Positions 1 to 64,000 of a stretch of DNA of 64,000 nucleotides are shown here, one piece after another (the first letter of the stretch is position 1; every line of letters begins with the position of its first letter). Below the pieces are notes generated by a model. It saw only the letters and a program-made list of their open reading frames with translations, did not search any database and had not been told where the DNA came from. The stretch lies in NCBI GenBank assembly GCA_021531255.1, contig JAFBIO010000004.1; one strand, written 5' to 3'. This DNA is from Allofournierella massiliensis (lineage in GTDB: Bacteria; Bacillota; Clostridia; Oscillospirales; Ruminococcaceae). The translations under genes were made by a program, and so were the position numbers.

Positions 1-582
1 GGTCAGATCCAAAAGCAGGATGCGGCCATCAGCGCGGCCCAGGCCGAGAAGGAGGCCCAGCAGGTCCAGGTGGAGGCGGCCCAGGCCGCGTTTGAGGAAG
101 CAGACGCCCAGTATGAGGCATATGTGCGCCAGCAGATCGCCCAGGGCGCTCAGGATAATACCCTTTACTGCGGGCTGGATTTCGGCTGCCCGCTGGATAG
201 CTACGCCCGCATCAGCTGCCGCTTCGGCGAGCCGGACGGCTGGAGCGGGAAACCCCATGGCGGCACCGATTTTGCGGCCAATGCGGGCAGCACCATCCGG
301 GCTGCGGCCGAAGGAGTAGTGCAGGCGGCCGGCGGCGGCGAAACCTACAGCTATGGCTACTATGTGATCCTGTACCATGGCAAGGATGACGCGGGCCGCA
401 CCATTGCCACCCTGTATGCCCATATGAACGAAGCGCCTCCGGTGAGCGTGGGCCAGGCAGTGGCCAAAGGGGAGGCCATCGGCCGGGTGGGCAATACCGG
501 CAATTCCAAGGGGTATCATCTGCACCTGGAATTGCGGATAGACGGCAATAAGACCGACCCGATGGTGTATATTCCCGGGTAA
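1..582 (+). CDS. M23 family peptidase (5' partial; N-terminal coiled-coil, C-terminal LytM/M23 domain)
   Basis: The frame is open from the window edge. The C-terminal motif GYYVILYHG...YAHMNE...GNTGNSKGYHLHLE is typical of M23 peptidases. Confidence 0.8.
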   Translation, partial: GQIQKQDAAISAAQAEKEAQQVQVEAAQAAFEEADAQYEAYVRQQIAQGAQDNTLYCGLDFGCPLDSYARISCRFGEPDGWSGKPHGGTDFAANAGSTIRAAAEGVVQAAGGGETYSYGYYVILYHGKDDAGRTIATLYAHMNEAPPVSVGQAVAKGEAIGRVGNTGNSKGYHLHLELRIDGNKTDPMVYIPG

Positions 583-754
583 AAAGGGGAAAACTGCAGG
601 ATAACCCCGGCCTGATCACCGGCCGGGGCCCTGCGGCCCCAGAAAAAAGCGGAAAACCCAAAGAAAATCCAAAGAAAATGCAAAAAATGCTTGACAGAAC
701 GGGGACAATCCCATATAATAATCTACGCACCTTATTTTGTTTGGTGCGGAATAT

Positions 755-831
755 GGCGGTATAGCTCAGTTGGCTAGAGCATTCGGTTCATACCCGAAGT
801 GTCACCGGTTCAAATCCAGTTACCGCTACCA
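755..831 (+). tRNA. tRNA-Met (anticodon CAT; could be lysidine-modified Ile2)
   Basis: Hand-folded cloverleaf with acceptor ggcggta/taccgct, anticodon stem ttcgg/ccgaa and loop ttCATac. It has a TTCAAAT T-loop, discriminator A and encoded CCA. Confidence 0.8.
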
Positions 832-924
832 TGGATACAGAGTTTCGCTAAGATACTTGGGGGTCGCCCGCAATAGTGGGTGAAAGAAGCTTGCTGTTTT
901 AGCGAAATTCTGTATTTTTTAAAA

Positions 925-999
925 GGCCCGTTGGTCAAGCGGTTAAGACACGGCCCTTTCACGGCTGTAACATGGGTTCGATTCCCGTACGGGTCACCA
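925..999 (+). tRNA. tRNA-Glu (anticodon TTC)
   Basis: Cloverleaf with acceptor ggcccgt/acgggtc, anticodon stem cggcc/ggctg, loop ctTTCac, T-loop TTCGATT and encoded CCA. Confidence 0.75.
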
Positions 1000-1004
1000 A
1001 ACAG

Positions 1005-1045
1005 AAAAGCGCTCGCCGGAATACGGCGGGCGCTTTTCTGCTTTC
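1005..1045 (+). terminator. Rho-independent terminator after the tRNA pair
   Basis: GC hairpin gcgctcgccgg...cggcgggcgc followed by a TTTTCTGCTTT run. Confidence 0.7.
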
Positions 1046-1306
1046 TATTGACTTAACCGGCTTAGAGCCGGCCTTCCCCGTCAGGCGGGAAAGGCGATTT
1101 CTATAATATATAGTAATAGTAGAATAAGCGAGGTCGGTTTTGCCGGCCTCTTTTTGTTTTGGAGAAAAGGAAAATTAAACAAGAAGGGAAAAGAAAAAAG
1201 AAGAATAAGAATTTTAATTTTACCCGCTTCTTTTAACCGGCCTTTTACCGGCGGATGATATAGTGTATCTGTAAGCTGAAGAAAGAAGGGGGGAGAGCGC
1301 GGTAAA

Positions 1307-1825
1307 ATGGATGGGTTTTATGCATCGGCGCCGAATCTGTGCAATGTCTGCATCGACAAGGCCGAAAAAGGCGAGTATGCGGGCCGACTATATCATTATT
1401 ACCAGCTCGAGCCCGAATCCTTCAAAAGCCAATACGAAATGATCCGAAGGATCGAATTGCTCTGTGACAGAGTAAATTATCCCCAGGCTTCGGAACAGAT
1501 CCGAAGTTTTGCCCCCACAGACACCTGTTTGCGGAATTCAAAAGAGCCGAAGGTAGAGCGATGCATGAGTAAAGAAAAATTGATAGAGCCGAAGGGCGAA
1601 AAAGTGACCTTTGTGGTTCATGTCATGTATCGCCAAAACGCCACCTGGCAGGGCAGCGTGACCTGGGCCGAAAAAAAGCAAACGGCCAATTTTCGCAGTG
1701 CGCTGGAGCTCATCAAACTGATGGACAGCGCTGTGGAGGCCACCGCCATGGCGGATGGCACCCAGGAAAAGGACGACCCGCCGCCCGAAGCCTCAGCCCC
1801 CGCGAGGCAGGCTAAAAAGAAATAA
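1307..1825 (+). CDS. Hypothetical protein (172 aa; no recognisable domain; lower GC than the genome)
   Basis: ORF with the RBS-like purine tract gaaagaaggggggagag upstream. GC is about 48% against about 63% genome-wide. It lies immediately upstream of the adhesin gene. Confidence 0.5.
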   Translation: MDGFYASAPNLCNVCIDKAEKGEYAGRLYHYYQLEPESFKSQYEMIRRIELLCDRVNYPQASEQIRSFAPTDTCLRNSKEPKVERCMSKEKLIEPKGEKVTFVVHVMYRQNATWQGSVTWAEKKQTANFRSALELIKLMDSAVEATAMADGTQEKDDPPPEASAPARQAKKK

Positions 1826-1882
1826 AAACAACGAACGTTTTCGTACAGCATAGAAGATTTCCTTGTTAGGGAGGCAACAGTT

Positions 1883-4800
1883 ATGAAACACAATTTGTTC
1901 AGCCGATTCCTCAGCATTGCGCTGGTTCTGGTCATGGTAGCCAGCGTTATGCCTGCCAGCATCCTGGCGGACGACGAGCTGACGGCGGATTCTTCGTCCG
2001 TGGTCAGTGAGATCGTGGAATCCGTTCTGCCCGAGGAGACTCCGGCAGCGCAGGAGCCCGCCGAGCAGGAGCCCGCCCCCGTTGCGGAGCAGACCCCTGC
2101 CCCCACGCCTGCGGCAGATGAGACTGCCCCTCTGACGGAGGAGGGCGACCAGGCTGCTGCCCCGACTCCTGAGGTGACTCCTGAGGCAACGCCGGAAGCC
2201 ACTCCTGCAGCTGGGGAAGAGGACCCGGAAAACGATGAGCAGGGCTCTGCCCCTGAACTGATCGAGCAGACGATTCAGGCGGTTGTTTATGAGGACGCTG
2301 ATTGCCTGATGCTGGCCGACTCGGGTGAGCCGGTGGATGTGATCACCCTCACTGGCAATATGCCGGAAGGCGCCGAGGCTAAGGCATACCCCGTTCAGGT
2401 GGAAATCGAGGGCGAGGTTGTTCTGGCAGCTTATGACATTACCATCTATGACGCACAGGGCAATGTGTATCAGCCGCAGGATGGCGCCATCCAGGTGAAA
2501 ATTGAGACTCCCCAGATCGCTCAGGCTCTGCAGCAGGAAAGCGAACTGAGCGTTTACCACATGGAGGACGAAACGGCTGAGCCGGAAAAGGTAGAGGAAG
2601 TAGCTGCTGTGGAAACGGCAGTGGAGTTTGCTGCGGAAAGTTTTTCCATCTACGTGGTTACGGATCCTACCCAGCACTTTACCCACACTTACATTTTTAT
2701 GGTAAATGGCGAAGAGGCCAGCCGTCAGATCCTGTCTGAGGGTGAGACTCTGCTGGAGCCGGAAACCCCGCGGTTGGACGGCTATGTTTTCAAGGGCTGG
2801 CTGCTGCCGGATGGCAGTACCTTTGCCGGTTTTAATCAGGTAGAGGGTGCGCTGGCGGAAAACAAAACCACCACGCTGACTGCCGACCTGACCCAGGGCT
2901 ACTACGTCTTTTATAAAGACGGACTGAATGGCCGAGTGATCCACACTCAGATCTATGCCCCGAACAGCAAGGTGGATTGGAGCGATGTTCCCTATACCGC
3001 TCCGGGCGAGGATGAGGCGCTGATTGGTTGGTCGCAGAACCACGAGGCAACGCAGCCGGAGGAGAATGTAACCGTAACCAACAGCGACATTATCCTCTAC
3101 CCGGTGGTAGCGAAGGCACACTGGATCACCTATTATTCTCAGGGTGGTTCGGTAGTGGAGCCCACATATGTGCTGGCCGGCCAGGCTGCGGTAGAGCCGG
3201 CTGAGCCCACGCGCCCGGGTTACACCTTTGCAGGGTGGTACACGGATGCAGAGGGCGGTACAAAGTATAACTTCGATTCTGTGGTGACGGAAGATATCAC
3301 CCTCTACGCCCAATGGACGCCCGGGCGGGTGAGCTACACCGTCGTCCACTGGTGGGAGAATGCCAACGACGAGGAATATTCTTACCATGATTCCGAGACG
3401 CTGACCGGGACGACCGGAGAACTGACCAAAGCCCAGGCCAAAAACTATGAGGTCTGGGATGAGAATATCAGACGGGAGCAGATTTCTGACTACCCATTTG
3501 TAGCAAAGGAGATTACTCAACAGACCATTGCCGGCGACGGTTCTACCATCGTCAACGTGTATTATGACCGGAAGGAGTACACCCTGACCTTTGTCGGTGA
3601 GAGCCGAGTGCTTACTTGCGGCAAGGAAGAGCATACGCATACATGGGACGATAGAAAATGGGTTCCTAGCATCATTTTGGTCTTCGGGCATTACGAATGC
3701 ACCGGCGGATGCTATGGAGAAGGTTGGCACAGAGAGAGTGAAACCAGTTGTCATATGGAGGAGCACCAGCATTCTGACTGGTGCTATAGCGATGAAGAGA
3801 CTATTCTCCACACCATCACCGCCAAATATGGTCAGAAGATTACTGATTGGCCCACCCATGGAGATGGCAATAACAACTGGGCTATGGGACCGAATGAAAG
3901 AAAGTATCTGGCCAATCTGTTGGTGATGCCCATGGGCGGCGGAACCTTGTATACATATGATGAGTCGGGGGGGCGGCATACAGCTTCTTATTATGTCGAG
4001 GCATTGAACCCGTTTGATACGGGTATTGACGGCAGCCAGGCAATCCGCGTAGGCGGAAAGTACTATGTTCTTCATCACAAGGATACCGTTGTCCTGAGTG
4101 GTCCTACAGTGGGTGAAGAGGACCGTTATGAGATCGAGGGCTTTACCTGCAATGCCGACATTGGTACAAAGGTTGGCAACAGCTATGATGGCGCTAAGTT
4201 CTACTATGACCGCAACAGCTACAACATTGTCTATTACAACGGTGGCGATATAGATCATAAGCAGGCTTATCGGTATGAGGCGGATATCTCTGGCGCAGGC
4301 AATTACACACCTACCCGGCCCGCCGGCATCCCTGACGACTATACCTTTGCAGGATGGTATAAAGATCCCCAAGGCACGGAGAAGTATGACTTTAATGGCA
4401 AGACTATGCCGGCCAATGACCTGATTCTTTATGCCAAGTGGGCTCCCGTCGTATACACTGTTTCCTTTGACCCGGCTGGCGGCCAAGCTCCGGAAGGTCA
4501 CGAAGATGCCTATAACCCTCAGGGAAATATCCTCCCTGGCTATACGGCTACAAAACCGGTTGACCCGGTGCGTGAAGGCTACGCCTTTGCTGGTTGGTAC
4601 ACGAAGGACGGTCAGCCCTTCAGCTTCACCACCCCCATTGGTAAAAACTATGAACTGGTAGCCCGTTGGGTTGGCAATGAAGCACATACCGTGACCTATG
4701 ATCCCGGCTACCGTAATGGCGTAGCTTTTGAGGATCCCAACAAGTACGCGGCTAACGCCAAGGCAAAAGTGCTGGAAGTGCCGGAGGATTGGACTGCCCA

Positions 4801-5569
4801 GGAAGGCAAGGAGTATTTCGTTTGCTGGACCACCAACAAAGATGGCACTGGCGATTCCTACTATCCCGGCGAGACCTTCCAGATGCCCAATGAAAACATT
4901 ACCCTCTACGCTCAGTGGAGCGCCGAGCGCAAAACGGTTCTGATCTATGATCACAACTACGAGGGCTCGGAGGACAAGATCATCAATAATATTGTGCCCA
5001 ACAGTGAGTATAAGATCGACTACGCGCCGAAGCGGGATGGCTACGATTTCCTGGGTTGGAGCAAGAGCCCGAAACCGGCAGAGGATGAGACGCTGCTGAA
5101 GGTGGGAGATACCATTCAGGTCGATACCCTGGAAGAGGAAACCAACATCCTGTACGCGCAGTGGCAGGCGGCTAACGGCAATTTGACTGTGACCAAAACG
5201 CTGGATAAGCTGAACCTGATGAAGGGTAATAGCGCTTCCTTTGCCTTCGAGATCAAGAACGATACCACCGGCGTGACCTATTACCATGTGTTCACTTTCA
5301 ATGATGGCGGCAGTCAGTCCTTCACCTTTAATGATCTGCCGGCAGGCAGCTACACCGTTAAGGAGCTGGATGCTGGAGGTTATGTGGCAGATGGAAATAA
5401 GAAGCAGGTAAGCGTGCCGGCAGGCGGAGAAGAAAGTATCGGGTTTACCAATACCGCCAGCGGCAACACCCCCGGCGATAACGATTATGCCAACAACCAG
5501 TTCACTTGTACCAACGGCGAGTGGGTCTGGAACCGCAATGATGACGATGCGGTTGACCCCCAGAACTGA
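1883..5569 (+). CDS. Giant secreted surface protein/adhesin with multiple Listeria-Bacteroides (Flg_new) repeats
   Basis: RBS AGGGAGG. Sec signal peptide MKHNLFSRFLSIALVLVMVASVMPASILA. Acidic, Pro/Ala/Thr-rich linker. At least five repeats of G(Y/D)xFxGW...LYAxW, the Flg_new signature. Cys/His-rich insert and beta-sandwich-like tail. No LPXTG motif or C-terminal TM. Confidence 0.9.
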   Translation: MKHNLFSRFLSIALVLVMVASVMPASILADDELTADSSSVVSEIVESVLPEETPAAQEPAEQEPAPVAEQTPAPTPAADETAPLTEEGDQAAAPTPEVTPEATPEATPAAGEEDPENDEQGSAPELIEQTIQAVVYEDADCLMLADSGEPVDVITLTGNMPEGAEAKAYPVQVEIEGEVVLAAYDITIYDAQGNVYQPQDGAIQVKIETPQIAQALQQESELSVYHMEDETAEPEKVEEVAAVETAVEFAAESFSIYVVTDPTQHFTHTYIFMVNGEEASRQILSEGETLLEPETPRLDGYVFKGWLLPDGSTFAGFNQVEGALAENKTTTLTADLTQGYYVFYKDGLNGRVIHTQIYAPNSKVDWSDVPYTAPGEDEALIGWSQNHEATQPEENVTVTNSDIILYPVVAKAHWITYYSQGGSVVEPTYVLAGQAAVEPAEPTRPGYTFAGWYTDAEGGTKYNFDSVVTEDITLYAQWTPGRVSYTVVHWWENANDEEYSYHDSETLTGTTGELTKAQAKNYEVWDENIRREQISDYPFVAKEITQQTIAGDGSTIVNVYYDRKEYTLTFVGESRVLTCGKEEHTHTWDDRKWVPSIILVFGHYECTGGCYGEGWHRESETSCHMEEHQHSDWCYSDEETILHTITAKYGQKITDWPTHGDGNNNWAMGPNERKYLANLLVMPMGGGTLYTYDESGGRHTASYYVEALNPFDTGIDGSQAIRVGGKYYVLHHKDTVVLSGPTVGEEDRYEIEGFTCNADIGTKVGNSYDGAKFYYDRNSYNIVYYNGGDIDHKQAYRYEADISGAGNYTPTRPAGIPDDYTFAGWYKDPQGTEKYDFNGKTMPANDLILYAKWAPVVYTVSFDPAGGQAPEGHEDAYNPQGNILPGYTATKPVDPVREGYAFAGWYTKDGQPFSFTTPIGKNYELVARWVGNEAHTVTYDPGYRNGVAFEDPNKYAANAKAKVLEVPEDWTAQEGKEYFVCWTTNKDGTGDSYYPGETFQMPNENITLYAQWSAERKTVLIYDHNYEGSEDKIINNIVPNSEYKIDYAPKRDGYDFLGWSKSPKPAEDETLLKVGDTIQVDTLEEETNILYAQWQAANGNLTVTKTLDKLNLMKGNSASFAFEIKNDTTGVTYYHVFTFNDGGSQSFTFNDLPAGSYTVKELDAGGYVADGNKKQVSVPAGGEESIGFTNTASGNTPGDNDYANNQFTCTNGEWVWNRNDDDAVDPQN

Positions 5570-5595
5570 GAAACCAGTAGAAAGGAGAGAGAACA

Positions 5596-6099
5596 ATGAA
5601 AAAAAATATCCTTAAAATTGCGCTTTCTGCTCTGCTGGTAATGGTGGTGCTGGTGGGCAGTACCCTGGCTTTCCTGGCTACCCAGACAGATGTGCTTGCC
5701 AATACCTTTGCAATCGTAAATATTGACACGGAAGTGGTGGAAGACCCGGAGACCGGCAGCGCGGCCAGCAAGGCGCCACAAATCACGAACACGACCAACA
5801 GCAATGTACCTGTCTATGTGCGGGCTTACGCGGTGGTAAGCACAGATAAGGATTCCCCCGTATCGGTGAGCAGCGAGAATGTTTCGTTTACCTATTCGTC
5901 TGAATGGACGAAATCTGGGGACTATTACTACTATACGAAGCCGCTGCAGCCGGGGGAGACCACCCCAGCACTCTTTAATGGCGTGAAGGTTACCGGCCTG
6001 GATGAAACGGCCCGCTTCTCTGTCTACGTCTACCACGAGAGCGTGCAGGCCAAGACTACTCTGGACACTGTTGAAGAGATCGCTGCGCTCTTTGATTAA
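5596..6099 (+). CDS. TasA/camelysin-like protein 1 with SipW-cognate signal peptide
   Basis: RBS AAAGGAGAG. The N-terminus MKKNILKIALSALLVMVVLVGSTLAFLATQTDVLANTF matches the SipW-cognate class (compare TasA GGGTFAFFSD). It carries the shared motif YYYYTKPLQPGETTPALFNGVKV. Confidence 0.85.
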   Translation: MKKNILKIALSALLVMVVLVGSTLAFLATQTDVLANTFAIVNIDTEVVEDPETGSAASKAPQITNTTNSNVPVYVRAYAVVSTDKDSPVSVSSENVSFTYSSEWTKSGDYYYYTKPLQPGETTPALFNGVKVTGLDETARFSVYVYHESVQAKTTLDTVEEIAALFD

Positions 6100-6138
6100 G
6101 CACTGCGCAATAACAGGGCAGGAGGTACTCTTCCCCGC

Positions 6139-6687
6139 ATGATCGTAAAAAGAATCTGCAATATTTTATCAACCATAATGGTACTGTTGCTGGCGGCAGT
6201 AGCGGCAGTGATCCTGGTGCCCATGCTCATGGGCTACAAGGAAATGGCTGTGCTGTCCGGCAGTATGGAGCCCACCATCCCGGTGGGGAGCATCGTCTAT
6301 GTGAAACCGCTGGACGATGCCTCCCTGCTGGAGCCGGGTGACATCTGTACTTATGTTTTGGCTGATGGCAAAACAATGGTTACCCACCGGGTGATCAGCG
6401 TGGACCCGGAAAGCCAGACCCTGGTGACCCAGGGCGACGCCAATAGTTCACCGGACGGTGCAATCAGCTTTGATCAGGTGTATGGCGAAACCCAGTTCCA
6501 TCTGCCTTATCTGGGCTACATCACCATCAACGCAAAAACTCCCAAGGGCATTATGGCTATCTGTGGGGTGTTGGTGGTAGTGGTTCTGGTCAACTTTATC
6601 CCCGCCATCATCGATGCGGATGAAGAGGACAAGAAAAAAGCTCTAAAGCAGGCAGATGAACCTTCCCCAAAAGAAGAAAATATGTAA
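6139..6687 (+). CDS. sipW: Signal peptidase I, archaeal/ER-type (SipW family) 1
   Basis: N-terminal TM, the LSGSMEPT catalytic serine box, and VTHRVIS...TQGDAN motifs homologous to B. subtilis SipW. It has a C-terminal TM plus an acidic/lysine tail. Confidence 0.85.
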   Translation: MIVKRICNILSTIMVLLLAAVAAVILVPMLMGYKEMAVLSGSMEPTIPVGSIVYVKPLDDASLLEPGDICTYVLADGKTMVTHRVISVDPESQTLVTQGDANSSPDGAISFDQVYGETQFHLPYLGYITINAKTPKGIMAICGVLVVVVLVNFIPAIIDADEEDKKKALKQADEPSPKEENM

Positions 6688-6843
6688 AACGGCTGGAAAA
6701 TTAAAAATTTTCTATAATTTTAACCGCCTTTTATCCCCGCTCTGCTAAACTGAAAATAGAAAATGTGGGGCGGGGAACTCACATCCGTTTCACAAATTTG
6801 GGCGCAGGGTGCGCTCGAAAAAACTAAAAGAGGAGATTATATC

Positions 6844-7515
6844 ATGAAAAAGAAGAACGTACTTATGACGGCTCTGTCTCTGACTCTGGTGGGCGTTATT
6901 GCTGCGGGCAGCACCCTGGCCTATCTCACCTCTCAGAGCGATACCCTGACCAACACCTTCACCGTGGGCGAAGGGTACGGCACGGAGCAGGATCCTGGCT
7001 TCTACCTGGATGAGACTGCCGCAAAGGTAGAAGTGGTTGAAGGGAAGACTGTCACCACCAACCCCACTTCGAAGAGTCAGTTCGGTCGTACCGATGAAGG
7101 CAATACCTATGCTGCCATGAGCATTGGCGATACCATCTATAAGGATCCTACCTTCCATCTGGATGAAGGCCCCGAGAGCTATATCTTTGCAATAGTTGAA
7201 GGCGTAGACGCTATGGAAGCTGATGGCGTTGGCTTCGACTTCGATGGCTGGAGCACTAACTGGGTAAAGGTTGACGGTTCCAAAGGCCGTGATGGCTATT
7301 ACCGTTACACCAGCACGGTAACCGCCGGCACCGAGATTGCCCCCCTGTTCACCAACGTTTCTCTGCCCGCAGCCCTGAAGGCACTGCCTGATAACAGAGA
7401 TCTGACCAACATCACCATCAAGGGTGTTGCCATTCAGGCTGCGAACCTGGCTACCTGGCAAGACGCTTGGGCTGCCCTGGCAGAGGATGCTCCTGGTTTC
7501 CGTCCTGCTGCCTGA
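6844..7515 (+). CDS. TasA/camelysin-like protein 2 with SipW-cognate signal peptide
   Basis: RBS AAAGAGGAG. N-terminus MKKKNVLMTALSLTLVGVIAAGSTLAYLTSQSDTLTNTF. Shared motif YYRYTSTVTAGTEIAPLFTNVSLP. Confidence 0.85.
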   Translation: MKKKNVLMTALSLTLVGVIAAGSTLAYLTSQSDTLTNTFTVGEGYGTEQDPGFYLDETAAKVEVVEGKTVTTNPTSKSQFGRTDEGNTYAAMSIGDTIYKDPTFHLDEGPESYIFAIVEGVDAMEADGVGFDFDGWSTNWVKVDGSKGRDGYYRYTSTVTAGTEIAPLFTNVSLPAALKALPDNRDLTNITIKGVAIQAANLATWQDAWAALAEDAPGFRPAA

Positions 7516-7615
7516 TCAGACAGGAAAACAGTTGTTTTTCTTGTAACCTGATTTAGGCGTGGATCCCGGCAAGGAATATCCCTGCTTTACAAATCCCGAT
7601 TTGTGAGGTAATAAA

Positions 7616-8269
7616 ATGAAGAAAAAAAATATTTTAACGGCTGTGCTTAGCCTTTGCTTGGTCGCAGTCATTACGGTGGGCGCCACTTTGGCCTATTTCA
7701 CCGATAAGAGCGAAGCGGTACATAACACCTTCACCACCGGCAACATTAAAATTGCCGTGGTAGATGAGACCAATCCCACTGAGGGCCAGGTAGGCGGCGT
7801 GAAGGATCCTGAGACCGGCGATATCGCTTATGGTACCGTGACTCCCATCATGCCCGGCGACGTGATCAGCAAGCAGGTAAGCGTATCTGTGAATTCCGAC
7901 AGCCAGCCCGCCTGGGTGGCTCTGAAACTCACTACGAACGTTTCTCTGTCCCCCGACTCCAAGCTGACTGTGAATGAGGCCAATGCCGCTGTTAAGGCTC
8001 TGATCGATCAGGAAGTGGCCAAGCAGAGAGCTTGGGTTGAAGATGAAAATAACAAAGGCGTCTATTACTATCGCGACATCGTCCAGCCCGGCGATACTGC
8101 TGCTTCCATCTTCAACACTCTCACCATTCCTGGCGAAGCCTGGGGCAACGATTATGCTGGTATGACCTTCACCATTGATGTGAAAGCTGCTGCTGTGCAG
8201 GCCGCAAACATCGATACCATTGAGGATGCCAAGCCCGAGCTGAGCAAGCTGTTCATCGAGATCAGCTAA
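7616..8269 (+). CDS. TasA/camelysin-like protein 3 with SipW-cognate signal peptide
   Basis: N-terminus MKKKNILTAVLSLCLVAVITVGATLAYFTDKSEAVHNTF is a near-textbook SipW-cognate signal. Shared motif YYYRDIVQPGDTAASIFNTLTIP. Confidence 0.85.
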   Translation: MKKKNILTAVLSLCLVAVITVGATLAYFTDKSEAVHNTFTTGNIKIAVVDETNPTEGQVGGVKDPETGDIAYGTVTPIMPGDVISKQVSVSVNSDSQPAWVALKLTTNVSLSPDSKLTVNEANAAVKALIDQEVAKQRAWVEDENNKGVYYYRDIVQPGDTAASIFNTLTIPGEAWGNDYAGMTFTIDVKAAAVQAANIDTIEDAKPELSKLFIEIS

Positions 8270-8369
8270 CTACTAAATGGCTCCAGAAGCAACCAAAACC
8301 ATATTCAGGCATTTGTGGTAAGGCTTCCTTGTGATTTGTAGAAAATGATCAGGAAAGGAGGGCGGCCGG

Positions 8370-8867
8370 TTGAAAGCAAGGCTGCTAAGCGCTGCGGCTG
8401 CGGCGCTGATTCTGGCCCTCATATTGGCCGCCCTCCCTCTTACCATTCCCAAGCTTTGGGGCTATCAGATCTACAATGTCCTCACCAGCAGTATGACTCC
8501 CGCCTTGCCTCCCGGCAGCGCGATTTATGTCAAAGCTTGTGACGCCCAGGACTTAGAGCCCGGCGACATTATTACCTTTACTCTAAGCAGCAGCACCACT
8601 CTGGTGGAGACCCACCGCGTGGTCGAAAACGACTGGCAGGCCCGGCAGCTCGTTACAAAAGGCGATGCAAATGCCGACGTGGATATCGACCCCGTGGCAT
8701 ATGACCGGGTGGTGGGCAAAGTGGTCTTCAGCATACCAGTTTTAGGCGCCGCTTCCCAGATGATGCGTTCAAGAGGCGGCATCGCGGTTTGCATAGCAAT
8801 ATTTGCCCTGGCATTTATTCTATGGACACTTGCAGACAAGATGAAAAAAAGGGAGAGTTTCAAGTGA
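8370..8867 (+). CDS. sipW: Signal peptidase I, archaeal/ER-type (SipW family) 2
   Basis: TTG start with RBS AAAGGAGG. N-terminal TM, the LTSSMTP serine box, and VETHRVV...TKGDAN motifs. It has a C-terminal TM. Confidence 0.8.
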   Translation: MKARLLSAAAAALILALILAALPLTIPKLWGYQIYNVLTSSMTPALPPGSAIYVKACDAQDLEPGDIITFTLSSSTTLVETHRVVENDWQARQLVTKGDANADVDIDPVAYDRVVGKVVFSIPVLGAASQMMRSRGGIAVCIAIFALAFILWTLADKMKKRESFK

Positions 8868-9553
8868 AAAAGAGATTTTTGCTGATGGGCGCGGCAGCCG
8901 TTCTGGTTATGGCTACAGTGGTAGGCGGCTCCCTGGCCGCAGACCAGGTGAGCGGCGATCAGGCGGTGCAGGCACCTCTTGCCGCAACGAACCTGAGTAT
9001 TGCGCTGGACGGTGCGGCGGAATATCCCATCGAAAGCGCCTGGATGCCCGGTAATACCATTGAACTGAATGGCGAGACCGGCATCTATTCTGTGGAAAAC
9101 ACCGGTACGGGGGATAGTTACATCCGCCTTACCTTATACACATATTGGAGCGACGAAGACGGCGTCAATACCGATTTCGTAGCCACTAATGATCAGGGCG
9201 AGGTTTATCAGCATGTAGCCCAGGTGGAAGTCCCCGCTGAGATGCTGGGCGATGGCTGGGTCAAGGCCGAAGGTGGTCTGCTGGGCCAGTCGGTAGACGG
9301 CAAGCAGGTGTTCTACTACACCAAGCCCTTGGCCACCGGCGAAAGCACCGGCGCTTTGCTCAAGGGGGTAAAACTTCCTGCTTCGCTGAGCAATCAGTAT
9401 GCGGGGCAGCAGATCACCCTGCGGGCAGAAGCGGACGGCGTACAGTTCATCGGCGCGGATTACAACGAGGTGAACGCCGACGGTATCCTTTCTGCCTGGG
9501 GTGTGAAAGCTACCCTGGGTGCGGACGGCAGCATTGCCAAGATCGAAAATTAA
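8864..9553 (+). CDS. TasA/camelysin-like protein 4 (more divergent signal peptide)
   Basis: GTG start overlapping the sipW2 stop. N-terminus VKKRFLLMGAAAVLVMATVVGGSLAADQ. Shared motif FYYTKPLATGESTGALLKGVKLP, paralogous to the other three. Confidence 0.7.
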   Translation: MKKRFLLMGAAAVLVMATVVGGSLAADQVSGDQAVQAPLAATNLSIALDGAAEYPIESAWMPGNTIELNGETGIYSVENTGTGDSYIRLTLYTYWSDEDGVNTDFVATNDQGEVYQHVAQVEVPAEMLGDGWVKAEGGLLGQSVDGKQVFYYTKPLATGESTGALLKGVKLPASLSNQYAGQQITLRAEADGVQFIGADYNEVNADGILSAWGVKATLGADGSIAKIEN

Positions 9554-9581
9554 GCGACAGCGGAAAGACAGGTAAAAGACT

Positions 9582-10313
9582 ATGATGAAAAGAATCAGTG
9601 CCATCGTGCTTGCCCTGAGCGTTTCCGTCGTGCTGGCCCTTGGCTGCTTTGCCGCTGACACCACCGGCACAGCCACCTATGATGGAAGCAAACTCAATGT
9701 GGAAGGCGATATGTCCGGTTTTTCCAGCATGGTGCCCGGGCTGCCCCAGAGCGGCTCTGTCCAGCTGAAAAATGCTTCGGATAAAACCGCCAATTTCTAC
9801 ATGAATACCGATGTGGTCAGTACCCTGATCACCAATTTGGAAGGCGCCACCCAGACCGCCTACACCGTCAGCCTCAGCTGCGGCGATACCGTGTTGTACG
9901 GTTATGACCCGGCTACCGGCGCCACCGGCAGCCTGGTGGGCGGCATGGATACCCAGGGCCTGGAAGAATTGAACGGGGACCTGGAAGGCTACCTGCTGGT
10001 GGCTACCCTGAAACCCGGCGAGACTGCGGATGTGAACTTCTCCATCACCCCGGATGCCCGCAGCACCACCGATTACTACCAGTTCAGTGAAGGTCTGGTG
10101 GAATTCCGCTTCCAGGTTCGGGATGTGGAACCCATTGTGAAGAAAAACACCATCACCAAAGAGGGCGAGGATGTGGTCGTTACCCAGACCCGCTATGTGG
10201 TGGAGGCCGCCAAAACCGGCGATACCAACCTGATCTTTGTGGCTGCCGGCCTGCTGGCCCTGGCTCTGGTGATCCTGGTTGTAACCAAGAAAAAGAAGAA
10301 GGAGGATCAGTGA
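9582..10313 (+). CDS. Cell-wall-anchored surface protein, predicted sortase-B substrate (noncanonical sorting signal AAKTG)
   Basis: Sec signal peptide ...ALGCFA/AD. The C-terminus has AAKTGDTN followed by the hydrophobic segment LIFVAAGLLALALVILVV and a KKKKKEDQ tail. It contains an LKPGETADVNF motif reminiscent of the TasA-like paralogs. Confidence 0.75.
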   Translation: MMKRISAIVLALSVSVVLALGCFAADTTGTATYDGSKLNVEGDMSGFSSMVPGLPQSGSVQLKNASDKTANFYMNTDVVSTLITNLEGATQTAYTVSLSCGDTVLYGYDPATGATGSLVGGMDTQGLEELNGDLEGYLLVATLKPGETADVNFSITPDARSTTDYYQFSEGLVEFRFQVRDVEPIVKKNTITKEGEDVVVTQTRYVVEAAKTGDTNLIFVAAGLLALALVILVVTKKKKKEDQ

Positions 10314-10314
10314 G

Positions 10315-11280
10315 ATGCGTAAGAGCTTTGTAAAACGCCTTGCCTGCGCGGCGCTGGCCCTCTCCATGGCCATGACCATGGCCATCCCCGCCTTTGCCGA
10401 CGAGCAGGGCCGGGTGGTTACCTTCCGCCCCGGCATGGAAGGCTCTGTCTTCAGCGAAGAGTATATTGCGTACATCGAGAACACCGGCTATACATACGAA
10501 GTCAGCCAGGCGACCGGCAGCATTTCGGTGCTGGTGCCCATCGGCAGCCCTGCCCCCAACGCGCCGGATTATACCGATATCATCCCGGGGGATTCCCGCT
10601 ATCAGGTCATTGACCCGGCCGAGGGGTATCAGCAGAATGGCCAGCTGAGCAGCGAGCATGTGACCCAGTACGCCATGAAGCGCCAGGGTGAGGATTACGC
10701 CTACACCGTGGAATACCGGGATCGGGATACCGGCGAGGAAGTAGCTCCCGCTCAGCGCGGCACTTCCAGCGCTGTGACCCTGACCTTCTATGCCCCGGCC
10801 ATTGCCAACTACCGGGCAGAGGCCGAATCGGCTACCCTGACCATTACGGCCGAGGGCCCCAACCTTCTGACCTTCTGGTATGTGGCAGTGCCCATCACCG
10901 AGACCAAGACCGTTACCGCTGATGGGAATACGATCTACCGCTACAATGATGTCACCGTCTACAGCACCGCAGGCGTTGCAGGCGGCGGTGCTGGCGGCGG
11001 CGCAGGAGCCGGCGCAGGAGCCGGCGCTGGTGGCGGAGAAGGCGGCGGTGAGGTCATCAACCCCGATGAGACTCCTCTCACCGGCGGCGAGGCCACCGAG
11101 CCTGAGACCTCCGGTCCCACTGAGGAAATCAACCCGGATGAAACTCCCCAGACCAACGCTCCCGAAGAGGAGAGCAGCGGCCTGAGCCCCATGGTGGGTG
11201 TGGGCATCGGCCTGGTTTTTCTGATCCTGGCGGTGGCCTTCTTCCTCAAGCGCAAAAAGGATAGCGCCGCAGAAGAATAA
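10315..11280 (+). CDS. Cell-wall-anchored surface protein, predicted sortase-B substrate (tandem NPDETPLTGG / NPDETPQTN motifs)
   Basis: Sec signal peptide and a Gly/Ala-rich low-complexity linker. The C-terminus has INPDETPLTGG...INPDETPQTNAPEEE followed by TM GVGIGLVFLILAVAFF and an LKRKK tail. Confidence 0.75.
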   Translation: MRKSFVKRLACAALALSMAMTMAIPAFADEQGRVVTFRPGMEGSVFSEEYIAYIENTGYTYEVSQATGSISVLVPIGSPAPNAPDYTDIIPGDSRYQVIDPAEGYQQNGQLSSEHVTQYAMKRQGEDYAYTVEYRDRDTGEEVAPAQRGTSSAVTLTFYAPAIANYRAEAESATLTITAEGPNLLTFWYVAVPITETKTVTADGNTIYRYNDVTVYSTAGVAGGGAGGGAGAGAGAGAGGGEGGGEVINPDETPLTGGEATEPETSGPTEEINPDETPQTNAPEEESSGLSPMVGVGIGLVFLILAVAFFLKRKKDSAAEE

Positions 11281-11306
11281 GTGGTATCATAACAAGTGAA
11301 TCACGC

Positions 11307-11339
11307 AAAGGAGCTGCCCTTGCGGCAGCTCCTTTTTTA
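11307..11339 (+). terminator. Rho-independent terminator
   Basis: aaaggagctgccc-ttgc-gggcagctcc hairpin followed by TTTTTT. Confidence 0.75.
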
Positions 11340-11367
11340 TTCTCACCAAGCATAAAGGGAAAGAAAA

Positions 11368-12150
11368 ATGGAAGAACGCAAGAAAAAGCGCTTTTCGGCG
11401 TTGAGTCTGATCCGAATCATCGCCCTGGTAGTGGCCCTGGTATCGGCCGGTGCCATCCTCTGGCAGCTGTATATCTACCGGCAGGGCGAAGAAACCTATG
11501 AAGAATTGCGCCAGCAATACACCACAACGGCGGAAGAATCGGCCCAGAGCCAGGCGAATGAGCAGGCCGAGGAACCTTTCCAGCTGCTGGATGTGGATTT
11601 TGAGGCCCTGCAGGCCCAGAACCCGGATGTGGTGGGCTGGATCGACTTTGACGCCATCGAGCTGAGCTACCCGGTGGTCTGGTCCGGGGACAACGAAAAG
11701 TATCTGCGCACCATGTGGAACGGAACCCCCAACACGGCGGGCAGCGTATTTTTGGAGGGTGCCAATACCGGCTGGCAAGACCTGCATGTGATTCTGTACG
11801 GCCACAACATGCGCAACCGCAGTATGTTCGGCAACCTGCGGGAATACCGGGATGTGGAGTTCTATAAAAAGAACGGCGGATGGTTCACCCTCTATACCCC
11901 CGATGATGGGATCTGGCGCTACCAGATCTTTGGGGCAAAGCAGGTGAGCAGCGACGATCCTTTGTACACCGTGGGCTTTTCGGTGGGGGATACCTATACG
12001 GAATTTCTCAAGCAGATGTGCCAGGGGCGCTTTTATGAGACAGGCGTGACCCTCTATTCCGAGGACCATGTGATGACCCTGAGCACCTGTGTGGGCGACG
12101 ATGCCCAGCGCTTGGTGATCATGGCCAGAAGAGCCGAGCAGGTGGGATGA
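11368..12150 (+). CDS. srtB: Class B sortase
   Basis: N-terminal TM anchor. LYGHNM...His and TLSTC catalytic Cys motifs. Arg near the C-terminus. The fold-family signature is typical of SrtB. Confidence 0.9.
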   Translation: MEERKKKRFSALSLIRIIALVVALVSAGAILWQLYIYRQGEETYEELRQQYTTTAEESAQSQANEQAEEPFQLLDVDFEALQAQNPDVVGWIDFDAIELSYPVVWSGDNEKYLRTMWNGTPNTAGSVFLEGANTGWQDLHVILYGHNMRNRSMFGNLREYRDVEFYKKNGGWFTLYTPDDGIWRYQIFGAKQVSSDDPLYTVGFSVGDTYTEFLKQMCQGRFYETGVTLYSEDHVMTLSTCVGDDAQRLVIMARRAEQVG

Positions 12151-12172
12151 ATACCGAATCCCACAAAAAATA

Positions 12173-12213
12173 AGAGCGGCCCCTTTTGCAAGAAGGCAAA
12201 GGGGGCCGCTTTA
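12173..12213. terminator. Bidirectional terminator between srtB and the EamA gene
   Basis: gagcggccccctttt...aaagggggccgcttt hairpin. Confidence 0.7.
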
Positions 12214-12231
12214 TGTATGCAGAAAAGATTT

Positions 12232-13116
12232 TTAAAGGGAAGAAGGAGCCTTTTTCCGGTTCAGCAAGGCCACTGCGGCAAAAATCAGGGCAACCCCGGC
12301 ACATTTGGCGGGGGTAAGGGGTTCCCCCCAGAGAAAGATGCCGATGAGGGTGGCACTCAGGGGTTCCGCCGTGGCCAGGATGGCCGCCCGCCCCGCTTCC
12401 ATCCGGGCCAGACCCCAGGTATAAAGCAGATAGGGCAGGATGCTGCAAAGAACCGTATTGCCCAGCACCTCCCCAAAGGCGGCGGGCTGCAGGCAAAGCC
12501 GGAAAAGTTGAAGGGGAGAGGTCAGCACCAGGCAGCCGGCTGCGGCAAAGAAGAAGGTGTAAGCGGTGACCGTAAGGGTCTGATAGCCTCGGTTCAGGGC
12601 AGCCTGGCCGAAGATGGAGTAAAGGGCATAGCCCAGGCCGCTGCAAACCCCAATCAAAACGCCAAGAGGATTCAAGGGATCGCCGCCGGTATAGCCAGCC
12701 ACCAGAACGCAGCCGATAAAGGTACACAGAAGGGCCAGCAGTTTGGCAGGGCCGATCTTTTCCCGGAAAAAGAGGGCGGAAAAAAGCATGACCCAGATGG
12801 GGCTGGTGTAGAGCAGTACCACCGCCACGCCGGCACCGGTGGTGCGGATGGTGGTGAAATAGCACCAGTTGAAAAATACCATGCTCAGCAGGCCGGTGCC
12901 GGCAAAAAGCCAGAGATCTTTCAGCCGCACCCGGAGCAGGCTTTTGTCCTTCCATAAAAGGAGGAAAAAGCAGAGCAGGGCGCTGAGCAGGCAGCGGCCC
13001 GCCACGATTTGGATGCTGTCAAAGCCAAGGGCCGTGAGCCCCCGCACAAAGATACTGATCAGGCTCCACAATACCGCGGCGGAGAGCACCGCCAGGGCGG
13101 GCGCGTGCTGCTTCAT
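12232..13116 (-). CDS. EamA/DMT family transporter
   Basis: Ten predicted TMs and two EamA-like halves. Its ATG overlaps the stop of the upstream HAD gene (ATGA-type coupling). Confidence 0.85.
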   Translation of the reverse strand: MKQHAPALAVLSAAVLWSLISIFVRGLTALGFDSIQIVAGRCLLSALLCFFLLLWKDKSLLRVRLKDLWLFAGTGLLSMVFFNWCYFTTIRTTGAGVAVVLLYTSPIWVMLFSALFFREKIGPAKLLALLCTFIGCVLVAGYTGGDPLNPLGVLIGVCSGLGYALYSIFGQAALNRGYQTLTVTAYTFFFAAAGCLVLTSPLQLFRLCLQPAAFGEVLGNTVLCSILPYLLYTWGLARMEAGRAAILATAEPLSATLIGIFLWGEPLTPAKCAGVALIFAAVALLNRKKAPSSL

Positions 13117-13772
13117 ACCGATGCCCCCCGAATAAGGGCAGCCAGTTCTTCCGGGCTGGCGGCCAGATGATCAGCGCCGGCCTGAATCAGTTCTTCCCGG
13201 CTGCGGAAACCCCAAAGAACGCCGCAGGTGGTAAGTCCGCCGTTTCGGCCGGTCTGGATATCCACATTACTGTCCCCCACAAAAAGGGTGTGGGCCGGGT
13301 CGGCGCTCAGGTCCTTCATCAGGGCGTGCAGCCCGGCGGGGTCGGGTTTGGGGGGCACCCCATCCACCCGGCCTTTTACCTGATGGACCAGGCCGGGCAG
13401 GTAGTGTTCCACCACCGCCTTAGCCGGGCCGTCATCCTTGTTGCTGAAGACGCCTACCTGGATGCCTTCTTCCTTCAAAGAAGCCAAAAGCTGGGAAATG
13501 CCCGGGTAGGGGGCGGTGGTATCCTCCTTGTGGATGGCATAGGCCGCTAAATATTCCCGCAAGGTACCGGCGAGAACTTCGGGGCTGCGCTGATCCGGGG
13601 GAGAAAACCGTTCCACCAGTTTGGGCATGCCGTTGCCCACAAAGGTCTTGTAGGTGTCCACTGAAAAAGTGGGCCAGCCGTGGGCCTGGCAGACCAGATT
13701 GGCACAATAGGCCAGATCCTGGATGGTGTTGAGAAGAGTGCCGTCCAGATCAAAGATCACTGTGGTAAACAT
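13113..13772 (-). CDS. HAD family hydrolase (phosphoglycolate phosphatase-like)
   Basis: DLDGTL motif I, S/T motif II, and K...GDSNVD motif IV. Confidence 0.85.
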   Translation of the reverse strand: MFTTVIFDLDGTLLNTIQDLAYCANLVCQAHGWPTFSVDTYKTFVGNGMPKLVERFSPPDQRSPEVLAGTLREYLAAYAIHKEDTTAPYPGISQLLASLKEEGIQVGVFSNKDDGPAKAVVEHYLPGLVHQVKGRVDGVPPKPDPAGLHALMKDLSADPAHTLFVGDSNVDIQTGRNGGLTTCGVLWGFRSREELIQAGADHLAASPEELAALIRGASV

Positions 13773-13821
13773 GAATGATTCCGCTTCCTTTTCACGACAG
13801 GTTTATAACAGCCGACGGCCG

Positions 13822-15183
13822 TTACAGGGGCAGCTCCCGGGCAATTCTGGCCGAGACGCTGCGGATCCGATAGCGGGCGGCGGGCAGTTTCAAGGTAAAG
13901 GTGCCCCGGCCTTTCTGTTTGCTGAAAGGATTCTGACGAAAGACCGTCCGGGTAAGGTCGGTGAAAACACAGACCTCATAGCGGGTGAGCCGGCGGGTAT
14001 AGCACAGGGTCAGGCTGCTGCCGATACGGCCAACCCCCTCCCGCCGGTAGCCCTCGGCGGCCTGGAGCCCCAGACAGCCAAAGAAGAAAAGGCCGAATAA
14101 AAACAAAAAGGTGTAGGCCGGCCAGAGGGTGCGGCTGAGGATGAGCAGCAGCAGGCAGAGCGCCCCGCCCCCTGCCGGGAACCAGAAAAAGGAGGGCAGG
14201 CTGCGCCCCCGGACTGATTCATACCGGCTGGGCGGCAGATACAGCCCGGGCATCAGGCGGCGAAGGCTGAACCAGTCGCCTTTCCGGCACAAAAACAGGG
14301 GCGATTCCCGGCCCTGATCATGGCCGGCCGCCAGATATACCGGGTAGCGGCGCAGCAGCCGCGCAGCGGGCGTCACCCGAACCTGGCAGCTGGTGACGGC
14401 CGAAAGGCGTACCCGCCGTTCGGTAAGGCGGAGCAGCCCGTACCGGGCCACCAGAATGGTATCCCCCCGGGCTACCCGCAGATTGGCCCGGCAGAGGAAA
14501 TTATACCCCAGGCTGAACACATAGAAGAGAAAGGCCAGGGTGACCAGCCAGGCCAGGCCGGCGGGCAGGACACGGTTTACCAGGGCCTCGGCCTGCAGCA
14601 GTCCCTGCCAGGCAGTCTGGGTGAGGAAGGGGTCCAGCTCGTACAGGGTCTTCCGGGCGCTGTACACAGCCATCAGGCCGGTAAGGGTCACATTGAAGCC
14701 CAGCACCAGCATGCTCAGCCGGTCCGCCCCCACCGGGGCAAAAACCGGATTTTCCAGTTCATCAGGCATCAGGGCCCGGGCCAGGGCCTCGGCGTCCCGG
14801 CGGGGCAGAAAAAGGGTGATGCTGCCGGGCAGGCTTCGCTGGGTATATACCGTAAGGCGGGAAGCCCCCATCAGACGGAAGAAAAAAGGCCGCGTCACCA
14901 CGGCAGAGGCGAGCTCCGGGATCCGCACCTGCTGGCGCAGATGAAACAGGATCCCCAGCTGGATGGTGAGCAGATCGCCTTCCAACCGCCAGCCGGAGAG
15001 CTGCCAGGCCGCAAAGCTGAAGGCCAGCAGCAGCAAAAGAATCAGGGCGTCCTGCTGAAGGGCCAGAACCAGGCTGGCCCAATCAAAATGCAGCAGAGCC
15101 CGGAGCATGGGCAGCAGGCAGAGGGCCAGGCCTTTGCGCACGATGTGCAGGCTGTACAGGGGGTGAAACCGGCGGAACTTCAT
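13822..15183 (-). CDS. YdbT-like membrane protein with bacterial PH (bPH_2) domains
   Basis: The internal Met MKFRRFHPLY is the likely start. Its ATG overlaps the stop of the upstream YdbS-like gene (ATGA), giving a ydbS-ydbT-like pair. The longer annotated ORF is an upstream extension lacking a stop. Confidence 0.65.
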   Translation of the reverse strand: MKFRRFHPLYSLHIVRKGLALCLLPMLRALLHFDWASLVLALQQDALILLLLLAFSFAAWQLSGWRLEGDLLTIQLGILFHLRQQVRIPELASAVVTRPFFFRLMGASRLTVYTQRSLPGSITLFLPRRDAEALARALMPDELENPVFAPVGADRLSMLVLGFNVTLTGLMAVYSARKTLYELDPFLTQTAWQGLLQAEALVNRVLPAGLAWLVTLAFLFYVFSLGYNFLCRANLRVARGDTILVARYGLLRLTERRVRLSAVTSCQVRVTPAARLLRRYPVYLAAGHDQGRESPLFLCRKGDWFSLRRLMPGLYLPPSRYESVRGRSLPSFFWFPAGGGALCLLLLILSRTLWPAYTFLFLFGLFFFGCLGLQAAEGYRREGVGRIGSSLTLCYTRRLTRYEVCVFTDLTRTVFRQNPFSKQKGRGTFTLKLPAARYRIRSVSARIARELPL

Positions 15184-15593
15184 GGCTGCCCCCCCTGCAG
15201 CAGGCAGGTGATGGCGTCGGCATCTGCCATGGAAAGAGCCGGCAGCAGGCAGGCCAGGCCTCCCCCTGCGTAGAGCAGGAGGGATTGGCAGCCCATCGCC
15301 CGGGAAAGGGGAGAGGAATACCGCACCACCCCGCACAAAGCCCGCAGAGGGATTCGTTTGATACAGGGGAAAACGAACCCTGAACGGATGCACAGTTCGG
15401 TTTCATCGATTAAAATCTCCAGCCCGGGCAGGTAGCACAGCAGGCAATAGAGAAAAAACAGGAAAGCCAATACCCAGGCCAATATCCCCATGAAAGGGGA
15501 AAACCAGAAAAAAACGCCGCCCAGAAGGGTGCCGCCCAGAAAAAGCCAGAAGCCGGCCAGGCGGATGCCGGCGGACGAAAGACGAATGACCAT
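15180..15593 (-). CDS. YdbS-like small membrane protein with PH (bPH_2) domain
   Basis: 137 aa with two TMs then a PH-like domain. Its stop overlaps the start of the adjacent YdbT-like gene. Confidence 0.65.
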   Translation of the reverse strand: MVIRLSSAGIRLAGFWLFLGGTLLGGVFFWFSPFMGILAWVLAFLFFLYCLLCYLPGLEILIDETELCIRSGFVFPCIKRIPLRALCGVVRYSSPLSRAMGCQSLLLYAGGGLACLLPALSMADADAITCLLQGGQP

Positions 15594-15863
15594 AAACCCT
15601 CCTCAGGCGGCCCGCGCCGGAAAAATCCCCGGGGCCCAAGGGATATACAAAAATATTATAAAGGGTTCGGGGCAAAAGGGCAATCCCTACCCCGGGCAAA
15701 GCCGTTCTGTTCCGGGCTGTTTTATGCTATAATAAAATGGGGTACGCCCAAATGGGAAAAGCCCAGGGCGCGCGGCCCCTGTTTTTCATGATATCCTTTT
15801 TCAAAGCGAAAAAAACAAATCCTGTCCCGGCATTGGCCGGGGAGAGAAAAAAGGGGAGAACCT

Positions 15864-16733
15864 ATGCTTGAGATTTTAAAAGCGGTCCTGATGGGCGTGG
15901 TGGAAGGCATCACCGAATGGCTGCCCATCTCCAGCACCGGCCATATGATTCTGGTAGAGCAGGTGGTGCAGTTTGAGTTCAGCGAAGCCTTTGTAAGTAT
16001 GTTCCGGGTGGTGATCCAGCTGGGCGCCATCCTGGCGGTGGTGCTGCTGTATTTTGACCGGCTCTGGCCCTTTAAAAAATTGCCGGCCGGCACCGAGGAG
16101 GGCGGCACGCTGCCCCAGAAGATCCTGCTGCGGTGCGACAAGGAAAAATGGATTTTGTGGGCCAAGATCCTGGTGGCCAGCCTGCCCGCCGCCATCATTG
16201 GCCTGCCGCTGGATGACTGGCTGGATGAACACCTGTACAACGCGCCGGTAGTGGCCGGAATGCTCATTGTCTATGGCGTTCTGTTCCTGGTCATTGAGGA
16301 TCGGCGCCGCCGGCCCCATATCGTAAAGATGGAACAGCTCACCTTCCGAGATGCGGTCATCATTGGGATATGGCAGGTGCTGGCCCTGATCCCGGGCACC
16401 AGCCGCAGCGGCGCCACCATCGTGGGCGGCCTGCTGCTGGGCACTTCCCGCCCCCTGGCAGCTCAGTTCACCTTTTATCTGGCCATCCCGGTCATGTTCG
16501 GGGCCAGCGGGCTGAAACTGGTGAAGTATCTGGCCGAGGGCAACAGCTTTACCGGGATGGAAGTAGGCGCCCTGCTGGTGGGCATGCTGGTGGCCTTCCT
16601 GGTCAGCGTGGCGGCCATCCGCTTTTTGATGAATTATGTCAAACGCCACAGCTTTAAGGTGTTTGGCTGGTACCGGATCTTCCTGGGGACACTGGTGCTC
16701 TCGGTGGCGTTCTGGGAAAAAGTGCTGGGCTAA
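15864..16733 (+). CDS. uppP: Undecaprenyl-diphosphate phosphatase
   Basis: BacA/UppP signature EWLPISSTGH and PGTSRSGATI. Eight TMs. Confidence 0.9.
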   Translation: MLEILKAVLMGVVEGITEWLPISSTGHMILVEQVVQFEFSEAFVSMFRVVIQLGAILAVVLLYFDRLWPFKKLPAGTEEGGTLPQKILLRCDKEKWILWAKILVASLPAAIIGLPLDDWLDEHLYNAPVVAGMLIVYGVLFLVIEDRRRRPHIVKMEQLTFRDAVIIGIWQVLALIPGTSRSGATIVGGLLLGTSRPLAAQFTFYLAIPVMFGASGLKLVKYLAEGNSFTGMEVGALLVGMLVAFLVSVAAIRFLMNYVKRHSFKVFGWYRIFLGTLVLSVAFWEKVLG

Positions 16734-16794
16734 AAAAACAGCCCGGCGGCAGAAACGGGCCCCGGCGGGCCCCTGGATCTGGAGGAGAAAGAAT

Positions 16795-17919
16795 ATGGCG
16801 TCCAAAGTGTATTTTACTGATTTTCGTACCTACGGCAAGGAAAGCCTGCCCCATAAGCTGCAGCGGCTGATCCGGGCGGCGGGCATCGGCGATATCGAGA
16901 TGAACAAGCAGTTTGTGGCTATCAAGATCCATTTCGGTGAGCCGGGCAACCTGTCCTACCTGCGGCCCCAGTATGCCCGGGCGGTGGCCGAGGTGGTGAA
17001 GGAGCAGGGCGGTCTGCCCTTCCTCACCGACTGCAACACCCTCTACCGGGGCAAGCGCAAGAATGCCCTGGATCATCTGGAAGCTGCCGCCGAAAACGGC
17101 TTCAATCCGGCCACCACCGGCTGCCAGATCCTGATTGCGGACGGCCTCAAAGGCACCGACGAGGTGCTGATCGATCTGCCGGATGGGGAGTATGTAAAGC
17201 AGGCCAAGGTGGGCCGGGCTCTCATGGATGCGGATATCCTCATCAGCCTGAACCATTTCAAAGGCCATGAGGCCACAGGGTTTGGCGGTGCCCTGAAAAA
17301 TATCGGCATGGGCGGCGGCAGCCGGGCCGGCAAGATGGAGCAGCACAACAGCGGCAAGCCCCAGGTGAATCAGAAAAAGTGTGTGGGCTGCCATGGATGC
17401 GAGCGGGCCTGCGGTCAGGACGCGGTGGCCTTTGGGCCGGACGGCAAGGCCCGGATCCTGGAAGACAAGTGCGTGGGCTGCGGCCGCTGCCTGGGCGCCT
17501 GCAACTTTGACGCGGTGTACAATGCCAACGGGCACGCCAACGAGATCCTGGATTACAAGATCGCCGAGTATGCGGCGGCCATCTGCCGGGGCCGGCCCCA
17601 TTTCCACATCAGCCTGATCGTCGATGTGAGCCCCCAGTGCGACTGCCACGCCGAGAACGACGCCCCCATCCTGCCCAACATCGGCATGCTGGCCAGCTTT
17701 GACCCGGTGGCTCTGGATGAGGCCTGCGCCGACCTGTGCAATGCCCAGCAGCCCCTGCCGGGCACCCTTCTGTGGGACGCCATGGCCCGCCCGGATTTCA
17801 CCGATCACCGCGACCACTTCACCAATACGGCCCCGGTCACCGACTGGCACTTCACCCAGATCCATGCGGAAAAGCTGGGCCTGGGCAGCCGGGAATATGA
17901 GCTGATCCGACTGAAATAA
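16795..17919 (+). CDS. DUF362 domain protein with 4Fe-4S ferredoxin-type cluster motifs
   Basis: RBS GGAGGAG. Two CxxCxxCxxxC-like motifs (CVGCHGCERAC, CVGCGRCLGAC). Confidence 0.8.
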   Translation: MASKVYFTDFRTYGKESLPHKLQRLIRAAGIGDIEMNKQFVAIKIHFGEPGNLSYLRPQYARAVAEVVKEQGGLPFLTDCNTLYRGKRKNALDHLEAAAENGFNPATTGCQILIADGLKGTDEVLIDLPDGEYVKQAKVGRALMDADILISLNHFKGHEATGFGGALKNIGMGGGSRAGKMEQHNSGKPQVNQKKCVGCHGCERACGQDAVAFGPDGKARILEDKCVGCGRCLGACNFDAVYNANGHANEILDYKIAEYAAAICRGRPHFHISLIVDVSPQCDCHAENDAPILPNIGMLASFDPVALDEACADLCNAQQPLPGTLLWDAMARPDFTDHRDHFTNTAPVTDWHFTQIHAEKLGLGSREYELIRLK

Positions 17920-17931
17920 CCCATAAACGGC

Positions 17932-17969
17932 AAAAGCGCCGGCCCTGTAAAAAGGGCCGGCGCTTTTTT
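17932..17969. terminator. Bidirectional terminator
   Basis: aaaagcgccggccc...gggccggcgctttttt. Confidence 0.8.
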
Positions 17970-17978
17970 GTAGGCAAC

Positions 17979-18914
17979 TTAAAGGGGCGGCAGAACTCTG
18001 CTCAGCGCCTGCAGGAACTGGCGCACCACGGGCCGGGGATTTTTGGAGTAGAGAAGGCCGTAGGGCATGGCATATTCCCAGTCCACCGGGAGGGTCACCA
18101 GGGAAGGGTGGATATCCTTCCAGCATTCCAGGTTCAGCAACAGGCAGTTCTGCTGTACGCATTGGTTAAAAACCCGGATGTCATAGAACTGGCCCGCATC
18201 CACCAGCCGGATCTGGGGGTGATGGGTCTCCAGATCCTCCCGAAGCCGGTCGTTGAGGGGCGAATCCCCCCGCCGCACCATCATCAGGGTCTCTCCGTGC
18301 AGGTCTTCCAGCCGGAGCTTATCCCGGCGAGCCAGGGGATGGCCCAGGGGCACCGAGATACATTTTTTATAATGGCCCAGGGGGTAAAAGCCGCACCGCT
18401 CCCGCCACTGGGCCGAATCACAAACCCCCACAATAAAATCAAACTGCCGGCCCAGCTGGTCCAGAACCGAGAGGATGGTTTCCTGGTCGTCCTCAAAAGG
18501 CAGTACCCGCAGCCGGAACCGGGGAAAGCGGCTTTCCAGCCGGCCCCACACATCCATCAGGGCCTTGCAGGGGTTCAGCATGGAGGTGCCTACCCGCAGC
18601 TCCAACTGGGGATTCCCGGCCAGCTTCCGGGCCTTTTCCAGGGCGCTGCGGGAATATTCCGCCAGATACAAAGCGTCCCGGTACAGGGCTTCCCCCGCCG
18701 GCGTCAGCTTTACGCCCTGGTGGGTGCGTTCCAGCAGCTGGAGATCCAGCAGTTTTTCCAGGCTGTCCAGCTGCTTTTTCACCGCCGTGGGGGAGAGAAA
18801 GAGCTTTTCGGCCGCCCGGCTTAGGCTGCCGCAGTCCGCCGCGCAGACAAAGGTATCCAGCAAAGGATGATACAGCAAGATCTTTCCCTCCCGTTTGGTG
18901 TATTCCCAAGGCAA
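17979..18914 (-). CDS. LysR family transcriptional regulator
   Basis: N-terminal HTH (LDTFVCAADCGSLSRAAEKLFLSPTAVKKQLDSLE) plus a substrate-binding domain. The exact start is uncertain; ATG 18914 gives a short N-terminal extension. Confidence 0.8.
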   Translation of the reverse strand: MPWEYTKREGKILLYHPLLDTFVCAADCGSLSRAAEKLFLSPTAVKKQLDSLEKLLDLQLLERTHQGVKLTPAGEALYRDALYLAEYSRSALEKARKLAGNPQLELRVGTSMLNPCKALMDVWGRLESRFPRFRLRVLPFEDDQETILSVLDQLGRQFDFIVGVCDSAQWRERCGFYPLGHYKKCISVPLGHPLARRDKLRLEDLHGETLMMVRRGDSPLNDRLREDLETHHPQIRLVDAGQFYDIRVFNQCVQQNCLLLNLECWKDIHPSLVTLPVDWEYAMPYGLLYSKNPRPVVRQFLQALSRVLPPL

Positions 18915-19058
18915 AGCATAAACTTTTGGTTAATACCATTGTAAAACTTCGGAAATTCCCCGTCAAGAAAGAAGGCGCTACAATACTTATAATAAAAGGA
19001 TCATCGGCAGGGCCAACCGCTCCGGCGCGGCCCTTGGGAAAAGAAGGAGAGAGGCTGC

Positions 19059-19460
19059 ATGGAAGAAAAAATCCAGAGTGTCTTCCCCATGGGGGAGAAA
19101 AACGAGGCGTTCGGCCGGTATTTTATCGGGCAGAGCTACCTGAACATGCTCACCACCCAGGGGGTGAGCATCGGCAACGTGACCTTTGAGCCGGGCTGCC
19201 GGAATAACTGGCATATCCACCACAAGGGCGGCCAGATCCTGCTGGTGACAGCGGGCCGGGGCTATTACCAGGAGTGGGGGCAGGAAGCCCGGGAACTCAA
19301 GCCCGGCGATGTGGTCCAGATCCCGCCCGAGGTCAAGCATTGGCACGGCGCGGCGCCGGATAGCTGGTTTGCCCATCTGGCGGTGGAAGTACCGGCGCCG
19401 GGGGCCAGCAATGAGTGGCTGGAGCCGGTTTCGCAGCAGGAGTACGGCAAGCTGAAATAA
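19059..19460 (+). CDS. Cupin domain protein
   Basis: Cupin His motifs (NWHIHHKGGQILLV..., HWHGA). Divergent from the LysR gene. Confidence 0.75.
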   Translation: MEEKIQSVFPMGEKNEAFGRYFIGQSYLNMLTTQGVSIGNVTFEPGCRNNWHIHHKGGQILLVTAGRGYYQEWGQEARELKPGDVVQIPPEVKHWHGAAPDSWFAHLAVEVPAPGASNEWLEPVSQQEYGKLK

Positions 19461-19474
19461 AAGGAGAGAGAAAT

Positions 19475-19798
19475 ATGGAAAAGGTAACGGCAGGCCGGGA
19501 GGCCATGGGCTGTTTCGCGCCCAAATTTGCGGAACTGAATGACGATGTGCTGTTTGGCCAGGTGTGGAGCCGGGAAGAGAAACTCTCCACCCGGGACCGG
19601 TGCCTGATCACGGTGGCGGCGCTGATGGCCAGTGGAATTCTGGATAGTTCCCTCCAGTTCCATATCCAGAACGCCAAAAACAACGGGATCACCCGGGAGG
19701 AGATGACCGAGGCGCTGACCCAGCTGGCCTTTTATGCCGGCTGGCCCAAGGCCTGGGCAGCACTGCGGATGGCCAAAGAGGTATACGGCGAAGAATAA
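19475..19798 (+). CDS. Carboxymuconolactone decarboxylase (CMD/AhpD-like) family protein
   Basis: RBS AAGGAGAG. CMD-family fold motifs (LSTRDRCLITVAAL, GITREEMTEALTQLAFYAGWP). Confidence 0.75.
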   Translation: MEKVTAGREAMGCFAPKFAELNDDVLFGQVWSREEKLSTRDRCLITVAALMASGILDSSLQFHIQNAKNNGITREEMTEALTQLAFYAGWPKAWAALRMAKEVYGEE

Positions 19799-19804
19799 GC
19801 ATCA

Positions 19805-19846
19805 GCCGGGGGCAGGCCGAAAGGCCGGCCCCCGGCCGATCTTTTG
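19805..19846 (+). terminator. Rho-independent terminator
   Basis: gccgggggcaggccgaaaggccggcccccggc hairpin followed by ATCTTTT. Confidence 0.7.
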
Positions 19847-20040
19847 GTAATTTTTCTGTAAAAAGCAGAAAAACAAGGGCCAAACAGACCGGATTCGTCC
19901 TTTCCCTGCCTTGAGAAACAGCGAGGATTTGTGGTACACTAAGATTGTTGAAAAGCTATAAAATTGAACAGAAAGAATTGTGTGTTTTGCCGGAGGACAG
20001 GGCAAGGGTTTGCCCGGCCGGCAAGGGAGGGGATGTTTTT

Positions 20041-21786
20041 ATGAGAAAAACCAAGATTGTGTGTACCATGGGTCCTTCCACCCAGGATGAAAACGTACTG
20101 CGCCAGCTGATGCTGTCCGGCATGGCGGTGGCCCGGTTCAATTTTTCCCACGGTGACCATGCCAGCCATCAGGCCATGCTGGATAAGGTGGTGCGCCTTC
20201 GCCAGGAGCTGGGCCTGCCCATTGCCACCATGCTGGATACCAAGGGCCCGGAGATCCGCCTGGGTATCTTCCGGGAGGGCAAGGTGTTCCTGAAAAAGGG
20301 GAACAGCTTTACCCTGTACGGCCAGGAGCATGAAGGGGATGAAGAGGGCGTTTCCATCAGTTACCCCGGCCTGGCCCAGGATGTGAGCGAGGGCTCCACC
20401 ATCCTGCTGGATGACGGCCTGATCGAGCTCACTGTGGAGCAGGTGCAGGATGGGAACATCCGCTGCCGGATCATGAACGACGGCACGGTGAGCAATACCA
20501 AGGGGGTAAACGTGCCCGGGGCGCATCTGTCCATGCCCTTTATCAGCGCCAAGGACCGGGAGGATATCCTCTTCGGCATCCGCAGCGGCTTTGATTTTAT
20601 TGCCGCCAGCTTTGTGCGCACCGCCTCGGATGTGCTGGAGATCCGGCAGATCTGCGATGAGAACGACGGCCACGGCATCAATATCATTGCCAAGATCGAA
20701 AACCAGGAGGGCGTGGAAAACATCGATTCCATCATCCAGGCCTCCGACGGCATTATGGTGGCCCGGGGCGATATGGGTGTGGAGATCCCTCTGGAAGAGG
20801 TGCCTGTGCTCCAGAAAGAGCTGGTCAAGAAGGTTTACGACGCGGGCAAGCAGGTGATCACCGCCACCCAGATGCTGGACAGCATGATCAAGAACCCCCG
20901 CCCCACCCGGGCGGAAGCCACCGACGTGGCCAATGCCATCTACGACGGCACCAGTGCCATCATGCTCAGCGGCGAGACGGCTGCCGGCGCTTACCCGGTG
21001 GAGGCCGTGCGCACCATGGCCCGGATCGCCGAGCGCACCGAGCAGGATATCGATTACCGCAAGCGCTTCAAGCTGCGGGAGGTGGATGCCAACCCGGATG
21101 TGACCGCTGCCATCAGCCACGCCACCTGCACCACCGCCCACGACCTGGGGGCGGCTGCCATCATCACCGTGACCAAGAGCGGCCGCACTGCCCGAATGAT
21201 CTCCAAGTTCCGGCCCAGCTGCCCCATCATCGGTTTTTCTATGGACGAGCGGATCTGCCGTCAGCTCAACCTTTCCTGGGGCGTTACCCCGCTTCTCATT
21301 GAGGAAAAGGCCAGTACCGACGAGCTGTTCGACCATGCGGTGGACAGCGCCGAGAAGGCAGGCCTGGTCAAGAGCGGCGAGCTGGTGGCCATCACCGCCG
21401 GTGTGCCCCTGGGCGTATCCGGCACCACCAATATGATGAAGGTGCATGTGGTGGGCCATGTGCTGGTCACTGGCCGGGGCGTTACCAAGAAGAAGGTGTG
21501 CGCCCGGCTCTGCGTCTGTGCCGATCTGGCCCAGGCCCAGAAGGAATTCCGGGATGGGGATATCCTGGTAGCCGAGCAGACCTCCAACGAGATGCTGCCC
21601 CTGCTGCGGCGGGCCGGCGGTATCATCACCGAGCAGAACGGGATGAACAGCCACGGCGCCATCGTGGGCCTCAGCCTGGATCTTCCGGTGCTGGTGGGCG
21701 CGGCCGGCGCGGTGAGCCTGCTGCACACCGGTGCCGTGGTCACGCTGGACGGCGAGCGGGGCGTGGTCCTGGCCGGCGAGCAGTGA
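20041..21786 (+). CDS. pyk: Pyruvate kinase (with C-terminal PEP-utilising mobile domain)
   Basis: MRKTKIVCTMGP...FNFSHG, catalytic K/T motifs, and a C-terminal EQTSNEMLPLLRRAGGIITEQNGMNSHGAIV domain. Confidence 0.92.
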   Translation: MRKTKIVCTMGPSTQDENVLRQLMLSGMAVARFNFSHGDHASHQAMLDKVVRLRQELGLPIATMLDTKGPEIRLGIFREGKVFLKKGNSFTLYGQEHEGDEEGVSISYPGLAQDVSEGSTILLDDGLIELTVEQVQDGNIRCRIMNDGTVSNTKGVNVPGAHLSMPFISAKDREDILFGIRSGFDFIAASFVRTASDVLEIRQICDENDGHGINIIAKIENQEGVENIDSIIQASDGIMVARGDMGVEIPLEEVPVLQKELVKKVYDAGKQVITATQMLDSMIKNPRPTRAEATDVANAIYDGTSAIMLSGETAAGAYPVEAVRTMARIAERTEQDIDYRKRFKLREVDANPDVTAAISHATCTTAHDLGAAAIITVTKSGRTARMISKFRPSCPIIGFSMDERICRQLNLSWGVTPLLIEEKASTDELFDHAVDSAEKAGLVKSGELVAITAGVPLGVSGTTNMMKVHVVGHVLVTGRGVTKKKVCARLCVCADLAQAQKEFRDGDILVAEQTSNEMLPLLRRAGGIITEQNGMNSHGAIVGLSLDLPVLVGAAGAVSLLHTGAVVTLDGERGVVLAGEQ

Positions 21787-21807
21787 TCGGTTCTTCTTAA
21801 AGAATAA

Positions 21808-21850
21808 AAAAGCCCCCGGCCGGGGTAAAACCGGCCGGGGACTTTTTGTG
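21808..21850. terminator. Bidirectional terminator between pyk and the lipoprotein gene
   Basis: aaaaagcccccggccgggg-taaaa-ccggccggggac followed by TTTTTGTGTTTT. Confidence 0.8.
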
Positions 21851-21864
21851 TTTTGGGCAGAAAT

Positions 21865-22443
21865 TCAGGCGCTTTCCCCCAGGATTACGGTGTCCAACAC
21901 CTTGGCCAGGGGGTCAAAGGCCTGGCTGTCGGGCTGAGCCGGGTCCAGGCTGGCGCCGGCATCTTCCAGAATGGGGGCATTGGCGGTCGGGTCCTGGATC
22001 AGGGCCTGGGCGGAATCCCGCACCATGGGCCAGCTTTCCGCCAGATTCTCCCGCTCCTCCTGGGTGCAGCTGCCGTACCAGGCCGTGACCCAGACGGTGA
22101 GCTGTTCCTCATCCACCTGGGTGTGGGCGGCGCTCCAGTTCAGCAGATCCGCCGCCCGGGCCATGCCGGAAAGGCTGCTGCCCGCCGTGCCCGGGCCAAA
22201 GCCCAGCATCCCGCTGAGGATTTCCTCCAAGCCGTCGGAGGAGGGAGCGGGCGTTTCGGTGGGTGTGGGTGTGGCAGTGGGCTCCTGCGGCTGAGAAGAA
22301 GCCGCGGAGGAGGCAGGGGCGGAGGAGGCCGGCTCACTGAGGGAAGAAGCCGAGGCCCCGCAGCCGGCCAGCAGCAGGGCAAGGGCAAGAGTCAGGGTAA
22401 AAAGCAGGGTACCGAACCGGGAAAATCGTTTCAAACAGATCAT
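21865..22443 (-). CDS. Hypothetical lipoprotein
   Basis: Signal peptide with lipobox LLAGC, then a low-complexity Ser/Ala/Pro/Thr linker. Confidence 0.6.
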   Translation of the reverse strand: MICLKRFSRFGTLLFTLTLALALLLAGCGASASSLSEPASSAPASSAASSQPQEPTATPTPTETPAPSSDGLEEILSGMLGFGPGTAGSSLSGMARAADLLNWSAAHTQVDEEQLTVWVTAWYGSCTQEERENLAESWPMVRDSAQALIQDPTANAPILEDAGASLDPAQPDSQAFDPLAKVLDTVILGESA

Positions 22444-22606
22444 CCTTTCCTTTCGGCGCGCAGGGGCGCCGGTGTTTTCCGGGCAAGGGCGCAGGGCCTT
22501 TGCTCCCTTATTATACCACCTTTTGGCAACAATCTGTGCCGAAGGAGGGCAAATATGCTATAATGGCCCTACAACAGGGCCCGGAGGGGAGAAAGGTTGG
22601 GAAAAG

Positions 22607-23908
22607 ATGGATGCAAAGCTGCAGGATCTGTTTGAGTATCTGAACGAGGGGGTCAGCCCCTTCCATGCGGTGGCGGGCACGGCCCGGCGGTTGGAAGAGG
22701 CCGGCTTTGAAAAGCTGGAAGAGGGGCGGCTCTGGGCCCTTCAGCCGGGGGGGCGGTATTACCTGACCCGCAACGGCAGCAGTCTGATCGCCTTCTGGCT
22801 GCCGGCCCAGGCGCCCGCTTCCTGGCGGATGAGCGCCGCCCACAGCGATAGCCCCACCTTCCGGGTCAAAAAGACTCAAGGCCGCAGCCTGGCCGGCTGG
22901 CAGCGGCTGGCGGTAGAAAGCTACGGCGGCCTTGCCCTGCCCTCCTGGCTGGACCGGCCACTGGGGCTGGCCGGCCGGGTCCTGGTGCGCACGCCCCGGG
23001 GGCTGGAACCCCGGCTGGTGCGCAGCGAGGGCGCTGTCTGTGTGATCCCCTCCCTCTGCGTCCATTTTGATGAGGCCCGCGGCAAGGGCCGGGCGCTGGC
23101 CCCGGCTTCGGAGCTGCAGCCGGTCTGGGCGGCAGAGGGGGCCCCCACCCCGGCGGACTGGCTGGCCGGGCAGCTGGGGGTGGAAAAAGAGGAGATCCTG
23201 GATGCGGACCTGACCCTTTTCCCGCTCCAGCCGGCTACTCTGTTGGGGGAGAGCGGGCTCTTCCTCAGCCCCCGCATTGATGACCTGGAATCTGCCTGGG
23301 CCTGCCTGCGGGGATTTTTGGCCGGCGCCCCCGGCACCTATACCGGGCGGCTGTTCTGCCTGTTTGATAACGAGGAAGTGGGCAGCAGCACCCGGCAGGG
23401 AGCTGAAAGCGCCTTCCTGGCCCAGGTGCTGGAACGGATCGGGGAGGCCCTGGGCCGCAGCCGGCAGCAGAGCGCGGCAGCCCTGGCGGCCAGCCTTCTG
23501 CTCAGCGCCGACAACGGTCACGCCGCCCACCCCAACCACCCCGACAAGGCCGACCCGGAAAACCCGGTGGTGCTGGGCAAGGGGCTGCTGCTGAAATACA
23601 GCGCCAACCAGCGGTACACCACCAGCGGCCTTACCGGGGCCCTGGCGGGGGAGATCTTCCGGCGGGCAGGGGTGCCGGTGCAGCGATTCACCAACCGGGC
23701 CGACCTGTCCGGCGGCAGCACCCTGGGCAACCTGCTGGGGCACACGGTCAGCCTGCCCATGGCGGATGTGGGCGCCCCCCAGTGGGCCATGCATTCCTGC
23801 GTGGAGACCGCCCACACCGGGGACGCCCTGGCCCTGTACCAGGGGTTGGAGGCCTTTTATGCCTCGGAATTCCTGCTGGAAGGGGACGGCTCCTACCAGC
23901 TGAAGTAA
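22607..23908 (+). CDS. M18 family aminopeptidase
   Basis: M18/M42 metal ligand motifs (SAAHSDSPTFRVK, FDNEEVGS, HSCVET). Confidence 0.8.
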   Translation: MDAKLQDLFEYLNEGVSPFHAVAGTARRLEEAGFEKLEEGRLWALQPGGRYYLTRNGSSLIAFWLPAQAPASWRMSAAHSDSPTFRVKKTQGRSLAGWQRLAVESYGGLALPSWLDRPLGLAGRVLVRTPRGLEPRLVRSEGAVCVIPSLCVHFDEARGKGRALAPASELQPVWAAEGAPTPADWLAGQLGVEKEEILDADLTLFPLQPATLLGESGLFLSPRIDDLESAWACLRGFLAGAPGTYTGRLFCLFDNEEVGSSTRQGAESAFLAQVLERIGEALGRSRQQSAAALAASLLLSADNGHAAHPNHPDKADPENPVVLGKGLLLKYSANQRYTTSGLTGALAGEIFRRAGVPVQRFTNRADLSGGSTLGNLLGHTVSLPMADVGAPQWAMHSCVETAHTGDALALYQGLEAFYASEFLLEGDGSYQLK

Positions 23909-23920
23909 AAGGAGGAGACA

Positions 23921-24862
23921 ATGGCAACCGGACGTTTTGCCCCCTCGCCCTCGGGGCGGCTGCACCTGGGCAATCTGGGCTGCAGTCTGCTGGCCTGGCT
24001 TTCGGCCCGGGCCGAAGGGGGACGGGTCATCCTCCGTATTGAGGACCTGGATGCGGAGCGCTGCCCCCGCCGCTATGCGGACCTGCTGGAAGAGGACCTG
24101 CTCTGGCTGGGGCTGGATTGGGACGAGGGCGGTTCCCGAGGCGGCCCCCGGGGCCCCTACTACCAAAGCGAGCGAAGTGAGATCTACCGCCGGTATTTTG
24201 ACTGGTTGGCGGAACAGGGAATGCTCTATCCCTGCTTTTGCAGCCGCAGCCAGCTCCATGCCGCCAGCGCCCCCCACCGGTCGGATGGGCAGGTGATCTA
24301 TCCGGGTACCTGCCGAAACCTGAGCCCGGAGGAGATCCGGGAAAAATCCAAAAAGAAGCCCCCTGCCTGGCGGGTCCGGGTACCGGATGCGGAACTCTCC
24401 TTTGTGGATGGCCACCTGGGCCCCTACAAGGAAAACCTGGCCGCCGACTGCGGGGATTTTTACCTGCGGCGGGGGGATGGGGTGTATGCCTATCAGCTGG
24501 CCGTGGTGGTGGATGACGCCCTCATGGGGGTGGATCAGGTGGTGCGGGGCAGTGACCTGCTCTCCAGCACCCCCCGCCAGATCTGGCTTTACCAGACGCT
24601 GGGCCTGCCTGTGCCCCGTTTTTTCCATCTGCCTCTTTTGCTGGATTCGGCAGGGGAGCGGCTTTCCAAGCGCAACGGCAGCCAGAGCCTGGAAGAACTG
24701 GCCGGCCGATATACCCCGGAGGAAATTTTGGGGCGGCTGGCCTGTCTGTACGGGCTGCAGCCCGAGCCAAAGCCCCGCACCGCGGCCAGCCTGGTGGCGG
24801 ATTTTGCCTGGGATAAGGTGCCCCGGCAGGATATCCGGATTCCTCAAGGCTGGTTTGAATAA
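23921..24862 (+). CDS. gluQ: tRNA glutamyl-Q(34) synthetase (truncated GluRS paralog, YadB)
   Basis: RFAPSPSGRLHLGNL HIGH-class motif and LSKR (KMSKS-like). About 300 aa with no anticodon-binding domain. Confidence 0.85.
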   Translation: MATGRFAPSPSGRLHLGNLGCSLLAWLSARAEGGRVILRIEDLDAERCPRRYADLLEEDLLWLGLDWDEGGSRGGPRGPYYQSERSEIYRRYFDWLAEQGMLYPCFCSRSQLHAASAPHRSDGQVIYPGTCRNLSPEEIREKSKKKPPAWRVRVPDAELSFVDGHLGPYKENLAADCGDFYLRRGDGVYAYQLAVVVDDALMGVDQVVRGSDLLSSTPRQIWLYQTLGLPVPRFFHLPLLLDSAGERLSKRNGSQSLEELAGRYTPEEILGRLACLYGLQPEPKPRTAASLVADFAWDKVPRQDIRIPQGWFE

Positions 24863-24907
24863 ATACGAATTGTATAATATATAAAAAATAAACAGGGAGG
24901 CGGCAGC

Positions 24908-25675
24908 ATGAACCAGAAATGGCAGGCAGAAGAATATACAAAAGGTTTTTCTTTTGTGTATCAATACGGTGAGAATATTCTCTCCCTGATCGATCTGCCC
25001 AAGGGCTCTTTCTGCCTGGACCTGGGCTGCGGCAACGGCGCCCTGACCCGCCGCCTGCAGGAACAGGGATACCGGGTGCTGGGACTGGATGCCAGCGGCG
25101 AGATGGTGAGCAAGGCCGCAGCGGATTACCCGGACCTGACCTTCCGGCAGGCAGATGCCCGCACCTTCCTGCTGGAAGAGGCGGCAGACTGTATTTTTTC
25201 CAACGCGGTTTTTCACTGGATCGACGAGGCGGATCAGCCGGCCCTGGCCCAAAACCTGTACCGGAACCTTCGGCCCGGCGGGCAGCTGGTCTGCGAGTTT
25301 GGCGGCAAGGGCAATACCGGGGCCATCTTGGCCGAGTTGGGCCGGCAGCTGGCCGGGCAGGGGATGGAATACCGGCATGGTTTCTATTTTCCGTCTCTGG
25401 GCCATCATGCCGCCCTGTTGGAAGAAGCGGGCTTTTCGGTGCGCCAGGCCTGGCTGTTCCGGCGGCCCACCCCCCTTGCCGGTGGAGAAGAGGGGCTGCG
25501 GAACTGGGTGCGGATGTTTGCCGGGGAACAGCTTGGCAGATTGGAGCCGGCCCGGCAGGAGCAGGCGCTGGCCGGGATGGAGGCAGTTCTTCGCCCCTAT
25601 CTGTGGGACCCGGAAAAAAGCTGCTGGGTGGCCGACTATGTGCGGCTGCGGCTGCAGGCTGTGCGGGAAGATTGA
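24908..25675 (+). CDS. Class I SAM-dependent methyltransferase (trans-aconitate methyltransferase-like)
   Basis: LDLGCGNG motif I followed by a Rossmann-fold pattern. Confidence 0.8.
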   Translation: MNQKWQAEEYTKGFSFVYQYGENILSLIDLPKGSFCLDLGCGNGALTRRLQEQGYRVLGLDASGEMVSKAAADYPDLTFRQADARTFLLEEAADCIFSNAVFHWIDEADQPALAQNLYRNLRPGGQLVCEFGGKGNTGAILAELGRQLAGQGMEYRHGFYFPSLGHHAALLEEAGFSVRQAWLFRRPTPLAGGEEGLRNWVRMFAGEQLGRLEPARQEQALAGMEAVLRPYLWDPEKSCWVADYVRLRLQAVRED

Positions 25676-25714
25676 AAAAGGCGGGAGCGCCCGAAAGCGC
25701 CCCGCCTTTTTTAT
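25676..25714 (+). terminator. Rho-independent terminator
   Basis: aaaaaggcgggagcgcccgaaagcgccccgcc followed by TTTTTT. Confidence 0.85.
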
Positions 25715-25852
25715 ATAAAAGAAAACTTGAAAGTGGTTCAGAAAAGGATGCCCGCCGCTTAACTGCGCCTCTCTTGTGAGCAGGGAGGGGATGGGTTGCA
25801 ATAAACGCAAACCAGCGCGCGGGTCAGATTTTAGAATGGGAGGGAAAACCCC

Positions 25853-26629
25853 TTGGAAGCCACACAAAAGAAAATCGGCGCCCAGATCGCCGCCCTGCAG
25901 CGGGCCAAGGGCCTTACGCAGGAGCAGTTGGCAGAGATGTTGGGCGTTTCGGCCCCGGCGGTGAGCAAGTGGGAGACCGACAGCTCTGACCCGGATATCA
26001 CCCTGCTATGCCCCCTGGCCCGGGCCCTGGGCACCAATCTGGATACTCTGCTGCAGTTTGAGGAAGATCTGCCGGACAAAGAGGTGATTGACCGCATCAA
26101 CGCCCTGACGGAACAGACCCTAGCTGAGGGCAGCCCAAACGGCTGGAAAAAGGCGGAAGAAGGGCTGGAAGAGCTGCTTTGCCGCTGGCTCGGCTGCGCC
26201 CTGCTGCTGTACAATGGGGCCGCCGTCTATGATACCCTGCGGGTCTTTTTCCCCGGGGCAGGGGAAGAAAATTTTGCCCGCTGGCGGGCCCGCAAGCGAA
26301 ATCTGCTGGAAAGGGTGCGGGCCTTTGGCTTTTTGGATACAAGCAACGGCTTCCTGATGGAATGGCATCTTCGGCAGGGCCAGGCCGAAAAAGCGGCGGA
26401 ATACTTTGCCGCCTATGTGGAAGCCCCTACCGGCCCGGCGGTGTACCCCAGCGAAACCCTTTTCAGCCCGGGGCTGGGGTTTAAGAAAAAGGAGGAGCAG
26501 ATGGCGGCCTTTCGGGAGATGCGCCGGATGCTCTGGGAAGAGATCCAAAAAGAGGAGCGATGCCGCCCCATGCGGGGGCTGCCCGTTTTTGAAAAGGCCC
26601 TGGAGAAACTGGGCCAGAGCCTGGCATAG
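25853..26629 (+). CDS. XRE family HTH transcriptional regulator with C-terminal TPR-like domain
   Basis: Probable TTG start after RBS GGGAGGG. HTH LTQEQLAEMLGVSAPAVSKWE. Confidence 0.6.
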   Translation: MEATQKKIGAQIAALQRAKGLTQEQLAEMLGVSAPAVSKWETDSSDPDITLLCPLARALGTNLDTLLQFEEDLPDKEVIDRINALTEQTLAEGSPNGWKKAEEGLEELLCRWLGCALLLYNGAAVYDTLRVFFPGAGEENFARWRARKRNLLERVRAFGFLDTSNGFLMEWHLRQGQAEKAAEYFAAYVEAPTGPAVYPSETLFSPGLGFKKKEEQMAAFREMRRMLWEEIQKEERCRPMRGLPVFEKALEKLGQSLA

Positions 26630-26630
26630 C

Positions 26631-26669
26631 AAAAAACGGCACAGCCTTTGAGGGCTGTGCCGTTTTTTT
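26631..26669. terminator. Bidirectional terminator
   Basis: aaaaaacggcacagccc-tttgag-ggctgtgccgttttttt. Confidence 0.85.
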
Positions 26670-26677
26670 GTGTGGGA

Positions 26678-28113
26678 TCAGGCGTTGGCCGCGGCCTCGT
26701 CGTGATCGTGGTAGGTGCGCTGGCTGGGGTGTTCGCCGGTCTTCCAGACGAACTTGCCGGTAAAGCCATAGATGATGGCGATGATGGGGCAGAGCCAGCA
26801 CAGGAAGGAGTAGGGCAGGTAGGACAGGGTGGGCACGCCCAGGGTGCCGGCCATGTACACGCCGCACAGGCTCCAGGGGATCAGGGGGGAGATGATGGTG
26901 CCGCTGTCCTCCAAAGTGCGGCTCAGCACCTGAGGCAGCAGATCCTTTTTCTTGAATTCGGTGACGTACATCCGGCCGCCCACCACGATGGCCAGGGTCT
27001 GGCTGGCAGTGGCCGCCAGCAGGATGGCATTGGAGAAGATCACGGTGGTGATGAGGGTGCCGGTGTTCTTGACCAGGGGCTTCATATGCTCCAGGAAGGA
27101 GGAGAGCAGGCCGGTTTTTTCCATGATGGCGCCGTACAGCATGCCCAGCATGCCCAGGGCTGCCGTCCACAGCATGCTCTGCAGGCCGCCCCGGCTCATC
27201 AGGGTGTCAAAATCCGCAAAACCGCTCTCGATGGAAAAGCCGCTGTCTAGGATGGTGGCCATGGAGGCCAGGCTCTGGCCCTGGAAGATCATGGCCAGCA
27301 GGCTGGCAGCCAGGGTGGAGAAGAGCAGGGTGGGGATGGAGGGGCATTTCAGGATGGCCATGACAATGACGATCACCGGAGGCAGGAGCAGGAAGATGTT
27401 CATGTTGAAGTTCTGCTCGATGGCGGTCAGGGTGTTGGCCACCTGCTCGGAGTCAATGCCCTCGGCAGTGTAGCGCATGCCCAGCACCCCGTAGATCACC
27501 AGGCTGATGACAAAGGCGGGCCGGTGGTGTACATCATGCTCTTGATGTGGTCGAACAGGTCGGCCTCGGCCACGGCGGGGGCCAGGTTGGTGGTGTCGGA
27601 CATGGGGCTCATCTTATCGCCCAGGTAAGCGCCGGAAATGATGGCGCCGGCGGTCATGGCCGGGTTGATGCCCAGGCCGGCGCCGATGCCCACCAGGGCC
27701 ACGCCCACGGTACCGGCGGTAGACCAGCTGCTGCCGATGGAGATGGCGCATACGGCGCAGATCAGGCAGGCGGTGACCAGGAACATGGAGGGATTGATCA
27801 TTTTCAGGCCCCAGTAGATGATCATGGGCACGGTGCCGCCGGCAATCCAGCTGGCGATCAGGCAGCCGATGAGCATCATGATGATGGTGGGGGTCACCAG
27901 GATCTGCCCGCCGTATTCAATGGCGGCGGCCAGCTCTTTCCAGGGCTTGCCGTTCAGCCAGGCAACGCCCAGGGTCACAGCGATGGAGGTGAGCAGGTTG
28001 ATGTGCACCGGGATATCCAGCCACAGCACCGAGGCCACCATGGAACAGAGCAGAAAAGCAATACAGAACAGGGCCCAGCCGAAGGGCATGTCCTTGGTTT
28101 TTTGTGTTTGCAT
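26678..28113 (-). pseudogene. nhaC: Na+/H+ antiporter NhaC family, disrupted by a frameshift near 27500-27525
   Basis: Two adjacent ORFs (27496..28113 and 26678..27499) are the N- and C-halves of one NhaC-like protein. Reading ...KSMMYTT then shifting +1 gives PAFVISLVIYGVLGM, which restores continuity. Confidence 0.7.
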
Positions 28114-28155
28114 CGGTAAATTTCCTCCCCAAAAGGGGGCTGCTGCCCCCCAAAA

Positions 28156-28983
28156 TCAGTTGTTGTACAGGTACTTGTCCGCAACCTGGGCGATCCACTG
28201 GGCATAGGCCTCGTAGCACTTTTCGCCCACTTCCACGGTGGCGTCGGCCGGGTTGCCGATATAGCCGGGGCTCTTGTCCTCCTTCACGGGCACATAAATG
28301 CCCACTGCGCCGCCGTAGTAATGCAGGCCGCCCATCTTGACCGGCTTGCCGTCGTCCTCTTCATAGTAGGGCTCACAGCCCTCCAGATGTACCAGGTTGG
28401 GCACCGCCGCCAGTACGCAGCTGGCCTCGTCCTCGCCGCCGTGGCCCTGATGCTCGGCATTCTTGCAAACCTTGGGCCAGAAGTCGTTCATGGGAGGCAC
28501 CCAGTCGCAGACCACGCACTTGAGCCCAAAGCGCACTGCCAGGTCCTTGGCAGCCACATGGAGGGCGGCGTGGTTTTCGGAATGGTTCAGGCAGAGCACG
28601 AACCGCTCAAAGCCCTGCTTGTGCAGCGACAGGCAAAGATCCTCGGTCATGTCAATAAAGGTGCGCTCGCTGATGGGCACATTGCCGAACAGGTTGGCGC
28701 CTTCCCGCTCGAACTGGTTGGTCTGTACCCCGAAAGGCACCGGGAAGCCAGGCACGGATTTGTGGCCCATGGCGGCCAGCTGCTCGTGCACGCAGCGGAT
28801 GAGCATATTGGCCTGGAACCAGTCAGCGCCCAGGGGCAGGTGGCTGCCGTGGTTTTCAATGGCGCCAAAGCTCAGGATCACGGTATCCGCACCCTCGTTC
28901 ATCAGGGCTTTCAGCTCGGTGGCGGTCAGTTCCAAAAGGCATTTGGGGCCTTTGACTTCGTAAAGGGTTTTCCAGTCTTTCAC
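28156..28983 (-). CDS. Creatininase family protein (creatinine amidohydrolase-like)
   Basis: GTG start with RBS AGGAG 7 nt upstream. Motif SFGAIENHGSHLPLGADW is a creatininase metal site. A terminator hairpin lies downstream. Confidence 0.75.
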   Translation of the reverse strand: MKDWKTLYEVKGPKCLLELTATELKALMNEGADTVILSFGAIENHGSHLPLGADWFQANMLIRCVHEQLAAMGHKSVPGFPVPFGVQTNQFEREGANLFGNVPISERTFIDMTEDLCLSLHKQGFERFVLCLNHSENHAALHVAAKDLAVRFGLKCVVCDWVPPMNDFWPKVCKNAEHQGHGGEDEASCVLAAVPNLVHLEGCEPYYEEDDGKPVKMGGLHYYGGAVGIYVPVKEDKSPGYIGNPADATVEVGEKCYEAYAQWIAQVADKYLYNN

Positions 28984-29113
28984 GGTGATTCTCCTTTTTC
29001 TTTTGGCTGGCTGCGGGAAGCAGCTGAATGTATGTTTTTTCAGTGCGATAGTATAAATATGCAACTTTTGGGCTGATTGTCAAGAGGGAAAGAGAAAAAT
29101 TGCGCATATTGAC

Positions 29114-29150
29114 AAAATAAGGGAGAGAAGTCTGCCGCTTCTCTCCCTGT
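29114..29150 (-). terminator. Rho-independent terminator of the copA-csoR operon
   Basis: Minus strand: agggagagaagcggcagacttctctccct followed by TATTTT. Confidence 0.75.
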
Positions 29151-29157
29151 AACATAT

Positions 29158-29421
29158 TCATCGGGTCATCCGATCGAACAACTCGATCAGTTCGTCGATC
29201 TTCTGGTCAGCGTCGCCGCTCTTCACCGCCTCGGTCACGCAGGCGGCCATGTGGGCCCGCAGTACCTCCCGGGTGGCCCGGCGCAGCACCGCCTGGGCGG
29301 CGGTGAGCTGGTTGGCCACATCGATGCAGTACCGGTCTTCTTCCACCATCCGCAGCACGCCGTCCAGTTGGCCCCGGGCGGTTTTTACCAGGCGGCAGAC
29401 CTGCTCGTGATCGGCCTTCAT
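29158..29421 (-). CDS. csoR: CsoR/RcnR family copper-sensing transcriptional repressor
   Basis: DUF156 fold with C-x(n)-H-x3-C copper ligands (RYCIDV ... HMAAC). Its ATG overlaps the copA stop. Confidence 0.85.
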
Positions 29422-31994
29422 CCTTCGATCCCCGTCACGGTGTAGCCGGCTTCGGTCACCGCCGCTTTCAGGGCCTCATCGGTCACGGTATCAGCCACCT
29501 GGCAGACGGCTTTGCCGCCCTCCAGGTCAACGGTGGCGCGCACGCCTTCCAGGGCGTTCAGAGCCTTATCCACATGGGCCTGGCAGTGGGCGCACATCAT
29601 GCCTTCGATTTTCAGGGTTTTGGTTTTCATGGGTACTCCTCCTTTATTTTCCTGGGTTTTGTCCGCCTCGGGGGCGGCGGTTTCGAGGATGGGTTCCGGG
29701 GCGGCGGATTCTGCCCCGGCGGGCAGGCCGCCTTTATCCAGATCCAGCAGATTCAGGCGCAGGGCGTTGGTCACCACGCAGAAGCTGGAAAGGCTCATGG
29801 CGGCGGCGCCGATCATGGGGTTGAGGGTAAGCCCGAACAGGGGCCACAGGCAGCCGGCCGCCACCGGGATGCCAATTACATTATAACAGAAAGCCCAGAA
29901 CAGGTTTTCCCGGATGTTTTTCAGAACACCCCGGCCCAGCCGGATGGCCCGGGCCACCCCCAGCAGGTCGCTCTGCATCAGCACCAGGTCGGCGGCGTCG
30001 ATGGCCACGTCGGTGCCGGCCCCGATGGCAATGCCCAGATCGGCCCGGGTCAGGGCGGGGGCGTCGTTGATGCCGTCCCCTACCATGGCCACCCGGCCTT
30101 CTTTCTGAAGCCGGCGCACCTGGGCTTCCTTGTCGCCGGGCAGCACCTGGGCGATCACCTCGTCCACACCCACCTGGCTGCCCACCGCCTGGGCGGTGCG
30201 CTGGTTGTCGCCGGTGAGCAGGATCACCCGCAGGCCCATGGCCTTGAGCCGGCGGATGGCCTCCCGGCTGGTGGGGCGGGGGGTATCGGCCACCGCCACC
30301 AGGCCCAGCACCCGGCCGCCCCGGGCAAAGCACAGGGGGGTGCAGCCCTGGGCCGAGAGCTCTTCACCGGCCTGGTTCAGACCTTCCGGCAGGGGCAGGC
30401 GGCTGCCCATAAAGGCCAGGGAACCGCCGGTCAGCTCCTGGCCGGCTTTTTCATCCAGCCCCCGCACCCCGTTGCCGGGCAGGGCCTCAAAGCCGGTGAG
30501 GGAGGGCAGGCCGGTCAATTCCCGGGTATATTCCCGCACGGCCCGGGCCACCGGGTGCTCGCTGTTCTGTTCCAGGGCGGCGGCGTCCCGCAGCAGCTCT
30601 TCCCGGCTCACGCCGGGGGCAGGCTGGACGGCCCGCACCTGCATCTGGCCGCTGGTGACGGTGCCGGTTTTATCCAGTACCACAATATCCACCCGGCCTG
30701 CCTGTTCCAGGGCAGCGGCAGTTTTGAAGAAGATGCCGTGGCGGGCGCCCTGGCCGCTGCCCACCATGATGGCCACCGGGGTGGCCAGGCCCAGGGCGCA
30801 GGGGCAGCTGATGACCAGCACGCTGATGGCCCGGGCCAGGGCAAAGCTTACCGGCTGGCCCAGGGCCAGCCAGACGATCAGGGTCAGCAGGGCCAGCCCG
30901 ATCACCGCCGGCACAAATACACCGCTGACCTTGTCGGCCAGCCGGGCAATGGGGGCTTTGGTGGCGGCCGCGTCGCTCACCATCCGGATGATCTGGCTGA
31001 GGGTGGTGTCCTGCCCCACCCGGCTGGCGGTGCATTTCAGCACGCCGGTCTGGTTCAGGGTGGCGGCGCTCACCTCACTGCCGGGGGCCTTGTCCACCGG
31101 CATACTCTCGCCGGTAAGGGCGGCCTCGTTCACGGCGCTCTCGCCTTCCAGCACCCGTCCGTCCACCGGGATCTGTTCGCCCGGCCGTACCAGGAAGATA
31201 TCTCCCCGCACCACCTCGCTGGCGGGTACCGTTACCTCCTGGCCCTCCCGCAGCAGGGTGGCCGTGCGGGGGGCCAGCTCCAACAGTCCCTTCAGGGCGC
31301 TGGTGGTGCGGCCCTTGCTGCGGGATTCCAGGGTCTTGCCCAGGGTGATAAGGGTGAGGATCATGCCGGCGCCCTCAAAATACAGGTCATGCCGGCCGGC
31401 ATGGGCCCCGGCCATATCCCCCGCGCCCAGGGCAAAGCAGATCTGATACATGACCCAGAGGCTGTACCCCAGGCTGGCGCCGGCCCCCAGGGCCACCAGG
31501 GCATCCATGCCGGGGGCCCGGTTCCAGATACCCTTGAAGCCGCTGATGAAAAAGGCCCGGTTCAGGTAAAGGATGGGCAGGGTGAGCAGCAGCTGGGTCA
31601 GGGCAAAGGCCGCCGCCCCCTCGGCACCCTCCAGGGCGGCGGGCAGGGGCAGGCCCAGCATGCTGCCCATGGATACATACATCAGCAGGGCAAGGAAAAC
31701 CAGGCTGCCCAGCAGCCGGCGCTTGAGCAGGGGAGTCTGGGTGTCTTCCAGGGGATTTTCCGCCGGGGCGGCAGGGGCAGAGCCCGGAGCTTCCAGGGGC
31801 TTGGCCCCGTAGCCGGCCTTATCCACCGCGGCGCAGATCTCCTCGGCAGTGGCGGGGGCCTCAAATTCCACCCCCATGGAATTGGTCAGCAGGCTGACCG
31901 ATACGCTTTTGACGCCCGGCAGGGCGGCCACGGCCTTTTCCACATGGGCGCTGCAGGCCGCGCAGCTCATGCCGATTACAGAAAATTGCTGCAT
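29418..31994 (-). CDS. copA: Copper-translocating P1B-type ATPase with an in-frame C-terminal CopZ-like HMA domain
   Basis: N-terminal [19 protein letters not shown] and GDGINDAP motifs. The last about 70 aa ([17 protein letters not shown]...) form a second HMA domain preceded by an intact AAGGAGGAG RBS. Confidence 0.9.
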
Positions 31995-32058
31995 AGAGAT
32001 TTCTCCTTTGGGATGCGGGGGAAGCAGGAAGGGGGCAGAAGCAAAAGCTCAGCCCGGC

Positions 32059-32084
32059 ATACACCCCACCCCCCTGGGGTATAT
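32059..32084. promoter_or_regulatory. Candidate CsoR operator (G/C-tract inverted repeat) in the copA promoter
   Basis: atacacccca-cccccc-tggggtatat pseudo-palindrome, 65-90 nt upstream of the copA ATG. It resembles ATACCC-N-GGGGTAT type CsoR boxes. Confidence 0.55.
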
Positions 32085-32213
32085 GTCTGCCATTACTATA
32101 CCACACTTTTTTTAAAATGCAAGGCTTTGGGCAGCACTGCCCTGCCCATAAAGGGAAAAGCCGGCCGGGCCTCCAAAAAATCCGGGGAGAAAAGGCAGCG
32201 TCAGAAAGCAGGC

Positions 32214-32251
32214 AAAAAAAGCCCCCCACCGGGGGGTGGGGGGCAGAACCG
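32214..32251 (-). terminator. Rho-independent terminator after the AKR gene
   Basis: Minus strand: gccccccaccccccggtggggggc followed by TTTTTTT. Confidence 0.8.
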
Positions 32252-32279
32252 TTCTGAGGATTGTTCAAAAAGCGGATCG

Positions 32280-33260
32280 TTACCAGTTGGGGTGGACCGA
32301 AGCCCGGATGTACCGGTCATAGATGGCGCGAACGCCCTCCATTTGTTCCGGGCTCAGGGCCGGCAGCTGGGCGGCTTTCACGTTGGCGCGCACCTGTTCC
32401 GGGCGGCTGGCACCGGGGATTACCGCGCTCACCGCCTCCTGCATCAGGATCCAGCGCAGCGCGTAGGGGATCAGATCCTCGGTGCCGAACAGTTTTTTCA
32501 GTTCCGCCACAGCCCGGAGCCCCTGCTCATAGTCCACACCGGAAAAGGTCTCGCCCTTATCAAAGGCCTCGCCGTTCCGGTTATAGCTGCGGTGGTCGTT
32601 TTGGCCGAACCGGGTATCCTTGGTGTACCGGCCGGTGAGCAGGCCGCTGGCAAGGGGCACCCGGGCCAGAATGCTGATCTGCCTTGCCTGGGCTGCCGGG
32701 AACAGTTCCTCGGCGGGTTTGAGGCGGAACATATTGAAGATGACCTCAATGGCCGAGATGGGGTATTCCATAGCCCGGAGGCCCTCGCTGACCTTTTCGA
32801 TGCTCACGCCATAGTGGGCAATCTTGCCCTTTTGCACCAGCTTATCCAGGCCGGCAAACAGCTCGTCCTTCTGATATACGGAAGAGGGCGGGCAGTGCAG
32901 CAGCACCAGATCCAGCTGTTCCATGCCCAGCCGTTCCAGGCTTTGGTCAATAAACCGCTCGGTGTTTTCCGGGGTATAGCCCTCGGCGGTATGGGGGTCC
33001 AGCCCCCGGCCGCATTTTGTCACCACAAAGAAGTGGTCCCGGTGCCGGGCAAGGAATTTCCCAATAGCTCGCTCGCTGCCGCCGTTGTTGTAGATATCGG
33101 CTGTGTCGATCAGGTCGATGCCGCACTCATACCCGGCCTGCAGGATCTCCAGGGCCTTTGCCTCGTCGAAGGGGTCGCCCCAGCGGGCCCCCAGCTGCCA
33201 GGTGCCAAGGCCGATCTCGCTTACCCTGCGCCCGGTTTTGCCAAACATTCTGTGATTCAT
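32280..33260 (-). CDS. Aldo/keto reductase
   Basis: AKR catalytic tetrad context (D...Y...K...H) and GxGTW motif. Confidence 0.85.
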   Translation of the reverse strand: MNHRMFGKTGRRVSEIGLGTWQLGARWGDPFDEAKALEILQAGYECGIDLIDTADIYNNGGSERAIGKFLARHRDHFFVVTKCGRGLDPHTAEGYTPENTERFIDQSLERLGMEQLDLVLLHCPPSSVYQKDELFAGLDKLVQKGKIAHYGVSIEKVSEGLRAMEYPISAIEVIFNMFRLKPAEELFPAAQARQISILARVPLASGLLTGRYTKDTRFGQNDHRSYNRNGEAFDKGETFSGVDYEQGLRAVAELKKLFGTEDLIPYALRWILMQEAVSAVIPGASRPEQVRANVKAAQLPALSPEQMEGVRAIYDRYIRASVHPNW

Positions 33261-33276
33261 GCCATACCTCTTTCTC

Positions 33277-34425
33277 TTATCGCCGGAAGATCTCTCTTGC
33301 CTGCCGCATGTTTTCCCGGATATTCACCCCAAAGGGGCAGTTGGGCTCACAGCGGCCGCACATCAGGCAATCCTCCGCAGTGGCCGGCAGGGACCAATAG
33401 TGTTCCCGCACGGTGTCCGGCACCGTCTTTTGCTGTTTGGCCAGATCCAGGAATTTGGTCACGGCGGCAATATCCAGGTGGGCCGGGCAGGGCTGGCAGT
33501 GGTTGCAGTACATGCACCGGCCCGTCATGGAAACAGAGATGCCGGAAGAAAAGATATGGGCATAGCTGCGCTCCTGGGGGGAGAGCTGCTGATGGCGCAG
33601 GGCTTCCAGCAGTTCCTGGGGGGTGCGGCAGCCCACCAGCACCACCTTTACCCCGCTGCGGTCCAGGCAGTACTGGATGCACTGGGGCACGATCATGGCC
33701 ACCCCAAAGGGAGAGCTTTCCGCCTTCAGCAGGGTGCCCGCCCCCAGCGCTTTCATGACGGTGATGGCCACGCCCCGGTTCTCACAGGCCGAGTACAGCT
33801 TTTGCCGGGCCTCGTCGGCCACCAGGCCGCTCCGTTCCATCCCCTTGAATTCCATCAGGGCCTCGATGTCGGTGTCGGGGGCCTCCATATCATAAGCCGG
33901 ATTGATGCTGAACATCAGCACATCAATCCAGCCGCTTTCCACCGCTTTCAGGGCCACCTGGGGATTGTGGGAACTCATGCCGATATGGCGGAGGATCCCC
34001 TTTGCCTTGAGTTCCCGGGCATATTCCAGCACCGGGCCGCCCAGCACCCCGTCCAGATCCTCTTGGCTGTCCACATAGTGGATCATGCCCACATCGATAT
34101 AATCGGTCTGCAGCCGATTCAGCAGATCCTCAAAGGAGCGGCGGGTCTTTTCGATATCCCGGGTCCGGGTATACTGGCCATCCTCATACACGGTACACAG
34201 ATGCCCTTGAATGATGAATTTTTCCCGGCGGCCCCTCAGCGCATTGCCCAGGTGCTGCCGGGTGGGGGCCTGGGGCATGAAGATATCCAGGTAGTTGACG
34301 CCGTTTTCCTCCGCCGTATCCAAAATGGCCGTGCTATCTTCCTGCGACAGCCCGTTGAACCATTCGCCACCCAAACCGATCTCGCTCACCCTGAGCCCGG
34401 TGCGGCCCAATATTCTGTACTGCAT
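33277..34425 (-). CDS. Aldo/keto reductase fused to a C-terminal 4Fe-4S ferredoxin domain
   Basis: N-terminal AKR domain followed by CMYCNHCQPCP and CLMCGRCEPNCP cluster motifs. Confidence 0.8.
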   Translation of the reverse strand: MQYRILGRTGLRVSEIGLGGEWFNGLSQEDSTAILDTAEENGVNYLDIFMPQAPTRQHLGNALRGRREKFIIQGHLCTVYEDGQYTRTRDIEKTRRSFEDLLNRLQTDYIDVGMIHYVDSQEDLDGVLGGPVLEYARELKAKGILRHIGMSSHNPQVALKAVESGWIDVLMFSINPAYDMEAPDTDIEALMEFKGMERSGLVADEARQKLYSACENRGVAITVMKALGAGTLLKAESSPFGVAMIVPQCIQYCLDRSGVKVVLVGCRTPQELLEALRHQQLSPQERSYAHIFSSGISVSMTGRCMYCNHCQPCPAHLDIAAVTKFLDLAKQQKTVPDTVREHYWSLPATAEDCLMCGRCEPNCPFGVNIRENMRQAREIFRR

Positions 34426-34574
34426 GAAATTCTCCTGTGCCCCAAAGGGGCGGTCCTTGTATAAATGACGAATTTAAGTATAATGGCATTATATAGAACA
34501 ACCAAAAGAGGGGCAAGTACGCATATTTTTTTCAGAAGGTGAAGAAAAGTTCACCAAGGAGAGGGCGAAACCCG

Positions 34575-34937
34575 ATGGAAAAGATCCTGGTTACCTGTGA
34601 GATGGAGGTTACCCTGAAGATGATCGGCGGCAAGTGCAAGCCGCTGATTTTAGACAGCCTGATCCGTCACGGCACCCAGCGGTTCAGCCAGCTGATGCGC
34701 CGGCTCAGCCAGGTATCCCAGCGCACCCTCACAAATCAGCTGCGGGAACTGGAAGCGGACGGGCTGATCAGCCGGACCGTTTATGCCCAGGTCCCCCTCA
34801 AGGTGGAATACAGCATCACCGAAAAGGGCCGTTCGCTGGCCCAGATTCTGGAACTCATGTGCGAATGGGGCGAAAAGAATATGGATGAAAGGTTTGAACT
34901 CACCGACCCGCAATGTACCGGCCAGGAAGAAGAATAA
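34575..34937 (+). CDS. HxlR family (winged-helix) transcriptional regulator
   Basis: RBS AAGGAGAGG. HxlR signature (CKPLILDSLIRHGTQRFSQLMRRLSQVSQRTLTNQLRELEADGLISR). Divergent from the AKR genes. Confidence 0.8.
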   Translation: MEKILVTCEMEVTLKMIGGKCKPLILDSLIRHGTQRFSQLMRRLSQVSQRTLTNQLRELEADGLISRTVYAQVPLKVEYSITEKGRSLAQILELMCEWGEKNMDERFELTDPQCTGQEEE

Positions 34938-34968
34938 GCCGAACTCCCAGCCCATTAACCCAAAACCA

Positions 34969-35012
34969 AAGGCAGCCGCCTCCCTTTTCGGGGAGGCCGG
35001 CTGCCTTCTGTA
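34969..35012. terminator. Bidirectional terminator
   Basis: ggcagccgcctccc-tttt-cggggaggccggctgcc hairpin followed by a T-rich run. Confidence 0.75.
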
Positions 35013-35025
35013 TATTTTATAGTTT

Positions 35026-35745
35026 TTACAGTCCCTGGCGGCGAAGAGCCCGGTCCACCCGGCGGAAATCCCCCACCGCCTTCAGCCCGATGCGGAAGAT
35101 GCGGGCCAGATTCAGGCTGTTGACGCCCCCCTGCCGGGGCAGAAAACTCACCGGCAAAGAGAGCACCGGCAGGTCCATCCGGGCGGCAAAAGCCGCAATG
35201 AGCACGTTGGGCAGGAAGAAATTCTCCGGAATGAGTTCCAGGCACCGGGCAAGGAAGTCCCGCTTCATCAGCCGGTAGGGGGTGTTGGGGTCGGCCGTAT
35301 AGGCCCGCAGAAAGAACAGGGTGACATATTTCAGCACCTTGGTCACCACCCAGCGGGAAAAGCCGTCCCCCCGGTGCACCCGCCGGCCGATCACCAGGTC
35401 ATAACCGGCCCGCTGTTCCCAGAAAGGGGCGAATTCCTCCGGCAGGGTCTGGCCGTCCGAATCGGTCTGAAAGATATAGTCGGCCCCCTGTTCCAGGGCA
35501 TAGCGGTAACCAAACAGGCAGGCTGACCCGTGGCCCCCGTTGGGCTTGGTCAGGGGGATCAGGGCGGGCAGTTCCCGGGCCAGGGCCTCCAGCTTTTGGG
35601 CGGTGCCGTCCCGGCTGCCGTCGTTCACCACCACCAGCCGGGCTTCGGGGCCGGTCTGGCAGGCTACCTGGTGCCACTGGCGCACTACTTTTTCGATATT
35701 GGCTTCCTCATTGTAAGCCGGAATCACGATATAGAGTTTCTCCAA
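35026..35745 (-). CDS. GT2 family glycosyltransferase (polyprenyl-phosphate sugar synthase, DPM1-like)
   Basis: IVIPAYNEE and VVNDGSRDGT motifs plus a DxD-type motif. Probable TTG start (MEKLYIVIP) 6 nt after GGAGGA; the two upstream ATGs lack usable RBS spacing. Confidence 0.75.
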   Translation of the reverse strand: MEKLYIVIPAYNEEANIEKVVRQWHQVACQTGPEARLVVVNDGSRDGTAQKLEALARELPALIPLTKPNGGHGSACLFGYRYALEQGADYIFQTDSDGQTLPEEFAPFWEQRAGYDLVIGRRVHRGDGFSRWVVTKVLKYVTLFFLRAYTADPNTPYRLMKRDFLARCLELIPENFFLPNVLIAAFAARMDLPVLSLPVSFLPRQGGVNSLNLARIFRIGLKAVGDFRRVDRALRRQGL

Positions 35746-35785
35746 AACCATTCCTCCCATGGGGCCCTTGGCCCGGCGACGGCAT

Positions 35786-38005
35786 TCAGTTCAGGCAGAG
35801 CAGCAGATATTCCCCAAAATCCAGCTGTTGGCTGCGCAGGGAGATCAGGGCTTCCAGGTCCAGGGATGGGTAGCTCTCCCGCTCCCGGGGACCTACCACG
35901 ATATAATCCACCCCATAAGCTTCGATCACGGCCCGGGCGGCCTCTTCGCCATCCTCATAAAGGGCGCGGACCTCGTCGCCCCGGGCATCCACCCCGGCCA
36001 GGTCGCTGCGCCACAGCCATTCATGGGTGTGCCAGCCCACGATGGTGGCCCGGCCGGTGGCCATGCTGATCCGGCAGTACTGGGTGTAGCTGGCCCCCGG
36101 GGCCTCCACCACCACCGCGTCCGGGGCGGCGTTCTCGTCGATCCACCGGATCAGGGCCGCCTCGTTGGGGGCCTCCTGCTCAATAAAGGCCAGCCCATCC
36201 AGCCCCTGGTACTCCCGCCCCCAGTAGGTGCTCTTCAGGGCAAGGGGGGTATAGCAGAGGGGGATGGCCAGGCAGCAAACCAGGGCCAGACGGCGCAGCA
36301 GTCGTCGGGGTCGCCGCTGGCCGGCCGCCGCGGCCCACCAGCGGGCCAGGCTGTAGCCCATGGCTAGGCCAAAGAGGATGAAGGCCTGGTAGGTGAGCTT
36401 GAACATGGTGTTGGCCCGGGGCGCCGAGGGGTATATATCCTTCAGATAGAGCAGCTCCGGCCCGATCAGCAGCCCCAGGCCGCACAGGTAGCAGAAAAAC
36501 ACAAACAGGTCGGGCAGATCAAAGCTGTTCAGCCAGCGGGAAAAACCGTTCTCCCGGCCAGGCAGCGCCCCCCGGGCGGGAACTTCGTAGAGGACCTGCC
36601 AGCCTTCCTCTTCCTCCAGGGGGCCGAAGGGCCAGCGGCCCAGCCGGCGGCGTTCGGTGAAAAACAGGAAGATCAGGTAGGCCGCAAAACAGCCCAGAGG
36701 CAGATACCACAGGGCCAGGAACTGGGGCAGCGGGCTGGATTGGGCCACCAGACCAATGCCGGCGCTCATGGAATCAAAGGAGAGGCTGAAGGGCAGGGAA
36801 GAGAGGGAGCGCAGGGCCAGCAGGAGGGCCAGCCGCAGGGCGCCCTCTGCCCAGAAGGACTTCTGACCGGGCGCGCAGCGCATCCCCGCCGCCCAGAAAA
36901 CGAAAAAGACCGAGACGATGGTGTAGATGGCAAAATCCCAGTAGTTGGTCATGGCCATGACCCCGAGGAAAAAGCCGCAGAGCCAGAAGGCCGGGTCCGC
37001 CAGAGATTCCCACAGGGGGGTCTGCCGGCTGGCATTCTGCCGGGCCCGGCTCAGCCAGACAAGGCTCAGAGCCAGGAAGAGCAGCACAAAGCAGATATCC
37101 AGCACATGGGCGTGCAGGTCGCTGACAATAAAGGAATAGAAGGGGAATTCATGGATGGTGTTGTCGGTGCTGCCCTCATAGCAGTTGATGAATCGGGTGG
37201 CGTCCGGATACCAGTAATTTTCGGCGTAATCCACCAAGCCCAGCCGGTTTAAAAAGGGCAGCAGCACCCCGAACAGAAAGGCGTGGCCATTGCCGCCCAC
37301 CGCCACCAGAAGGGAACAGGCCGCCCCGCCGGCGGCGCAGCCCCGGCCCTTAAAGCCCTTGAGCCCCAGCAGGTCATAGCCCAGGGCGCCGGCCAGGCTC
37401 AGGGTCAGTGCAAAGGTGGTGGCCATCATCAGGTTATAGCCCACGGCGCTGCCCACCCCCGCCAGCCGGCAGAGGAAAGCGGTGGCAAAATGGCCGTAAT
37501 AATAGTAGTTGATCCCCTTACCGGCATACCACATGTCGGCGGCGGGCATCCAGTCGCTGTTCAGGATGCTGGCCACAAAGCCGTGATCCATAAATTTTTC
37601 CAGATCCCGCAGGTCCGGGTTGGTGGCCCGCAGCCAGGCCCAGAAGGCCAGGGCGGCCAGAAAAATAACCTCCTCCACCAGGGCGCGCCGCCAGAAAGTA
37701 CCGCTGCCCAGGGCCGTCTGCCAGACAGACCCAGCCCTGCGCCGGCGAAGGAAAGCAGGGAACCAGCAGGCCAGAGCCGCCGCCCCCAAAAAGAGCCAGC
37801 AGCCCCATACCCGGAAGGGGACGAGATGAAAGGAAGAGGAGGTAAAGGAAAGCCAGGAGCAAAGGGCCAGCCCCAACACCTTGGAAAAGGCCCAGCCTTT
37901 ATCCCGCAGCCCTCCAAAGACCGAGAGGGTCAGGGGCAGCAGGGCCATGCTCAGCAGCAGAAGAACGGCCCACCAGCGGGCCAGCGCCAGGAAATCGGAA
38001 ATCAT
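35786..38005 (-). CDS. DUF2298 'chlor_Arch_YYY' integral membrane protein (putative GT-C-like glycosyltransferase)
   Basis: 739 aa, polytopic N-terminal half with the diagnostic GINYYYYGHF motif, then a large extracytoplasmic C-terminal domain. Confidence 0.75.
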   Translation of the reverse strand: MISDFLALARWWAVLLLLSMALLPLTLSVFGGLRDKGWAFSKVLGLALCSWLSFTSSSFHLVPFRVWGCWLFLGAAALACWFPAFLRRRRAGSVWQTALGSGTFWRRALVEEVIFLAALAFWAWLRATNPDLRDLEKFMDHGFVASILNSDWMPAADMWYAGKGINYYYYGHFATAFLCRLAGVGSAVGYNLMMATTFALTLSLAGALGYDLLGLKGFKGRGCAAGGAACSLLVAVGGNGHAFLFGVLLPFLNRLGLVDYAENYWYPDATRFINCYEGSTDNTIHEFPFYSFIVSDLHAHVLDICFVLLFLALSLVWLSRARQNASRQTPLWESLADPAFWLCGFFLGVMAMTNYWDFAIYTIVSVFFVFWAAGMRCAPGQKSFWAEGALRLALLLALRSLSSLPFSLSFDSMSAGIGLVAQSSPLPQFLALWYLPLGCFAAYLIFLFFTERRRLGRWPFGPLEEEEGWQVLYEVPARGALPGRENGFSRWLNSFDLPDLFVFFCYLCGLGLLIGPELLYLKDIYPSAPRANTMFKLTYQAFILFGLAMGYSLARWWAAAAGQRRPRRLLRRLALVCCLAIPLCYTPLALKSTYWGREYQGLDGLAFIEQEAPNEAALIRWIDENAAPDAVVVEAPGASYTQYCRISMATGRATIVGWHTHEWLWRSDLAGVDARGDEVRALYEDGEEAARAVIEAYGVDYIVVGPRERESYPSLDLEALISLRSQQLDFGEYLLLCLN

Positions 38006-38026
38006 GGAAGATCCTTTCGTGCAAGA

Positions 38027-40096
38027 TCAGCGGATTTGATAGACGGTGGTTCCTTCGTCCTGATACACCACCGGCAGGGCCTGACGGAGGACCTCCTCGC
38101 CCCCGGCCTCAAAGAAGGCGGAAAAGCGCTCATCTCCGATAAGGGTGCTGTCTACCAGCAGGTAATCAGCCCCGGTATTCCGGGCAGCCTGGGCAAAGGC
38201 CCCCGGATCCCGGCAGGCAAACAGTTTTTCCAGTACCTGATCCCGCCCGGTGGTGTCATACCCGGCGGACCAGGCATAGTAGGGCCAGCCCTGGTAGGCC
38301 AGCCGCCCCGTGGTGAATACCGGGTGGATGGTGATGTAGCCGGTGATGAAAACCGAGCCGGTGGGGGTCTCCTCCCGGATCCAATTGGTGAGGGCGCTCT
38401 GTTTCTGAATCCGCACCGGGGTGGAGCGGCAGAGATTGGAATAGGTGATCCCGTCTTCCAGGCCGGTGATGGTGAGCAGCACCGCCGCGGCCAGGGCCGC
38501 CCCCCGGCGGGTCAGGCGCCGGCTTTTCCAGAGGATGGTCAGCAGCCAGCCGTTCAGGATGCCCCCTAGAATCAGGCTGAGCATCACCTGCTTGTGGCCC
38601 ACCGCGATATCGGGGGTCATCTGCAGAGTAAAAGCCTGGACCAGGGGCAGCAGGCAGCTGAGGAAAAAGACCCTTGCCGCCCCCCGGCCCTTGCCGCCGC
38701 CGGCCCAGATCAGCCCGGCCAGAAAGAGGGGGAAAAAGATCCCGGTAAGGAGCAGCAGATATTCCGCCAGATCCCCGGCCGAGCCGGAGGGGGCCAGAAA
38801 ACCCAGATGGATCTGGAGAGAAATGGGAGAAGCCCCTTTGGTGAAAAAGGCGGATTGCAGGCTGGAAAGGGCCATGGCCGGCAGGGCGGCAAAGAGATAG
38901 GTCAGCCGGGCCCGGCTGAAGATTCCCATCCCGGCCAGGATCAGCAGGGCGCTGATGACCATGGAGCCATGCCAGAAGGCGGCAGCCCCCAAAAGCAGGC
39001 CGGCCGGCAGCCCCCAGAAAATGGCGGGGCTGGGGGCCCAGCCCTCCCGGGCAAAAAGGAAAGCAGAGGGTCCTCGGCTCAGGGTCTCCACCCCCTCCTG
39101 CAGCAGGGGCAGAAAGAGCAGCAGGGCCAGCAGCACCAGGCAGACCCCCAGGGAGAGATGCCGCTGGTTGGCCCACACATTCTGGTTGAAAAGGCCCCAG
39201 TCCTCATGGGCGGTGGTGCCGATAAAGGTCTTATTGTTCAAAAACCAGCCGAGCCAGCCGGTATTCTCCGGCTTTTGGGCCAGAAAGCTGAAAAAGGCAA
39301 AGGAACTGCGGAAAAACAGAAAAACAAGGCTCAAAAACGCCGCCCCCCGGCTGCCGGTAAGGGCATGGGCCAGGGTGAACAGGAGCAGCATCATGCTGAG
39401 AAAACTCAGCAGACTGGGCAGGTTGAGGGCCCAGGTGAGGGGCAGGCCCAGATATTCCAGCAGCCCGGCGGCAAACAGGAAGAGAAAATGATAGCGGATG
39501 GTGCCGTCGGCAAAATGGGGGTATTGGGTAGGGAAATTCTCACCCAGAGAAAAGCTGCGGATCACCGCAATATGGGGTGAAAAATCCGAGTAGATGTTCA
39601 CCGCCATGGAGATGGAGGAAGCATCCTCCCAAAAGCTGTAAAAGCTGACAAAAAGCCCGGCAGCCAGGCTGAACACCAGGGCAAGGGCCTGCCAGTGGCC
39701 AAAATCCCCGGCAAAAAAGCAGGCAACAGAGGGGCCCGGGCGGCGGGTGGCCTTTTCCAGCCGGCCGTCCCGCCAGACGGCCCCCGACCCTGCCCGGCGG
39801 CGAAGGGTCAGCAGCCCCGCCCCGGTCAAAAGCAGGCCGGCCGCCAGCGCGGCCCCTGCCCCGAAGGCCATGGGCCGGCCGGTATCCCGGGCCAGCCAGG
39901 CGCTCAGATAGGCCACCCAGCCCAGCAGGATATAGCCCAGGCAGAAGCCGGCGGGCAGCACCAGAAAGGGGCGGTAGAGGGGAACTTCCTGCCCCTGCAG
40001 GCTGCGCAGAGCCGAGAAGAAAAGGGTGGGGAAAAAGAGGCGGAGCAGTAAACACCCCGCCCCAAAAGATAGGATCAGATAGAGCAAAGCCAGCAC
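38027..40096 (-). CDS. PMT_2/ArnT-like (GT-C fold) membrane glycosyltransferase
   Basis: 689 aa with more than 12 TMs, then a C-terminal soluble domain. The architecture matches dolichyl/undecaprenyl-phosphate-sugar dependent mannosyltransferases (GT39/GT83-like). Confidence 0.65.
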   Translation of the reverse strand: MLALLYLILSFGAGCLLLRLFFPTLFFSALRSLQGQEVPLYRPFLVLPAGFCLGYILLGWVAYLSAWLARDTGRPMAFGAGAALAAGLLLTGAGLLTLRRRAGSGAVWRDGRLEKATRRPGPSVACFFAGDFGHWQALALVFSLAAGLFVSFYSFWEDASSISMAVNIYSDFSPHIAVIRSFSLGENFPTQYPHFADGTIRYHFLFLFAAGLLEYLGLPLTWALNLPSLLSFLSMMLLLFTLAHALTGSRGAAFLSLVFLFFRSSFAFFSFLAQKPENTGWLGWFLNNKTFIGTTAHEDWGLFNQNVWANQRHLSLGVCLVLLALLLFLPLLQEGVETLSRGPSAFLFAREGWAPSPAIFWGLPAGLLLGAAAFWHGSMVISALLILAGMGIFSRARLTYLFAALPAMALSSLQSAFFTKGASPISLQIHLGFLAPSGSAGDLAEYLLLLTGIFFPLFLAGLIWAGGGKGRGAARVFFLSCLLPLVQAFTLQMTPDIAVGHKQVMLSLILGGILNGWLLTILWKSRRLTRRGAALAAAVLLTITGLEDGITYSNLCRSTPVRIQKQSALTNWIREETPTGSVFITGYITIHPVFTTGRLAYQGWPYYAWSAGYDTTGRDQVLEKLFACRDPGAFAQAARNTGADYLLVDSTLIGDERFSAFFEAGGEEVLRQALPVVYQDEGTTVYQIR

Positions 40097-40110
40097 GGCC
40101 GGGTCTCCTT

Positions 40111-41046
40111 TCAGCGGGGGTCGACGGGAAGAAGGGCGTCGGTATCCTCCTGTACCAGATAGCGGGGCCGGCCCTTGACCTCTTCATAGATCTTGCCGAT
40201 GTACAGCCCGATCACGCTCAGGGCCAGCATCAGGCCGCTGCCGATGAAAAGCTGCAGCAGGATCACGGTGGAAAAACCGGTCTGAGCCTGATGAGAAAAA
40301 TACATCCAGAGGGTCTGCACCGTCAAAACGGCGGCGGCCGCCAGCATCACCAGCCCCATCACCCCCACCAGCAGAAGGGGAGCGGCGGTATAGGCGATGA
40401 TGGAATCCACAAAAAGGCGGAGCAGGGCGGAAAAACGCCATTTGGTGCGGCCCTGGCGGCGGGGCTCCACCTCAAAGGGCATCTGGCAGCGGGCAAAGCC
40501 CAGCCAGGCGCTCATGCCCCGGAAATAGGTATCCCGTTCGGGCAGCTGCTTCCAGGCTTCCAGGGCCCGGCGGCTGAGAAGCTTGAAATCCGAGAGGGGC
40601 TGCTGGCTCAGCCCGGTGAGCCGGCCAAAAAGCCGGTAATACAGGGCGGCGCCCCAGCGGCGGAAAAACGGTTCCCGGCCCCGGTGGGCCTTGACCCCGT
40701 CCACGATCTCATAGCCCTGCTGCCACAGTTCCACCATCCGGGGCAGGTAGCGGGGCGGATGCTGCAGGTCGGCATCCATCACGATTACCGCGTCCCCGCC
40801 GGCCCTTTCCAACCCGGCACAGAGGGCAGCCTCCTTGCCGAAATTCCGGCTCAGCCGCACCAGGCGCAGCCCGGGCAGTTCCTGCCTGGCCAAAAGGAGC
40901 TGCTGCCAGGTATCATCGGTGCTGCCGTCATCCACCAAAAGATAGGAATGGGGGATGTCGGCTTCACCCAGCACCTGTTCCACCTGGGACAGGGTCTGCC
41001 GGATCGAGGCTCCTTCATTGTATACAGGCATCAGAATGGTGACCAT
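40111..41046 (-). CDS. GT2 family glycosyltransferase (polyprenyl-phosphate sugar synthase, ArnC/GtrB-like) with C-terminal TMs
   Basis: RBS AGAGGAGAA then ATG (MVTILMPVYNEG). DDGSTD and DADLQHPP motifs. Two C-terminal TMs, typical of GtrB/ArnC. Confidence 0.8.
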   Translation of the reverse strand: MVTILMPVYNEGASIRQTLSQVEQVLGEADIPHSYLLVDDGSTDDTWQQLLLARQELPGLRLVRLSRNFGKEAALCAGLERAGGDAVIVMDADLQHPPRYLPRMVELWQQGYEIVDGVKAHRGREPFFRRWGAALYYRLFGRLTGLSQQPLSDFKLLSRRALEAWKQLPERDTYFRGMSAWLGFARCQMPFEVEPRRQGRTKWRFSALLRLFVDSIIAYTAAPLLLVGVMGLVMLAAAAVLTVQTLWMYFSHQAQTGFSTVILLQLFIGSGLMLALSVIGLYIGKIYEEVKGRPRYLVQEDTDALLPVDPR

Positions 41047-41216
41047 GGGGGCGGTTCTCCTCTGCAAAGACATACATCAAATATTATAGCACAGCCATGC
41101 CAGCCCCGAAAGGCAAAGGGGGATTTTTACGGCAAAAAAGGCAAAAAACAACCGAAAATAGCATAAAAAAGCCCCGGCCGGATCTTCCCGGTCAGGGCGT
41201 AAGGGGCTGTAAAAGT

Positions 41217-42452
41217 TCAGGGTGCGGGGTGCCAGGTGCCGCTGTCGGGCAGGCTGAAGGAAGCGTCGCCCGCCATGTGGAGAGAATGTCGGATGGAAAC
41301 GCCCCAGGCGGAATCCTCCCGGTAGTTTTTCTCGATACGCTTGTCCACAATGGCGCAGTTTTCCCGGTTGGTGCCGATGAGCAGCACCAAAAAGCGATCC
41401 CGCCCGTGCTGGGTATAGGCATCGCCCCGGCGCAGGCTGCGGCCGATGGCGGCTTTCAGTTTCTGGGCGGCAGCGGCGATCTTTTCCGGGTCCTCCAGCA
41501 GGCGGCCCCGGCTGTCGCACAGCCAGTACATGAGCAGGTAGGCGCTCTGGCCGCTGCGCTCCATCATCCGGCAGCACATCCGGTATACATCAATAAAGCT
41601 GGGGTAGCTGCAGTAGTAAGCGCCGCTCTGGCGCTGGGGTTCCTGGATATGGTCGGTGATCTCGGCCACCGTTTCGGTATTTTCCTGGCCGGCCAGGCTC
41701 AGCTGACGGAACCGTTTGACCAGCTCATCACTGGGCTTTACGTCAAATTCCTCGCTCAGCTCATGTACGGCCTGGTCGTATACTTGCTTAGCCTCGTTGT
41801 ACCGTTCCAGGGCCATCAGGCAATCGATCCGCAGGCACTGCCATTCTTCCATATGGTACAAAGCAGCGGTGCGGGTGGCCAGTTCCAGCAGGGCCTCCCA
41901 CTCGTTTCGCTTGCTCAGCAGTTCGGCCAGGGTCCGCACACAGGAAAAATACCCTTGCCGCAGCTGGGCGGCGGCAATCACCGCCCAGTCGGACCCCATC
42001 AGATGGGGCAGAAAATCCCCGGTATACAGCTGGGCAGCCTGCCTGAGATGGGTCAGCTTGTCATTTTCGCCCCGGCAGGCTTTGGCCTTGGCCAGTTCCT
42101 CTTCAAAACAGCGCACATCCAGCACCACCGGCAGTTCGCTGCAGAAGAAATAGCTGCCGGTTTTATAGCGGATGGTCACGCTTTCGGGCAGACCCGCCCG
42201 CGCCAGCAGCCGGCGCAGGTTGCTGATGGTCACCTTCAGGTTATTGGCCGGGTCGGCGGCAGTATCGTCCGCATACAGGATATCCATCAGCCGTTCCCGG
42301 GAGATACCATCCGGAAAACGGTAGAGGAGGACCTGCAGAGCCTGCATGGCCTTGGTGCTGTTGGTCCGCTCCAAATGCAGGACATTGCCTTGGTACGACA
42401 GGGAGAAATCGCTCAGCATCCGGACCGCAATCACTTCCGGCGGCAGATTCAT
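41217..42452 (-). CDS. SARP/BTAD family transcriptional regulator with degenerate C-terminal GGDEF-like domain
   Basis: N-terminal winged-helix plus BTAD domain (LERYNEAKQVYDQAVHELSEEFDVKPSDEL). The C-terminal about 150 aa resemble a GGDEF fold but with RDRF in place of GG(D/E)EF. Upstream promoter TTGACG-17-TATGAT. Confidence 0.65.
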   Translation of the reverse strand: MNLPPEVIAVRMLSDFSLSYQGNVLHLERTNSTKAMQALQVLLYRFPDGISRERLMDILYADDTAADPANNLKVTISNLRRLLARAGLPESVTIRYKTGSYFFCSELPVVLDVRCFEEELAKAKACRGENDKLTHLRQAAQLYTGDFLPHLMGSDWAVIAAAQLRQGYFSCVRTLAELLSKRNEWEALLELATRTAALYHMEEWQCLRIDCLMALERYNEAKQVYDQAVHELSEEFDVKPSDELVKRFRQLSLAGQENTETVAEITDHIQEPQRQSGAYYCSYPSFIDVYRMCCRMMERSGQSAYLLMYWLCDSRGRLLEDPEKIAAAAQKLKAAIGRSLRRGDAYTQHGRDRFLVLLIGTNRENCAIVDKRIEKNYREDSAWGVSIRHSLHMAGDASFSLPDSGTWHPAP

Positions 42453-42833
42453 TCTATCCCCTCTTCCCTGTTAAAAGTGTAAAATCGTTATATGGAAATC
42501 TCCGGCCACAGACCGGAAAATTCTGCGCAAGTAGAGACTAACCTCATAATAATCATATGTTTTTTATAGGGTGCCGTCAAGGGTGAAAAAGAGTGAAAAA
42601 GGGGAGAAAATCAAAGTATGGAAGAAAAAACAGGCAAGGAACGGGGAGAAGAAACGAAAAAGCCGTGTTTTTCAAGAGAGAACAAGTTTTCCCGCCTGTC
42701 ATAAATCTGCCCCAGACGGAAGAAAAGGCAGGGCAGAGAGCGGTGAGAGACGCGAAAATGAGAATTACAGGCAGAGGCCCGGCCCCAAAAAACAGGCCTG
42801 AAAATAAAATGTGAGGGGACTGCAAAAAAGTAC

Positions 42834-42863
42834 TTGACAACCGGATAGGAAGATGCTATATTG
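42834..42863 (+). promoter_or_regulatory. Near-consensus sigma-A promoter (TTGACA-17-TATATT) with about 130-nt leader
   Basis: The sequence is ttgacaaccggataggaagatgctatatt. It lies upstream of the DUF3793 gene. Confidence 0.6.
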
Positions 42864-42994
42864 CTCTTGAGGTTAGGCAAGGCTAACCAAGCCGGCCTGG
42901 CCGATTTTTAAAAGTCCGCAGTTAGTCAATACTAACCATATCCGCCCGGGAAGGGATTCTTTCCCCAATTCCCACAGGGCAGACAGGAGAAACC

Positions 42995-43555
42995 ATGACC
43001 GAGACATTTGAGACTCTGCTGTGCACCCACAGTGCCCCCGTGCTGGCGGGGCTGCGGCCTTCCGGCACCGTCACCTGTCATCGGGAGAAACTGCCTTTTT
43101 TGGAACAGGACCTGGCCGAATGCCGCCGGCTGCTGCTGGAGCATGGCCTGCGCTGCCGGGTACTCTGCCAGTGCGAGAGGCACTTGGTGCTGATGATCTA
43201 CGATCCGGTATGGCTGGAAGCCTGCCTGATCGGCCGCCGGGCCCGGAAAATGCTGCGGCAGCTGGGCTACCCGAAGGATGCGCTGGTGGAAGAACTGCTG
43301 GAAGAGCTGGGGCACAGGATGGCCCGGCAGGGCTTTCCCCATGAGATTGGGCTCTTTCTGGGATATCCCGCCCGGGATGTGGAAGAATTCATCCGCCGGG
43401 GCGGGCTGGGCAGCATCTGTACCGGATACTGGAAGGTATACCGCCATCCCGGAGAGGCCCGGCGCTGTTTTGCCCGGTACGATGCCTGCCGGGAAGATTT
43501 CCTGGCCCGGCAAAGCCAGGGACAGAGCTTGCGGCAGATCCTGCGGGCAGGCTGA
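42995..43555 (+). CDS. DUF3793 family protein
   Basis: RBS GGAGAAACC then ATG. Conserved Cys-rich hypothetical family. Confidence 0.6.
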   Translation: MTETFETLLCTHSAPVLAGLRPSGTVTCHREKLPFLEQDLAECRRLLLEHGLRCRVLCQCERHLVLMIYDPVWLEACLIGRRARKMLRQLGYPKDALVEELLEELGHRMARQGFPHEIGLFLGYPARDVEEFIRRGGLGSICTGYWKVYRHPGEARRCFARYDACREDFLARQSQGQSLRQILRAG

Positions 43556-43707
43556 AAAATTTTTGCTATACAGGAGCGCCGCGTGAACAGGACAGCGCGC
43601 GTCGCTTTTGCGATAGGCCATTGAACGTGGCCGAAAGCGCAGCCATTGGCTTTCGGCCGGGGACGCGCCTTGCAAACGGGCGCAGGGTTCCTCAACTCCT
43701 CCATCGG

Positions 43708-43750
43708 GAAAAGGCCGCCGTGGATTTCACGGCGGCCTTTTCCTTTTTAT
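43708..43750. terminator. Bidirectional terminator
   Basis: aaaaggccgccgtg-gatttc-acggcggcctttt hairpin followed by CCTTTTT. Confidence 0.8.
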
Positions 43751-43779
43751 TATATCTTGTGGGGGTATAGGGGGGCGGC

Positions 43780-45927
43780 TCAGCCCTCCAGGATGCTCAG
43801 CACTGCTTCGGCCACTGCGCCGCCCTCGGCCCAAAGGCCTGCCTCATCGGTGCAGCGCTCATATTCCAGGGCAGTGGTTACAAATCCGCTTTCCAGCAGA
43901 ACCGCCGGGCAGGCGGTGGTGCGGGTGACAAAATAGTAGTCCTCCCGGGCGCCCCGGTTGTTGCAGCCGAAGGCGGCCGCAAAACGGCTGGTAAGGGCCG
44001 CGGCCAGATCTTCGCTCTGGGGGGTGAACCAGTAGCACTCGGTGCCGTTTACATCCAGGGTATCCCGGGTCAGGGCAATGCTGTTGTGGTGCAGGCTGAT
44101 GAAGAAATCCGGCGCCTGAGAATTCACCATCTCCAGTCTCTGGGCCAGGCTCAGATAGCTGTCGTCCGACCGGGTCAGGCTGACCCAGGCGCCCAGCTGC
44201 TCCAGCCGGGCCTTGGCGGCCAGGGTCAGGGCCAGGTTCAGATCCTTTTCCAGAGGGCCGTCGGTGCCGGCACAGCCGCTGGCGCCGTTATCCTCACCGC
44301 CGTGGCCCGCGTCCAGCAGGATGCGCACCCCCTCCAGAGGGGCGTCCGGGTTATCGCTGAGCCGGGGCGTTTTCTTGAGCAGGATCTCCACCCCGTCCTG
44401 GCCATAGCGCACCGTATAGCCCCAGAGAGACTCCTCTTCCCCAAAGGCAAAGCGAAGGGTAAAGCCGGCGGGGGATTCGTCCTCCCCCTCGGCGGGCGGG
44501 ATCTCTCCCACCTCCACCGCTGTAGCCATCTCGCCGCTCTGGAGCGCCGTGCCGGCAAAAGCGGCATCGTAGAAGGTCAGGGTCAGGCTGCCGTCCTCGC
44601 CCCGCTCTGCCAGATACAGGGGCGTGCCGGAGCCCTCCAGCCGCCAGAATTCGCCGGCATCGCTCTGGATGACCGAAAGGCCGGTGAAGGAGGCCTCGGC
44701 AGCGGCCGGGTCGTCCTCTTCCAGCAATTCCACATCAGAGGCCCGCAGCCAGCCGCCGTTTTGCAGCTGGTAGGCCCAGGTGATTTTGGAAGAGCTCACA
44801 TATTCCTCGCTGTCCACTACCCGGGCCATGGCCCCGTTGGGGATGGCGCCAAGAATGGTGGAGGAATCCTCATAATCTGCCAGCAAGCTGGCAATGCCGT
44901 CCGCCGTCACCCGCAGCCATTGGCCCGGCTCGGCCTCCACGCTGCCGTCGCTTTCCGGCTCGGCGGGGGTCCAGTTCGAGGAGGTCTTGTAGGTGACCGT
45001 CACCGTCTGGGAAAAATCCCCCTGGGTGAGGGTAAAGGTGTTTTCTCCCTCGGCAAGGCTCACCGCCTTGGTCCAGACGCCCTTGCTGCCCGGCCGGTCC
45101 ACCGGCTGGCCGTTGAGCAGCACCTCGCTGTCCGGGTCGCTGGTGCCGGTGAGGCAGAGGGTATCATAATAGGTAGAAAAATCATCGGAAGGGTAGCAGA
45201 TGGCGGTCTGCTGGGAAAGGGTGGTATCCGGCAGGGTCTCGGTCCCCTCCTGATAGGCGGCCAGCCGCCGGGCAGGGGAGGGGTCCTGGGAGAGATCGCT
45301 CCACCGGCCCAGCACGCCGCCGGTGCCGGTCTGCCGCAGGGCTGCCAGGCTGGCGGGGCTTACCTCATCCAGCAGGGTCAGGTCTTTTCCGTCGGTATAG
45401 GGCACCGCCCCTTTCAGGGTGGTGGAAAAATCCTCGGCCTGGCCGGCAAACAATACGGTGGGGGAACTCTTTTCGGCCAGTTTCAGGGCCCATTCGGGGG
45501 CGTCTTCCCGGGCAAGGGGATTGCCCTCTTGATTGGTGGCCAGCAGGTAAAAGGCAATGCCGGCCTTGGCACACTGTTTTTTCAGCCGGCTCACCGGGTC
45601 GGTGCCGTCCAGTTCCGGCGCCAGGGCCAGGGAGTCGGTCTTATCCTCAAAAAGGGCGTATTCCCCGTACCGGCCGCTCAGCAAAACACCGGTGCAGCCC
45701 CAGGCCTCGGCCTGTACCGGCACCGCATCCAGAAAATCCAGCTGGTCGGAGATATCCGAACAGGCCAGAAGCTGTTCGGTCCAGCCTTCATCCAGCACCA
45801 GCACCACCGGGGCCTTGACCCGGGCGGCGGGGGGAGAGAAGAAGAGGGCAAAGAGAAAACCGGTCAGAAAAATCAGGATCAGCAAGAAGATCACACAGAG
45901 GAAAAAGGGGAATGTGCGTCGTTTCAT
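43780..45927 (-). CDS. N-acetylmuramoyl-L-alanine amidase (Amidase_3) with N-terminal GHL10-like domain and signal anchor
   Basis: The C-terminus has ILLDAGHGG...D...SLHHNS...E (Amidase_3 zinc ligands). The N-terminal region resembles the YngK/GHL10 hydrolase-like family. RBS AAGGAG. Confidence 0.8.
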   Translation of the reverse strand: MKRRTFPFFLCVIFLLILIFLTGFLFALFFSPPAARVKAPVVLVLDEGWTEQLLACSDISDQLDFLDAVPVQAEAWGCTGVLLSGRYGEYALFEDKTDSLALAPELDGTDPVSRLKKQCAKAGIAFYLLATNQEGNPLAREDAPEWALKLAEKSSPTVLFAGQAEDFSTTLKGAVPYTDGKDLTLLDEVSPASLAALRQTGTGGVLGRWSDLSQDPSPARRLAAYQEGTETLPDTTLSQQTAICYPSDDFSTYYDTLCLTGTSDPDSEVLLNGQPVDRPGSKGVWTKAVSLAEGENTFTLTQGDFSQTVTVTYKTSSNWTPAEPESDGSVEAEPGQWLRVTADGIASLLADYEDSSTILGAIPNGAMARVVDSEEYVSSSKITWAYQLQNGGWLRASDVELLEEDDPAAAEASFTGLSVIQSDAGEFWRLEGSGTPLYLAERGEDGSLTLTFYDAAFAGTALQSGEMATAVEVGEIPPAEGEDESPAGFTLRFAFGEEESLWGYTVRYGQDGVEILLKKTPRLSDNPDAPLEGVRILLDAGHGGEDNGASGCAGTDGPLEKDLNLALTLAAKARLEQLGAWVSLTRSDDSYLSLAQRLEMVNSQAPDFFISLHHNSIALTRDTLDVNGTECYWFTPQSEDLAAALTSRFAAAFGCNNRGAREDYYFVTRTTACPAVLLESGFVTTALEYERCTDEAGLWAEGGAVAEAVLSILEG

Positions 45928-46185
45928 GAAAAAGCTCCTTGATCAATAGGATGGGGATGACCGGCAAAGAGCCGCAGCCTTATTATAACACGGGAAAGCC
46001 CCCCTCCAAACGGCAAAATGCGGCAAATTTCACCAAAATTCGTCCCGACAAAAAAGAGCGGCAAAAAAGCTGCCCCCAAACCGGGAGGGATATGCTATAC
46101 TTTATATACATATTGAAAAGCCGGCGGCGGATATGTCAGCCTGTCCCCGCCGGCGCTGACTCCATAACGGAAAGGAAAAGAATCC

Positions 46186-47019
46186 ATGAAAATACCTGCC
46201 CAGGCTTTTACCCACGGGGGAAAATTCCACGCCGACGATGTATTCAGTGCCGCGCTGCTGCAGATCGTCCGCCCGGACGTCCGCATCCAGCGCGGTTTTG
46301 AGGTGCCGGAAGATTTTGAAGGCCTGGTTTTTGATATCGGCGACGGAATGTTCGATCACCATGCGGAACCCCGGGAGACCCGGCCCAACGGAGTGCCCTA
46401 TGCGGCCTTCGGCAAGCTGTGGCGGGTGCTGGGCCCCGGGCTGGTGGGGGAGAATCAGGCCCGCCTGCTGGACGAAAAATTTATCCAGCCCCTGGACCTG
46501 AACGACAACACCGGCGAGCAGGACAGCCTGGCCGACGCCATCGGCAGCTTCAATCCCCGGTGGGATTCCAAGGAACCGGCGGACGAGTGCTTTGCCCGGG
46601 CGGTAGCCTTTGCCAAAGTAATCCTGGAAAACCGGCTGGAGGAGGCCCGGGCGGTGAGCCGGGCCGACGAGCTGGTGCAGAAGGCCTATGCCAATATGCG
46701 GGATGGCATTGTGGTGCTGCCCTGCTATGCCCCCTGGAAAAACGCCCTTTACCGCAGCGATGCCATCTTTGTGGTATATCCCAGCCAGCGGGGCGGCTGG
46801 GCGGCCCAGTGCGTCAACGACCGGCGCACCAAGAGCCCCAAGCTGCCCTTCCCCTCGGCCTGGGCGGGTCAGCCGGCGGGGGTGCTGGCCCAGCGCAGCG
46901 GCCTGCCCGGCCTGCGCTTTTGCCATGCCAGCCGCTTCTTGGTCACCGGGGAGGATAAGGCCACCGTACTGGCTGCCTGCCGCCAGGTGCTGCAGTCGGC
47001 GGGCCGGCTGAACGGATGA
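46186..47019 (+). CDS. MYG1 family (UPF0160) metal-dependent hydrolase
   Basis: THGGKFHADDVFS...DHH motifs. Confidence 0.8.
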   Translation: MKIPAQAFTHGGKFHADDVFSAALLQIVRPDVRIQRGFEVPEDFEGLVFDIGDGMFDHHAEPRETRPNGVPYAAFGKLWRVLGPGLVGENQARLLDEKFIQPLDLNDNTGEQDSLADAIGSFNPRWDSKEPADECFARAVAFAKVILENRLEEARAVSRADELVQKAYANMRDGIVVLPCYAPWKNALYRSDAIFVVYPSQRGGWAAQCVNDRRTKSPKLPFPSAWAGQPAGVLAQRSGLPGLRFCHASRFLVTGEDKATVLAACRQVLQSAGRLNG

Positions 47020-47363
47020 CAAATGAAAAGGCCGCCAGCTGGGTCTATATGCTTCGCTGCAAAAACGGCAGCCTGTATACCGGCTGGACCAACGACCTGG
47101 TCGCCCGGCTCAGGGCGCACCGGCAGGGGAAGGGGGCCAAATATACCCGGGCCTTTGGGGCCCAGGCTCTGGCCTATGCCCAAAGCCTGCCGGATAAAAG
47201 CCAGGGGCTGCGGCGGGAAGCGGAACTGAAAAAACTGACCCGGGCCCGGAAAGAGGAACTCTGCCGGGCCTGGCAGGCCCGGGGGGAAAACGCCCCCGGC
47301 TTTGCCGAGGGGCAGGCGGCCTTTGGCCCGGCCCCACAGGAGGAGAAGAAGGAAAAGGGATAA
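47016..47363 (+). CDS. GIY-YIG nuclease family protein (UPF0213/YhbQ-like)
   Basis: WVYMLRCKNGSLYTGWTNDLVARLRAH is a GIY-YIG core. Its ATG overlaps the MYG1 stop (ATGA). Confidence 0.75.
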   Translation: MTNEKAASWVYMLRCKNGSLYTGWTNDLVARLRAHRQGKGAKYTRAFGAQALAYAQSLPDKSQGLRREAELKKLTRARKEELCRAWQARGENAPGFAEGQAAFGPAPQEEKKEKG

Positions 47364-47366
47364 GCA

Positions 47367-48299
47367 TTGGAACTGAGTTTGCTTTTGATGGAAAATATCC
47401 TCTCCATGGCCTTTATGGCCCTGGTGGGCTGGATGGCGGCCAAAACCGGCGTGATCCGCCCGGGAGGAGCGACGGTGCTCTCGGCCTTCTGTCTGTACAT
47501 CATCTGCCCCTGTGTGAACATCGTGGCTTTCCAGGTGGACCGGGGCCCGGATACCCAGACCGGCCTGCTGGTCACCCTGGTGGCGGCGGTGGGGATACAG
47601 GGGCTTTACCTGCTGGTGACCACCCTGCTGGCTAAACCCTTCCGGCTGGACGCGGTGGAGCAGGGCAGCCTGATCTATTCCAACGCAGGCAACTTGATCG
47701 TCCCTCTGGTCACGGCCATGCTGGGGCGGGAAAAGATCCTGTATGCCTGCGCCTTCCGGGTCATCCAGATCCCGCTCATGTGGACCCACTACCCCTGGCT
47801 GCTCAACCCCAAGGCCAAGACCGACTGGCTCAAACTGCTGCGCAACCCCAACATCCTCTCGGTGGGGGCGGGGCTCTTCCTCTTCTTTTCCGGTCTGCGG
47901 CTGCCCGGCGTGGTTTCCGGTGCGGTGGAATCCATCAGCGGCTGTATGGGCCCGGTGAGCATGTTCAATATCGGGCTGCTGATGGCTGAGATCGACTGGA
48001 GCCTTCTGCTGGGCTCGGTGCGCAGCTGGCTCATTGCCCTGGGTCGGCTGGTGGCCTATCCCATGCTCTTTATCCTGTTCACGGCGGCCACCGGCGTTAC
48101 CGCCCGGCTGCCCGGTGCCCAGGAATGGCTGCTGATCACTCTTCTGGCCTGCTCGGCGCCGGTGGCGGTAAACGTGGCCCAGATCGCCGAGGTGTCGGGC
48201 GGGGACGGCCCCCGGGCCGGGGCGGTGGTGGCCCTTTCCACCCTGCTGTCCATTGTTACCATGCCGCTGATGGCCCTGTTGTACCAGATGTTCTGCTGA
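47367..48299 (+). CDS. AEC family transporter (auxin efflux carrier/malate permease-like), copy 1
   Basis: TTG start after AAGGAAAAGGGA. Ten TMs. Confidence 0.8.
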   Translation: MELSLLLMENILSMAFMALVGWMAAKTGVIRPGGATVLSAFCLYIICPCVNIVAFQVDRGPDTQTGLLVTLVAAVGIQGLYLLVTTLLAKPFRLDAVEQGSLIYSNAGNLIVPLVTAMLGREKILYACAFRVIQIPLMWTHYPWLLNPKAKTDWLKLLRNPNILSVGAGLFLFFSGLRLPGVVSGAVESISGCMGPVSMFNIGLLMAEIDWSLLLGSVRSWLIALGRLVAYPMLFILFTAATGVTARLPGAQEWLLITLLACSAPVAVNVAQIAEVSGGDGPRAGAVVALSTLLSIVTMPLMALLYQMFC

Positions 48300-48312
48300 G
48301 AGGGGGAGGAAT

Positions 48313-49245
48313 ATGGAACTGAGTTACCTGCTCATGCAGAGCATCCTTTCCATGGCGGTGATGGTGCTGATGGGCTGGGCCGGCGTGAAAAGCGGCGTGC
48401 TGAAACTGGAGGATTCCCGGGTGGTGGCGGCGCTTTCCCTGTACATCGTCTGCCCCTGCATGATGCTCTCGGCCTTTCAGGTGGAATTCAGCCCCCAGAA
48501 ACTGCATGGCCTGCTGCTGGCCCTGGCGGCGGCCATCCTGATCCACGGGGTGTACATCCTGTTTACCCTGCTGCTGGCCGGGCCCTTCGGGCTGGACGGG
48601 GTGGAAAAAGGCAGCCTGATCTATTCCAACAGCGGCAACCTGATCATCCCTCTGGTCACCAGCCTGCTGGGCAAGGAATACGTCCTCTTCACCAGCCCCT
48701 TTCTGACGGTGCAGATCGTCCTTTCCTGGACCCACTGCGTCAAGCTGGTCTGCCCCTCTGCCCGGCTGGATCTCTGGAAGATCCTGAAAAACCCCAACAT
48801 CCTGGCCACCCTGGCGGGCATGGTCCTGTTCTTCGGCCAGCTGCGTCTGCCCGGGGTGGTGGCCTCGGCGGTGGACAGTGTGGGCGCCTGCGTGGGGCCC
48901 CTGGGGATGTTCAGCATCGGGATGCTGATGGCGGGGGCCGATTGGGGGCGGGTCTTCCGCTCCAAGCGGAACTATGCCATTGTGCTGGGCCGGCTGGTGC
49001 TTTACCCGGCTCTCTTCGCGGTGCTGGTCTGCCTGAGCCGGATCACCTTCTGGATGGAAGGGGCCCGGCAGGTTCTGCTGGTGACCATGCTGGCCGCCTG
49101 CGCCCCGGTGGCGGTTACCATCAGCCAGATGGCCGACCTGTTCGGGGCCGATAGCCGGAAGGCCGGGGTTCTGAATGTGCTGTCAGTGGTCTTTTCCATT
49201 CTCACCATGCCCCTGCTGGTCATGCTGTACCAGACCATCTGCTGA
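48313..49245 (+). CDS. AEC family transporter, copy 2
   Basis: ATG after GGGGGAGGAA. Tandem paralog of the upstream gene (MELSxLLMxxILSMAxMxLxGW). Confidence 0.85.
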   Translation: MELSYLLMQSILSMAVMVLMGWAGVKSGVLKLEDSRVVAALSLYIVCPCMMLSAFQVEFSPQKLHGLLLALAAAILIHGVYILFTLLLAGPFGLDGVEKGSLIYSNSGNLIIPLVTSLLGKEYVLFTSPFLTVQIVLSWTHCVKLVCPSARLDLWKILKNPNILATLAGMVLFFGQLRLPGVVASAVDSVGACVGPLGMFSIGMLMAGADWGRVFRSKRNYAIVLGRLVLYPALFAVLVCLSRITFWMEGARQVLLVTMLAACAPVAVTISQMADLFGADSRKAGVLNVLSVVFSILTMPLLVMLYQTIC

Positions 49246-49248
49246 AAC

Positions 49249-49266
49249 TTGCATAATATTCATTCA
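49249..49266. promoter_or_regulatory. ARG box-like site (ArgR/AhrC operator), distal
   Basis: TGCATAATATTCATTCAT matches the TGAATAATATTCA-type ARG box at 12 of 14 core positions. Confidence 0.45.
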
Positions 49267-49445
49267 TCTGCAGTGCAGGCGGCGCGCCCCGGCGGGCCCG
49301 CCGCCTGCTTTTTGGCCCAAAATGGCGGCGATTGGCGAAAAAAGCAGGAAGCGGGCGGGAGGATAAAAGGGGCGGAGGGAGGCAGTTTTGTTGGTCCCGG
49401 CGAAAAAAAGAGGGCCGCAAGGGAGAACTTTGTGCAACTTGGGCC

Positions 49446-49473
49446 TTGACGATGCCCTAAAAGAGTGTATAAT
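49446..49473 (+). promoter_or_regulatory. argG sigma-A promoter (TTGACG-16-TATAAT)
   Basis: The sequence is ttgacgatgccctaaaagagtgtataat. An ARG box lies 12 nt downstream of the -10 hexamer. Confidence 0.65.
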
Positions 49474-49483
49474 AATACCTACT

Positions 49484-49503
49484 TGATGAATATTTATTCA
49501 TCC
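49484..49503. promoter_or_regulatory. ARG box (ArgR/AhrC operator), perfect palindrome ATGAATATTTATTCAT
   Basis: tgATGAATATTTATTCATcc is an 18-bp palindrome fitting the TNTGAATWWWWATTCANW consensus. It overlaps the transcription start region of argG. Confidence 0.7.
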
Positions 49504-49611
49504 GACAGAGAAATACGCGGCAGACATGGGAGCAGCAGGCACCCCGCCGCTTACACACCAAAGGCGCCGCCCCGTCCCCCCGGGCAGCGGACAGGAAAAG
49601 GAGAGTCCATC

Positions 49612-50844
49612 ATGAAAAAAGAAGACATCAAAAAGGTCGTTCTGGCCTATTCCGGCGGTCTGGATACTTCCATCATCATTCCCTGGCTGAAGGAAAACTA
49701 CAACAACTGTGAGGTCATCGCGGTTTCCGGCGACGTGGGCCAGGGCACCGAGCTGGACGGCCTGGAAGAAAAGGCTATCAAGACCGGCGCTTCCAAGCTG
49801 TATGTGCTGGACCTGAAGAAGGATTTTGTGGAAAATTACATCTTCCCCACCCTCAAGTTCGGCGCCAAATATGAGGATTACCTGCTGGGCACCAGCTTTG
49901 CCCGGCCCTGCATCGCCAAGGCTCTGGCCGAGATCGCCCACAAGGAAGGGGCGGACGCCATCTGCCACGGCTGCACCGGCAAGGGCAACGACCAGGTGCG
50001 GTTTGAGCTGACCCTCAAGGCTTTCTGCCCGGATATGGCCATCATCGCCCCCTGGCGGGAGTGGGATATCAAGAGCCGGGACGAGGAGATCGACTACGCC
50101 GAGGCCCATCACATCCCCCTCAAGATCAACCGGGAGACCAACTACTCCAAGGATAAGAACCTGTGGCACCTGAGCCACGAGGGCCTGGATCTGGAAAACC
50201 CCGCCAACGAGCCCCAGTACAACAAGCCCGGCTTCCTGGAGCTGGGCGTTAGCCCCGAGCAGGCCCCCGACACCCCCACCTATGTGACCATCCACTTCGA
50301 GAAGGGCGTGCCCACCGCGGTGGACGGCAAGGAGATGGGTGCCGTGGAACTGGTGGAGGCCCTGAACAAGGTGGGCGGCGCCAATGGCATCGGCCTGCTG
50401 GACATTGTGGAAAACCGGCTGGTGGGCATGAAGAGCCGGGGCGTGTACGAGACCCCCGGCGGCGCCATCCTGTACAAGGCCATCAATGTGCTGGAGACCA
50501 TCACCCTGGATAAGGAGAGCGCCCACTTCAAGGCTCAGCTGGCCCAGAAGTATGCCGATATCGTCTACAACGGCCAGTGGTTCACCCCCCTGCGGGAAGC
50601 CCTGGACGCCTTTGCCGACAAACTGATGGAGACCGTCACCGGCGATGTGAAGCTCAAGCTGTACAAGGGCAACATGATCAACGCGGGCGTTACCTCGCCC
50701 TACACCCTGTACGACGAGCAGACCGCTTCCTTCGGCGAGGACGAGGATTACAACCAGGCGGATTCTGCCGGCTTCATCAACCTGTTCGGTCTGTCCATCA
50801 AGGAGAAGGCCAAGCTCAGCAAGAAGTGGCCTCCCATCAAATAA
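49612..50844 (+). CDS. argG: Argininosuccinate synthase
   Basis: [11 protein letters not shown]-loop and the rest of the ArgG family sequence. RBS AAAAGGAGAG. Confidence 0.95.
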
Positions 50845-50869
50845 GGCAGGCAGCAGCCGAAATTTTCGT

Positions 50870-50909
50870 GCCGCCAGGGGAGGGGGGCTCCCCTGGCGGC
50901 CGTTTTTTT
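50870..50909 (+). terminator. Intrinsic terminator/attenuator hairpin between argG and argH
   Basis: gccgccaggggagggg-ggct-cccctggcggc followed by CGTTTTTTT. Confidence 0.6.
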
Positions 50910-50983
50910 CAGCGGGGAAAAGCCCCGCGCCCAAAAATAAAAACGGGCAGCCCCGGGCGGCCCGGTACAGGAGCAAGGTTATC

Positions 50984-52432
50984 ATGGCACAGTTATGGCA
51001 GGGACGGTTCTCCAAAGCCGTCGATTCCCGCGTGAACGATTTCAATTCCAGCATCCGGTTCGACAGCCGGATGTTCCGCCAGGACATCAACGGCAGCATG
51101 GCCCACGCCACCATGCTGGGGGAGCAGGGCATCATCAGCCCCGAGGACCAGGAGGCCATCCTGGACGGGCTGCAGGGCATCCTCACCGATCTGCAGGAGG
51201 GGGAACTCTCCATTGACCCGGAGGCGGAGGATATCCATACCTTTATTGAGCAGACCCTCACCGCCCGCATCGGCGACGCGGGCAAGCGGCTGCACACCGG
51301 CCGCAGCCGGAACGACCAGGTGGCCCTGGATATCCGCCTTACCCTGCGGGATGAGTCGGAGAAGATCCTGGGCCAGATCCTGGACCTGGCCCAGAGCCTC
51401 TGCCGTCAGGCCGAGGCCAACCTGGAAAGCGTCATGCCCGGCTACACCCACCTGCAGCGTGCCCAGCCGGTCACCTTCGGCCACCAGCTCATGGCCTATG
51501 TCTGGATGCTTTTGCGGGATGCCGGCCGCATCCAGGACGCCCTGAAGCGGATGATGGCCTATTGCCCTCTGGGCAGCGGGGCCCTGGCCGGTACCACCTA
51601 CCCGCTGGACCGGCAGCTCACCGCCAGTCTTCTGGGCTTTGGGGAACCCTGTCCCAACAGCCTGGACGGCGTTTCCGACCGGGACTTCTGCATCGAGCTC
51701 TGCGCGGCCTTTGCCACCTGCATGATGCACCTGTCCCGCCTGTCCGAGGAGATCATCCTCTGGTGCAGCTGGGAATTCCGGTTTGTGGAACTGGACGATG
51801 CCTTCACCACCGGCTCCAGCATCATGCCCCAGAAAAAGAATCCCGACGTCACCGAGCTGATCCGGGGTAAGACCGGCCGGGTCTACGGTGACCTCACCAC
51901 CCTGCTTACCATGATGAAGGGGATCAGCCTTGCCTATGACAAGGATATGCAGGAGGACAAGGAGGCCATGTGGGATGCCATCGACACCCTCAGCCTCTGC
52001 CTTACCACCCTCACCCCCCTCATCGACACCATGAAGGCCCTGCCCCAGAATATGCGGGCGGCGGCGGCCGGCGGATTCATCAACGCCACCGATTGTGCCG
52101 ACTACCTCACCAAGAAGGGGATGCCTTTCCGGGATGCCTACAAGCTCACCGGCAGCCTGGTGGCCTACTGCATCGACCACCACACCACCCTGGAAGCCCT
52201 GCCCCTGGAAACCTACCGGCAGCACAGCCCCCTGTTTGAGGAGGATGTCTACCAGGCCATCGATCTGCTCAACTGCTGCGAAGGCCGCACCAGCTACGGC
52301 GGCCCCAGCAAGGCCGGGGTACAGGGCCAGCTGCAGAAGGCCCGGCAGGAGATCGAAACCATCCGGAATGGTTTGGAGGGAGAGGCGGATATCCCGCCCC
52401 AGAACGAAACAGAAGAGGAGGATCATCCATGA
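50984..52432 (+). CDS. argH: Argininosuccinate lyase
   Basis: Fumarate-lyase signature GSSIMPQKKNPD. Confidence 0.95.
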   Translation: MAQLWQGRFSKAVDSRVNDFNSSIRFDSRMFRQDINGSMAHATMLGEQGIISPEDQEAILDGLQGILTDLQEGELSIDPEAEDIHTFIEQTLTARIGDAGKRLHTGRSRNDQVALDIRLTLRDESEKILGQILDLAQSLCRQAEANLESVMPGYTHLQRAQPVTFGHQLMAYVWMLLRDAGRIQDALKRMMAYCPLGSGALAGTTYPLDRQLTASLLGFGEPCPNSLDGVSDRDFCIELCAAFATCMMHLSRLSEEIILWCSWEFRFVELDDAFTTGSSIMPQKKNPDVTELIRGKTGRVYGDLTTLLTMMKGISLAYDKDMQEDKEAMWDAIDTLSLCLTTLTPLIDTMKALPQNMRAAAAGGFINATDCADYLTKKGMPFRDAYKLTGSLVAYCIDHHTTLEALPLETYRQHSPLFEEDVYQAIDLLNCCEGRTSYGGPSKAGVQGQLQKARQEIETIRNGLEGEADIPPQNETEEEDHP

Positions 52433-53370
52433 GCGCTACGTATAAAGTTTTCATCGACGGCTCTTCCGGCACCACCGGCCTGCGCATTGCCGACCGTCTG
52501 GCAGCCCGCCCCGAGATCCAGCTGCTGAGCATCTCGGAGGAAGGCCGCAAGGATGTGCAGGAGCGGGCCAAGGTCATCAACAGCGCCGATCTTGCCTTCC
52601 TCTGCCTGCCCGATGACGCCGCCCGGGAAGTGATGCCCCAGCTGCGGCCGGATGTGAAGATCCTGGATACCTCCACGGCACACCGCACTTCCCCCGGCTG
52701 GGTCTACGGCTTCCCCGAGCTGGCCGGCCAGCGGGAAAAGATCCGCCAGAGCTGCCGGGTGGCCGTGCCCGGCTGCCATGCCAGCGGCTTTATCGCCCTG
52801 GCTGCGCCCCTTGTCCAGAAAGGGCTGGTGCCCGCCGATTACCCCTTCTCCTGCCACAGCCTCACCGGCTATTCCGGCGGCGGCAAGAAGATGATCGGCC
52901 AGTATCGTGACCCGGCCCGCCCGGTGGATTACGACAGCCCCCGGGCCTATGCCCTGGGCCTGCACCACAAGCACCTGCCCGAGATGAAGGCGGTCTGCGG
53001 TCTTTCTGCGGCCCCCATCTTCTGCCCCATCGTGGCCGACTACTACTCCGGCATGCAGACCTCCATCCCTCTGCGGATGGAACTGCTGAAAGCAGACCCC
53101 GCCGCCATCGCCGCCGCCATGGAGGAATATTACCAGGGCGAAAAGGTGGTCACGGTCCATCCCCTGGGGGATATCCCCTCGGATCAGTTCCTGGCCGGCA
53201 ACCTGCTGGCCGGCACCGACCGGATGGAGATCTACCTCACGGCCAGCCCGGACGGCTCTCAGATGCTTCTGATCAGCCTCTTCGACAACCTGGGCAAGGG
53301 CTCCAGCGGGGCGGCCGTCCAGTGCATGAACCTGATGCTGGGGCTGGAAGAGACCGCAGGGCTGGAATAA
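52429..53370 (+). CDS. argC: N-acetyl-gamma-glutamyl-phosphate reductase
   Basis: Active-site VAVPGCHASG (catalytic Cys) and an N-terminal NAD(P)-binding GSSGTTG motif. Its start overlaps the argH stop. Confidence 0.9.
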   Translation: MSATYKVFIDGSSGTTGLRIADRLAARPEIQLLSISEEGRKDVQERAKVINSADLAFLCLPDDAAREVMPQLRPDVKILDTSTAHRTSPGWVYGFPELAGQREKIRQSCRVAVPGCHASGFIALAAPLVQKGLVPADYPFSCHSLTGYSGGGKKMIGQYRDPARPVDYDSPRAYALGLHHKHLPEMKAVCGLSAAPIFCPIVADYYSGMQTSIPLRMELLKADPAAIAAAMEEYYQGEKVVTVHPLGDIPSDQFLAGNLLAGTDRMEIYLTASPDGSQMLLISLFDNLGKGSSGAAVQCMNLMLGLEETAGLE

Positions 53371-53406
53371 GCCCTGCCCAGGGAAAAGAACAAAGGAGGG
53401 ATCTCC

Positions 53407-54627
53407 ATGAAATGGATCGAAGGCGGCATCTGTGCCGCAAAAGGCTTCAAGGCCTCCGGTGTGCACTGCGGCATCCGCAGCGGCCGCACCAAGGAGGACC
53501 TGGCGCTGATCTGCAGCGATACCCTCTGCAGCGGCGCGGCCGTATATACCACCAATAAGGTCTGCGGGGCCCCCATCAAGGTGGACCGCCGCCATCTGGC
53601 CGACGGCAAGGCCCAGGCCATCATCTGCAACAGCGGCAACGCCAACACCTGCGCCCCCGGCGGCGAACACCTGGCCGAGGAGACCTGCAAGCTGGTGGCA
53701 AAAGAGCTGGGCATCCCCGCCGGCAATGTGCTGGTCTGCTCCACCGGCGTGATCGGCCAAGCCATGGAGCTGGCCCCCTTTGAGGCGGGCGTGCCCATGG
53801 CGGCCAAGGCCCTGGAGGAAGGGTCCCAGGGCTCCCTGAAGGCGGCCCGGGCCATCATGACCACCGACACCCACGAAAAGCAGGCGGCGGTGGAATTCGA
53901 ACTTTCCGGCCACACCTGCCACCTGGGCGCCATTGCCAAGGGCAGCGGCATGATCAACCCCAACATGGCCACCATGCTGCTTTTCCTCACCACCGACGCA
54001 GCCATCAGCAGCGAGATGCTTCAGAAGGCCCTCAGTAAGGATGTGCCCTCCACCTTCAACCAGATCAGTGTGGACGGCGATACTTCCACCAACGATACCG
54101 TGCTGCTGCTGGCCAACGGGATGGCCGGCAACCCCCAGATCACTGCGGAAGGGGCGGATTACTTCACCTTCTGCCAGGCTCTCCACATGGTGGCCGAGAA
54201 GATGTGCCGGGAGCTGGCCGGCGACGGGGAGGGCTGCACCAAACTGCTGGAATGCGTGGTCACCGGCGCGCCCACCGTGGCCGTGGCCCGGGCGGTATCC
54301 AAGACGGTCATCCAGTCCGACCTGCTCAAATCCGCCATGTTCGGTCAGGATGCCAACTGGGGCCGGATCCTCTGTGCCATAGGCTATACCCCCGGGGATT
54401 TCTCGGTGGATAAGGTGCGGGTCTGGCTGGAAAGCAAGGCCGGCCAGGTGTATGTGTGCGAAAACGCCGCCTACCACGAGTACAGCGAGGAAGAGGCAGC
54501 CAAGGTGCTGGCCGAAAAGGAGATCCGCATTCTGGTAGACCTGGGTCAGGGCGACCAGACCGCCAAGGCCTGGGGCTGCGATCTGACCTATGACTATGTA
54601 AAGATCAACGGGGATTACCGTACATAA
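53407..54627 (+). CDS. argJ: Bifunctional glutamate N-acetyltransferase / amino-acid acetyltransferase
   Basis: ArgJ family with ATML autoprocessing site (NMATMLLF). Confidence 0.9.
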   Translation: MKWIEGGICAAKGFKASGVHCGIRSGRTKEDLALICSDTLCSGAAVYTTNKVCGAPIKVDRRHLADGKAQAIICNSGNANTCAPGGEHLAEETCKLVAKELGIPAGNVLVCSTGVIGQAMELAPFEAGVPMAAKALEEGSQGSLKAARAIMTTDTHEKQAAVEFELSGHTCHLGAIAKGSGMINPNMATMLLFLTTDAAISSEMLQKALSKDVPSTFNQISVDGDTSTNDTVLLLANGMAGNPQITAEGADYFTFCQALHMVAEKMCRELAGDGEGCTKLLECVVTGAPTVAVARAVSKTVIQSDLLKSAMFGQDANWGRILCAIGYTPGDFSVDKVRVWLESKAGQVYVCENAAYHEYSEEEAAKVLAEKEIRILVDLGQGDQTAKAWGCDLTYDYVKINGDYRT

Positions 54628-54671
54628 GCGGGGCCCGTTCCACCACTGACTGACGAAAGGGGACAGGGAGC

Positions 54672-55529
54672 ATGAAAAACGAACAGATGGCCCAGCTCTT
54701 CAGCGAGGCCACGCCTTATATCCAGAAGTACCACGGCTCCACCATGGTGATCAAATACGGCGGCAACGCCATGATCAACGAGGAGCTGAAAAGCGCCGTT
54801 ATGAACGATCTGATCACCCTGACCCTTTTGGGGGTACGGGTGGTGCTGGTGCACGGGGGCGGCCCCGCCATCAATCAGACTCTCAAGGCCATCGGCCATG
54901 AGAGCCGGTTTGTAAACGGGCTGCGCTACACCGATGAGGTGACCATGCGGGTGGTGCAGCAGGTGCTGGCCGGGGAAGTGAACAAGGACCTGGTGGCTCT
55001 GCTGCGGGGCCGGGGCGTGGGCCTTTGCGGAATGGATGGTCAGATGATCACCTGCAGCCGCAAGAGCGACGCGGACCTGGGCTATGTGGGGGAGATCGAC
55101 TATGTGAACACCACCCTCATCACCCATCTGCTGGATAACGCCTTCATCCCGGTGATCGCCACCCTGGGCATGGATGAAAACGGCGTGGCCTACAACATCA
55201 ACGCCGATACCGCTGCCGCCCGCATCGCCATTGCCCTCAAGGCTGAAAAGCTGGTGAGCATGACCGATATCGCCGGCCTGCTGCGGGATAAGGATGACGA
55301 GAGCACCCTCATCCCCAGTGTGGAGGTAAGCGAGATCGAAGGCTACAAGAACCAGGGTGTTATTTCCGGCGGCATGATCCCCAAGATCGACGGCATGGCC
55401 GACGCCATCTACCAGGGCGTCCACGAGGCCTGCATCATCGATGGCCGGGTACCTCACTCCATCCTGCTGGAGATCTTCTCCGACAGAGGCAGCGGCACCC
55501 TGTTCTATCGCCGCGGCTACGGCAGGTAA
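54672..55529 (+). CDS. argB: Acetylglutamate kinase
   Basis: VIKYGGNAM...VLVHGGGP amino-acid kinase motifs. Confidence 0.92.
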   Translation: MKNEQMAQLFSEATPYIQKYHGSTMVIKYGGNAMINEELKSAVMNDLITLTLLGVRVVLVHGGGPAINQTLKAIGHESRFVNGLRYTDEVTMRVVQQVLAGEVNKDLVALLRGRGVGLCGMDGQMITCSRKSDADLGYVGEIDYVNTTLITHLLDNAFIPVIATLGMDENGVAYNINADTAAARIAIALKAEKLVSMTDIAGLLRDKDDESTLIPSVEVSEIEGYKNQGVISGGMIPKIDGMADAIYQGVHEACIIDGRVPHSILLEIFSDRGSGTLFYRRGYGR

Positions 55530-55545
55530 GGAGGAAGAATAAAGA

Positions 55546-56736
55546 ATGGAAACCATAGATTCCAAAACCATCATGGAGCTGGACGAGAAATACGTCCTGC
55601 CCACCTACGGCCGCAACCCGGTGGCCCTGGTGCGGGGCAAGGGCCTGCGCGCCTGGGATGCCGAGGGGAAAGAATATCTGGACTTCACCTCCGGCATCGG
55701 GGTCAACGGTCTGGGCTACTGCCCGGACGGCTGGGTGGAGGCGGTGAGCCGCCAGGCAGCCACCCTCCAGCACACCTCCAACCTTTACTACACCCGGCCC
55801 TGCGCCCAGCTGGCCCAGAAGCTCTGCCAGCGCACCGGCCTGGATAAGGTGTTCTTTGCCAACAGCGGCGCCGAAGCCAACGAGGGGCTGATCAAGGCCG
55901 CCCGCAAATACAGCGCGGACAAATACGGCGAGGGACGGAGCACGGTGGTCACCCTCGTCAACAGTTTCCACGGCCGTACTCTGGCCACCCTCACCGCCAC
56001 CGGGCAGGAGGTGTTCCACCACTACTTCGGCCCCTTCAACGACGGGTTTGTCTATGTGCCCGCCAATGACCTGGAGGCCCTGAAAAAAGCCTGCGAGGAA
56101 CACCCGGTCTGCGCCCTGCTCATGGAAATGGTCCAGGGCGAGGGCGGCGTGACCGCCCTGGAGAAAGGGTTTGTCAAGGAAGCGGCCGCCTACTGCGCCG
56201 AAAAGGATATCCTGGTGCTGGCGGACGAGGTGCAGACCGGCATCGGCCGCACCGGCACCTTCCTGGCCTGCGAGCAGTATGGCCTTGTGCCGGACGGCAT
56301 CAGCCTGGCCAAGTGCCTGGGCGGCGGCCTGCCTTTGGGGGCTGTGGTCCTGGGCGAAAAGATGGCCAAGGGCATGGGCAAGGGTACCCACGGCTCCACC
56401 TTTGGCGGCAACCCGGTGGCCTGCGCCGGCGCCAACGTAGTGGTGGATGCCATCAGCGAGGAATTCCTGGCCCAGGTGCGCCGCAAGGCTGAGATTCTGC
56501 GGGCCAAGCTTTCCGCTCTGCCCCATGTGAAGCAGGTGAGCGGCCTGGGGCTGATGATCGGCCTGGAGCTGGAAGAGGGCATCCAGGCAGCCGACGTGCT
56601 GGCAAAATGCCAGGAGAAGGGCCTTTTGGTGCTCACGGCCAAGACCCGCCTGCGCCTGCTGCCCGGCCTGATCCTGACCGAAGCCGAGATCGATGAGGCG
56701 GCCGGCATACTGGAAGATGTGCTGAAAAGCTTTTAA
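55546..56736 (+). CDS. argD: Acetylornithine aminotransferase
   Basis: Class III PLP aminotransferase. DEVQTGIGRTG, with the PLP lysine in LAKCLGGG. Confidence 0.9.
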   Translation: METIDSKTIMELDEKYVLPTYGRNPVALVRGKGLRAWDAEGKEYLDFTSGIGVNGLGYCPDGWVEAVSRQAATLQHTSNLYYTRPCAQLAQKLCQRTGLDKVFFANSGAEANEGLIKAARKYSADKYGEGRSTVVTLVNSFHGRTLATLTATGQEVFHHYFGPFNDGFVYVPANDLEALKKACEEHPVCALLMEMVQGEGGVTALEKGFVKEAAAYCAEKDILVLADEVQTGIGRTGTFLACEQYGLVPDGISLAKCLGGGLPLGAVVLGEKMAKGMGKGTHGSTFGGNPVACAGANVVVDAISEEFLAQVRRKAEILRAKLSALPHVKQVSGLGLMIGLELEEGIQAADVLAKCQEKGLLVLTAKTRLRLLPGLILTEAEIDEAAGILEDVLKSF

Positions 56737-56784
56737 GGCCGGGGCAGCCCTTGCCCCTGGCTTACAGGAAAGAAGGAGAGACCC

Positions 56785-57699
56785 ATGAAACATCTGCTGA
56801 AAATGAGCGACCTCACCCGGGAGGAGCTGTTCCATATCCTGGATGTGGCCGATGAACTGAAAGCCGACCGGAAAGCGGGCCGGCCCCACCCCTATCTGGC
56901 TGGCAAGACGGTGGCGCTGATCTTCGCCAAGGCCAGCACCCGCACCCGCACCAGCTTCGAGGTGGGCGTTTACCAGCTGGGGGGCCTGGGCACCTACCTG
57001 AACGCTACCACCGAGATGCAGATCGGCCGGGGCGAGCCCATCCAGGATACTGCCCGGGTACTGGGCCGGTATTACGACGGCATCATGATCCGCACCTTCA
57101 AGCAGAGCGATGTGGAGGCCCTGGCTCAGTACAGCGGTGTGCCGGTGATCAACGGCCTGACCGATTACTGCCATCCCTGCCAGGTTCTGGCAGACCTGCA
57201 GACCATCCGGGAATTCAAGGGTGGCTTTGAGGGGCGGAAAGCCTGCTTTATCGGGGACGGCAACAATATGGCCAACAGCCTGATCGTGGGCTGCCTGATG
57301 GCGGGCATGTCCTTTACCGCCGTTTGCCCGGAGGATTACCGCCCGGCGGCGGATGTGCTGGACTATGCCCAGAAATTCCCCGGCAAGTTCCAGCTCTGCA
57401 CCGACCCCAAGGAGGGCGCCGTAGGCGCGGATGTTCTCTTCACCGACGTGTGGACCAGCATGGGCGAAGAGGCCGAGACCGAAAAGCGCCGCAAGGCCTT
57501 CCGGGGCTACCAGATCAATGAGGAAGTACTGGCCCTGGCCAACCCGGGCTGCATGGTGCAGCACTGCCTGCCCGCCCACCGGGGCGAGGAAATCACCGCA
57601 GAGGTCTTTGAAGCCCATGCGGCCGAGATCTTTGAGGAGGCGGAAAACCGCCTGCATGCCCAGAAGGCGGTCATGGCTATCCTGATGGGCGGCAAGTAA
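56785..57699 (+). CDS. argF: Ornithine carbamoyltransferase
   Basis: STRTR carbamoyl-phosphate motif plus HCLP. Confidence 0.92.
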   Translation: MKHLLKMSDLTREELFHILDVADELKADRKAGRPHPYLAGKTVALIFAKASTRTRTSFEVGVYQLGGLGTYLNATTEMQIGRGEPIQDTARVLGRYYDGIMIRTFKQSDVEALAQYSGVPVINGLTDYCHPCQVLADLQTIREFKGGFEGRKACFIGDGNNMANSLIVGCLMAGMSFTAVCPEDYRPAADVLDYAQKFPGKFQLCTDPKEGAVGADVLFTDVWTSMGEEAETEKRRKAFRGYQINEEVLALANPGCMVQHCLPAHRGEEITAEVFEAHAAEIFEEAENRLHAQKAVMAILMGGK

Positions 57700-57726
57700 G
57701 CTCCATCGAAAAATTTTCCGGCAGGG

Positions 57727-57762
57727 AAGAGCCGGGGCGTTGACGGGCCCCGGCTCTTTTGC
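57727..57762 (+). terminator. Rho-independent terminator of the arg operon
   Basis: gaagagccggggc-gttgacg-ggccccggctc followed by TTTTG. Confidence 0.8.
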
Positions 57763-57814
57763 TATAATCTGATTTAGTGTTTTGCGGTTTTCCGCAGGGC
57801 AGAAGCAAGAATAT

Positions 57815-57903
57815 GCAGCGGTATCGAAGCGGTCATAACGGGGCTGACTCGAAATCAGTTTGTGGGTAACCACACGAGGGTTCGAATCCCTCCCGCTGCG
57901 CCA
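57815..57903 (+). tRNA. tRNA-Ser (anticodon CGA), type II with long variable arm
   Basis: Acceptor gcagcgg/ccgctgc, anticodon stem gctga/tcagt, loop cTCGAaa giving CGA. Variable-arm hairpin tgtgg-gtaa-ccaca. T-arm gaggg-TTCGAAT-ccctc. Discriminator G plus encoded CCA. Confidence 0.75.
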
Positions 57904-57920
57904 AAGCGCCTTCGGCGCTG

Positions 57921-57957
57921 GGCACAGGAGGCTCACAGGGCTTCCTGTGCCTTTTTC
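57921..57957 (+). terminator. Rho-independent terminator after tRNA-Ser
   Basis: gcacagga...tcctgtgc followed by CTTTTTCC. Confidence 0.7.
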
Positions 57958-57990
57958 CATTTTGTCCCGTAAAACCGGAAGGACAATGCC

Positions 57991-58762
57991 ATGAAATACT
58001 ATGTGGCGGCCGATCTGCACGGCTTTTTTGACCCCTTTTGGGCAGCTCTGCAGGAACAGGGTTTCTTTTCCGACACGGCTGCCCATAAGCTGATCCTCTG
58101 CGGGGAGCTGTTCGACCGGGGGCCCCAGGCGGCCGAGCTGCAAAAATTCCTTCTGGAACTGCTGGCGAGGGATGAACTCATCCTGATCCGAGGCAATCAT
58201 GAGGATCTGACCCTGGAACTTCTCCGGAACTGGCATCTGGGCAGCTATAAAAAACGATACCATATTGCTAACGGCACGGTGGATACGGTCTGCCAGCTAA
58301 CGGGGGCAGACCGGGAAGACCTGGAGAAAAACGGAAGAGGTGGGAAGAAAATTCCTGCATACCCCCTATATCCAAACCCTGATCCCGGCCATGCGGGATT
58401 ATTATGAGACCTCCCGCTATATTTTTGTCCATGGATGGATCCCCTGCGGATTTATTCCCTATTCCCCGCTGGTGGCCGAATACCTGTACATGGATGGCTG
58501 GCGGTAGGCGGAAAAAGAGCAGTGGGAAAAAGCCCGGTGGATCAATGGTATGGATGCCGCCTACGGCGGGGTGACCGAGCCGGGCAAAACCATTGTCTGC
58601 GGCCACTGGCACTGTTCCTATGGCCATGCCTACTATGAGGGCAGGGGCGGCGAGTTTGACCAGGACCCGGATTTTACCCCCTATTACGGCAAGGGGATCA
58701 TTGCGCTGGATGCCTGTACCGTCCACTCCGGGCGGGTGAACTGTATCCTGCTGGAAGATTGA
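57991..58762 (+). pseudogene. Metallophosphoesterase (PPP-family Ser/Thr phosphatase-like), disrupted by a +1 frameshift in an A5 run (about 58327-58331) and an in-frame TAG (58505-58507)
   Basis: Frame 1 encodes MKYYVAADLHGFFDPF...GDLFDRG...RGNHED up to LEK. Frame 2 continues TEEVGRKFLHTPYIQTLIPAMRDYYETSRYIFVHGWIP...GWR, then TAG, then AEKEQWEKARW...CGHWH to the end. Confidence 0.75.
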
Positions 58763-58791
58763 GCGGCAGAGAGGGAAAGGAGCAAAGAAAG

Positions 58792-60213
58792 ATGGCCCTT
58801 TGGGGTTCGGGTGAAAAACAGAACCAGGCAAGGCAGGTGGATTTTTCCTCGGGGAATGTCCGGCGGAACGTGCTGGCGGTGGCGGCGCCCATGCTGGTGG
58901 CGCAGGTACTGAATCTGCTGTACAACATTGTGGACCGAATCTATATCGGCAAGATCCCGGGGGAGGGCACCCTGGCCCTGGCGGGGCTGGGGCTGTGCTT
59001 CCCGGCCATTACCCTCGTCACCGCCTTTGCCAACCTGTTCGGGGTGGGCGGCTCGCCCCTGTGCTCCATCGCCCGGGGCCGGCAGGATCAGGAAGGCGCC
59101 CGGAAGATCATGGCCAACGCCTATTTCATGCTGCTGGTCACAGGTGTATTGCTTACCGGGGCGGGCATCCTGTTTCACCGCCCCATTCTGTACCTGTTTG
59201 GGGCCAGCCAGGATACCTACCCCTATGCGGGTTCTTACCTGACCATCTATCTGCTGGGCACGGTTTTTGTCATGACCTCCCTGGGGCTTAACCCCTATAT
59301 CAACAGCCAGGGCTTTGCCCGGGTGGGGATGCTCACCGTGCTGTTGGGGGCGGTGGCCAATATCCTGCTGGATCCGATCTTCATCTATCTTTTGGGGATG
59401 GGCGTGCAGGGGGCGGCGGTGGCCACCGTGATCTCCCAGGCCCTGTCGGCTGCCTGGGTGCTGCGGTTCCTTACCAGTTCCCGGGCCGAGCTGCGGCTGG
59501 ATTTTAAGGGATTTTGGCCGGATTTTGCCTGTATCCGCCGGATTGCGGCCCTGGGGGCTTCCAGCTTTGTTATGTCCTTTACCGACAGCCTGGTGCAGGT
59601 GGCCTGCAACTCCACCCTCCGGGTTTTTGGCGGGGATATCTATGTGAGCGTGATGACCGTCATCAATTCGGTGCGGCAGATTGCCCAGACCCCGGTTATG
59701 GCCCTGTCGGACGGCGCTTCCCCCATCATCAGCTACAACTACGGCGCCCGCCGAGTGCCCAGGGCCCGCCTGGCCATCCGGTTCATGACCCAGCTGGGTT
59801 TTCTGTATACCCTGGTAAGCTGGGGGCTCATCTCCCTGTTCCCCGCCTTCTTTATCCGGATCTTCAACCATGAACCCGCCCTGCTGGAAGCGGCGGTGCC
59901 CTCCCTGCATATTTATTTCTTCGGTTTTGTGATGATGGCCTTCCAGTTTGCGGGCCAGAGCGTTTTCAAATCCCTGAACAAGGCCAAAAAAGCGGTGTTC
60001 TTCTCCCTGCTGCGCAAGGCCGTCATTGTGGTGCCGCTCACCCTGATCCTGCCCCGTGTGGGCGGGCTGGGGGTGCGGGGTGTTTTCCTGGCCGAGCCCA
60101 TCTCCAACCTGATCGGGGGCCTGGCCTGCTACATCACCATGCGCCGCACCGTATACCCGGAACTGGCAGAAATGGAAAAAGAGCCCGGCCGATCCGCTTT
60201 AAAAACGGATTGA
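58792..60213 (+). CDS. MATE family efflux transporter
   Basis: RBS AAAGGAG. Twelve TMs. MATE N-terminal motif (LAVAAPMLVAQVLNLLYNIVDRIYIG). Confidence 0.85.
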   Translation: MALWGSGEKQNQARQVDFSSGNVRRNVLAVAAPMLVAQVLNLLYNIVDRIYIGKIPGEGTLALAGLGLCFPAITLVTAFANLFGVGGSPLCSIARGRQDQEGARKIMANAYFMLLVTGVLLTGAGILFHRPILYLFGASQDTYPYAGSYLTIYLLGTVFVMTSLGLNPYINSQGFARVGMLTVLLGAVANILLDPIFIYLLGMGVQGAAVATVISQALSAAWVLRFLTSSRAELRLDFKGFWPDFACIRRIAALGASSFVMSFTDSLVQVACNSTLRVFGGDIYVSVMTVINSVRQIAQTPVMALSDGASPIISYNYGARRVPRARLAIRFMTQLGFLYTLVSWGLISLFPAFFIRIFNHEPALLEAAVPSLHIYFFGFVMMAFQFAGQSVFKSLNKAKKAVFFSLLRKAVIVVPLTLILPRVGGLGVRGVFLAEPISNLIGGLACYITMRRTVYPELAEMEKEPGRSALKTD

Positions 60214-60238
60214 CCGGGCTCCCGCCCGGGGCAGAGCC

Positions 60239-61144
60239 TTATGCCTCGGGTCGGCCTTTGCCCAGCAGGGCGGAAAGCTGACTAAGCACGCCGCCGCTGC
60301 CGTTCAGGTTGATGCTGCCCACATTCTCGCAGATGCGCTCCAGATACTCCAGCTCCTTGAGCTTGCAGAGGGTCTGGTTTTCTTCCATCAGGCGGGCTGT
60401 GTTCAGCAGCGAACGGGTAGATGCCACCTCCTCCCGGCGGGTGATTACATTGGCCTGGGCCCGCTTTTCCGCCAGCAGCACCGTGTTCATGATCTCCCGG
60501 ATGTTGCCGGGCAGCACGATGTCCTTGACGCCCCCGTCCGTGATCTCCACAAAGAAGTCCTTGCCCCGGCTTTTCAGCTTTTCCAGCACCAGGCGGGACA
60601 TTTCCTCCTTGCCGGCCAGCAACTCGTCCAGCCGATAGCGGGCCACATAGTCCCGCAGGGCCAGCTGGGCAGCAATATGGAGCTGCTCGGCGTAATCGTC
60701 GATCTCGGCGGCGATCCGCACATAGTCGGTGATCCGGTAGGTAAAGACAAAGTTGATCCGAAGAAAAACCTTGTCCTGGGTCATGATCTCCTGGCCGGTC
60801 AGGTCCATCTGCAGCAGCCGGGTATCCACAAGGTCCAGCTCCACCTGCACGGGCGTCTTCCAAAAGCAGTAGACGCCGGGCTCCAGAAGCCGATCCAGCT
60901 TTTTATCCAGATACAGCCGGGCCTTCTGGTAAGGGGCTACCTCTACCCGCTGGTACAGGTAGGAGGGGAGCTCCTGGAAGAGGTAGACAGGGAAGTCCTC
61001 TTCCACAAAGGGGCTGGTAAGGTCCACCAGGCGGAAGGTGTGGCCGCCGGCGACCTTCCGGAAGGCATGCCGGCCCTTGAGCAGGACGCCGGAAAAGTTG
61101 CCGTCCACAAAATGCAGGGCAAACTGGCGGTCGGCCACCTCCAC
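60239..61144 (-). CDS. SPFH/band-7 (slipin-like) domain protein
   Basis: SPFH core motifs (QEIMTQDKVFLRINFVFTYRITD...LLAEKRAQANVITRREEVA). Start reassigned to GTG about 61144 (VEVADRQ...) because the upstream 94 codons of the long ORF use rare codons. Confidence 0.65.
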   Translation of the reverse strand: MEVADRQFALHFVDGNFSGVLLKGRHAFRKVAGGHTFRLVDLTSPFVEEDFPVYLFQELPSYLYQRVEVAPYQKARLYLDKKLDRLLEPGVYCFWKTPVQVELDLVDTRLLQMDLTGQEIMTQDKVFLRINFVFTYRITDYVRIAAEIDDYAEQLHIAAQLALRDYVARYRLDELLAGKEEMSRLVLEKLKSRGKDFFVEITDGGVKDIVLPGNIREIMNTVLLAEKRAQANVITRREEVASTRSLLNTARLMEENQTLCKLKELEYLERICENVGSINLNGSGGVLSQLSALLGKGRPEA

Positions 61145-61545
61145 CGTGCAGATCTGAGCCGCGGCGGCCGGGGGCTTCAGCGGGCGCGGCCGCACCGGCG
61201 GGAAGGATTCTGGCCGATGGGTCTCGCCTGCGGAATCCGCCCCCGGGCAGGGCCCGGAACCCACCTGCGCCTTTATCCGGCCGGTGCCGGCAAAAGCGCG
61301 GGGCGGCAATCTGCTGCGTCCTATACCGGCGCCCGTCAGGGGCCGTTCAACTCGGGGTGCCTTGCGGCAATTGTCCCAGCCAAGGGGTAAGCGAAAGCGC
61401 TTACTGCAGGAATTGAACCTGCGCAACAGAACAGGAAAAGCCCGGCATACACGTCGGAAGTTCCTGGTGTACCGCGGTGAAGGTTATACACTCGGATCGG
61501 CTTCCCTGTGCCAACAGAATACCAGAACAGGAAGATTTTATCCCG

Positions 61546-61600
61546 GAAAAAAAGCTGCGAACTCTGCCGAAAGAGTTCGCAGCTTTTGTTTTTTTGGTAT
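61546..61600. terminator. Bidirectional terminator
   Basis: aaaaaaagctgcgaactct-gccgaaag-agagttcgcagcttttgttttttt. Confidence 0.85.
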
Positions 61601-61609
61601 AACAGGGGA

Positions 61610-62674
61610 TCACAGGCTTTCCATGCTTACCAGCTTCCAGTTCCCCTCCGAAAGGGCGGCGTACATCCGGTAATGCACCGGCAGCACCACCTGTTTGTAG
61701 CCAATGTTCACACGGTAATCCATTTTCAGTTCGATCCAGCAGCAATCGGGGCCAAGGCTGCCGCTGCCCAGAAATTCCTCATTTTCAAAGGAGGAGGACA
61801 CATGGTTGGTGTACCAGTAATTGTCCAGGGTACGCACCGTCTCCCGCAAGGTGGTATCGGGCCAGAGAAAGGCATCCACCTGGGAAAAATCTGCGTCCCG
61901 GGAAACATACCGCACATAGGTCTGGGCGGCGCTGCGGGCAAAACTTTCCAGCCCGGGCTGTTGGTCGGCAGGCACCGGGGCAGCCGCCCGGGCGCTGGTC
62001 TGGCCGGCCTGGGCCTCGGGCACCTCCACCTTCCAGCTGGTGCCGTCGGCCAGGCTGGCTTCCACCTCGGGCAGATTCACCAGGCCTTCCAGCCGGTATT
62101 CCAGCACCTGAGGAGGAGTGGGGAGTTCTTCGTATCCTTCGGCGGCCTGGGAAGAGACTGCCTCCTGGGCCGGCAGGGCCTTGCCGTTCACCGAAAGCGA
62201 CACATGGGCGGGGGCCAGCAGGGTGCAGGTGAGGGTCTGAGGGGAGGGCGGGATCACCTGCCAGGGCTCCCCCTCTTCTTCCCGGCGAAGTTCCAGCTCT
62301 ACGCTGCCGCCGGAGGCAATGACCTTTACGGTGCCCTCATTGCCCGTCAGCTGTTTGGAAAAACGCAGCTGATCCCGGTCGACGGGGATATCGGCAAAAA
62401 GCTCCTGCATGGCCTGACCATAAGCACCGGGGCGCTCGTAGGGAGAAAGGGAAAAACCGGAGCCCTGCAGCAGCTGTTCTTCGTCGGCCGAGGCGATATT
62501 CTGCAGGAAATCCGCCACGGCGGCTTCCGGGGAATTCTTTTCGTACTGGCTGAGGGAATGCCATAACTTGGCCAGCACAAGCACGCCGATCAGGGCCAGT
62601 GCCAGGCACCAGATGAGGAAAAACAGGCCGAACCCGCCGCGACGGCGGCGGGCAGGGGTGGACGATGAAGCCAT
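61610..62674 (-). CDS. Hypothetical membrane-anchored (type II) protein
   Basis: RBS AAGGAGG then ATG (MASSSTPARRRRGGFGLFFLIWCLALALIGVLVLA). N-terminal TM followed by an extracytoplasmic domain of unknown function. Confidence 0.6.
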   Translation of the reverse strand: MASSSTPARRRRGGFGLFFLIWCLALALIGVLVLAKLWHSLSQYEKNSPEAAVADFLQNIASADEEQLLQGSGFSLSPYERPGAYGQAMQELFADIPVDRDQLRFSKQLTGNEGTVKVIASGGSVELELRREEEGEPWQVIPPSPQTLTCTLLAPAHVSLSVNGKALPAQEAVSSQAAEGYEELPTPPQVLEYRLEGLVNLPEVEASLADGTSWKVEVPEAQAGQTSARAAAPVPADQQPGLESFARSAAQTYVRYVSRDADFSQVDAFLWPDTTLRETVRTLDNYWYTNHVSSSFENEEFLGSGSLGPDCCWIELKMDYRVNIGYKQVVLPVHYRMYAALSEGNWKLVSMESL

Positions 62675-62684
62675 ACTTGCCTCC

Positions 62685-63851
62685 TTACTGTACCAGCCAG
62701 GCCACCGGCAGATTCCGGGGCCCGTACAGGGACGAACAGACATTGATGGTCTCGCCCTGGTAGATCATTTGCGAGCTGGAGCCGCCGTCCAGATTGGCGG
62801 CATTGACGGCGCCGTAATCCTGCATCACCTTGATGCAATCCTGATAATTGGCGCCCAGGCTGTGGGGCTGCCGCCCGTCTATGGTCAGCAGAAGGACGGC
62901 GCCGTCCTCTCTCTGGCCCATAACCGTGCGGGGGTTCAGCCCGCCGCCCGAACCGGTCACATCCACCGGCTCACCGTTGATGATAAAGGCCGGGCCAAAG
63001 CTCACCGCGCCCCGCAGGCCTCGTTCCATGGCCTCGGCTCCGGTCATCTGGCCCACGTGGAGCCGGTCATTGCCGTCAAAGCCGATGACCGAATAGCTGC
63101 CGCCGGCCTGGCCCATCAGCATATCGCCATCCCGGATCACCAGGCCGATGGGCATGCCGCCGCTGCCCATGCCGTTTTCGTCGGCAAAACCGCCGGCGTT
63201 GATGCCGCCCACCGCGCCTGCTTCCTCTACAAATTCCGCCAGCTTTTTGCCCTTGCCGCTGGAAGAAAACTGATCCAGACAGGCCAGCTGGATGCGGGAA
63301 GGATCATAGACGATCATCATCTTGCCCTGATAGGTGGGGCCGTGCACATCCTCGATCTCGATGGTATCCAGGGGCTTATCTGTGGGCGGCTGGAACTCGC
63401 CCTGAGAAGTGTCGGTGGTCTCGGAGGTCTCCGCCACCGAGTTGCGCTTCACAATGGCGTCAATCTCCCCGGAGCTGAGAAAGAGCCGGGGAACAAACTT
63501 CAGGGCGCTGGTTTCCAGCATGGTATTTACAAAAAGATCCCGGGCGGTGGGGCTGGGCCCTTTGCAGAAAATCAGGCAGGCGCCCAGGGCCAAGGCCAGC
63601 AAAAAAGCCAGCAGGGTGCCCAGCAGGGCACCCACCCGGCCGGCCGTGCGGGCGGCGCCGCCGCGGGGGCGGGCTGACCGGGCTGCGGCAGGGCTGCCCG
63701 GTGCCCGGTATACGGTTTTGGGGGAAGAGACGGTCGGTCGGGCATTGTCCGGTGCCCGATAGACAGGGCGCTGGGACGAAGAGCCCTGCTTGTATGCCCC
63801 GGCCGTGGAAATGTGCCGGCGGGCAGGGGAGGGGTTCGGTTTACTTGGCAC
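62685..63851 (-). CDS. Phosphodiester glycosidase family protein (NAGPA-like, DUF2233) with N-terminal signal anchor
   Basis: GTG start 7 nt after AGGAGGA. N-terminal low-complexity region plus TM. The C-terminal domain has GGINAGGF...G...NLDGGSS motifs typical of this family. Confidence 0.7.
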   Translation of the reverse strand: MPSKPNPSPARRHISTAGAYKQGSSSQRPVYRAPDNARPTVSSPKTVYRAPGSPAAARSARPRGGAARTAGRVGALLGTLLAFLLALALGACLIFCKGPSPTARDLFVNTMLETSALKFVPRLFLSSGEIDAIVKRNSVAETSETTDTSQGEFQPPTDKPLDTIEIEDVHGPTYQGKMMIVYDPSRIQLACLDQFSSSGKGKKLAEFVEEAGAVGGINAGGFADENGMGSGGMPIGLVIRDGDMLMGQAGGSYSVIGFDGNDRLHVGQMTGAEAMERGLRGAVSFGPAFIINGEPVDVTGSGGGLNPRTVMGQREDGAVLLLTIDGRQPHSLGANYQDCIKVMQDYGAVNAANLDGGSSSQMIYQGETINVCSSLYGPRNLPVAWLVQ

Positions 63852-64000
63852 GATAGATCCTCCTGTTATCCGGTTTTTTGCGGCGTTTGCGGAAGAGGAA
63901 AAACGCCGCCAGCAAAAGAATGATCAGGCCTGCGCCCGCTGCCCAGAGCAGTGGGCCGCCCTGGCCCGAATCCGGGGGTGAAGGCTCCGGGGTCGGGGAG
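63841..64000 (-). CDS. C-terminal fragment of a membrane-anchored protein (5' end beyond window)
   Basis: Open frame to the window edge ending ...SPPDSGQGGPLLWAAGAGLIILLLAAFFLFRKRRKKPDNRRIYRAK*. Codon bias looks coding. Its stop overlaps the downstream GTG start. Confidence 0.4.
   Translation of the reverse strand, partial: SPTPEPSPPDSGQGGPLLWAAGAGLIILLLAAFFLFRKRRKKPDNRRIYRAK

Follow-up and report, generated by a model that had tools for sequence, protein, structure and literature searches.

Among the closest described systems is Bsa of Clostridium perfringens (sipW-bsaA-bsaB-bsaC with srtB), in which the N35-K74 bond of BsaA and catalysis by E56 have been established by mutagenesis (PMC11580942). 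Kivimaki et al. (2024/25 preprint) noted BsaA/TasA operons that include several paralogues together with LPXTG, SpaA and sortase. The same authors showed that srtB adjoins sipW-bsaA in C. perfringens and that most strains carry a bsaB-like gene with an LPXTG motif. Deletion of srtB left the BsaA polymers unaffected (Obana et al. 2020; PMC7395162), and the BsaA oligomers of strain HN13 behave as membrane-anchored, not wall-anchored. In Bacillus subtilis (TapA-SipW-TasA) and B. cereus (SipW-TasA-CalY-CapP), the subunits have a TIGR04088-type signal peptide and are processed by SipW, polymerisation by donor-strand exchange is known for TasA (PMC9674648), and an accessory protein links the fibre to the cell; these systems are reported to work without a sortase (PMC13082335). 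Gram-positive pili that do depend on a sortase (SpaA type; the FCT pilus of Streptococcus pyogenes, with SipA and a class-B-type sortase) comprise a tip adhesin, a shaft and a wall-anchored base subunit.

The window analysed in this study is a 64-kb stretch of DNA from Fournierella, a gut bacterium of the Clostridia. At positions 1307-12150 it contains 11 co-directional genes (g0 to g10) on the + strand, each preceded by a plausible ribosome-binding site (Table 1): g0, a Flg_new adhesin, four TasA/BsaA-like genes, two SipW-type signal peptidases, two C-terminally membrane-anchored proteins and one class-B-like sortase. All components of the composite TasA-like/SipW/sortase-B locus with a giant adhesin that the original prediction had proposed were found in place on this strand. 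The operon most likely encodes a hair-like surface fibre of TasA/BsaA-type subunits with the giant adhesin at its tip, which is probably tethered to the cell wall via the sortase.

Table 1 Features of the putative fibre locus (positions in the 64-kb window)
Feature	Position	Strand	Length (aa)	Description
g0	1307..1825	+	172	Conserved cytoplasmic protein; first gene of the cassette
g1	1883..5569	+	1228	Secreted adhesin with Flg_new repeats and C-terminal SpaA/CnaB-like domain; proposed tip protein
g1 C-terminal tail	5462..5569	+		GNTPGDNDYANNQFTCTNGEWVW...; resembles the mature N-terminal donor strand of the pilins (D-x5-6-N-x-F)
g2	5596..6099	+	167	TasA/BsaA-like subunit; proposed adaptor beside the adhesin
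g3	6139..6687	+		SipW-type (archaeal/ER-type) signal peptidase 1; TIGR02228 99.3 bits (cutoff 51.85)
g4	6844..7515	+	223	TasA/BsaA-like subunit with Asn-Glu-Lys triad
g5	7616..8269	+	217	TasA/BsaA-like subunit; proposed main shaft subunit
g6	8370..8867	+		SipW-type signal peptidase 2; TIGR02228 78.4 bits (cutoff 51.85)
g7	8864..9553	+	229	TasA/BsaA-like subunit without Asn/Glu/Lys triad
g8	9582..10313	+	243	Remote TasA-like protein ending in AAKTGD, membrane-spanning stretch and KKKKK; proposed wall-anchored base subunit
g9	10315..11280	+	321	Secreted protein ending in TPQTN, spacer, membrane-spanning stretch and KRKK
Terminator-like hairpin	11307..11335	+		12-bp stem with a following T run; lies between g9 and g10
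g10	11368..12150	+	260	Class-B-type sortase

The original prediction regarded this architecture as undescribed. That view is overtaken by the similar operons of Kivimaki et al. and by srtB beside sipW-bsaA; the pairing of a TasA/BsaA operon with a sortase was already noted, and the present locus differs as a variant. Like Bsa, it has SipW-dependent BsaA-family subunits (TIGR04090 matches) in several paralogous versions per operon, a donor strand of the V-x-N-x-F type with the Asn-Glu-Lys triad, an adjoining class B sortase gene and, as in most C. perfringens strains, a paralogue resembling BsaB that carries a sorting signal (PMC11580942, PMC7395162). However, it has two SipW genes, a divergent anchored paralogue besides the four others, a conserved g0 and a g9, and, where Bsa has the vWA protein BsaC, a giant Flg_new adhesin whose tail is donor-like; moreover, its sortase gene is co-directional and downstream instead of divergent, its motif is xKTGD and not LPXTG, and its proteins score under the TIGR04090 cutoff. 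The Bacillus systems resemble it in their SipW-processed subunits, but TasA is without the isopeptide triad, and the PF12389 match here is limited to the N-terminal 50 residues of g5. As predicted for TapA, model searches detected no TapA or CapP homologue among the locus proteins. Features in common with SpaA-type and FCT pili are the proposed plan of tip, shaft and anchored base, an adhesin with a CnaB/SpaA-like domain, putative isopeptide chemistry and a sortase gene with a signal-peptidase homologue next to it. The subunits of the locus, in contrast, have neither sorting signals nor pilin motifs; they are predicted to polymerise by strand exchange, and the sortase would anchor the base only. 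Chaperone-usher and Bacteroidia type V pili are likewise ordered polymers (tip adhesin, adaptor, shaft, terminator/anchor) held by donor strands, and assembly of type V pili starts once a protease has removed an N-terminal segment; yet they belong to unrelated protein families in bacteria with an outer membrane, while here there is no chaperone or usher and a sortase would attach the fibre to peptidoglycan. Archaeal bundling pili (AbpA) and Sulfolobus threads have TasA-like or donor-strand-complemented subunits, an archaeal-type signal peptidase and, in the threads, isopeptide bonds (PMC9715654), but they are archaeal, contain one kind of subunit and have neither sortase nor tip adhesin.

The four proposed TasA-like paralogues (g2, g4, g5 and g7) proved mutually homologous, with profile-profile probabilities of 98.9-100% (hhalign: g2 versus g5, 100%; g4 versus g5, E 2.3e-45; g5 family versus g7 family, 99.7%), but curated thresholds were passed by g5 only (TIGR04088, 36.1 against a cutoff of 19; PF12389, 24.9 against 22.5, the match spanning residues 3-51 only). 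TIGR04088 gave 18.2 for g4, just below its cutoff, and all four matched the BsaA family model TIGR04090 under its 60-bit cutoff, with E-values from 4.6e-9 to 0.018 (g5 4.6e-9, g2 1.2e-7, g7 1.2e-6). What is new here is that g2, g4 and g5 carry the Asn-Glu/Asp-Lys triad used in the BsaA isopeptide lock, and that the putative anchor subunits do not. In g5 the triad (N37, D50, K86) is invariant among 59 homologues, and over 182 sequences Asn is kept in 179, Glu/Asp in 178 and Lys in 178. Each of the g4 residues N37, E57 and K100 (counted from the start at 6844) is 100% conserved in 53 sequences. The g2 family has N36 in 76/76, E49 in 74/76 and K59 in 54/76 sequences, with a further 25 lysines in the adjacent alignment column. 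Alignment of the g7 family revealed no conserved N, E or K at these positions, and the triad is absent from both g7 and g8. The counterpart of the BsaA donor strand V33/N35/F37 is V35-x-N37-x-F39 in g5, for which AF2 modelled a beta sandwich (pLDDT 82.8); fold searches were unspecific. Both proposed SipW-type peptidases exceed the TIGR02228 cutoff, and the motifs SGSMEP, THRV and GDAN are readable in g3.

No anchor-like proteins other than g8 and g9 occur in the 64-kb window. The original prediction had assigned C-terminal sorting signals to both; the assignment is supported for g8, which passes TIGR01167 (25.2 against 15.9) and PF00746 (22.4 against 20), but finds no support for g9, which matched no family, anchor-model or PDB profile. 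The protein with the LKPGET motif, expected to be TasA-like, is g8, and it is a remote TasA-like homologue (hhalign of the g7 family versus the g8 family: probability 96.7%, E 3.8e-10, 168 columns); narrower g5 versus g8 alignments covered the signal peptide only, with a probability of 31%. It has an ordinary signal peptide and no donor-strand segment, and it lies directly 3' of g7 in every locus where g7 was found. Its orthologues retain [VA][KQ]TGD, a membrane-spanning stretch and a basic tail. The suggestion that a sortase-anchored protein may hold the fibre thus gains a credible candidate in g8, because a conserved sortase-type sorting signal (xKTGD) is present. The gene g9 follows g8 in 13/80 related loci. 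At the C-terminus, its orthologues have [TV]P[QL][AT][GN], then a variable spacer leading to a membrane-spanning stretch and, last, a basic tail.

The predicted Flg_new adhesin is borne out in g1 (198.7 bits, six stretches). Its SpaA-like C-terminal domain falls just below threshold (22.4 bits against 23.1), neither LPXTG nor another sorting signal occurs in its sequence, and a g2-type gene lies directly 3' in loci with a detected g1 homologue. Also new here is an adhesin tail that resembles a pilin donor strand. Across loci, the tails of the large ORFs show a CnaB-like VTFTN followed by a terminal D...N-x-F motif. Among 67 large ORFs, 23 had their best match to a donor-strand HMM within the final 60 aa, where 3.6 would be expected, a contrast whose binomial P overstates independence because these ORFs are related to one another. 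The g1 of the window had no match in this search, and its tail was likened to a donor strand by eye; adhesin tails resembled donor strands encoded in the same locus no more closely than donor strands from other loci (permutation P 0.97). We infer that the g1 tail may act as a donor-strand mimic.

With modest confidence, we lean towards a surface fibre (pilus) of several different TasA/BsaA-family subunits that would work as follows. The subunits would be exported by Sec and relieved of their special signal peptides by SipW; the freed N-terminal strand (V-x-N-x-F) would then enter the beta sandwich of the next subunit by donor-strand exchange, as in TasA/BsaA. In g2, g4 and g5, the inserted strand would be locked by an Asn-Lys isopeptide bond under Glu/Asp catalysis, as in BsaA. 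The adhesin g1 would sit at the tip, docking into g2 through its donor-strand-like C-terminal tail, g4 and g5 would form the shaft, and g7 followed by g8, both without the triad, would form the base, with g8 ending the chain because it has no donor strand of its own. Sortase g10 would join g8 covalently to peptidoglycan through xKTGD, and g6 would act together with the sortase on the base module. If this model is true, gene order mirrors subunit order from tip to base.

Predicted as class B, g10 has a Sortase domain (PF04203, 49.9 bits) and a TLSTC motif at residue 237, and an identical protein is named 'class B sortase' at NCBI; the class B model TIGR03064 is missed by 1.9 bits (151.9 against 153.75). 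It is the sole sortase in the 64-kb window. In an unlikely alternative, the operon encodes a TasA/BsaA-type matrix fibre, while the sortase would be a bystander or act on an unrelated substrate; the tails with xKTGD and TPQTN would then be plain membrane anchors, and the fibre would be held by those of g8/g9 or by non-covalent contacts. The C. perfringens srtB deletion and the apparent membrane anchoring in HN13 point this way, as do the failure of g9 in all anchor models and the pentapeptide AAKTG of g8, which is without the Leu-Pro of LPXTG. The hairpin before g10 suggests that the sortase gene may be at least partly a separate transcription unit, and no sortase lies within 10 kb in 63/80 related loci, including two (L003 and L005) with the full g0-g9 set. 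However, the knockout strain is without the LPXTG-bearing bsaB-like gene found by srtB in most C. perfringens strains, and in 33 orthologues of g8 the T-G-D that immediately precedes the membrane-spanning stretch is 93-96% conserved, g8 itself passing two anchor models. The sortase also directly follows the anchor gene or module in three separate locus arrangements. Furthermore, the g6-type SipW and a class B sortase form one polypeptide in nine such clusters of Lachnospiraceae (Pfam S26 and Sortase matches; 425-477 aa), with N-termini matching the g6 motif LTVPKLFGYQIY..LT.SM.P; in one fusion (L019), TIGR02228 (84.8) and TIGR03064 (180.2) both exceed their cutoffs. The two enzymes are therefore functionally linked in these loci, although no TGD anchor lies near the fusions of L025 and L050. 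Overall, the link of the sortase to the cassette looks real.

Comparison of gene order across Clostridia, as the original prediction advised, recovered the cassette in 80 fetched loci (GTDB), with at least three TasA-like genes in 75, a large ORF in 70, SipW in 69, a small TGD-anchor protein in 40 and a sortase in 17. The core of the block is conserved across many Clostridia, and the clustering is far beyond chance; the same order of genes is found again in many genomes. Such order, kept across families, tells against the quite improbable reading of a loose collection of surface genes whose TasA-like products are monomeric secreted or surface proteins (e.g. camelysin-like factors) and form no fibre. 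The mostly missed family thresholds and the unspecific fold searches would suit that reading, but dedicated SipW genes are present, and both the donor-strand motif and the Asn-Glu/Asp-Lys triad, near-invariant here, agree with the mechanism tested by experiment in BsaA. Least probable is a classical sortase-polymerised pilus with the SipW paralogues as chaperone-like helpers like SipA. Although the FCT pilus likewise combines non-canonical sorting motifs with a class-B-type sortase and a homologue of signal peptidases, and g1 has a SpaA-like domain, the sequences already disfavour this reading, for g1, g2, g4, g5 and g7 are without any C-terminal sorting signal, both SipWs retain catalytic-type motifs unlike SipA, no class C sortase model matches g10, and the BsaA/TasA family polymerises without sortase.

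Between strains, the tip and shaft genes are hypervariable and the base module is conserved. From the body of g1 through g5, identity to the sister strain is 26-72% (26% for g1), versus 93-98% for g0 and g6-g10, which fits an exposed, variable tip and shaft upon a conserved base. The original prediction had missed two features, the conserved first gene g0 and the hairpin. Searches with g0 gave no match to Pfam, NCBIfam or PDB profiles. Its orthologues head the cassette in 21/80 GTDB loci; the protein is 96% identical between strains and has invariant residues at C15, D17, G26, R66, G97, R109 and W114-Q115-G116.

The fibre locus of Allofournierella massiliensis consists of eleven co-directional genes on the + strand (g0 to g10; window 1307-12150) with short gaps and ribosome-binding sites, and we favour, with moderate confidence, the model that it encodes a sortase-linked TasA/BsaA-type surface fibre. 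The locus is flanked by a tRNA-Met/tRNA-Glu pair and a terminator (755-1040) on one side and by a convergent EamA transporter gene on the other. The exact proteins are recorded at NCBI under Fournierella massiliensis, with g5 named 'SipW-dependent-type signal peptide-containing protein', g10 'class B sortase' and g0 'hypothetical'. Family scans with Pfam and NCBIfam bore out the components listed in the original prediction, namely, the Flg_new adhesin g1 (1228 aa), four TasA/BsaA-like proteins (g2, g4, g5 and g7), two SipW-type signal peptidases (g3, SipW1; g6, SipW2), two proteins with a C-terminal membrane anchor (g8 and g9) and a class-B-type sortase (g10). The list had overlooked g0 (1307-1825; 172 aa) and the terminator-like hairpin given in the table. 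No NCBIfam TapA model matched any of the 11 locus proteins, in agreement with the predicted lack of a TapA homologue.

Coordinates of regulatory and RNA features in the window and of SipW-sortase fusion genes in related loci
Feature	Location	Remark
Sigma-70-type promoter match	window 691-719	perfect match TTGACA-17-TATAAT; precedes tRNA-Met and tRNA-Glu
tRNA-Met	window 755-831	
tRNA-Glu	window 925-999	
Strong terminator hairpin	window 1002-1040	directly upstream of fibre locus
Terminator-like hairpin	window 11307-11335	in front of sortase gene g10
SipW-sortase fusion	L018:10742-12046	inside Lachnospiraceae TasA-like cluster
SipW-sortase fusion	L019:10846-12207	TIGR02228 84.8 and TIGR03064 180.2 bits, both above curated cutoffs
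SipW-sortase fusions, further loci	L020, L022, L025, L029, L048, L050, L053	L025 and L050: TGD-type sorting-signal protein not found within 10 kb

Among the four predicted TasA-like proteins, g5 passed the curated TasA-type cutoffs, whereas g2, g4 and g7 did not and were linked to it by other means. On the camelysin/TasA/CalY model PF12389, g5 alone passed (24.9 vs 22.5 bits), with a match restricted to residues 3-51, which comprise the signal peptide and donor strand. On the SipW-cognate signal peptide model TIGR04088 (cutoff 19 bits), g5 scored 36.1 and g4 was narrowly below at 18.2; g2 and g7 were unreported, and their signal regions aligned to that of g5 in hhalign. All four scored below the curated 60-bit cutoff of the BsaA subfamily model TIGR04090 (g5 36.4, g2 31.7, g7 28.4 and g4 14.8 bits), with significant E-values and matches spanning the core domain for g5, g2 and g7 and an E-value of 0.018 for g4. 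These sub-cutoff matches, together with profile-profile comparison (probability 98.9-100%), tied g2, g4 and g7 to g5. On this profile evidence, the four proteins are homologous but lie outside the curated TIGR04090 subfamily. A Foldseek search of the PDB with the g5 model yielded no significant match, and the family profiles of g5, g8, g0 and g9 retrieved nothing meaningful from PDB sequences.

In the BsaA protein of C. perfringens, polymerisation involves the insertion of residues 28-38 (V33, N35 and F37) into the next monomer, and an isopeptide bond joins N35 and K74 with E56 as the catalyst (Kivimaki et al., PMC11580942). The donor strand of g5 reads V35-H-N37-T-F39, and its Asn-Glu/Asp-Lys triad, N37/D50/K86 with Asp replacing Glu, was invariant in 59 homologues; across 182 family members, the positions were occupied by N in 179, by E or D in 178 and by K in 178. 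The triads N37/E57/K100 in g4 and, by alignment, N36/E49/K59 in g2 were near-invariant within each family, and alignment placed neither Asn nor Lys at these positions in g7 and g8. We infer that g2, g4 and g5 carry the N-E-K triad feature of the BsaA 'exchange-and-lock' subgroup, unlike Bacillus TasA, in which the triad is absent.

The same gene order surrounded homologues of g5 in the sister strain (L001), the more distantly related Oscillospiraceae L003 and L005 and 80 GTDB-species loci spanning Oscillospiraceae, Lachnospiraceae, Eubacteriaceae and Erysipelotrichaceae. Two modules recurred: [g0]-[large adhesin]-g2-SipW-g4-g5, and SipW2-g7-g8-g9, sometimes followed by a sortase. At least three TasA-like genes were present in 75/80 loci and a large open reading frame (ORF) in 70/80; a dedicated SipW-type peptidase adjoined the TasA-like genes in the window (g3 and g6), and SipW was present in 69/80 loci. 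Half of the loci (40/80) encoded a small protein whose C-terminus consists of TGD, a membrane-spanning segment and a basic tail, and 17/80 a class-B-type sortase. In every locus where both partners were detected, the g2-type gene directly followed the g1-type adhesin and g8 directly followed g7.

Both window peptidases scored well above the TIGR02228 cutoff of 51.85 (g3 99.3 and g6 78.4 bits) and below that of the Bacillus SipW equivalog NF046067 (102.4 and 72.7 bits, respectively; cutoff 190). By these scores, g3 and g6 are SipW-type enzymes and not orthologues of the Bacillus SipW enzyme. In nine Lachnospiraceae loci (table), the g6-type SipW and a class B sortase form one polypeptide of 425-477 aa, with SipW at the N-terminus and the sortase at the C-terminus; no mention of such fusions was found in the literature searched. 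Gene fusion is a classical sign of shared function, and SipW2 and the sortase can be considered functionally linked because of these nine fusions.

The 243-aa protein g8 was related to the g7 family by hhalign (probability 96.7%, E 3.8e-10, 168 columns), a result reproduced in a second run, and the g7 and g5 families aligned at a probability of 99.7%. Narrow g5 and g8 alignments matched in the signal peptides only (probability 31%), and the homology of g8 rests on broader alignments and on the link via g7. On these family alignments, g8 is a remote TasA-like domain. It differs from g7 in having an ordinary signal peptide and in missing approximately 11 residues at the expected place of the donor strand.

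The original prediction of two C-terminal sorting signals stood for g8 and was not matched by the models for g9. The tripartite signal of g8 passed the LPXTG-anchor models TIGR01167 (25.2 vs 15.9) and PF00746 (22.4 vs 20) despite an AAKTG pentapeptide, and the T-G-D just before its membrane-spanning stretch was conserved at 93-96% in 33 orthologues. At the C-terminus of the 321-aa protein g9, TPQTN is followed by a spacer, a membrane-spanning segment and KRKK; this protein matched no anchor model. Neither protein contains the canonical LPXTG, and class B sortases usually use non-canonical motifs. The C-terminal motif [TV]P[QL][AT][GN] (TPQTN, VPQAG, TPQAG and VPLAN) is shared by g9 and its orthologues; it is separated by a variable spacer from a membrane-spanning segment with a basic tail and is reminiscent of NPQTN and similar class B motifs.

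The sortase g10 matched PF04203 (49.9 vs 26.6 bits), carries the TLSTC catalytic motif (TLxTC) at residue 237, and reached 151.9 bits on TIGR03064 (class B), by far its best sortase class and 1.9 bits under the curated cutoff of 153.75. It could be argued that the sortase does not belong to the fibre system: a terminator-like hairpin precedes g10, a nearby sortase was not seen in most related loci (many of which lie on short contigs), a recognisable anchor is missing from two fusion-bearing loci, and srtB deletion in C. perfringens left BsaA polymers unchanged (PMC7395162). Set against these points, the sortase occurs within such clusters in three arrangements. In Oscillospiraceae it comes downstream of g8/g9, in L055 and L057 a short [TS]P[HD]TGD anchor protein precedes it, and in L024 a VPPTGD protein does. 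Because of these arrangements, the SipW fusions, the conserved T-G-D and the fact that g8 and g9 are the sole candidate substrates and g10 the sole sortase in the 64-kb window, we consider that the sortase is probably part of the fibre system. A classical sortase-polymerised (SpaA-type) pilus, whose shaft subunits carry sorting signals, was rejected, given that g1, g2, g4, g5 and g7 have no C-terminal sorting signal and that g10 did not match the class C sortase model.

The Flg_new repeats of g1 matched PF09479 in six stretches (198.7 bits) and TIGR02543 in four (114.8 bits), and a SpaA-like C-terminal domain was near threshold. The large ORFs of these clusters terminate in a CnaB-type last strand (VTFTN) and a short tail, such as WLYDESAVRNVF, TDTDVVVNRF or, in the window's g1, GDNDYANNQF, and these tails resemble a mature pilin N-terminus (e.g. 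YFTDKSEAVHNTF). The best match of a donor-segment HMM fell in the last 60 residues in 23/67 large ORFs, compared with 3.6 expected by position, and these ORFs are related to one another, so the matches are not independent cases. The g1 of the window had no match in this search, and its tail was judged by eye; adhesin tails resembled same-locus donor strands no more than those from other loci (P 0.97). Because the large-ORF tails resemble donor strands, we hypothesise that the adhesin may be attached at the fibre tip by donating its tail to g2.

Comparison with the sister strain (L001) revealed flanks of 94-98% DNA identity around a divergent stretch (window 2200-8300 vs L001 4100-10660) that covers the adhesin body, g2, SipW1, g4 and g5. 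Protein identity was low to intermediate in this part (g1 26%, g2 40%, g3 72%, g4 26% and g5 64%) and high in the remainder (g0 96%, g6 97%, g7 96%, g8 94%, g9 93% and g10 98%). Genes g1-g5 form a replaceable cassette for the proposed tip and shaft, and their hypervariability beside the conserved g6-g10 is expected if the former are exposed and the latter lie near the cell. Such strain-level replacement suggests that hosts, phages or the immune system exert selection.

In the proposed assembly, the subunits would be exported via the Sec pathway, and cleavage by SipW would free their donor strands. Strand exchange would proceed tip first in the order g1, g2, repeated g4/g5, g7 and g8, with gene order mirroring subunit order, and spontaneous intermolecular isopeptide locks would form between triad-bearing partners. 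The tip adhesin would dock via its C-terminal mimic of a donor strand, and the chain would be ended by g8 as a donor-less TasA-like base subunit that the sortase attaches to the wall. SipW2 would be coupled to the sortase, and this enzyme pair would process the base subunit and attach it. The full ordered tip-to-base scheme is tentative, and we would not yet bet on it.

TasA-type fibres are known mainly as a loosely attached Bacillus biofilm matrix, and Gram-positive pili mainly as sortase-polymerised chains. The locus and its many relatives in gut Clostridia suggest a hybrid in which strand-exchange fibres bear a tip adhesin and are anchored covalently to the wall. Bacillus systems differ in their use of TapA or CapP and are described as sortase-independent (PMC13082335). 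Of the systems studied, the C. perfringens bsa locus comes closest, having in common the subunit family, SipW, the triad and an adjacent srtB; in most strains it includes an LPXTG-bearing BsaB-like protein, and several paralogues per BsaA/TasA operon suggest heteropolymers (PMC11580942). The claim of an undescribed architecture does not hold, since the preprint of Kivimaki et al. and the bsa locus already cover such operons. The assembly model is coherent and testable, and the locus belongs to a known but uncharacterised kind: the literature searched yielded no experimental work on a TasA-like fibre anchored by a sortase or on any sortase-containing member. A donor-like adhesin tail, a triad-less and donor-less anchored subunit, the two-module organisation and strain-level cassette variability were likewise not found there. 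A third Gram-positive route of pilus building, with strand exchange and isopeptide locks, a donor-less sortase-anchored base, gene-ordered assembly and a swappable tip and shaft, is conceivable, and we consider it less likely than not. If confirmed, the hybrid would explain the purpose of the sortase beside bsa-type operons, identify a candidate organelle of adhesion in gut commensals that are abundant yet little studied, and supply self-locking protein fibres that a sortase could anchor and that might be useful in protein engineering.

In many loci, the cassette is headed by a g0-type protein, which is cytoplasmic, conserved and 140-190 aa long, with invariant C15, D17, R66 and R109 and a W-Q-G motif (YRQNATWQG). 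Pfam and NCBIfam gave no match for g0 or g9, and neither had a structure match. g0 may be a regulator; a LoaP/NusG-type antitermination role was dropped, as no NusG or KOW match was obtained. The promoter scan yielded no convincing g0 promoter, the perfect match belonging before the tRNAs, and an Rfam scan of window 1-13500 detected the two tRNAs only, with no riboswitch or leader. Just upstream of the cassette, a SARP-like regulator gene (BTAD or Trans_reg_C domain) was observed in L003:1-573 and L005:3483-4733, and an ORF of approximately 400 aa occupied this position in L018:1549-2766 and L050:2027-3229. In the window, the position is taken by the tRNA genes and an M23-family peptidase gene (Peptidase_M23, 91.9 bits; 70-582), whose listed ORF is 170 aa and for which the sister strain has a 397-aa gene call at that position.

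Follow-up and report, generated by a model that had tools for sequence, protein, structure and literature searches.

A proline-free AAKTGD ending as a putative sortase signal, beside linker-like repeats in a partner protein, in a clostridial TasA/BsaA-type fibre operon

[quoted passage not shown] The adjacent protein p9 carries two INPDETP(L/Q)T units; these most likely belong to a widespread acidic-[TV]P[LQ]A type found in pre-anchor linkers and are not sortase pentapeptides, and the protein itself is most likely retained in the membrane by its C-terminal helix. Taken as a whole, this explanation, with p8 anchored to the wall by the sortase and p9 held in the membrane by its helix, is one that we consider moderately probable.

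A fibre operon with a class B sortase

The window, that is, the whole stretch of 64,000 nucleotides (64 kb) that was analysed, contains an operon that encodes a SipW-dependent TasA/BsaA-type surface fibre (Table 1). Its order (a big adhesin, four TasA-like subunits, two SipW peptidases, p8-p9 and the class B sortase) is conserved in loci L001-L006, L008, L011 and L015. The adhesin scores 198.7 bits against Pfam Flg_new and 22.4 bits against SpaA, the latter just below the cut-off of 23.1, and is presumably the tip or cargo of the fibre; in related operons its slot is occupied by VWA/SpaA/PA14 giants. p8 always has T4 immediately upstream, forming a T4-p8-p9 triad listed for L001-L006, L015, L047, L088 and L090-L092, with p9 itself missing in L002, L003 and L006. 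The p8-p9 pairing is widely conserved, and in five loci lacking p9 (L002, L003, L006, L008 and L011) p8 directly precedes the sortase gene.

Table 1. Features of the fibre operon, with positions in the window
Feature	Position	Strand	Description
Large secreted adhesin, 1228 aa	1883..5569	+	Signal peptide, Listeria-Bacteroides (Flg_new) repeats, SpaA-like C-terminal domain, no anchor
T1, TasA/BsaA-like subunit	5596..6099	+	SipW-type signal peptide; TIGR04090 31.7 bits, below cut-off; paralogue of T2-T4
SipW-type (archaeal-type) signal peptidase I, copy 1	6139..6687	+	TIGR02228 99.3 bits, cut-off 51.85
T2, TasA/BsaA-like subunit	6844..7515	+	SipW-type signal peptide; TIGR04088 18.2 bits, cut-off 19; paralogue of T1 and T3
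T3, TasA/camelysin-like subunit	7616..8269	+	TIGR04088 36.1 bits (cut-off 19), Peptidase_M73 24.9 bits (cut-off 22.5), TIGR04090 36.4 bits
SipW-type signal peptidase I, copy 2	8370..8867	+	TIGR02228 78.4 bits, cut-off 51.85
T4, TasA/BsaA-like subunit	8864..9553	+	TIGR04090 28.4 bits
p8, 243 aa	9582..10313	+	Tail VVEAAKTGDTN, then LIFVAAGLLALALVILVVT, then KKKKKEDQ
AAKTGD, predicted sortase recognition core of p8, aa 209-214	10206..10223	+	Predicted scissile bond T212-G213
p8 hydrophobic segment LIFVAAGLLALALVILVVT and basic tail KKKKKEDQ	10230..10310	+	Part of the predicted sorting signal
p9, 321 aa	10315..11280	+	Signal peptide, Mub/MucBP-like two-domain module, Gly/Ala-rich acidic disordered linker, C-terminal membrane anchor
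p9 unit 1, INPDETPLTGG, aa 248-258	11056..11088	+	Acidic-TP[LQ]x pre-anchor unit, 64-74 residues from the C-terminus
p9 unit 2, INPDETPQTN, aa 272-281	11128..11157	+	Nearest the membrane segment, 41-50 residues from the C-terminus
p9 transmembrane segment MVGVGIGLVFLILAVAFFL and tail KRKKDSAAEE	11191..11277	+	Preceded by APEEESSGLSP after unit 2
p9 peptides			EVINPDETPLTGGEA, EINPDETPQTNAPE
Terminator-like hairpin, 12 pairs and T-run	11307..11335	+	Between p9 and the sortase gene; pattern match only
Class B sortase	11368..12150	+	N-terminal membrane segment, His146 (YGHNM), Cys241 (TLSTC), Arg248

The neighbouring sortase had been called class B in an earlier note on this DNA, and this assignment is supported. 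The His-Cys-Arg triad and the TLxTC signature are present, with H146, C241 and R248 invariant, and SrtB enzymes account for all 14 of the best PDB matches, led by SrtB of Bacillus anthracis (1rz2, E 3.8e-28); the C. difficile SrtB structures 5gyj and 4ux7 were matched at E about 1e-25. The protein scores 49.9 bits against Pfam Sortase (cut-off 26.6) and 151.9 bits against TIGR03064, just below the equivalog cut-off of 153.75. The p8 gene co-occurs with a class B sortase, the adjacency being missing in L088, L090 and L092. Across the 64 kb window p8 is the sole open reading frame with a sortase-type tail, and neither a second sortase nor another sortase substrate was found there.

The C-terminal signal of p8

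p8 begins with MMKRISAIVLALSVSVVLALGCFAA, a signal peptide of the ordinary A-x-A type. Its AAKTGD core is located 30-35 residues from the C-terminus, where the usual range of sorting motifs was taken as 17-45 residues, and is followed by a hydrophobic segment of 19 residues and the lysine-rich end. In the earlier note both p8 and p9 were described as ending in a motif, a hydrophobic segment and a Lys/Arg tail, and these elements are indeed present in both. The same note read AAKTG as a noncanonical sorting signal. Several lines of evidence favour that reading, besides the class B sortase that travels along with p8. First, p8 scores above the cut-offs of two anchor HMMs (TIGR01167, 25.2 bits against 15.9; PF00746, 22.4 bits against 20). 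Second, T212, G213 and D214 are invariant across 18 aligned homologues whose mean column identity is 49%, and all of the 51 distinct intact tails of p8 homologues carry xx[KQRVI]TG[DE]. The signal has neither the Leu nor the Pro of the canonical LPXTG.

At 50% identity the p8 family falls into at least 1,000 clusters, most of which come from gut Clostridia. Among 148 representatives of such clusters, xxxTG[DE] with a hydrophobic stretch behind it was counted in 134. At position 2 the signal has V in 92, P in 15 (only 11%), A in 12 and I in 9; position 3 is K in 68, Q in 22, R in 14 and N in 11; position 6 is D in 130 and E in 4. The family consensus is x-V-K-T-G-D, and AAKTGD reads as a minority variant of this proline-free signal. 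To our knowledge, Pro at position 2 is near-universal in characterised sorting motifs, which counts against the AAKTGD reading. A survey of motifs near related class B sortases, of the kind proposed in the earlier note as a check, gave proteins ending in LPKTGD, SPKTGD, GAKTGD, SVKTGD and VPQTGD.

As to its fold, p8 appears to be a remote TasA/BsaA-like subunit. No match of p8 to TIGR04088 or TIGR04090 was obtained and a SipW-type signal peptide is also absent; the p8 profile showed no match to the single T3 or T4 sequences (hhalign), nor did a PDB sequence search return one. The relationship to TasA-like proteins became visible only with the pooled family profile, and the structural match was the TasA fibre structure 8aur.

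Other interpretations of these proteins were discarded. The sequence LALGC of p8 matches a lipobox pattern, yet its Cys is not conserved across the family, so p8 is not regarded as a lipoprotein. Neither mature protein, p8 or p9, has an invariant Lys, which argues against Lys-isopeptide pilins. A further idea, that the acidic unit alone could be a sortase signal, came from 521-residue p8-like proteins at L018 and L022 whose C-terminus reads EDSELPLSSG plus a membrane segment; it was dropped once these proteins proved to be p8-p9 fusions, in frame and with an SVKTGD signal inside.

The repeated units of p9

The AF2 model of p9 has folded domains at residues 33-101 and 119-191, disorder at 208-297 and a helix at 295-319. 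With this model, whose mean pLDDT is 64.7, Foldseek matched the MUB repeat 3i57 (E 8.1e-4, probability 0.97), 3nz3 (E 1.9e-3) and Spr1345 MucBP. One orthologue, P0084, has a weak precomputed match to PF06458; full-length p9 gave no match to curated Pfam/TIGR families at E <= 0.01, anchor families included. The model and sequence describe p9 as a predicted Mub/MucBP-like adhesin on a long disordered stalk.

The tandem duplication reported in the earlier note is real, since the two units correspond to a genuine DNA repeat of 34 nt, 79% identical and 72 nt apart, and 37 of the 38 distinct p9 orthologues have two or three such units. It had also been called unusual; the unit itself is common. Many unrelated surface proteins of clostridia have one to three copies of an acidic-[TV]P[LQ]A unit ahead of their anchors, and elsewhere it lies directly upstream of a true xxKTGD/LPKTGD core (for example IIEDGPVPLAVLPKTGDE and IVDQIVPLAGAVKTGD). 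Residue 4 of the unit is Ala in 58 of 78 units and Thr in 15, fourteen of these in close relatives of the window and one in P0057, while residue 5 may be G, N, E, A, S or D. In every other lineage sampled (at least nine), the unit nearest the membrane segment has Ala, Ser or Gly followed by N, G, E, A or S, as in TPQAN, VPQAG, TPQAE, VPLAS, TPLAE and VPQSS. At the same loci p8 always keeps T-G-[DE] whereas the Thr of the p9 unit varies; both forms are adjacent in L086, where p8 ends in EERVPLGAVPTGD and p9 in EEEVPLASGQEPFAN.

A comparable arrangement is described by the curated model NF033073, a "doubled motif LPXTG anchor" in which a Gly-rich linker leads into one or two acidic-VPLA units and, after them, a hydrophobic segment with a basic tail. 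Unlike it, p9 has no LPKTGD core after its units. The two example tails quoted above, used as positive controls, scored 66.3 bits (L057) and 51.1 bits (L050) against a cut-off of 48, compared with 14.9 and 18.1 bits for p9 orthologue tails; the tail of the window's own p9 was unmatched. No paper on the "doubled motif" model came up in a literature search.

It is unlikely, in our opinion, that the acidic-[TV]P[LQ]A units are another kind of functional signal, either for docking of a sortase or other envelope enzyme or as sites of a shedding protease, which would make p9 regulated or releasable. Repeated PPEP-1 cleavage sites do occur upstream of the anchor in C. difficile CD2831 and CD3246. Moreover, the Ile and Pro of the units are invariant in p9 orthologues (I272, P254, P278), the unit precedes the anchors of many unrelated proteins, as described above, and NCBI curators included it in the "doubled motif" anchor domain. 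Against this, the operon has no candidate protease gene, and a literature search for VPLAG/TPLAG-type strings gave only irrelevant matches and no published function for the unit. The units also sit in a disordered, compositionally biased linker, and thus they may be a mere wall-spanning spacer.

Still less probable is the model of the earlier note, in which p8 and p9 are both sortase substrates and p9 has two alternative cleavage sites, TPLTG-G and an NPQTN-type TPQT-N. In the window lineage G or N does come after P-x-T in both motifs, the C-terminus has a hydrophobic segment with a basic tail, and p9, a conserved and widespread partner of p8, lies directly upstream of the sortase. LPXAG-type motifs occur in staphylococci and, together with the P-x-T-G/N of the lineage itself, lend cleavage of p9 some plausibility. 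The p9 tail alone reaches 15.8 bits on TIGR01167, whose cut-off is 15.9; however, the match covers only profile positions 13-34, that is, the membrane segment and tail, the motif being excluded, and the full-length protein matches no anchor family. The Thr and the following Gly/Asn are not conserved among orthologues, at loci where p8 keeps T-G-[DE]. TPLTG is located 65-69 residues from the C-terminus, beyond the usual range of sorting motifs, and an acidic spacer of 11 residues lies between TPQTN, at 41-45 residues, and the membrane segment. As in the SrtB/IsdC system of Staphylococcus aureus, the sortase is of class B and TPQTN matches NPQTN at four of five residues; unlike there, NEAT domains and a haem-uptake context are absent, the 11-residue spacer intervenes, and p9 orthologues read TPQAN, VPQAG, VPLAS and so on. 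The likeness to a class B signal is confined to close relatives of the window, Thr being mostly Ala elsewhere. In addition, NPQTN is not cut by C. difficile SrtB (PMC4155245). The other suggestion of the note, a remnant of repeat expansion, comes nearer the truth than paired sortase sites.

Proposed anchoring and comparison with known systems

From the sequence anatomy, conservation, synteny and family scores presented above we infer cleavage, wall attachment and the link of p8 to the fibre as follows. By analogy with characterised sortases, Sec would export p8, the C-terminal hydrophobic segment and Lys tail would retain it in the membrane, and Cys241 of the sortase would cut AAKTGD between Thr212 and Gly213 and then pass p8 to peptidoglycan. 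Because its fold is apparently TasA-like, p8 is proposed as the covalently wall-bound base that would carry the non-covalent fibre. p9, having no xxKTGD/LPKTGD core, would most likely be an adhesin kept in the membrane by its C-terminal helix, with the units serving as a pre-anchor linker. Two points of gene order weigh against this explanation: a terminator-like hairpin parts p9 from the sortase gene, and in L088, L090 and L092 the sortase is not next to p8. That the true substrates of the sortase lie elsewhere in the genome and the AAKTGD tail is a plain membrane anchor by coincidence seems very improbable. In its favour, only 64 kb of the genome are in view, related sortases at L007, L009 and L010 have no p8 nearby and certain p8 genes have no nearby sortase. 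Against it, p8 passes curated anchor HMMs, the 64 kb window holds no alternative candidate substrate, and T-G-D stays invariant, at a constant spacing to the membrane segment, in more than 100 divergent clusters, a degree of conservation that a mere anchor would hardly be expected to show.

The window enzyme and C. difficile SrtB are both clostridial class B sortases. The latter cuts (S/P)PKTG-D between T and G (PMC4155245, PMC5569036), with CD2537 and CD3392 as substrates (PVPPKTGDS, SDSPKTGDN), and these share with p8 the K-T-G-D core and, directly behind it, the hydrophobic segment and basic tail. Instead of their Ser/Pro-Pro, p8 has Ala-Ala and the wider p8 family mostly x-Val; the only published x-V-Q-T-G motif, NVQTG of CbpA, was left uncut by C. 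difficile SrtB in vitro (PMC4155245), which weighs against cleavage of the p8 signal. Unlike that single housekeeping enzyme, the window sortase is dedicated to a fibre operon. The operon resembles the BsaA/BsaB system, with SipW-dependent TasA-family subunits, several paralogues and a class B sortase nearby (PMC11580942). BsaA/TasA operons often contain LPxTG, SpaA, signal peptidase and sortase genes, and most strains have one BsaB-like protein with LPXTG, for which the authors speculate that SrtB ties it to peptidoglycan as the anchor of the fibre (PMC11580942). In C. perfringens strain 13, BsaA polymerises without srtB (PMC7395162). The window differs from that system in its two SipW genes, four subunits, giant adhesin and Mub-like p9, and in an anchor-subunit motif devoid of Leu-Pro; anchoring is a proposal in both. 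In TapA-SipW-TasA of Bacillus subtilis, too, SipW processes a TasA-fold fibre, and a minor accessory protein has been proposed to attach that fibre to the cell; TapA is not a sortase substrate, whereas the attachment of p8 is proposed to be covalent, via its sorting signal.

More tentatively, T4-p8-p9 and the class B sortase could form a hybrid organelle. In it, a donor-strand-exchange TasA/BsaA fibre would have its TasA-fold p8 base covalently on peptidoglycan via the proline-free x-V-K-T-G-D, representing a new specificity class of clostridial SrtB. p9 would be a membrane-tethered partner, and its acidic TP(L/Q)x units might make it a second, non-canonical substrate as well.

Fibres of the TasA/BsaA type are among the main structures that Firmicutes use for biofilms and adhesion. 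Since x-V-K-T-G-D has no Pro, searches with LPXTG or (S/P)PXTG patterns miss these proteins; conversely, acidic-VPLA/TPLxG units before anchors carry a risk of false positives when sortase sites are predicted in surface proteomes. The p8 family, large and unnamed, supplies a concrete candidate for the covalent, sortase-made base of such a fibre.

The operon and its sortase

We found that the + strand holds every gene of the window between 1883 and 12150, in an operon that opens with a giant adhesin and closes with p8, p9 and a sortase gene, in that order (table below). The earlier note had described two proteins ending in a motif, a hydrophobic segment and a basic tail beside a sortase; the adjacent genes p8 and p9 span the region concerned (9582-11280), and both tails and the adjoining sortase were confirmed. 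The adhesin has neither sorting signal nor membrane anchor, despite a SpaA-like C-terminal domain of the kind usual in sortase pilins. Among the TasA/BsaA-like subunits T1-T4, T3 scores above the cut-off for TIGR04088 and Pfam Peptidase_M73/camelysin, and all four match TIGR04090 (BsaA family) below threshold only.

The sortase narrowly misses the class B model TIGR03064 (151.9 bits; cut-off 153.75), its best 14 solved relatives are SrtB throughout (B. anthracis, C. difficile, C. perfringens, Listeria, S. aureus), and His146, Cys241 (TLSTC) and Arg248 are invariant in the alignment. No second sortase was found in the 64 kb window. Given the terminator-like hairpin that follows p9, transcription of the sortase gene may be separate from, or weaker than, that of the upstream genes.

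The gene order is repeated in Oscillospirales and Lachnospiraceae MAGs (L001-L006, L008, L011, L015), where the giant first gene codes for VWA, SpaA or PA14 domains in their stead. One clade (L002, L003, L006, L008, L011) is missing p9 and has p8 immediately 5' of the sortase gene; the T4-p8-p9 triad is kept in more distant genomes (L088, L090-L092), even with the sortase non-adjacent. The small ORF upstream of the operon is also conserved: its counterpart in the corresponding place in L001 shares 70% identity with it, and an ORF adjoining the distant L092 locus 25% (E 3e-14). In several related genomes the fibre operon has BTAD-domain regulators at its side; none was seen adjoining it in the window.

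Features of the window and of related loci (L and P numbers denote related genome loci and protein cluster representatives)
Feature	Coordinates	Strand	Description
Small ORF	1307-1825		172 aa, without signal peptide
Adhesin	1883-5569	+	1228 aa, secreted; Flg_new repeats, SpaA-like domain
T1-T4	between adhesin and p8	+	four paralogues with SipW-type signal peptides; T4 directly upstream of p8
Two SipW-type signal peptidases	in operon	+	TIGR02228, 99.3 and 78.4 bits
p8	9582-10313	+	243 aa; C-terminus ...TQTRYVVEAAKTGDTN / LIFVAAGLLALALVILVVT / KKKKKEDQ
p9	10315-11280	+	321 aa; C-terminus ...GGGEV-INPDETPLTGG-EATEPETSGPTEE-INPDETPQTN-APEEESSGLSP / MVGVGIGLVFLILAVAFFL / KRKKDSAAEE
Hairpin	11307-11335		strong, terminator-like; 12 bp stem and T-run, between p9 and sortase gene
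Sortase	11368-12150	+	Pfam Sortase, 49.9 bits
High AT skew	14001-16000; 36001-40000		0.28-0.31, unusually high vs rest of window
Adhesin-sortase fusions	L060:5864-10804 (example)		L024, L059, L060, L064, L065, L066, L070, L071, L074, L077, L079, L081, L082
p8-p9 fusions	L018:11484-13049; L022:11480-13048		also P0099, P0126, P0137, P0154, P0173, P0232
~670-aa protein genes (Coriobacteriia)	L016:10751-12799; L023:10679-12685		immediately 3' of a related class B sortase
BTAD-domain regulators	L002:11879-13138; L003:11869-13128; L005:359-1378; L090:9588-10823; L092:232-1476		flank fibre operon

The sorting signal and fold of p8

The proposal that AAKTG of p8 is a noncanonical sorting signal was supported. 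p8 is the sole ORF with a sortase-type tail in the 64 kb window; AAKTGD (residues 209-214) sits 30-35 residues before the C-terminus, and the protein exceeds the cut-offs of both curated anchor models, TIGR01167 (25.2 bits; cut-off 15.9) and PF00746 (22.4 bits; cut-off 20). T212, G213 and D214 are invariant among 18 aligned homologues (49% mean column identity), and the pattern xx[KQRVI]TG[DE] fits every one of 51 distinct intact tails of homologues, for example AAKTGD, SAKTGD, GVQTGD or SVVTGD. The C-terminal motifs of proteins encoded beside related class B sortases are LPKTGD, SPKTGD/E, GAKTGD, SVKTGD or VPQTGD.

A profile search over 1.84 billion cluster representatives retrieved 1,044 clusters at E <= 1e-3, and motifs were counted in the best 148 of these. 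xxxTG[DE] followed by a hydrophobic stretch was present in 134 of the 148; position 2 was V in 92, P in 15, A in 12 and I in 9, position 3 was K (68), Q (22), R (14) or N (11), and position 6 was D (130) or E (4). From these counts the family signal reads x-V-K-T-G-D, the AAKTGD of the window being a minority form and proline at position 2 exceptional.

Single-sequence comparison of p8 with TasA-like proteins was negative; when the p8 family was compared by hhalign with a profile pooled from the TasA-like paralogues of the operon, the probability was 91.7% (E 7.9e-7, 151 columns), and the AF2 model (pLDDT 68.7) is a jelly-roll sandwich. We read p8 as a remote TasA/BsaA-like subunit whose signal peptide is ordinary and which carries a sorting signal.

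Two kinds of fusion were also observed. In 13 of 80 related loci a giant adhesin continues in frame, at its C-terminal end, into a class B sortase. The single ORF of 1630-1700 aa comprises signal peptide, adhesin, the adhesin's own sorting signal (e.g. KTVPQTGDD, membrane segment, RKGRSRE) and, directly after it, the membrane segment and then the catalytic domain of the sortase; in L024 the motif reads APKMGD. This natural fusion of substrate and sortase could be self-processing. In-frame p8-p9 fusions of 520-620 aa account for 12 of the best 148 of 1,044 cluster representatives (~8%); the full p8 signal (xVKTGD, membrane segment, basic stretch) lies inside the protein, with the p9 signal peptide immediately behind it, which implies that the two are closely coupled in function and that the precursor has three membrane segments.

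The repeated units of p9

The earlier note had also listed the tandem units of p9 among noncanonical sorting signals, with two alternative cleavage sites or a remnant of repeat expansion as possibilities, and had likened TPQTN to the NPQTN/NPKTG class B signals; comparison did not support a sortase signal in p9. The units are repeated at the DNA level too (34 nt, 79% identity, spacing 72 nt), and 38 distinct intact orthologues have two units in 34 cases, three in 3 and none in L047. Of 78 units, 58 have Ala at the "Thr" position and 15 have Thr, 14 of the latter from close relatives of the window and one from P0057. In other lineages the membrane-proximal unit reads TPQAN, VPQAG, TPQAE, VPLAS/VPLAA, TPLAE, VPQSS or TPEGA; nothing is invariant except Ile at -5 and Pro. 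At p9-bearing loci p8 always keeps T-G-[DE] (AAKTGD, TVKTGD, AVPTGD, GVQTGD, TVKTGE, AVKTGD, SVKTGD) while the p9 "Thr" varies, a pattern incompatible with constraint of both by a single sortase lineage. The distance to the C-terminus is 65-69 residues for TPLTG and 41-45 for TPQTN, which an 11-residue acidic spacer separates from the membrane segment.

p9 matched no curated family. Its AF2 model (pLDDT 64.7) has small folded domains at 33-101 and 119-191 and a C-terminal helix, both units falling in a disordered stretch (208-297); with the folded part, Foldseek retrieved Mub/MucBP modules (3i57 at E 8e-4, and 3nz3). In other proteins, a p9-type unit stands directly N-terminal to genuine sorting motifs (IIEDGPVPLAVLPKTGDE, DDDVPLGELPKTGD, IVDQIVPLAGAVKTGD, EERVPLGAVPTGD). 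NF033073 (NCBIfam, "doubled motif LPXTG anchor") models this arrangement: tails that pass it score 66.3 (L057) and 51.1 bits (L050) against a cut-off of 48, p9-type tails reach 18.1 bits at most, and the window tail has no match. Some p9 orthologues show TPQA-NLPGEN where relatives have VPLA-VLPKTGDE, which may be a decayed sorting core.

We conclude that the p9 units represent a repeat element of pre-anchor or linker type and not sortase pentapeptides, that their likeness to NPQTN is coincidental, and that p9 most likely stays membrane-anchored. A possible counter-example to this reading of the units comes from the ~670-aa Coriobacteriia proteins: at their C-termini a single acidic-TPLASG unit is followed by a membrane segment and a basic tail, and the xxKTG core is absent. 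The earlier note was right on p8 and wrong on p9.

Proposed anchoring of the fibre

From synteny, conservation and homology to characterised sortases, we infer a mechanism in which the SipW peptidases would process the TasA-like subunits, which would then assemble through donor-strand exchange, as the literature shows for TasA and BsaA (PMC11580942). p8 would leave via Sec and be held back by its hydrophobic segment and Lys tail until the sortase cuts between T212 and G213 and joins it to peptidoglycan, making it the covalent base of the fibre. T4, its constant neighbour, would be the likeliest connector, and p9 a membrane-tethered Mub-like partner.

The closest parallel is the bsa operon of C. 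perfringens, with adjacent srtB and, in most strains, a BsaB-like protein with LPXTG, through which fibre anchoring is the authors' speculation; they also remark that genes for LPxTG and SpaA proteins, peptidases and sortases are frequent members of BsaA/TasA operons (PMC11580942). In strain 13, BsaA polymerisation does not need srtB (PMC7395162). Among signals, the (S/P)PKTGD motif of C. difficile comes nearest; in vitro, C. difficile SrtB left LPETG, NPQTN and NVQTG uncleaved (PMC4155245). The window differs from these systems in its conserved p8-p9 pairing, its two-SipW, four-subunit architecture and a family consensus, x-V-K-T-G-D, that lacks proline, the family being very large and unnamed.

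The idea of a sortase-anchored TasA-type fibre had already been put forward in the literature as speculation, and p8 is recognised as an anchor protein by standard HMMs. p8 is a predicted substrate of sortase B in a TasA-like fibre operon, and what is new and testable is the family-wide loss of proline from the signal and the size of the p8 family.

Follow-up and report, generated by a model that had tools for sequence, protein, structure and literature searches.

The Gtr systems of Shigella and Salmonella combine a flippase (GtrA), an undecaprenyl-phosphate-glucose synthase (GtrB) and a GT-C glycosyltransferase (Gtr*), and have a Gram-positive counterpart in CsbB/YfhO/GtcA. Our window, i.e. 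the whole stretch of 64,000 nucleotides of Fournierella massiliensis that was analysed, contains a four-gene operon (G1-G2-G3-G4) in which a GtrB homologue, G1, lies directly upstream of a GT-C-fold protein, G2. Its predicted logic resembles that of these systems: synthesis of a lipid-phosphate monosaccharide, flipping, and transfer outside the membrane. Some relatives have a true GtrA beside G1 and G2. Here, in contrast, GtrA (PF04138) was not found, GT2 and GT-C genes both come in twos rather than singly, and G2 and G3 are DUF2298-superfamily proteins, with a periplasmic domain at the C-terminus, not members of the Gtr* or YfhO families. The Pgf system of Streptococcus mutans (PgfS, PgfM1, PgfE, PgfM2) likewise comprises four genes in a Firmicute operon, among them a PgfS-like GT2 and two GT-C paralogues. 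However, PgfM1 and PgfM2 are of the YfhO family, which G2 and G3 are not, and our operon has a second GT2 and lacks an epimerase.

A third comparison concerns the mycobacterial arabinofuranosyltransferase AftA (GT85), of the DPA-dependent arabinan pathway, an enzyme with extra N-terminal transmembrane (TM) helices whose first long extracellular loop bears the catalytic Asp128 (PMC10265970). The placement that predicted topology gives to conserved aspartates of G2 and G3 is analogous to that of D128, but sequence identity is just 12-13%, which is no sequence-level relationship. In addition, the donor synthases of our operon are GT2 enzymes and not the UbiA-type PRPP transferase of this pathway and of the pentofuranose three-component systems (GT136, PMC11127046), and the window is devoid of glf. 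Finally, G3 is a full-length member of DUF2298/Chlor_Arch_YYY (PF10060, TIGR03662), whereas G2 is caught by neither model. A preliminary description of the locus had called this family functionally uncharacterised, and indeed we found no characterised member and no assigned function in the literature and databases, and in the literature no biochemical evidence on any protein of the superfamily. Nor did we find a characterised pathway to which the cluster maps.

The operon and its products

The four open reading frames (ORFs) first described at this locus are present on the minus strand with the expected sizes (320, 689, 739 and 244 aa, the first being the longest ORF; Table 1). They are tightly packed at 35026-41073, with intergenic gaps of 14, 21 and 25 nt, and form a single operon with its own putative promoter and a strong terminator. 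Their GC3 (0.78-0.81) is like that of other genes in the window. The putative promoter element falls within the 143-nt gap that follows the upstream BTAD regulator gene and has an identical location in an 81%-identical relative (L001), where the position of the regulator gene is also kept. This SARP-like protein is a candidate regulator of the operon. At the other end, a terminator scan found sites on both strands (34968-35009), the hairpin being common to the operon and a convergent HxlR gene. G1 most likely starts at ATG 41046, giving 311 aa, because this start has a ribosome-binding site (RBS) and agrees with the gene call (311 aa) in L001.

Table 1. Features of the operon and its surroundings in the window
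Feature	Positions	Strand	Evidence or remarks
Intrinsic-terminator hairpin ending the operon	34961..35007	-	17-bp GC-rich stem, CGAAAA loop, T-rich tail
G4, 244-aa TM-less GT2	35026..35760	-	PF00535 6e-20
G3, 739-aa DUF2298/Chlor_Arch_YYY protein, GT-C fold, C-terminal AglB-like globular domain	35786..38005	-	
G2, 689-aa polytopic membrane protein, GT-C fold, C-terminal soluble domain of ~130 aa	38027..40096	-	
G1, GtrB/ArnC/PgfS-like GT2	40111..41073 (longest ORF, 320 aa)	-	PF00535 3.9e-29
RBS of G1 (GGAGAA), 8 nt before its probable start at ATG 41046	41055..41060	-	conserved in L001
Extended -10 promoter element TGCTATAAT	41083..41091	-	read from the sequence; putative function
BTAD/Trans_reg_C (SARP-like) transcriptional regulator, upstream of the operon	41217..42452	-	PF03704 5.7e-15, PF00486 3e-5

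G1 deserves its initial GtrB/ArnC-like label. It has a GT-A domain, the DxD(LQ) signature (in a DADLQHPP motif), two C-terminal TM helices (hydrophobic segments 234-252 and 270-288) and full-length homology to GtrB (5EKP, 2e-64 over residues 10-309), as is typical of GtrB/ArnC/DPMS-type GT2s; other PDB matches are ArnC (4e-41) and DPMS (9e-19). In NCBIfam the best match is PgfS (2.4e-66), followed by ArnC (3.5e-45), both under the equivalog cutoffs (for PgfS, 224 bits against 500). We thus predict from these homologies that G1 is a polyprenyl-phosphate hexose(-amine) synthase. The second GT2, initially described as DPM1-like, has its best NCBIfam and PDB matches exclusively among polyprenyl-phosphate sugar synthases, i.e. 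ArnC (7.8e-13, residues 7-222), GtrB (1e-9), DPMS (2.8e-8), PgfS and PpgS. G4 has the GT-A domain and DxD of polyprenyl-phosphate GT2s; its motif reads DSDGQ and its C-terminus is amphipathic, but it has no TM helix. It is a predicted second synthase of this kind, a conventional cytoplasmic GT2 being the alternative.

The assignment of the 739-aa protein to DUF2298 is firm: G3 scores above both curated cutoffs (PF10060: 9.6e-101, 338.6 bits against 27.8; TIGR03662: 509.8 bits against 300.25) and has the YYYxG motif. Its first long outer loop holds EKFMD(140)xGF and the GINYYYYGHF motif that had been noticed early on (residues 164-173, with NYYYYG at 166-171). Family members share D140 in at least 90% of cases, and E136 and D157 without exception. 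There is also a faint match to archaeo_STT3 of NCBIfam (0.008).

The 689-aa protein had been labelled PMT_2/ArnT-like, and this identity was abandoned. G2 matches no Pfam or NCBIfam model, and the 48 members of its family (G2 and 47 relatives) match neither PMT nor PMT_2 (PF13231, PF02366; GT39/GT83) nor DUF2298, even at E<=1. Profile-profile comparison nevertheless aligns G2 with DUF2298 at 99% probability over 591 columns, and G2 and G3 are homologous along their whole length, the YYY motif being replaced by RYHF in G2. Since this homology is seen by profile-profile comparison only, G2 is a superfamily relative of DUF2298 and not a family member: judged by its sequence, it is a remote paralogue from an unmodelled family. 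This sister family amounts to 1,566 or more clusters (50% identity) and is present in 539 of the species genomes scanned.

The high-confidence AF2 models of both large proteins match solved GT-C enzymes. The longest or best matches are AftA and STT3/AglB-type enzymes; AftA gives the longest structural alignment for G2 and G3 and the top score for G3. According to these models, both proteins are nearer to AftA and STT3/AglB-type enzymes, which have a C-terminal periplasmic domain, than to PMT or ArnT. Several polar residues are conserved in both families (G2/G3: D171/D140, Y202/Y167, H313/H300, D496/D523, K502/K536) and fall on outer loops by the positive-inside rule. The invariant D171 of G2 (SDFxPH motif) sits on the first long outer loop. 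Like D140, E136 and D157 of G3, it is found on the loop beyond a TM helix whose preceding loop is strongly basic (cytoplasmic), a placement given by topology and not by residue-level superposition. Conservation and topology make G2 D171 and G3 D140 the candidate catalytic aspartates.

Gene order in relatives

The four-gene module is conserved across many Clostridia, usually in the order G1-G2-glf-G4-G3. Our synteny counts are based on the 80 loci that best resemble the query, which are phylogenetically non-independent. All four genes occur in 29 of the 53 species loci with enough flanking sequence, and in 46 of 56 loci G2 is followed by a DUF2298 gene no more than 5 kb away. The gene of UDP-galactopyranose mutase, glf, is found in 30 of the 41 loci with G4 and in none of the 15 without it, always in the order glf-G4-G3. 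G1 and G2 overlap in relatives, and in 11 loci G4 is the sole GT2 beside G2 and G3. Going by gene order, there would be two donor-transferase pairs, one formed by G1 and G2 and the other by G4 and G3. The mutase would feed the latter pair in most relatives, which points to galactofuranose (Galf). The pairing would not be obligatory, because some loci have a single GT2 with several GT-Cs: proteobacterial-type relatives, for example, combine one GtrB-like GT2 with three DUF2298-superfamily genes (DUF2298-DUF2298-GtrA-GT2-G2). The 64-kb window contains no glf, including beside G4, so the galactofuranose inference is not directly transferable to this organism. The early idea that two GT2 genes imply two sugars gains support in relatives, where glf, G4 and G3 are strictly linked and G1 and G2 overlap, without being proven for the window.

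Other lineages add further partners. An Acidobacteria metagenome-assembled genome (MAG) has a G4 orthologue (34% full-length identity) wedged between two DUF2298 genes. In other phyla, DUF2298 adjoins GtrA/GtrB in some loci; in others a DPPR-synthase-like UbiA gene lies 3 nt upstream of it, and in others again its neighbours are a flippase-like TIGR00374 protein and a flavoprotein. LCP, PMT and FemAB genes also occur as neighbours of DUF2298 in other lineages. From the linkage to GtrB-like, GtrA, flippase-like and DPPR-synthase-like genes we infer that these GT-Cs use polyprenyl-phosphate-linked donors.

Proposed pathway and alternatives

What the analysis shows is the gene content, the structure of the operon, the homologies, the predicted folds, the conserved residues and the synteny, and on this basis we give a probability of about 0.7 to the following reading: the operon glycosylates a cell-envelope acceptor outside the cytoplasm from polyprenyl-phosphate-linked monosaccharides, two synthases feeding two GT-C transferases. 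At the cytoplasmic face, G1 would load undecaprenyl phosphate with a sugar taken from a nucleotide sugar, and the short, membrane-peripheral G4 would do the same with its own sugar. A flippase would then carry the lipid-phosphate sugars across the membrane. It is presumably encoded outside the operon: neither the operon nor the rest of the window yielded a GtrA-like or other candidate, tblastn of the window with the GtrA of a relative (L084) was negative, and the window has no small ORF with four TM helices. At the outer face, G2 and G3 would pass the sugars to the acceptor, with the aspartate of the first long outer loop (D171, D140) as catalytic base and the C-terminal periplasmic domain covering the active site, as in AftA and AglB. 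From the logic originally proposed, lipid-linked donor synthesis followed by transfer at the outer face, the core is retained, given the matches of G1 and G4, the GT-C folds and the Gtr-like contexts, and the PMT_2/ArnT identity of the 689-aa protein is lost.

As acceptor, a cell-wall glycopolymer or lipoglycan seems somewhat more likely than proteins. The same machinery might act on Ser/Thr-rich regions of secreted or membrane-anchored proteins, in a Pgf/PMT-like O-glycosylation, and among the alternatives this possibility survives best. Yet the PgfS score of G1 is far from the equivalog cutoff, there is neither a YfhO-family GT-C nor a PgfE epimerase, and no gene for a Ser/Thr-rich target linked to the operon was found. 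Furthermore, AftA, structurally so prominent among the matches of G2 and G3, acts on a polysaccharide, and the LCP and FemAB genes that adjoin DUF2298 elsewhere are cell-wall genes. The S-layer and TasA-like fibres, initially suggested as targets, receive no support: about 27 kb separate the TasA-like locus from the operon, and it belongs to an island of distinct composition.

It is more doubtful that only G1 makes a lipid-phosphate sugar, serving both GT-Cs, and that G4, as an ordinary cytoplasmic GT2, uses a nucleotide sugar directly to add its sugar (in relatives, Galf) to an intermediate, either soluble or lipid-linked. The missing TM helix, a weak match of G4 to GlfT1 (1.2e-5) and the single GT2 of proteobacterial-type loci would fit this scheme. 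But polyprenyl-phosphate synthases without TM helices exist, such as PpgS and human DPM1. The best matches of G4 all belong to such synthases, its alignment with ArnC extends past the GT-A core, to residue 222, and both the 11 loci where it is the only GT2 and its position between two DUF2298 genes in Acidobacteria argue for a role as donor synthase.

We regard as quite improbable that G2 and/or G3 act like oligosaccharyltransferases or ligases, for which a polyprenyl-diphosphate carrier would deliver a glycan assembled beforehand and transferred as one block. Their structural likeness to STT3, AglB and PglB, C-terminal domain included, and the faint archaeo_STT3 match of G3 would favour this, but the WWDxG-type motif is not conserved in G2 or G3, the partner genes are GtrB-type monosaccharide synthases, and the operon and its conserved relatives lack an initiating phosphoglycosyltransferase, a Wzx/PglK-type flippase and further assembly glycosyltransferases. 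Least credible of all are non-enzymatic roles as GT-C-shaped scaffolds or transporters, like PIG-U/GAB1, since acidic, histidine and lysine residues of the outer loops are invariant across both families and the tight linkage to sugar-donor synthesis genes holds across phyla.

Significance

Extracytoplasmic glycosylation from lipid-phosphate sugars shapes phage receptors, immune recognition and envelope integrity. To our knowledge, its enzymes are essentially unknown in abundant gut Clostridia (Lachnospiraceae, Oscillospiraceae). Our results propose a testable function for DUF2298, which had been without one since it was defined, and identify an unmodelled sister family, that of G2. Given how strictly glf, G4 and DUF2298 are linked, we predict a lipid-linked galactofuranose donor. 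Such a donor would be new biochemistry. We found no description of undecaprenyl-phosphate-galactofuranose in the literature. Tentatively, one could extend this to the whole superfamily, G2 family included, as an unrecognised GT-C clade using polyprenyl-phosphate-linked furanose donors. In Clostridia, Glf and G4 might make undecaprenyl-phosphate-galactofuranose and DUF2298 transfer the Galf outside; in CPR bacteria, a DPPR-synthase-like UbiA might replace Glf and G4. The Fournierella operon would then be a glf-less or trans-supplied variant, possibly with a G2-G3 heterodimer like Pmt1-Pmt2 or EmbA-EmbB. Because F. massiliensis is a cultured species, these predictions are directly testable, and, as mammals lack Galf, this sugar may be a possible selective target.

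Families and predicted fold of the two large membrane proteins

The DUF2298 protein G3 (an exact match to WP_235256873.1, annotated "DUF2298 domain-containing protein") scores far above the curated cutoff of its family model (TIGR03662, 509.8 bits vs 300; PF10060, 9.6e-101). It is an unambiguous DUF2298/Chlor_Arch_YYY member and carries the GINYYYYGHF motif, as the preliminary description had proposed. We found no functional study of DUF2298, Chlor_Arch_YYY or PF10060 in the literature, where matches for "YYY domain" concerned unrelated sensor domains and a search for archaeal AglS as a DUF2298 protein returned only unrelated papers. The other large membrane protein, G2 (an exact match to WP_235256875.1, annotated "hypothetical protein"), matched none of the Pfam and NCBIfam models searched. 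From these exact matches the source organism is Fournierella massiliensis. We detected 99 homologues of G2, each annotated "hypothetical" and without a Pfam domain, except for one Dpy19 match and some C-terminal NHL/beta-propeller fusions. The label "PMT_2/ArnT-like" first given to G2 is unsupported, because none of 48 family members matched the PMT, PMT_2 or DUF2298 HMMs, even at E<=1.

Profiles of the G2 and DUF2298 families align over 591 columns, essentially their full length (hhalign probability 99%, E 2.2e-18). The alignment pairs SDFxPH...NFPTQYPHF...IRYHF of G2 with EKFMDxGF...INYYYYG of G3, and matches conserved polar residues of the two families (G2/G3: D171/D140, Y202/Y167, H313/H300, D496/D523, K502/K536). 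Judged by its profile, G2 is thus a remote paralogue of DUF2298, in an unmodelled sister family. That family is large, with 1,566 clusters at 50% identity at E<=1e-30 and 2,967 at E<=1e-10, drawn from 1.84 billion representatives. A scan of GTDB species genomes gave tblastn-confirmed relatives at 539 places, mainly in Lachnospiraceae and other Clostridia, with a few in Betaproteobacteria (Deefgea, Chitinolyticbacter), Methyloglobulus and Anaerolineaceae. Some family members (P0081-P0094) reach ~1000 aa and end in NHL/beta-propeller (SGL, YncE-like) domains. Such fusions, and those of PMT_2 with DUF2298, may be a sign that acceptors are bound or that GT-C enzymes cooperate.

Searches of the PDB at the sequence and profile levels found no relative of either family, and comparison of folds alone proved informative. 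The AF2 models, based on alignments of 48 sequences, were of high confidence for both G2 (pLDDT 90.2, pTM 0.92) and G3 (pLDDT 90.6, pTM 0.93). The structural match scores of G2 were 20.7 for ALG12, 18.4 for STT3B, 18.1 for AftA (469 aligned residues), 17.7 for AglB, 16.0 for ArnT, 15.6 for Pmt4, 15.1 for AftD and 14.6 for PglB. Those of G3 began with AftA (14.5, 484 aligned residues), followed by ALG12 (13.7), Pmt2 (13.5), ArnT (13.2) and AglB (12.2). An independent Foldseek search also placed AftA first for G3 (E 6.8e-8), then AglB, STT3 and PglB, with PMTs much weaker. A GT-C fold is what a specialist would expect of a polytopic DUF protein encoded beside a GtrB homologue.

The AftA structure has two N-terminal TM helices beyond the GT-C core, a catalytic Asp128 on the first long extracytoplasmic loop, which is formed by two crossed helices, and a periplasmic alpha/beta C-terminal domain (PMC10265970). 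The models of G2 and G3 share this predicted layout: extra N-terminal helices, a basic loop, a TM helix and a long two-helix loop. The loop preceding that TM helix is strongly basic and therefore cytoplasmic, and, by the parity of the remaining helices, the C-terminal domain is predicted to be outside, together with the rest of the conserved polar residues. The long loop bears D171 of G2, which is invariant, and D140 of G3, which 90% or more of its family share; we infer that these are the candidate catalytic aspartates.

The operon and its two GT2 proteins

The four genes are arranged head to tail in the order G1, G2, G3, G4, with intergenic gaps of 14, 21 and 25 nt, and their third-codon-position GC (0.78-0.81) is similar to that of the other genes in the window. 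The 143-nt gap upstream holds an extended -10 element, TGCTATAAT (41091-41083), and a ribosome-binding site, GGAGAA, lies 8 nt ahead of the ATG at 41046 in G1. Both signals are kept in the 81%-identical locus of a close relative (L001), where the called gene starts from the corresponding ATG. G1 therefore probably starts at 41046 rather than at 41073, giving a protein of 311 aa; only ~7 nt separate the upstream ATG from the -10 element, and this ATG probably sits in the 5' UTR. The BTAD/Trans_reg_C regulator gene upstream occupies the same position in L001. A terminator after it is only possible, the predicted fold being no better than that of shuffled sequence (z = -1.0).

Features of the operon, of the lower-GC stretch and of the DUF2298-associated gene triad
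Feature	Position	Strand	Remarks
G1, GtrB/ArnC-like GT2	40111-41073	minus	320 aa as longest ORF
G2, membrane protein	38027-40096	minus	689 aa
G3, DUF2298 protein	35786-38005	minus	739 aa
G4, short GT2	35026-35760	minus	244 aa
Terminator hairpin	35007-34961		17-bp GC-rich stem, T-rich tail; between G4 and convergent HxlR regulator gene
BTAD/Trans_reg_C regulator gene	41217-42452		upstream of operon
Camelysin/TasA-like protein	7616-8269		lower-GC stretch
SipW-like S26 signal peptidase	8370-8867		lower-GC stretch
LPXTG-anchored protein	9582-10313		lower-GC stretch
Listeria-Bacteroides-repeat/SpaA-fold surface protein	1883-5569		lower-GC stretch; 1228 aa
GT2/TIGR00374/PRK07233 triad	L084:12104-15565		locus of a relative
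GT2/TIGR00374/PRK07233 triad	L089:2676-5011		locus of a relative

G1 is a GT2 protein (PF00535, 3.9e-29) and, in PDB comparisons, a full-length homologue of the Und-P-glucose synthase GtrB (5EKP, 2e-64, residues 10-309), with further matches to ArnC (4e-41) and DPMS (9e-19). It has a DADLQHPP motif and two hydrophobic helices at the C-terminus. Both of its best NCBIfam matches, to PgfS (224 bits vs a cutoff of 500) and to ArnC, fall under the equivalog cutoffs; by sequence, G1 is a member of the GtrB/ArnC-type family. G4 is a short GT2 (6e-20) without TM helices. In both the PDB and NCBIfam, every one of its top matches is to a polyprenyl-phosphate sugar synthase, namely ArnC (7.8e-13, aligned over 7-222), GtrB, DPMS, PgfS or PpgS.

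Several features flank the operon in the window. Between G4 and a copper P-type ATPase (32280-34937) lie an HxlR regulator gene on the plus strand and two aldo-keto reductase genes, one of them a fusion with a 4Fe-4S domain. L001 lacks these three genes and has the ATPase directly after G4; the difference is a recent insertion or deletion beside the operon. On the other side, a 715-aa N-acetylmuramoyl-L-alanine amidase (43780-45927), whose 535-aa N-terminal region has no Pfam match and is 16% Ser+Thr, and a nearby DUF3793 gene (42995-43555) both hold their position beside the operon in the close relative.

Gene order and linkage to glf

We searched the ORFs of the 80 species loci most similar to the query, anchored on G2, with custom HMMs for all four proteins. 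All four genes occur in 29 of the 53 loci with enough flanking sequence on both sides. In 46 of 56 loci, DUF2298 follows G2 at a distance of no more than 5 kb, and in 44 of 72 a G1-type GT2 is directly upstream of G2, usually with an overlap of 4-7 nt. In the dominant order, G1-G2-X-G4-G3, the gene X is glf, encoding UDP-galactopyranose mutase (PF03275, 3.6e-79; TIGR00031, 385.9 bits vs a cutoff of 303.75). It is found in 30 of 41 loci with G4 and in none of the 15 without, always in the order glf-G4-G3 (Fisher p 4.8e-7, the loci being phylogenetically non-independent). In the window and in its close relatives this gene is missing and the order is the rare G1-G2-G3-G4; we found no glf elsewhere in the 64 kb of the window.

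In Lachnospiraceae the module is flanked by recG and by rsmD/coaD, and this housekeeping neighbourhood argues for a core envelope function and against a variable surface island. In 16 loci (L016:15436-16827 and 15 other Lachnospiraceae loci) DUF2298 is followed by a ~445-aa protein with YkuD L,D-transpeptidase and Bact_surface_Ig-like domains, also seen at L082:16440-17777; it is a further peptidoglycan-related neighbour.

The surroundings of DUF2298 in other phyla likewise point to lipid-linked donors. One proteobacterial-type contig has the order DUF2298-DUF2298-GtrA-GT2-G2. An Acidobacteria MAG encodes, in this order, a 1328-aa PMT_2-DUF2298 fusion (L087:1-3816), a G4 orthologue (34% full-length identity), a Glf-like flavoprotein and DUF2298. 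In Candidatus Shapirobacteria, a UbiA-family protein best matching decaprenyl-phosphate phosphoribosyltransferase (2.5e-57, under cutoff) is encoded 3 nt upstream of DUF2298. In a separate context, a flippase-like TIGR00374 protein and a PRK07233 flavoprotein adjoin DUF2298. Other monoderm-like contigs have PMT, PMT_2, GT4, LCP and FemAB as neighbours. A triad also recurs beside DUF2298-superfamily genes, combining a GT2 with a flippase-like protein (TIGR00374/LPG_synthase_TM) and an FAD/NAD(P) flavoprotein of the PRK07233 type; the flavoprotein could act as a mutase or as an oxidoreductase on lipid-sugars.

Proposed mechanism, donors and acceptor

In the best-supported model, G1 and G4 would charge undecaprenyl phosphate with two sugars at the cytoplasmic face, a flippase encoded away from the operon would export the lipid-P-sugars, and the paralogous GT-Cs G2 and G3 would pass the sugars to an envelope acceptor at the outer face. 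That there are two donor-transferase pairs is suggested by the overlap of G1 with G2 and by the glf-G4-G3 block, both seen in the relatives. For these relatives, the simplest explanation of the G4/G3 pair is a lipid-linked galactofuranose (Galf) donor, of which our literature search found no description. AftA uses a lipid-linked arabinofuranose donor, and the structural match to it fits a lipid-linked Galf donor, without being proof of one.

As for the acceptor, the AftA-like fold, the LCP and FemAB contexts and the housekeeping location make a lipoglycan or a glycopolymer of the wall somewhat more likely. Protein O-glycosylation stays alive as a rival, given the AglB-like C-terminal domain, the analogy with Pgf and the NHL fusions. 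Galf-containing O-glycans of cellulosome linkers were dropped as speculation, the literature search having given nothing usable. The TasA-like fibres once suggested as a target find no backing, their locus being ~27 kb away and the operon's conserved neighbours in relatives being housekeeping genes.

The fibre genes belong to a stretch (1300-11300) with a GC content of 0.52-0.55, vs ~0.61 elsewhere, which also holds several small paralogous ORFs lacking Pfam matches. Horizontal transfer may have brought in this stretch as a fibre or pilus island, and we saw no linkage between it and the glycosylation operon.

In its predicted way of working, the operon resembles three-component systems of the Gtr/Pgf type, but it is a member of neither. 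Gtr systems include the flippase GtrA, whereas the operon lacks it and none was found in the window. Orthology to Pgf/YfhO was rejected: both PgfE and a GT-C of the YfhO family are absent, and G1 falls under the PgfS cutoff. Nor is this a system of the PMT or ArnT type. The use of lipid-P-sugars by GT-C enzymes for extracytoplasmic glycosylation is well known in kind, which cannot be said of the enzyme families, of the dual-pair architecture or of the possible furanose donor. The paralogy of the G2 family to DUF2298, the breadth of that family and the strict glf-G4-G3 linkage are new, and they are directly testable in a cultured gut bacterium.
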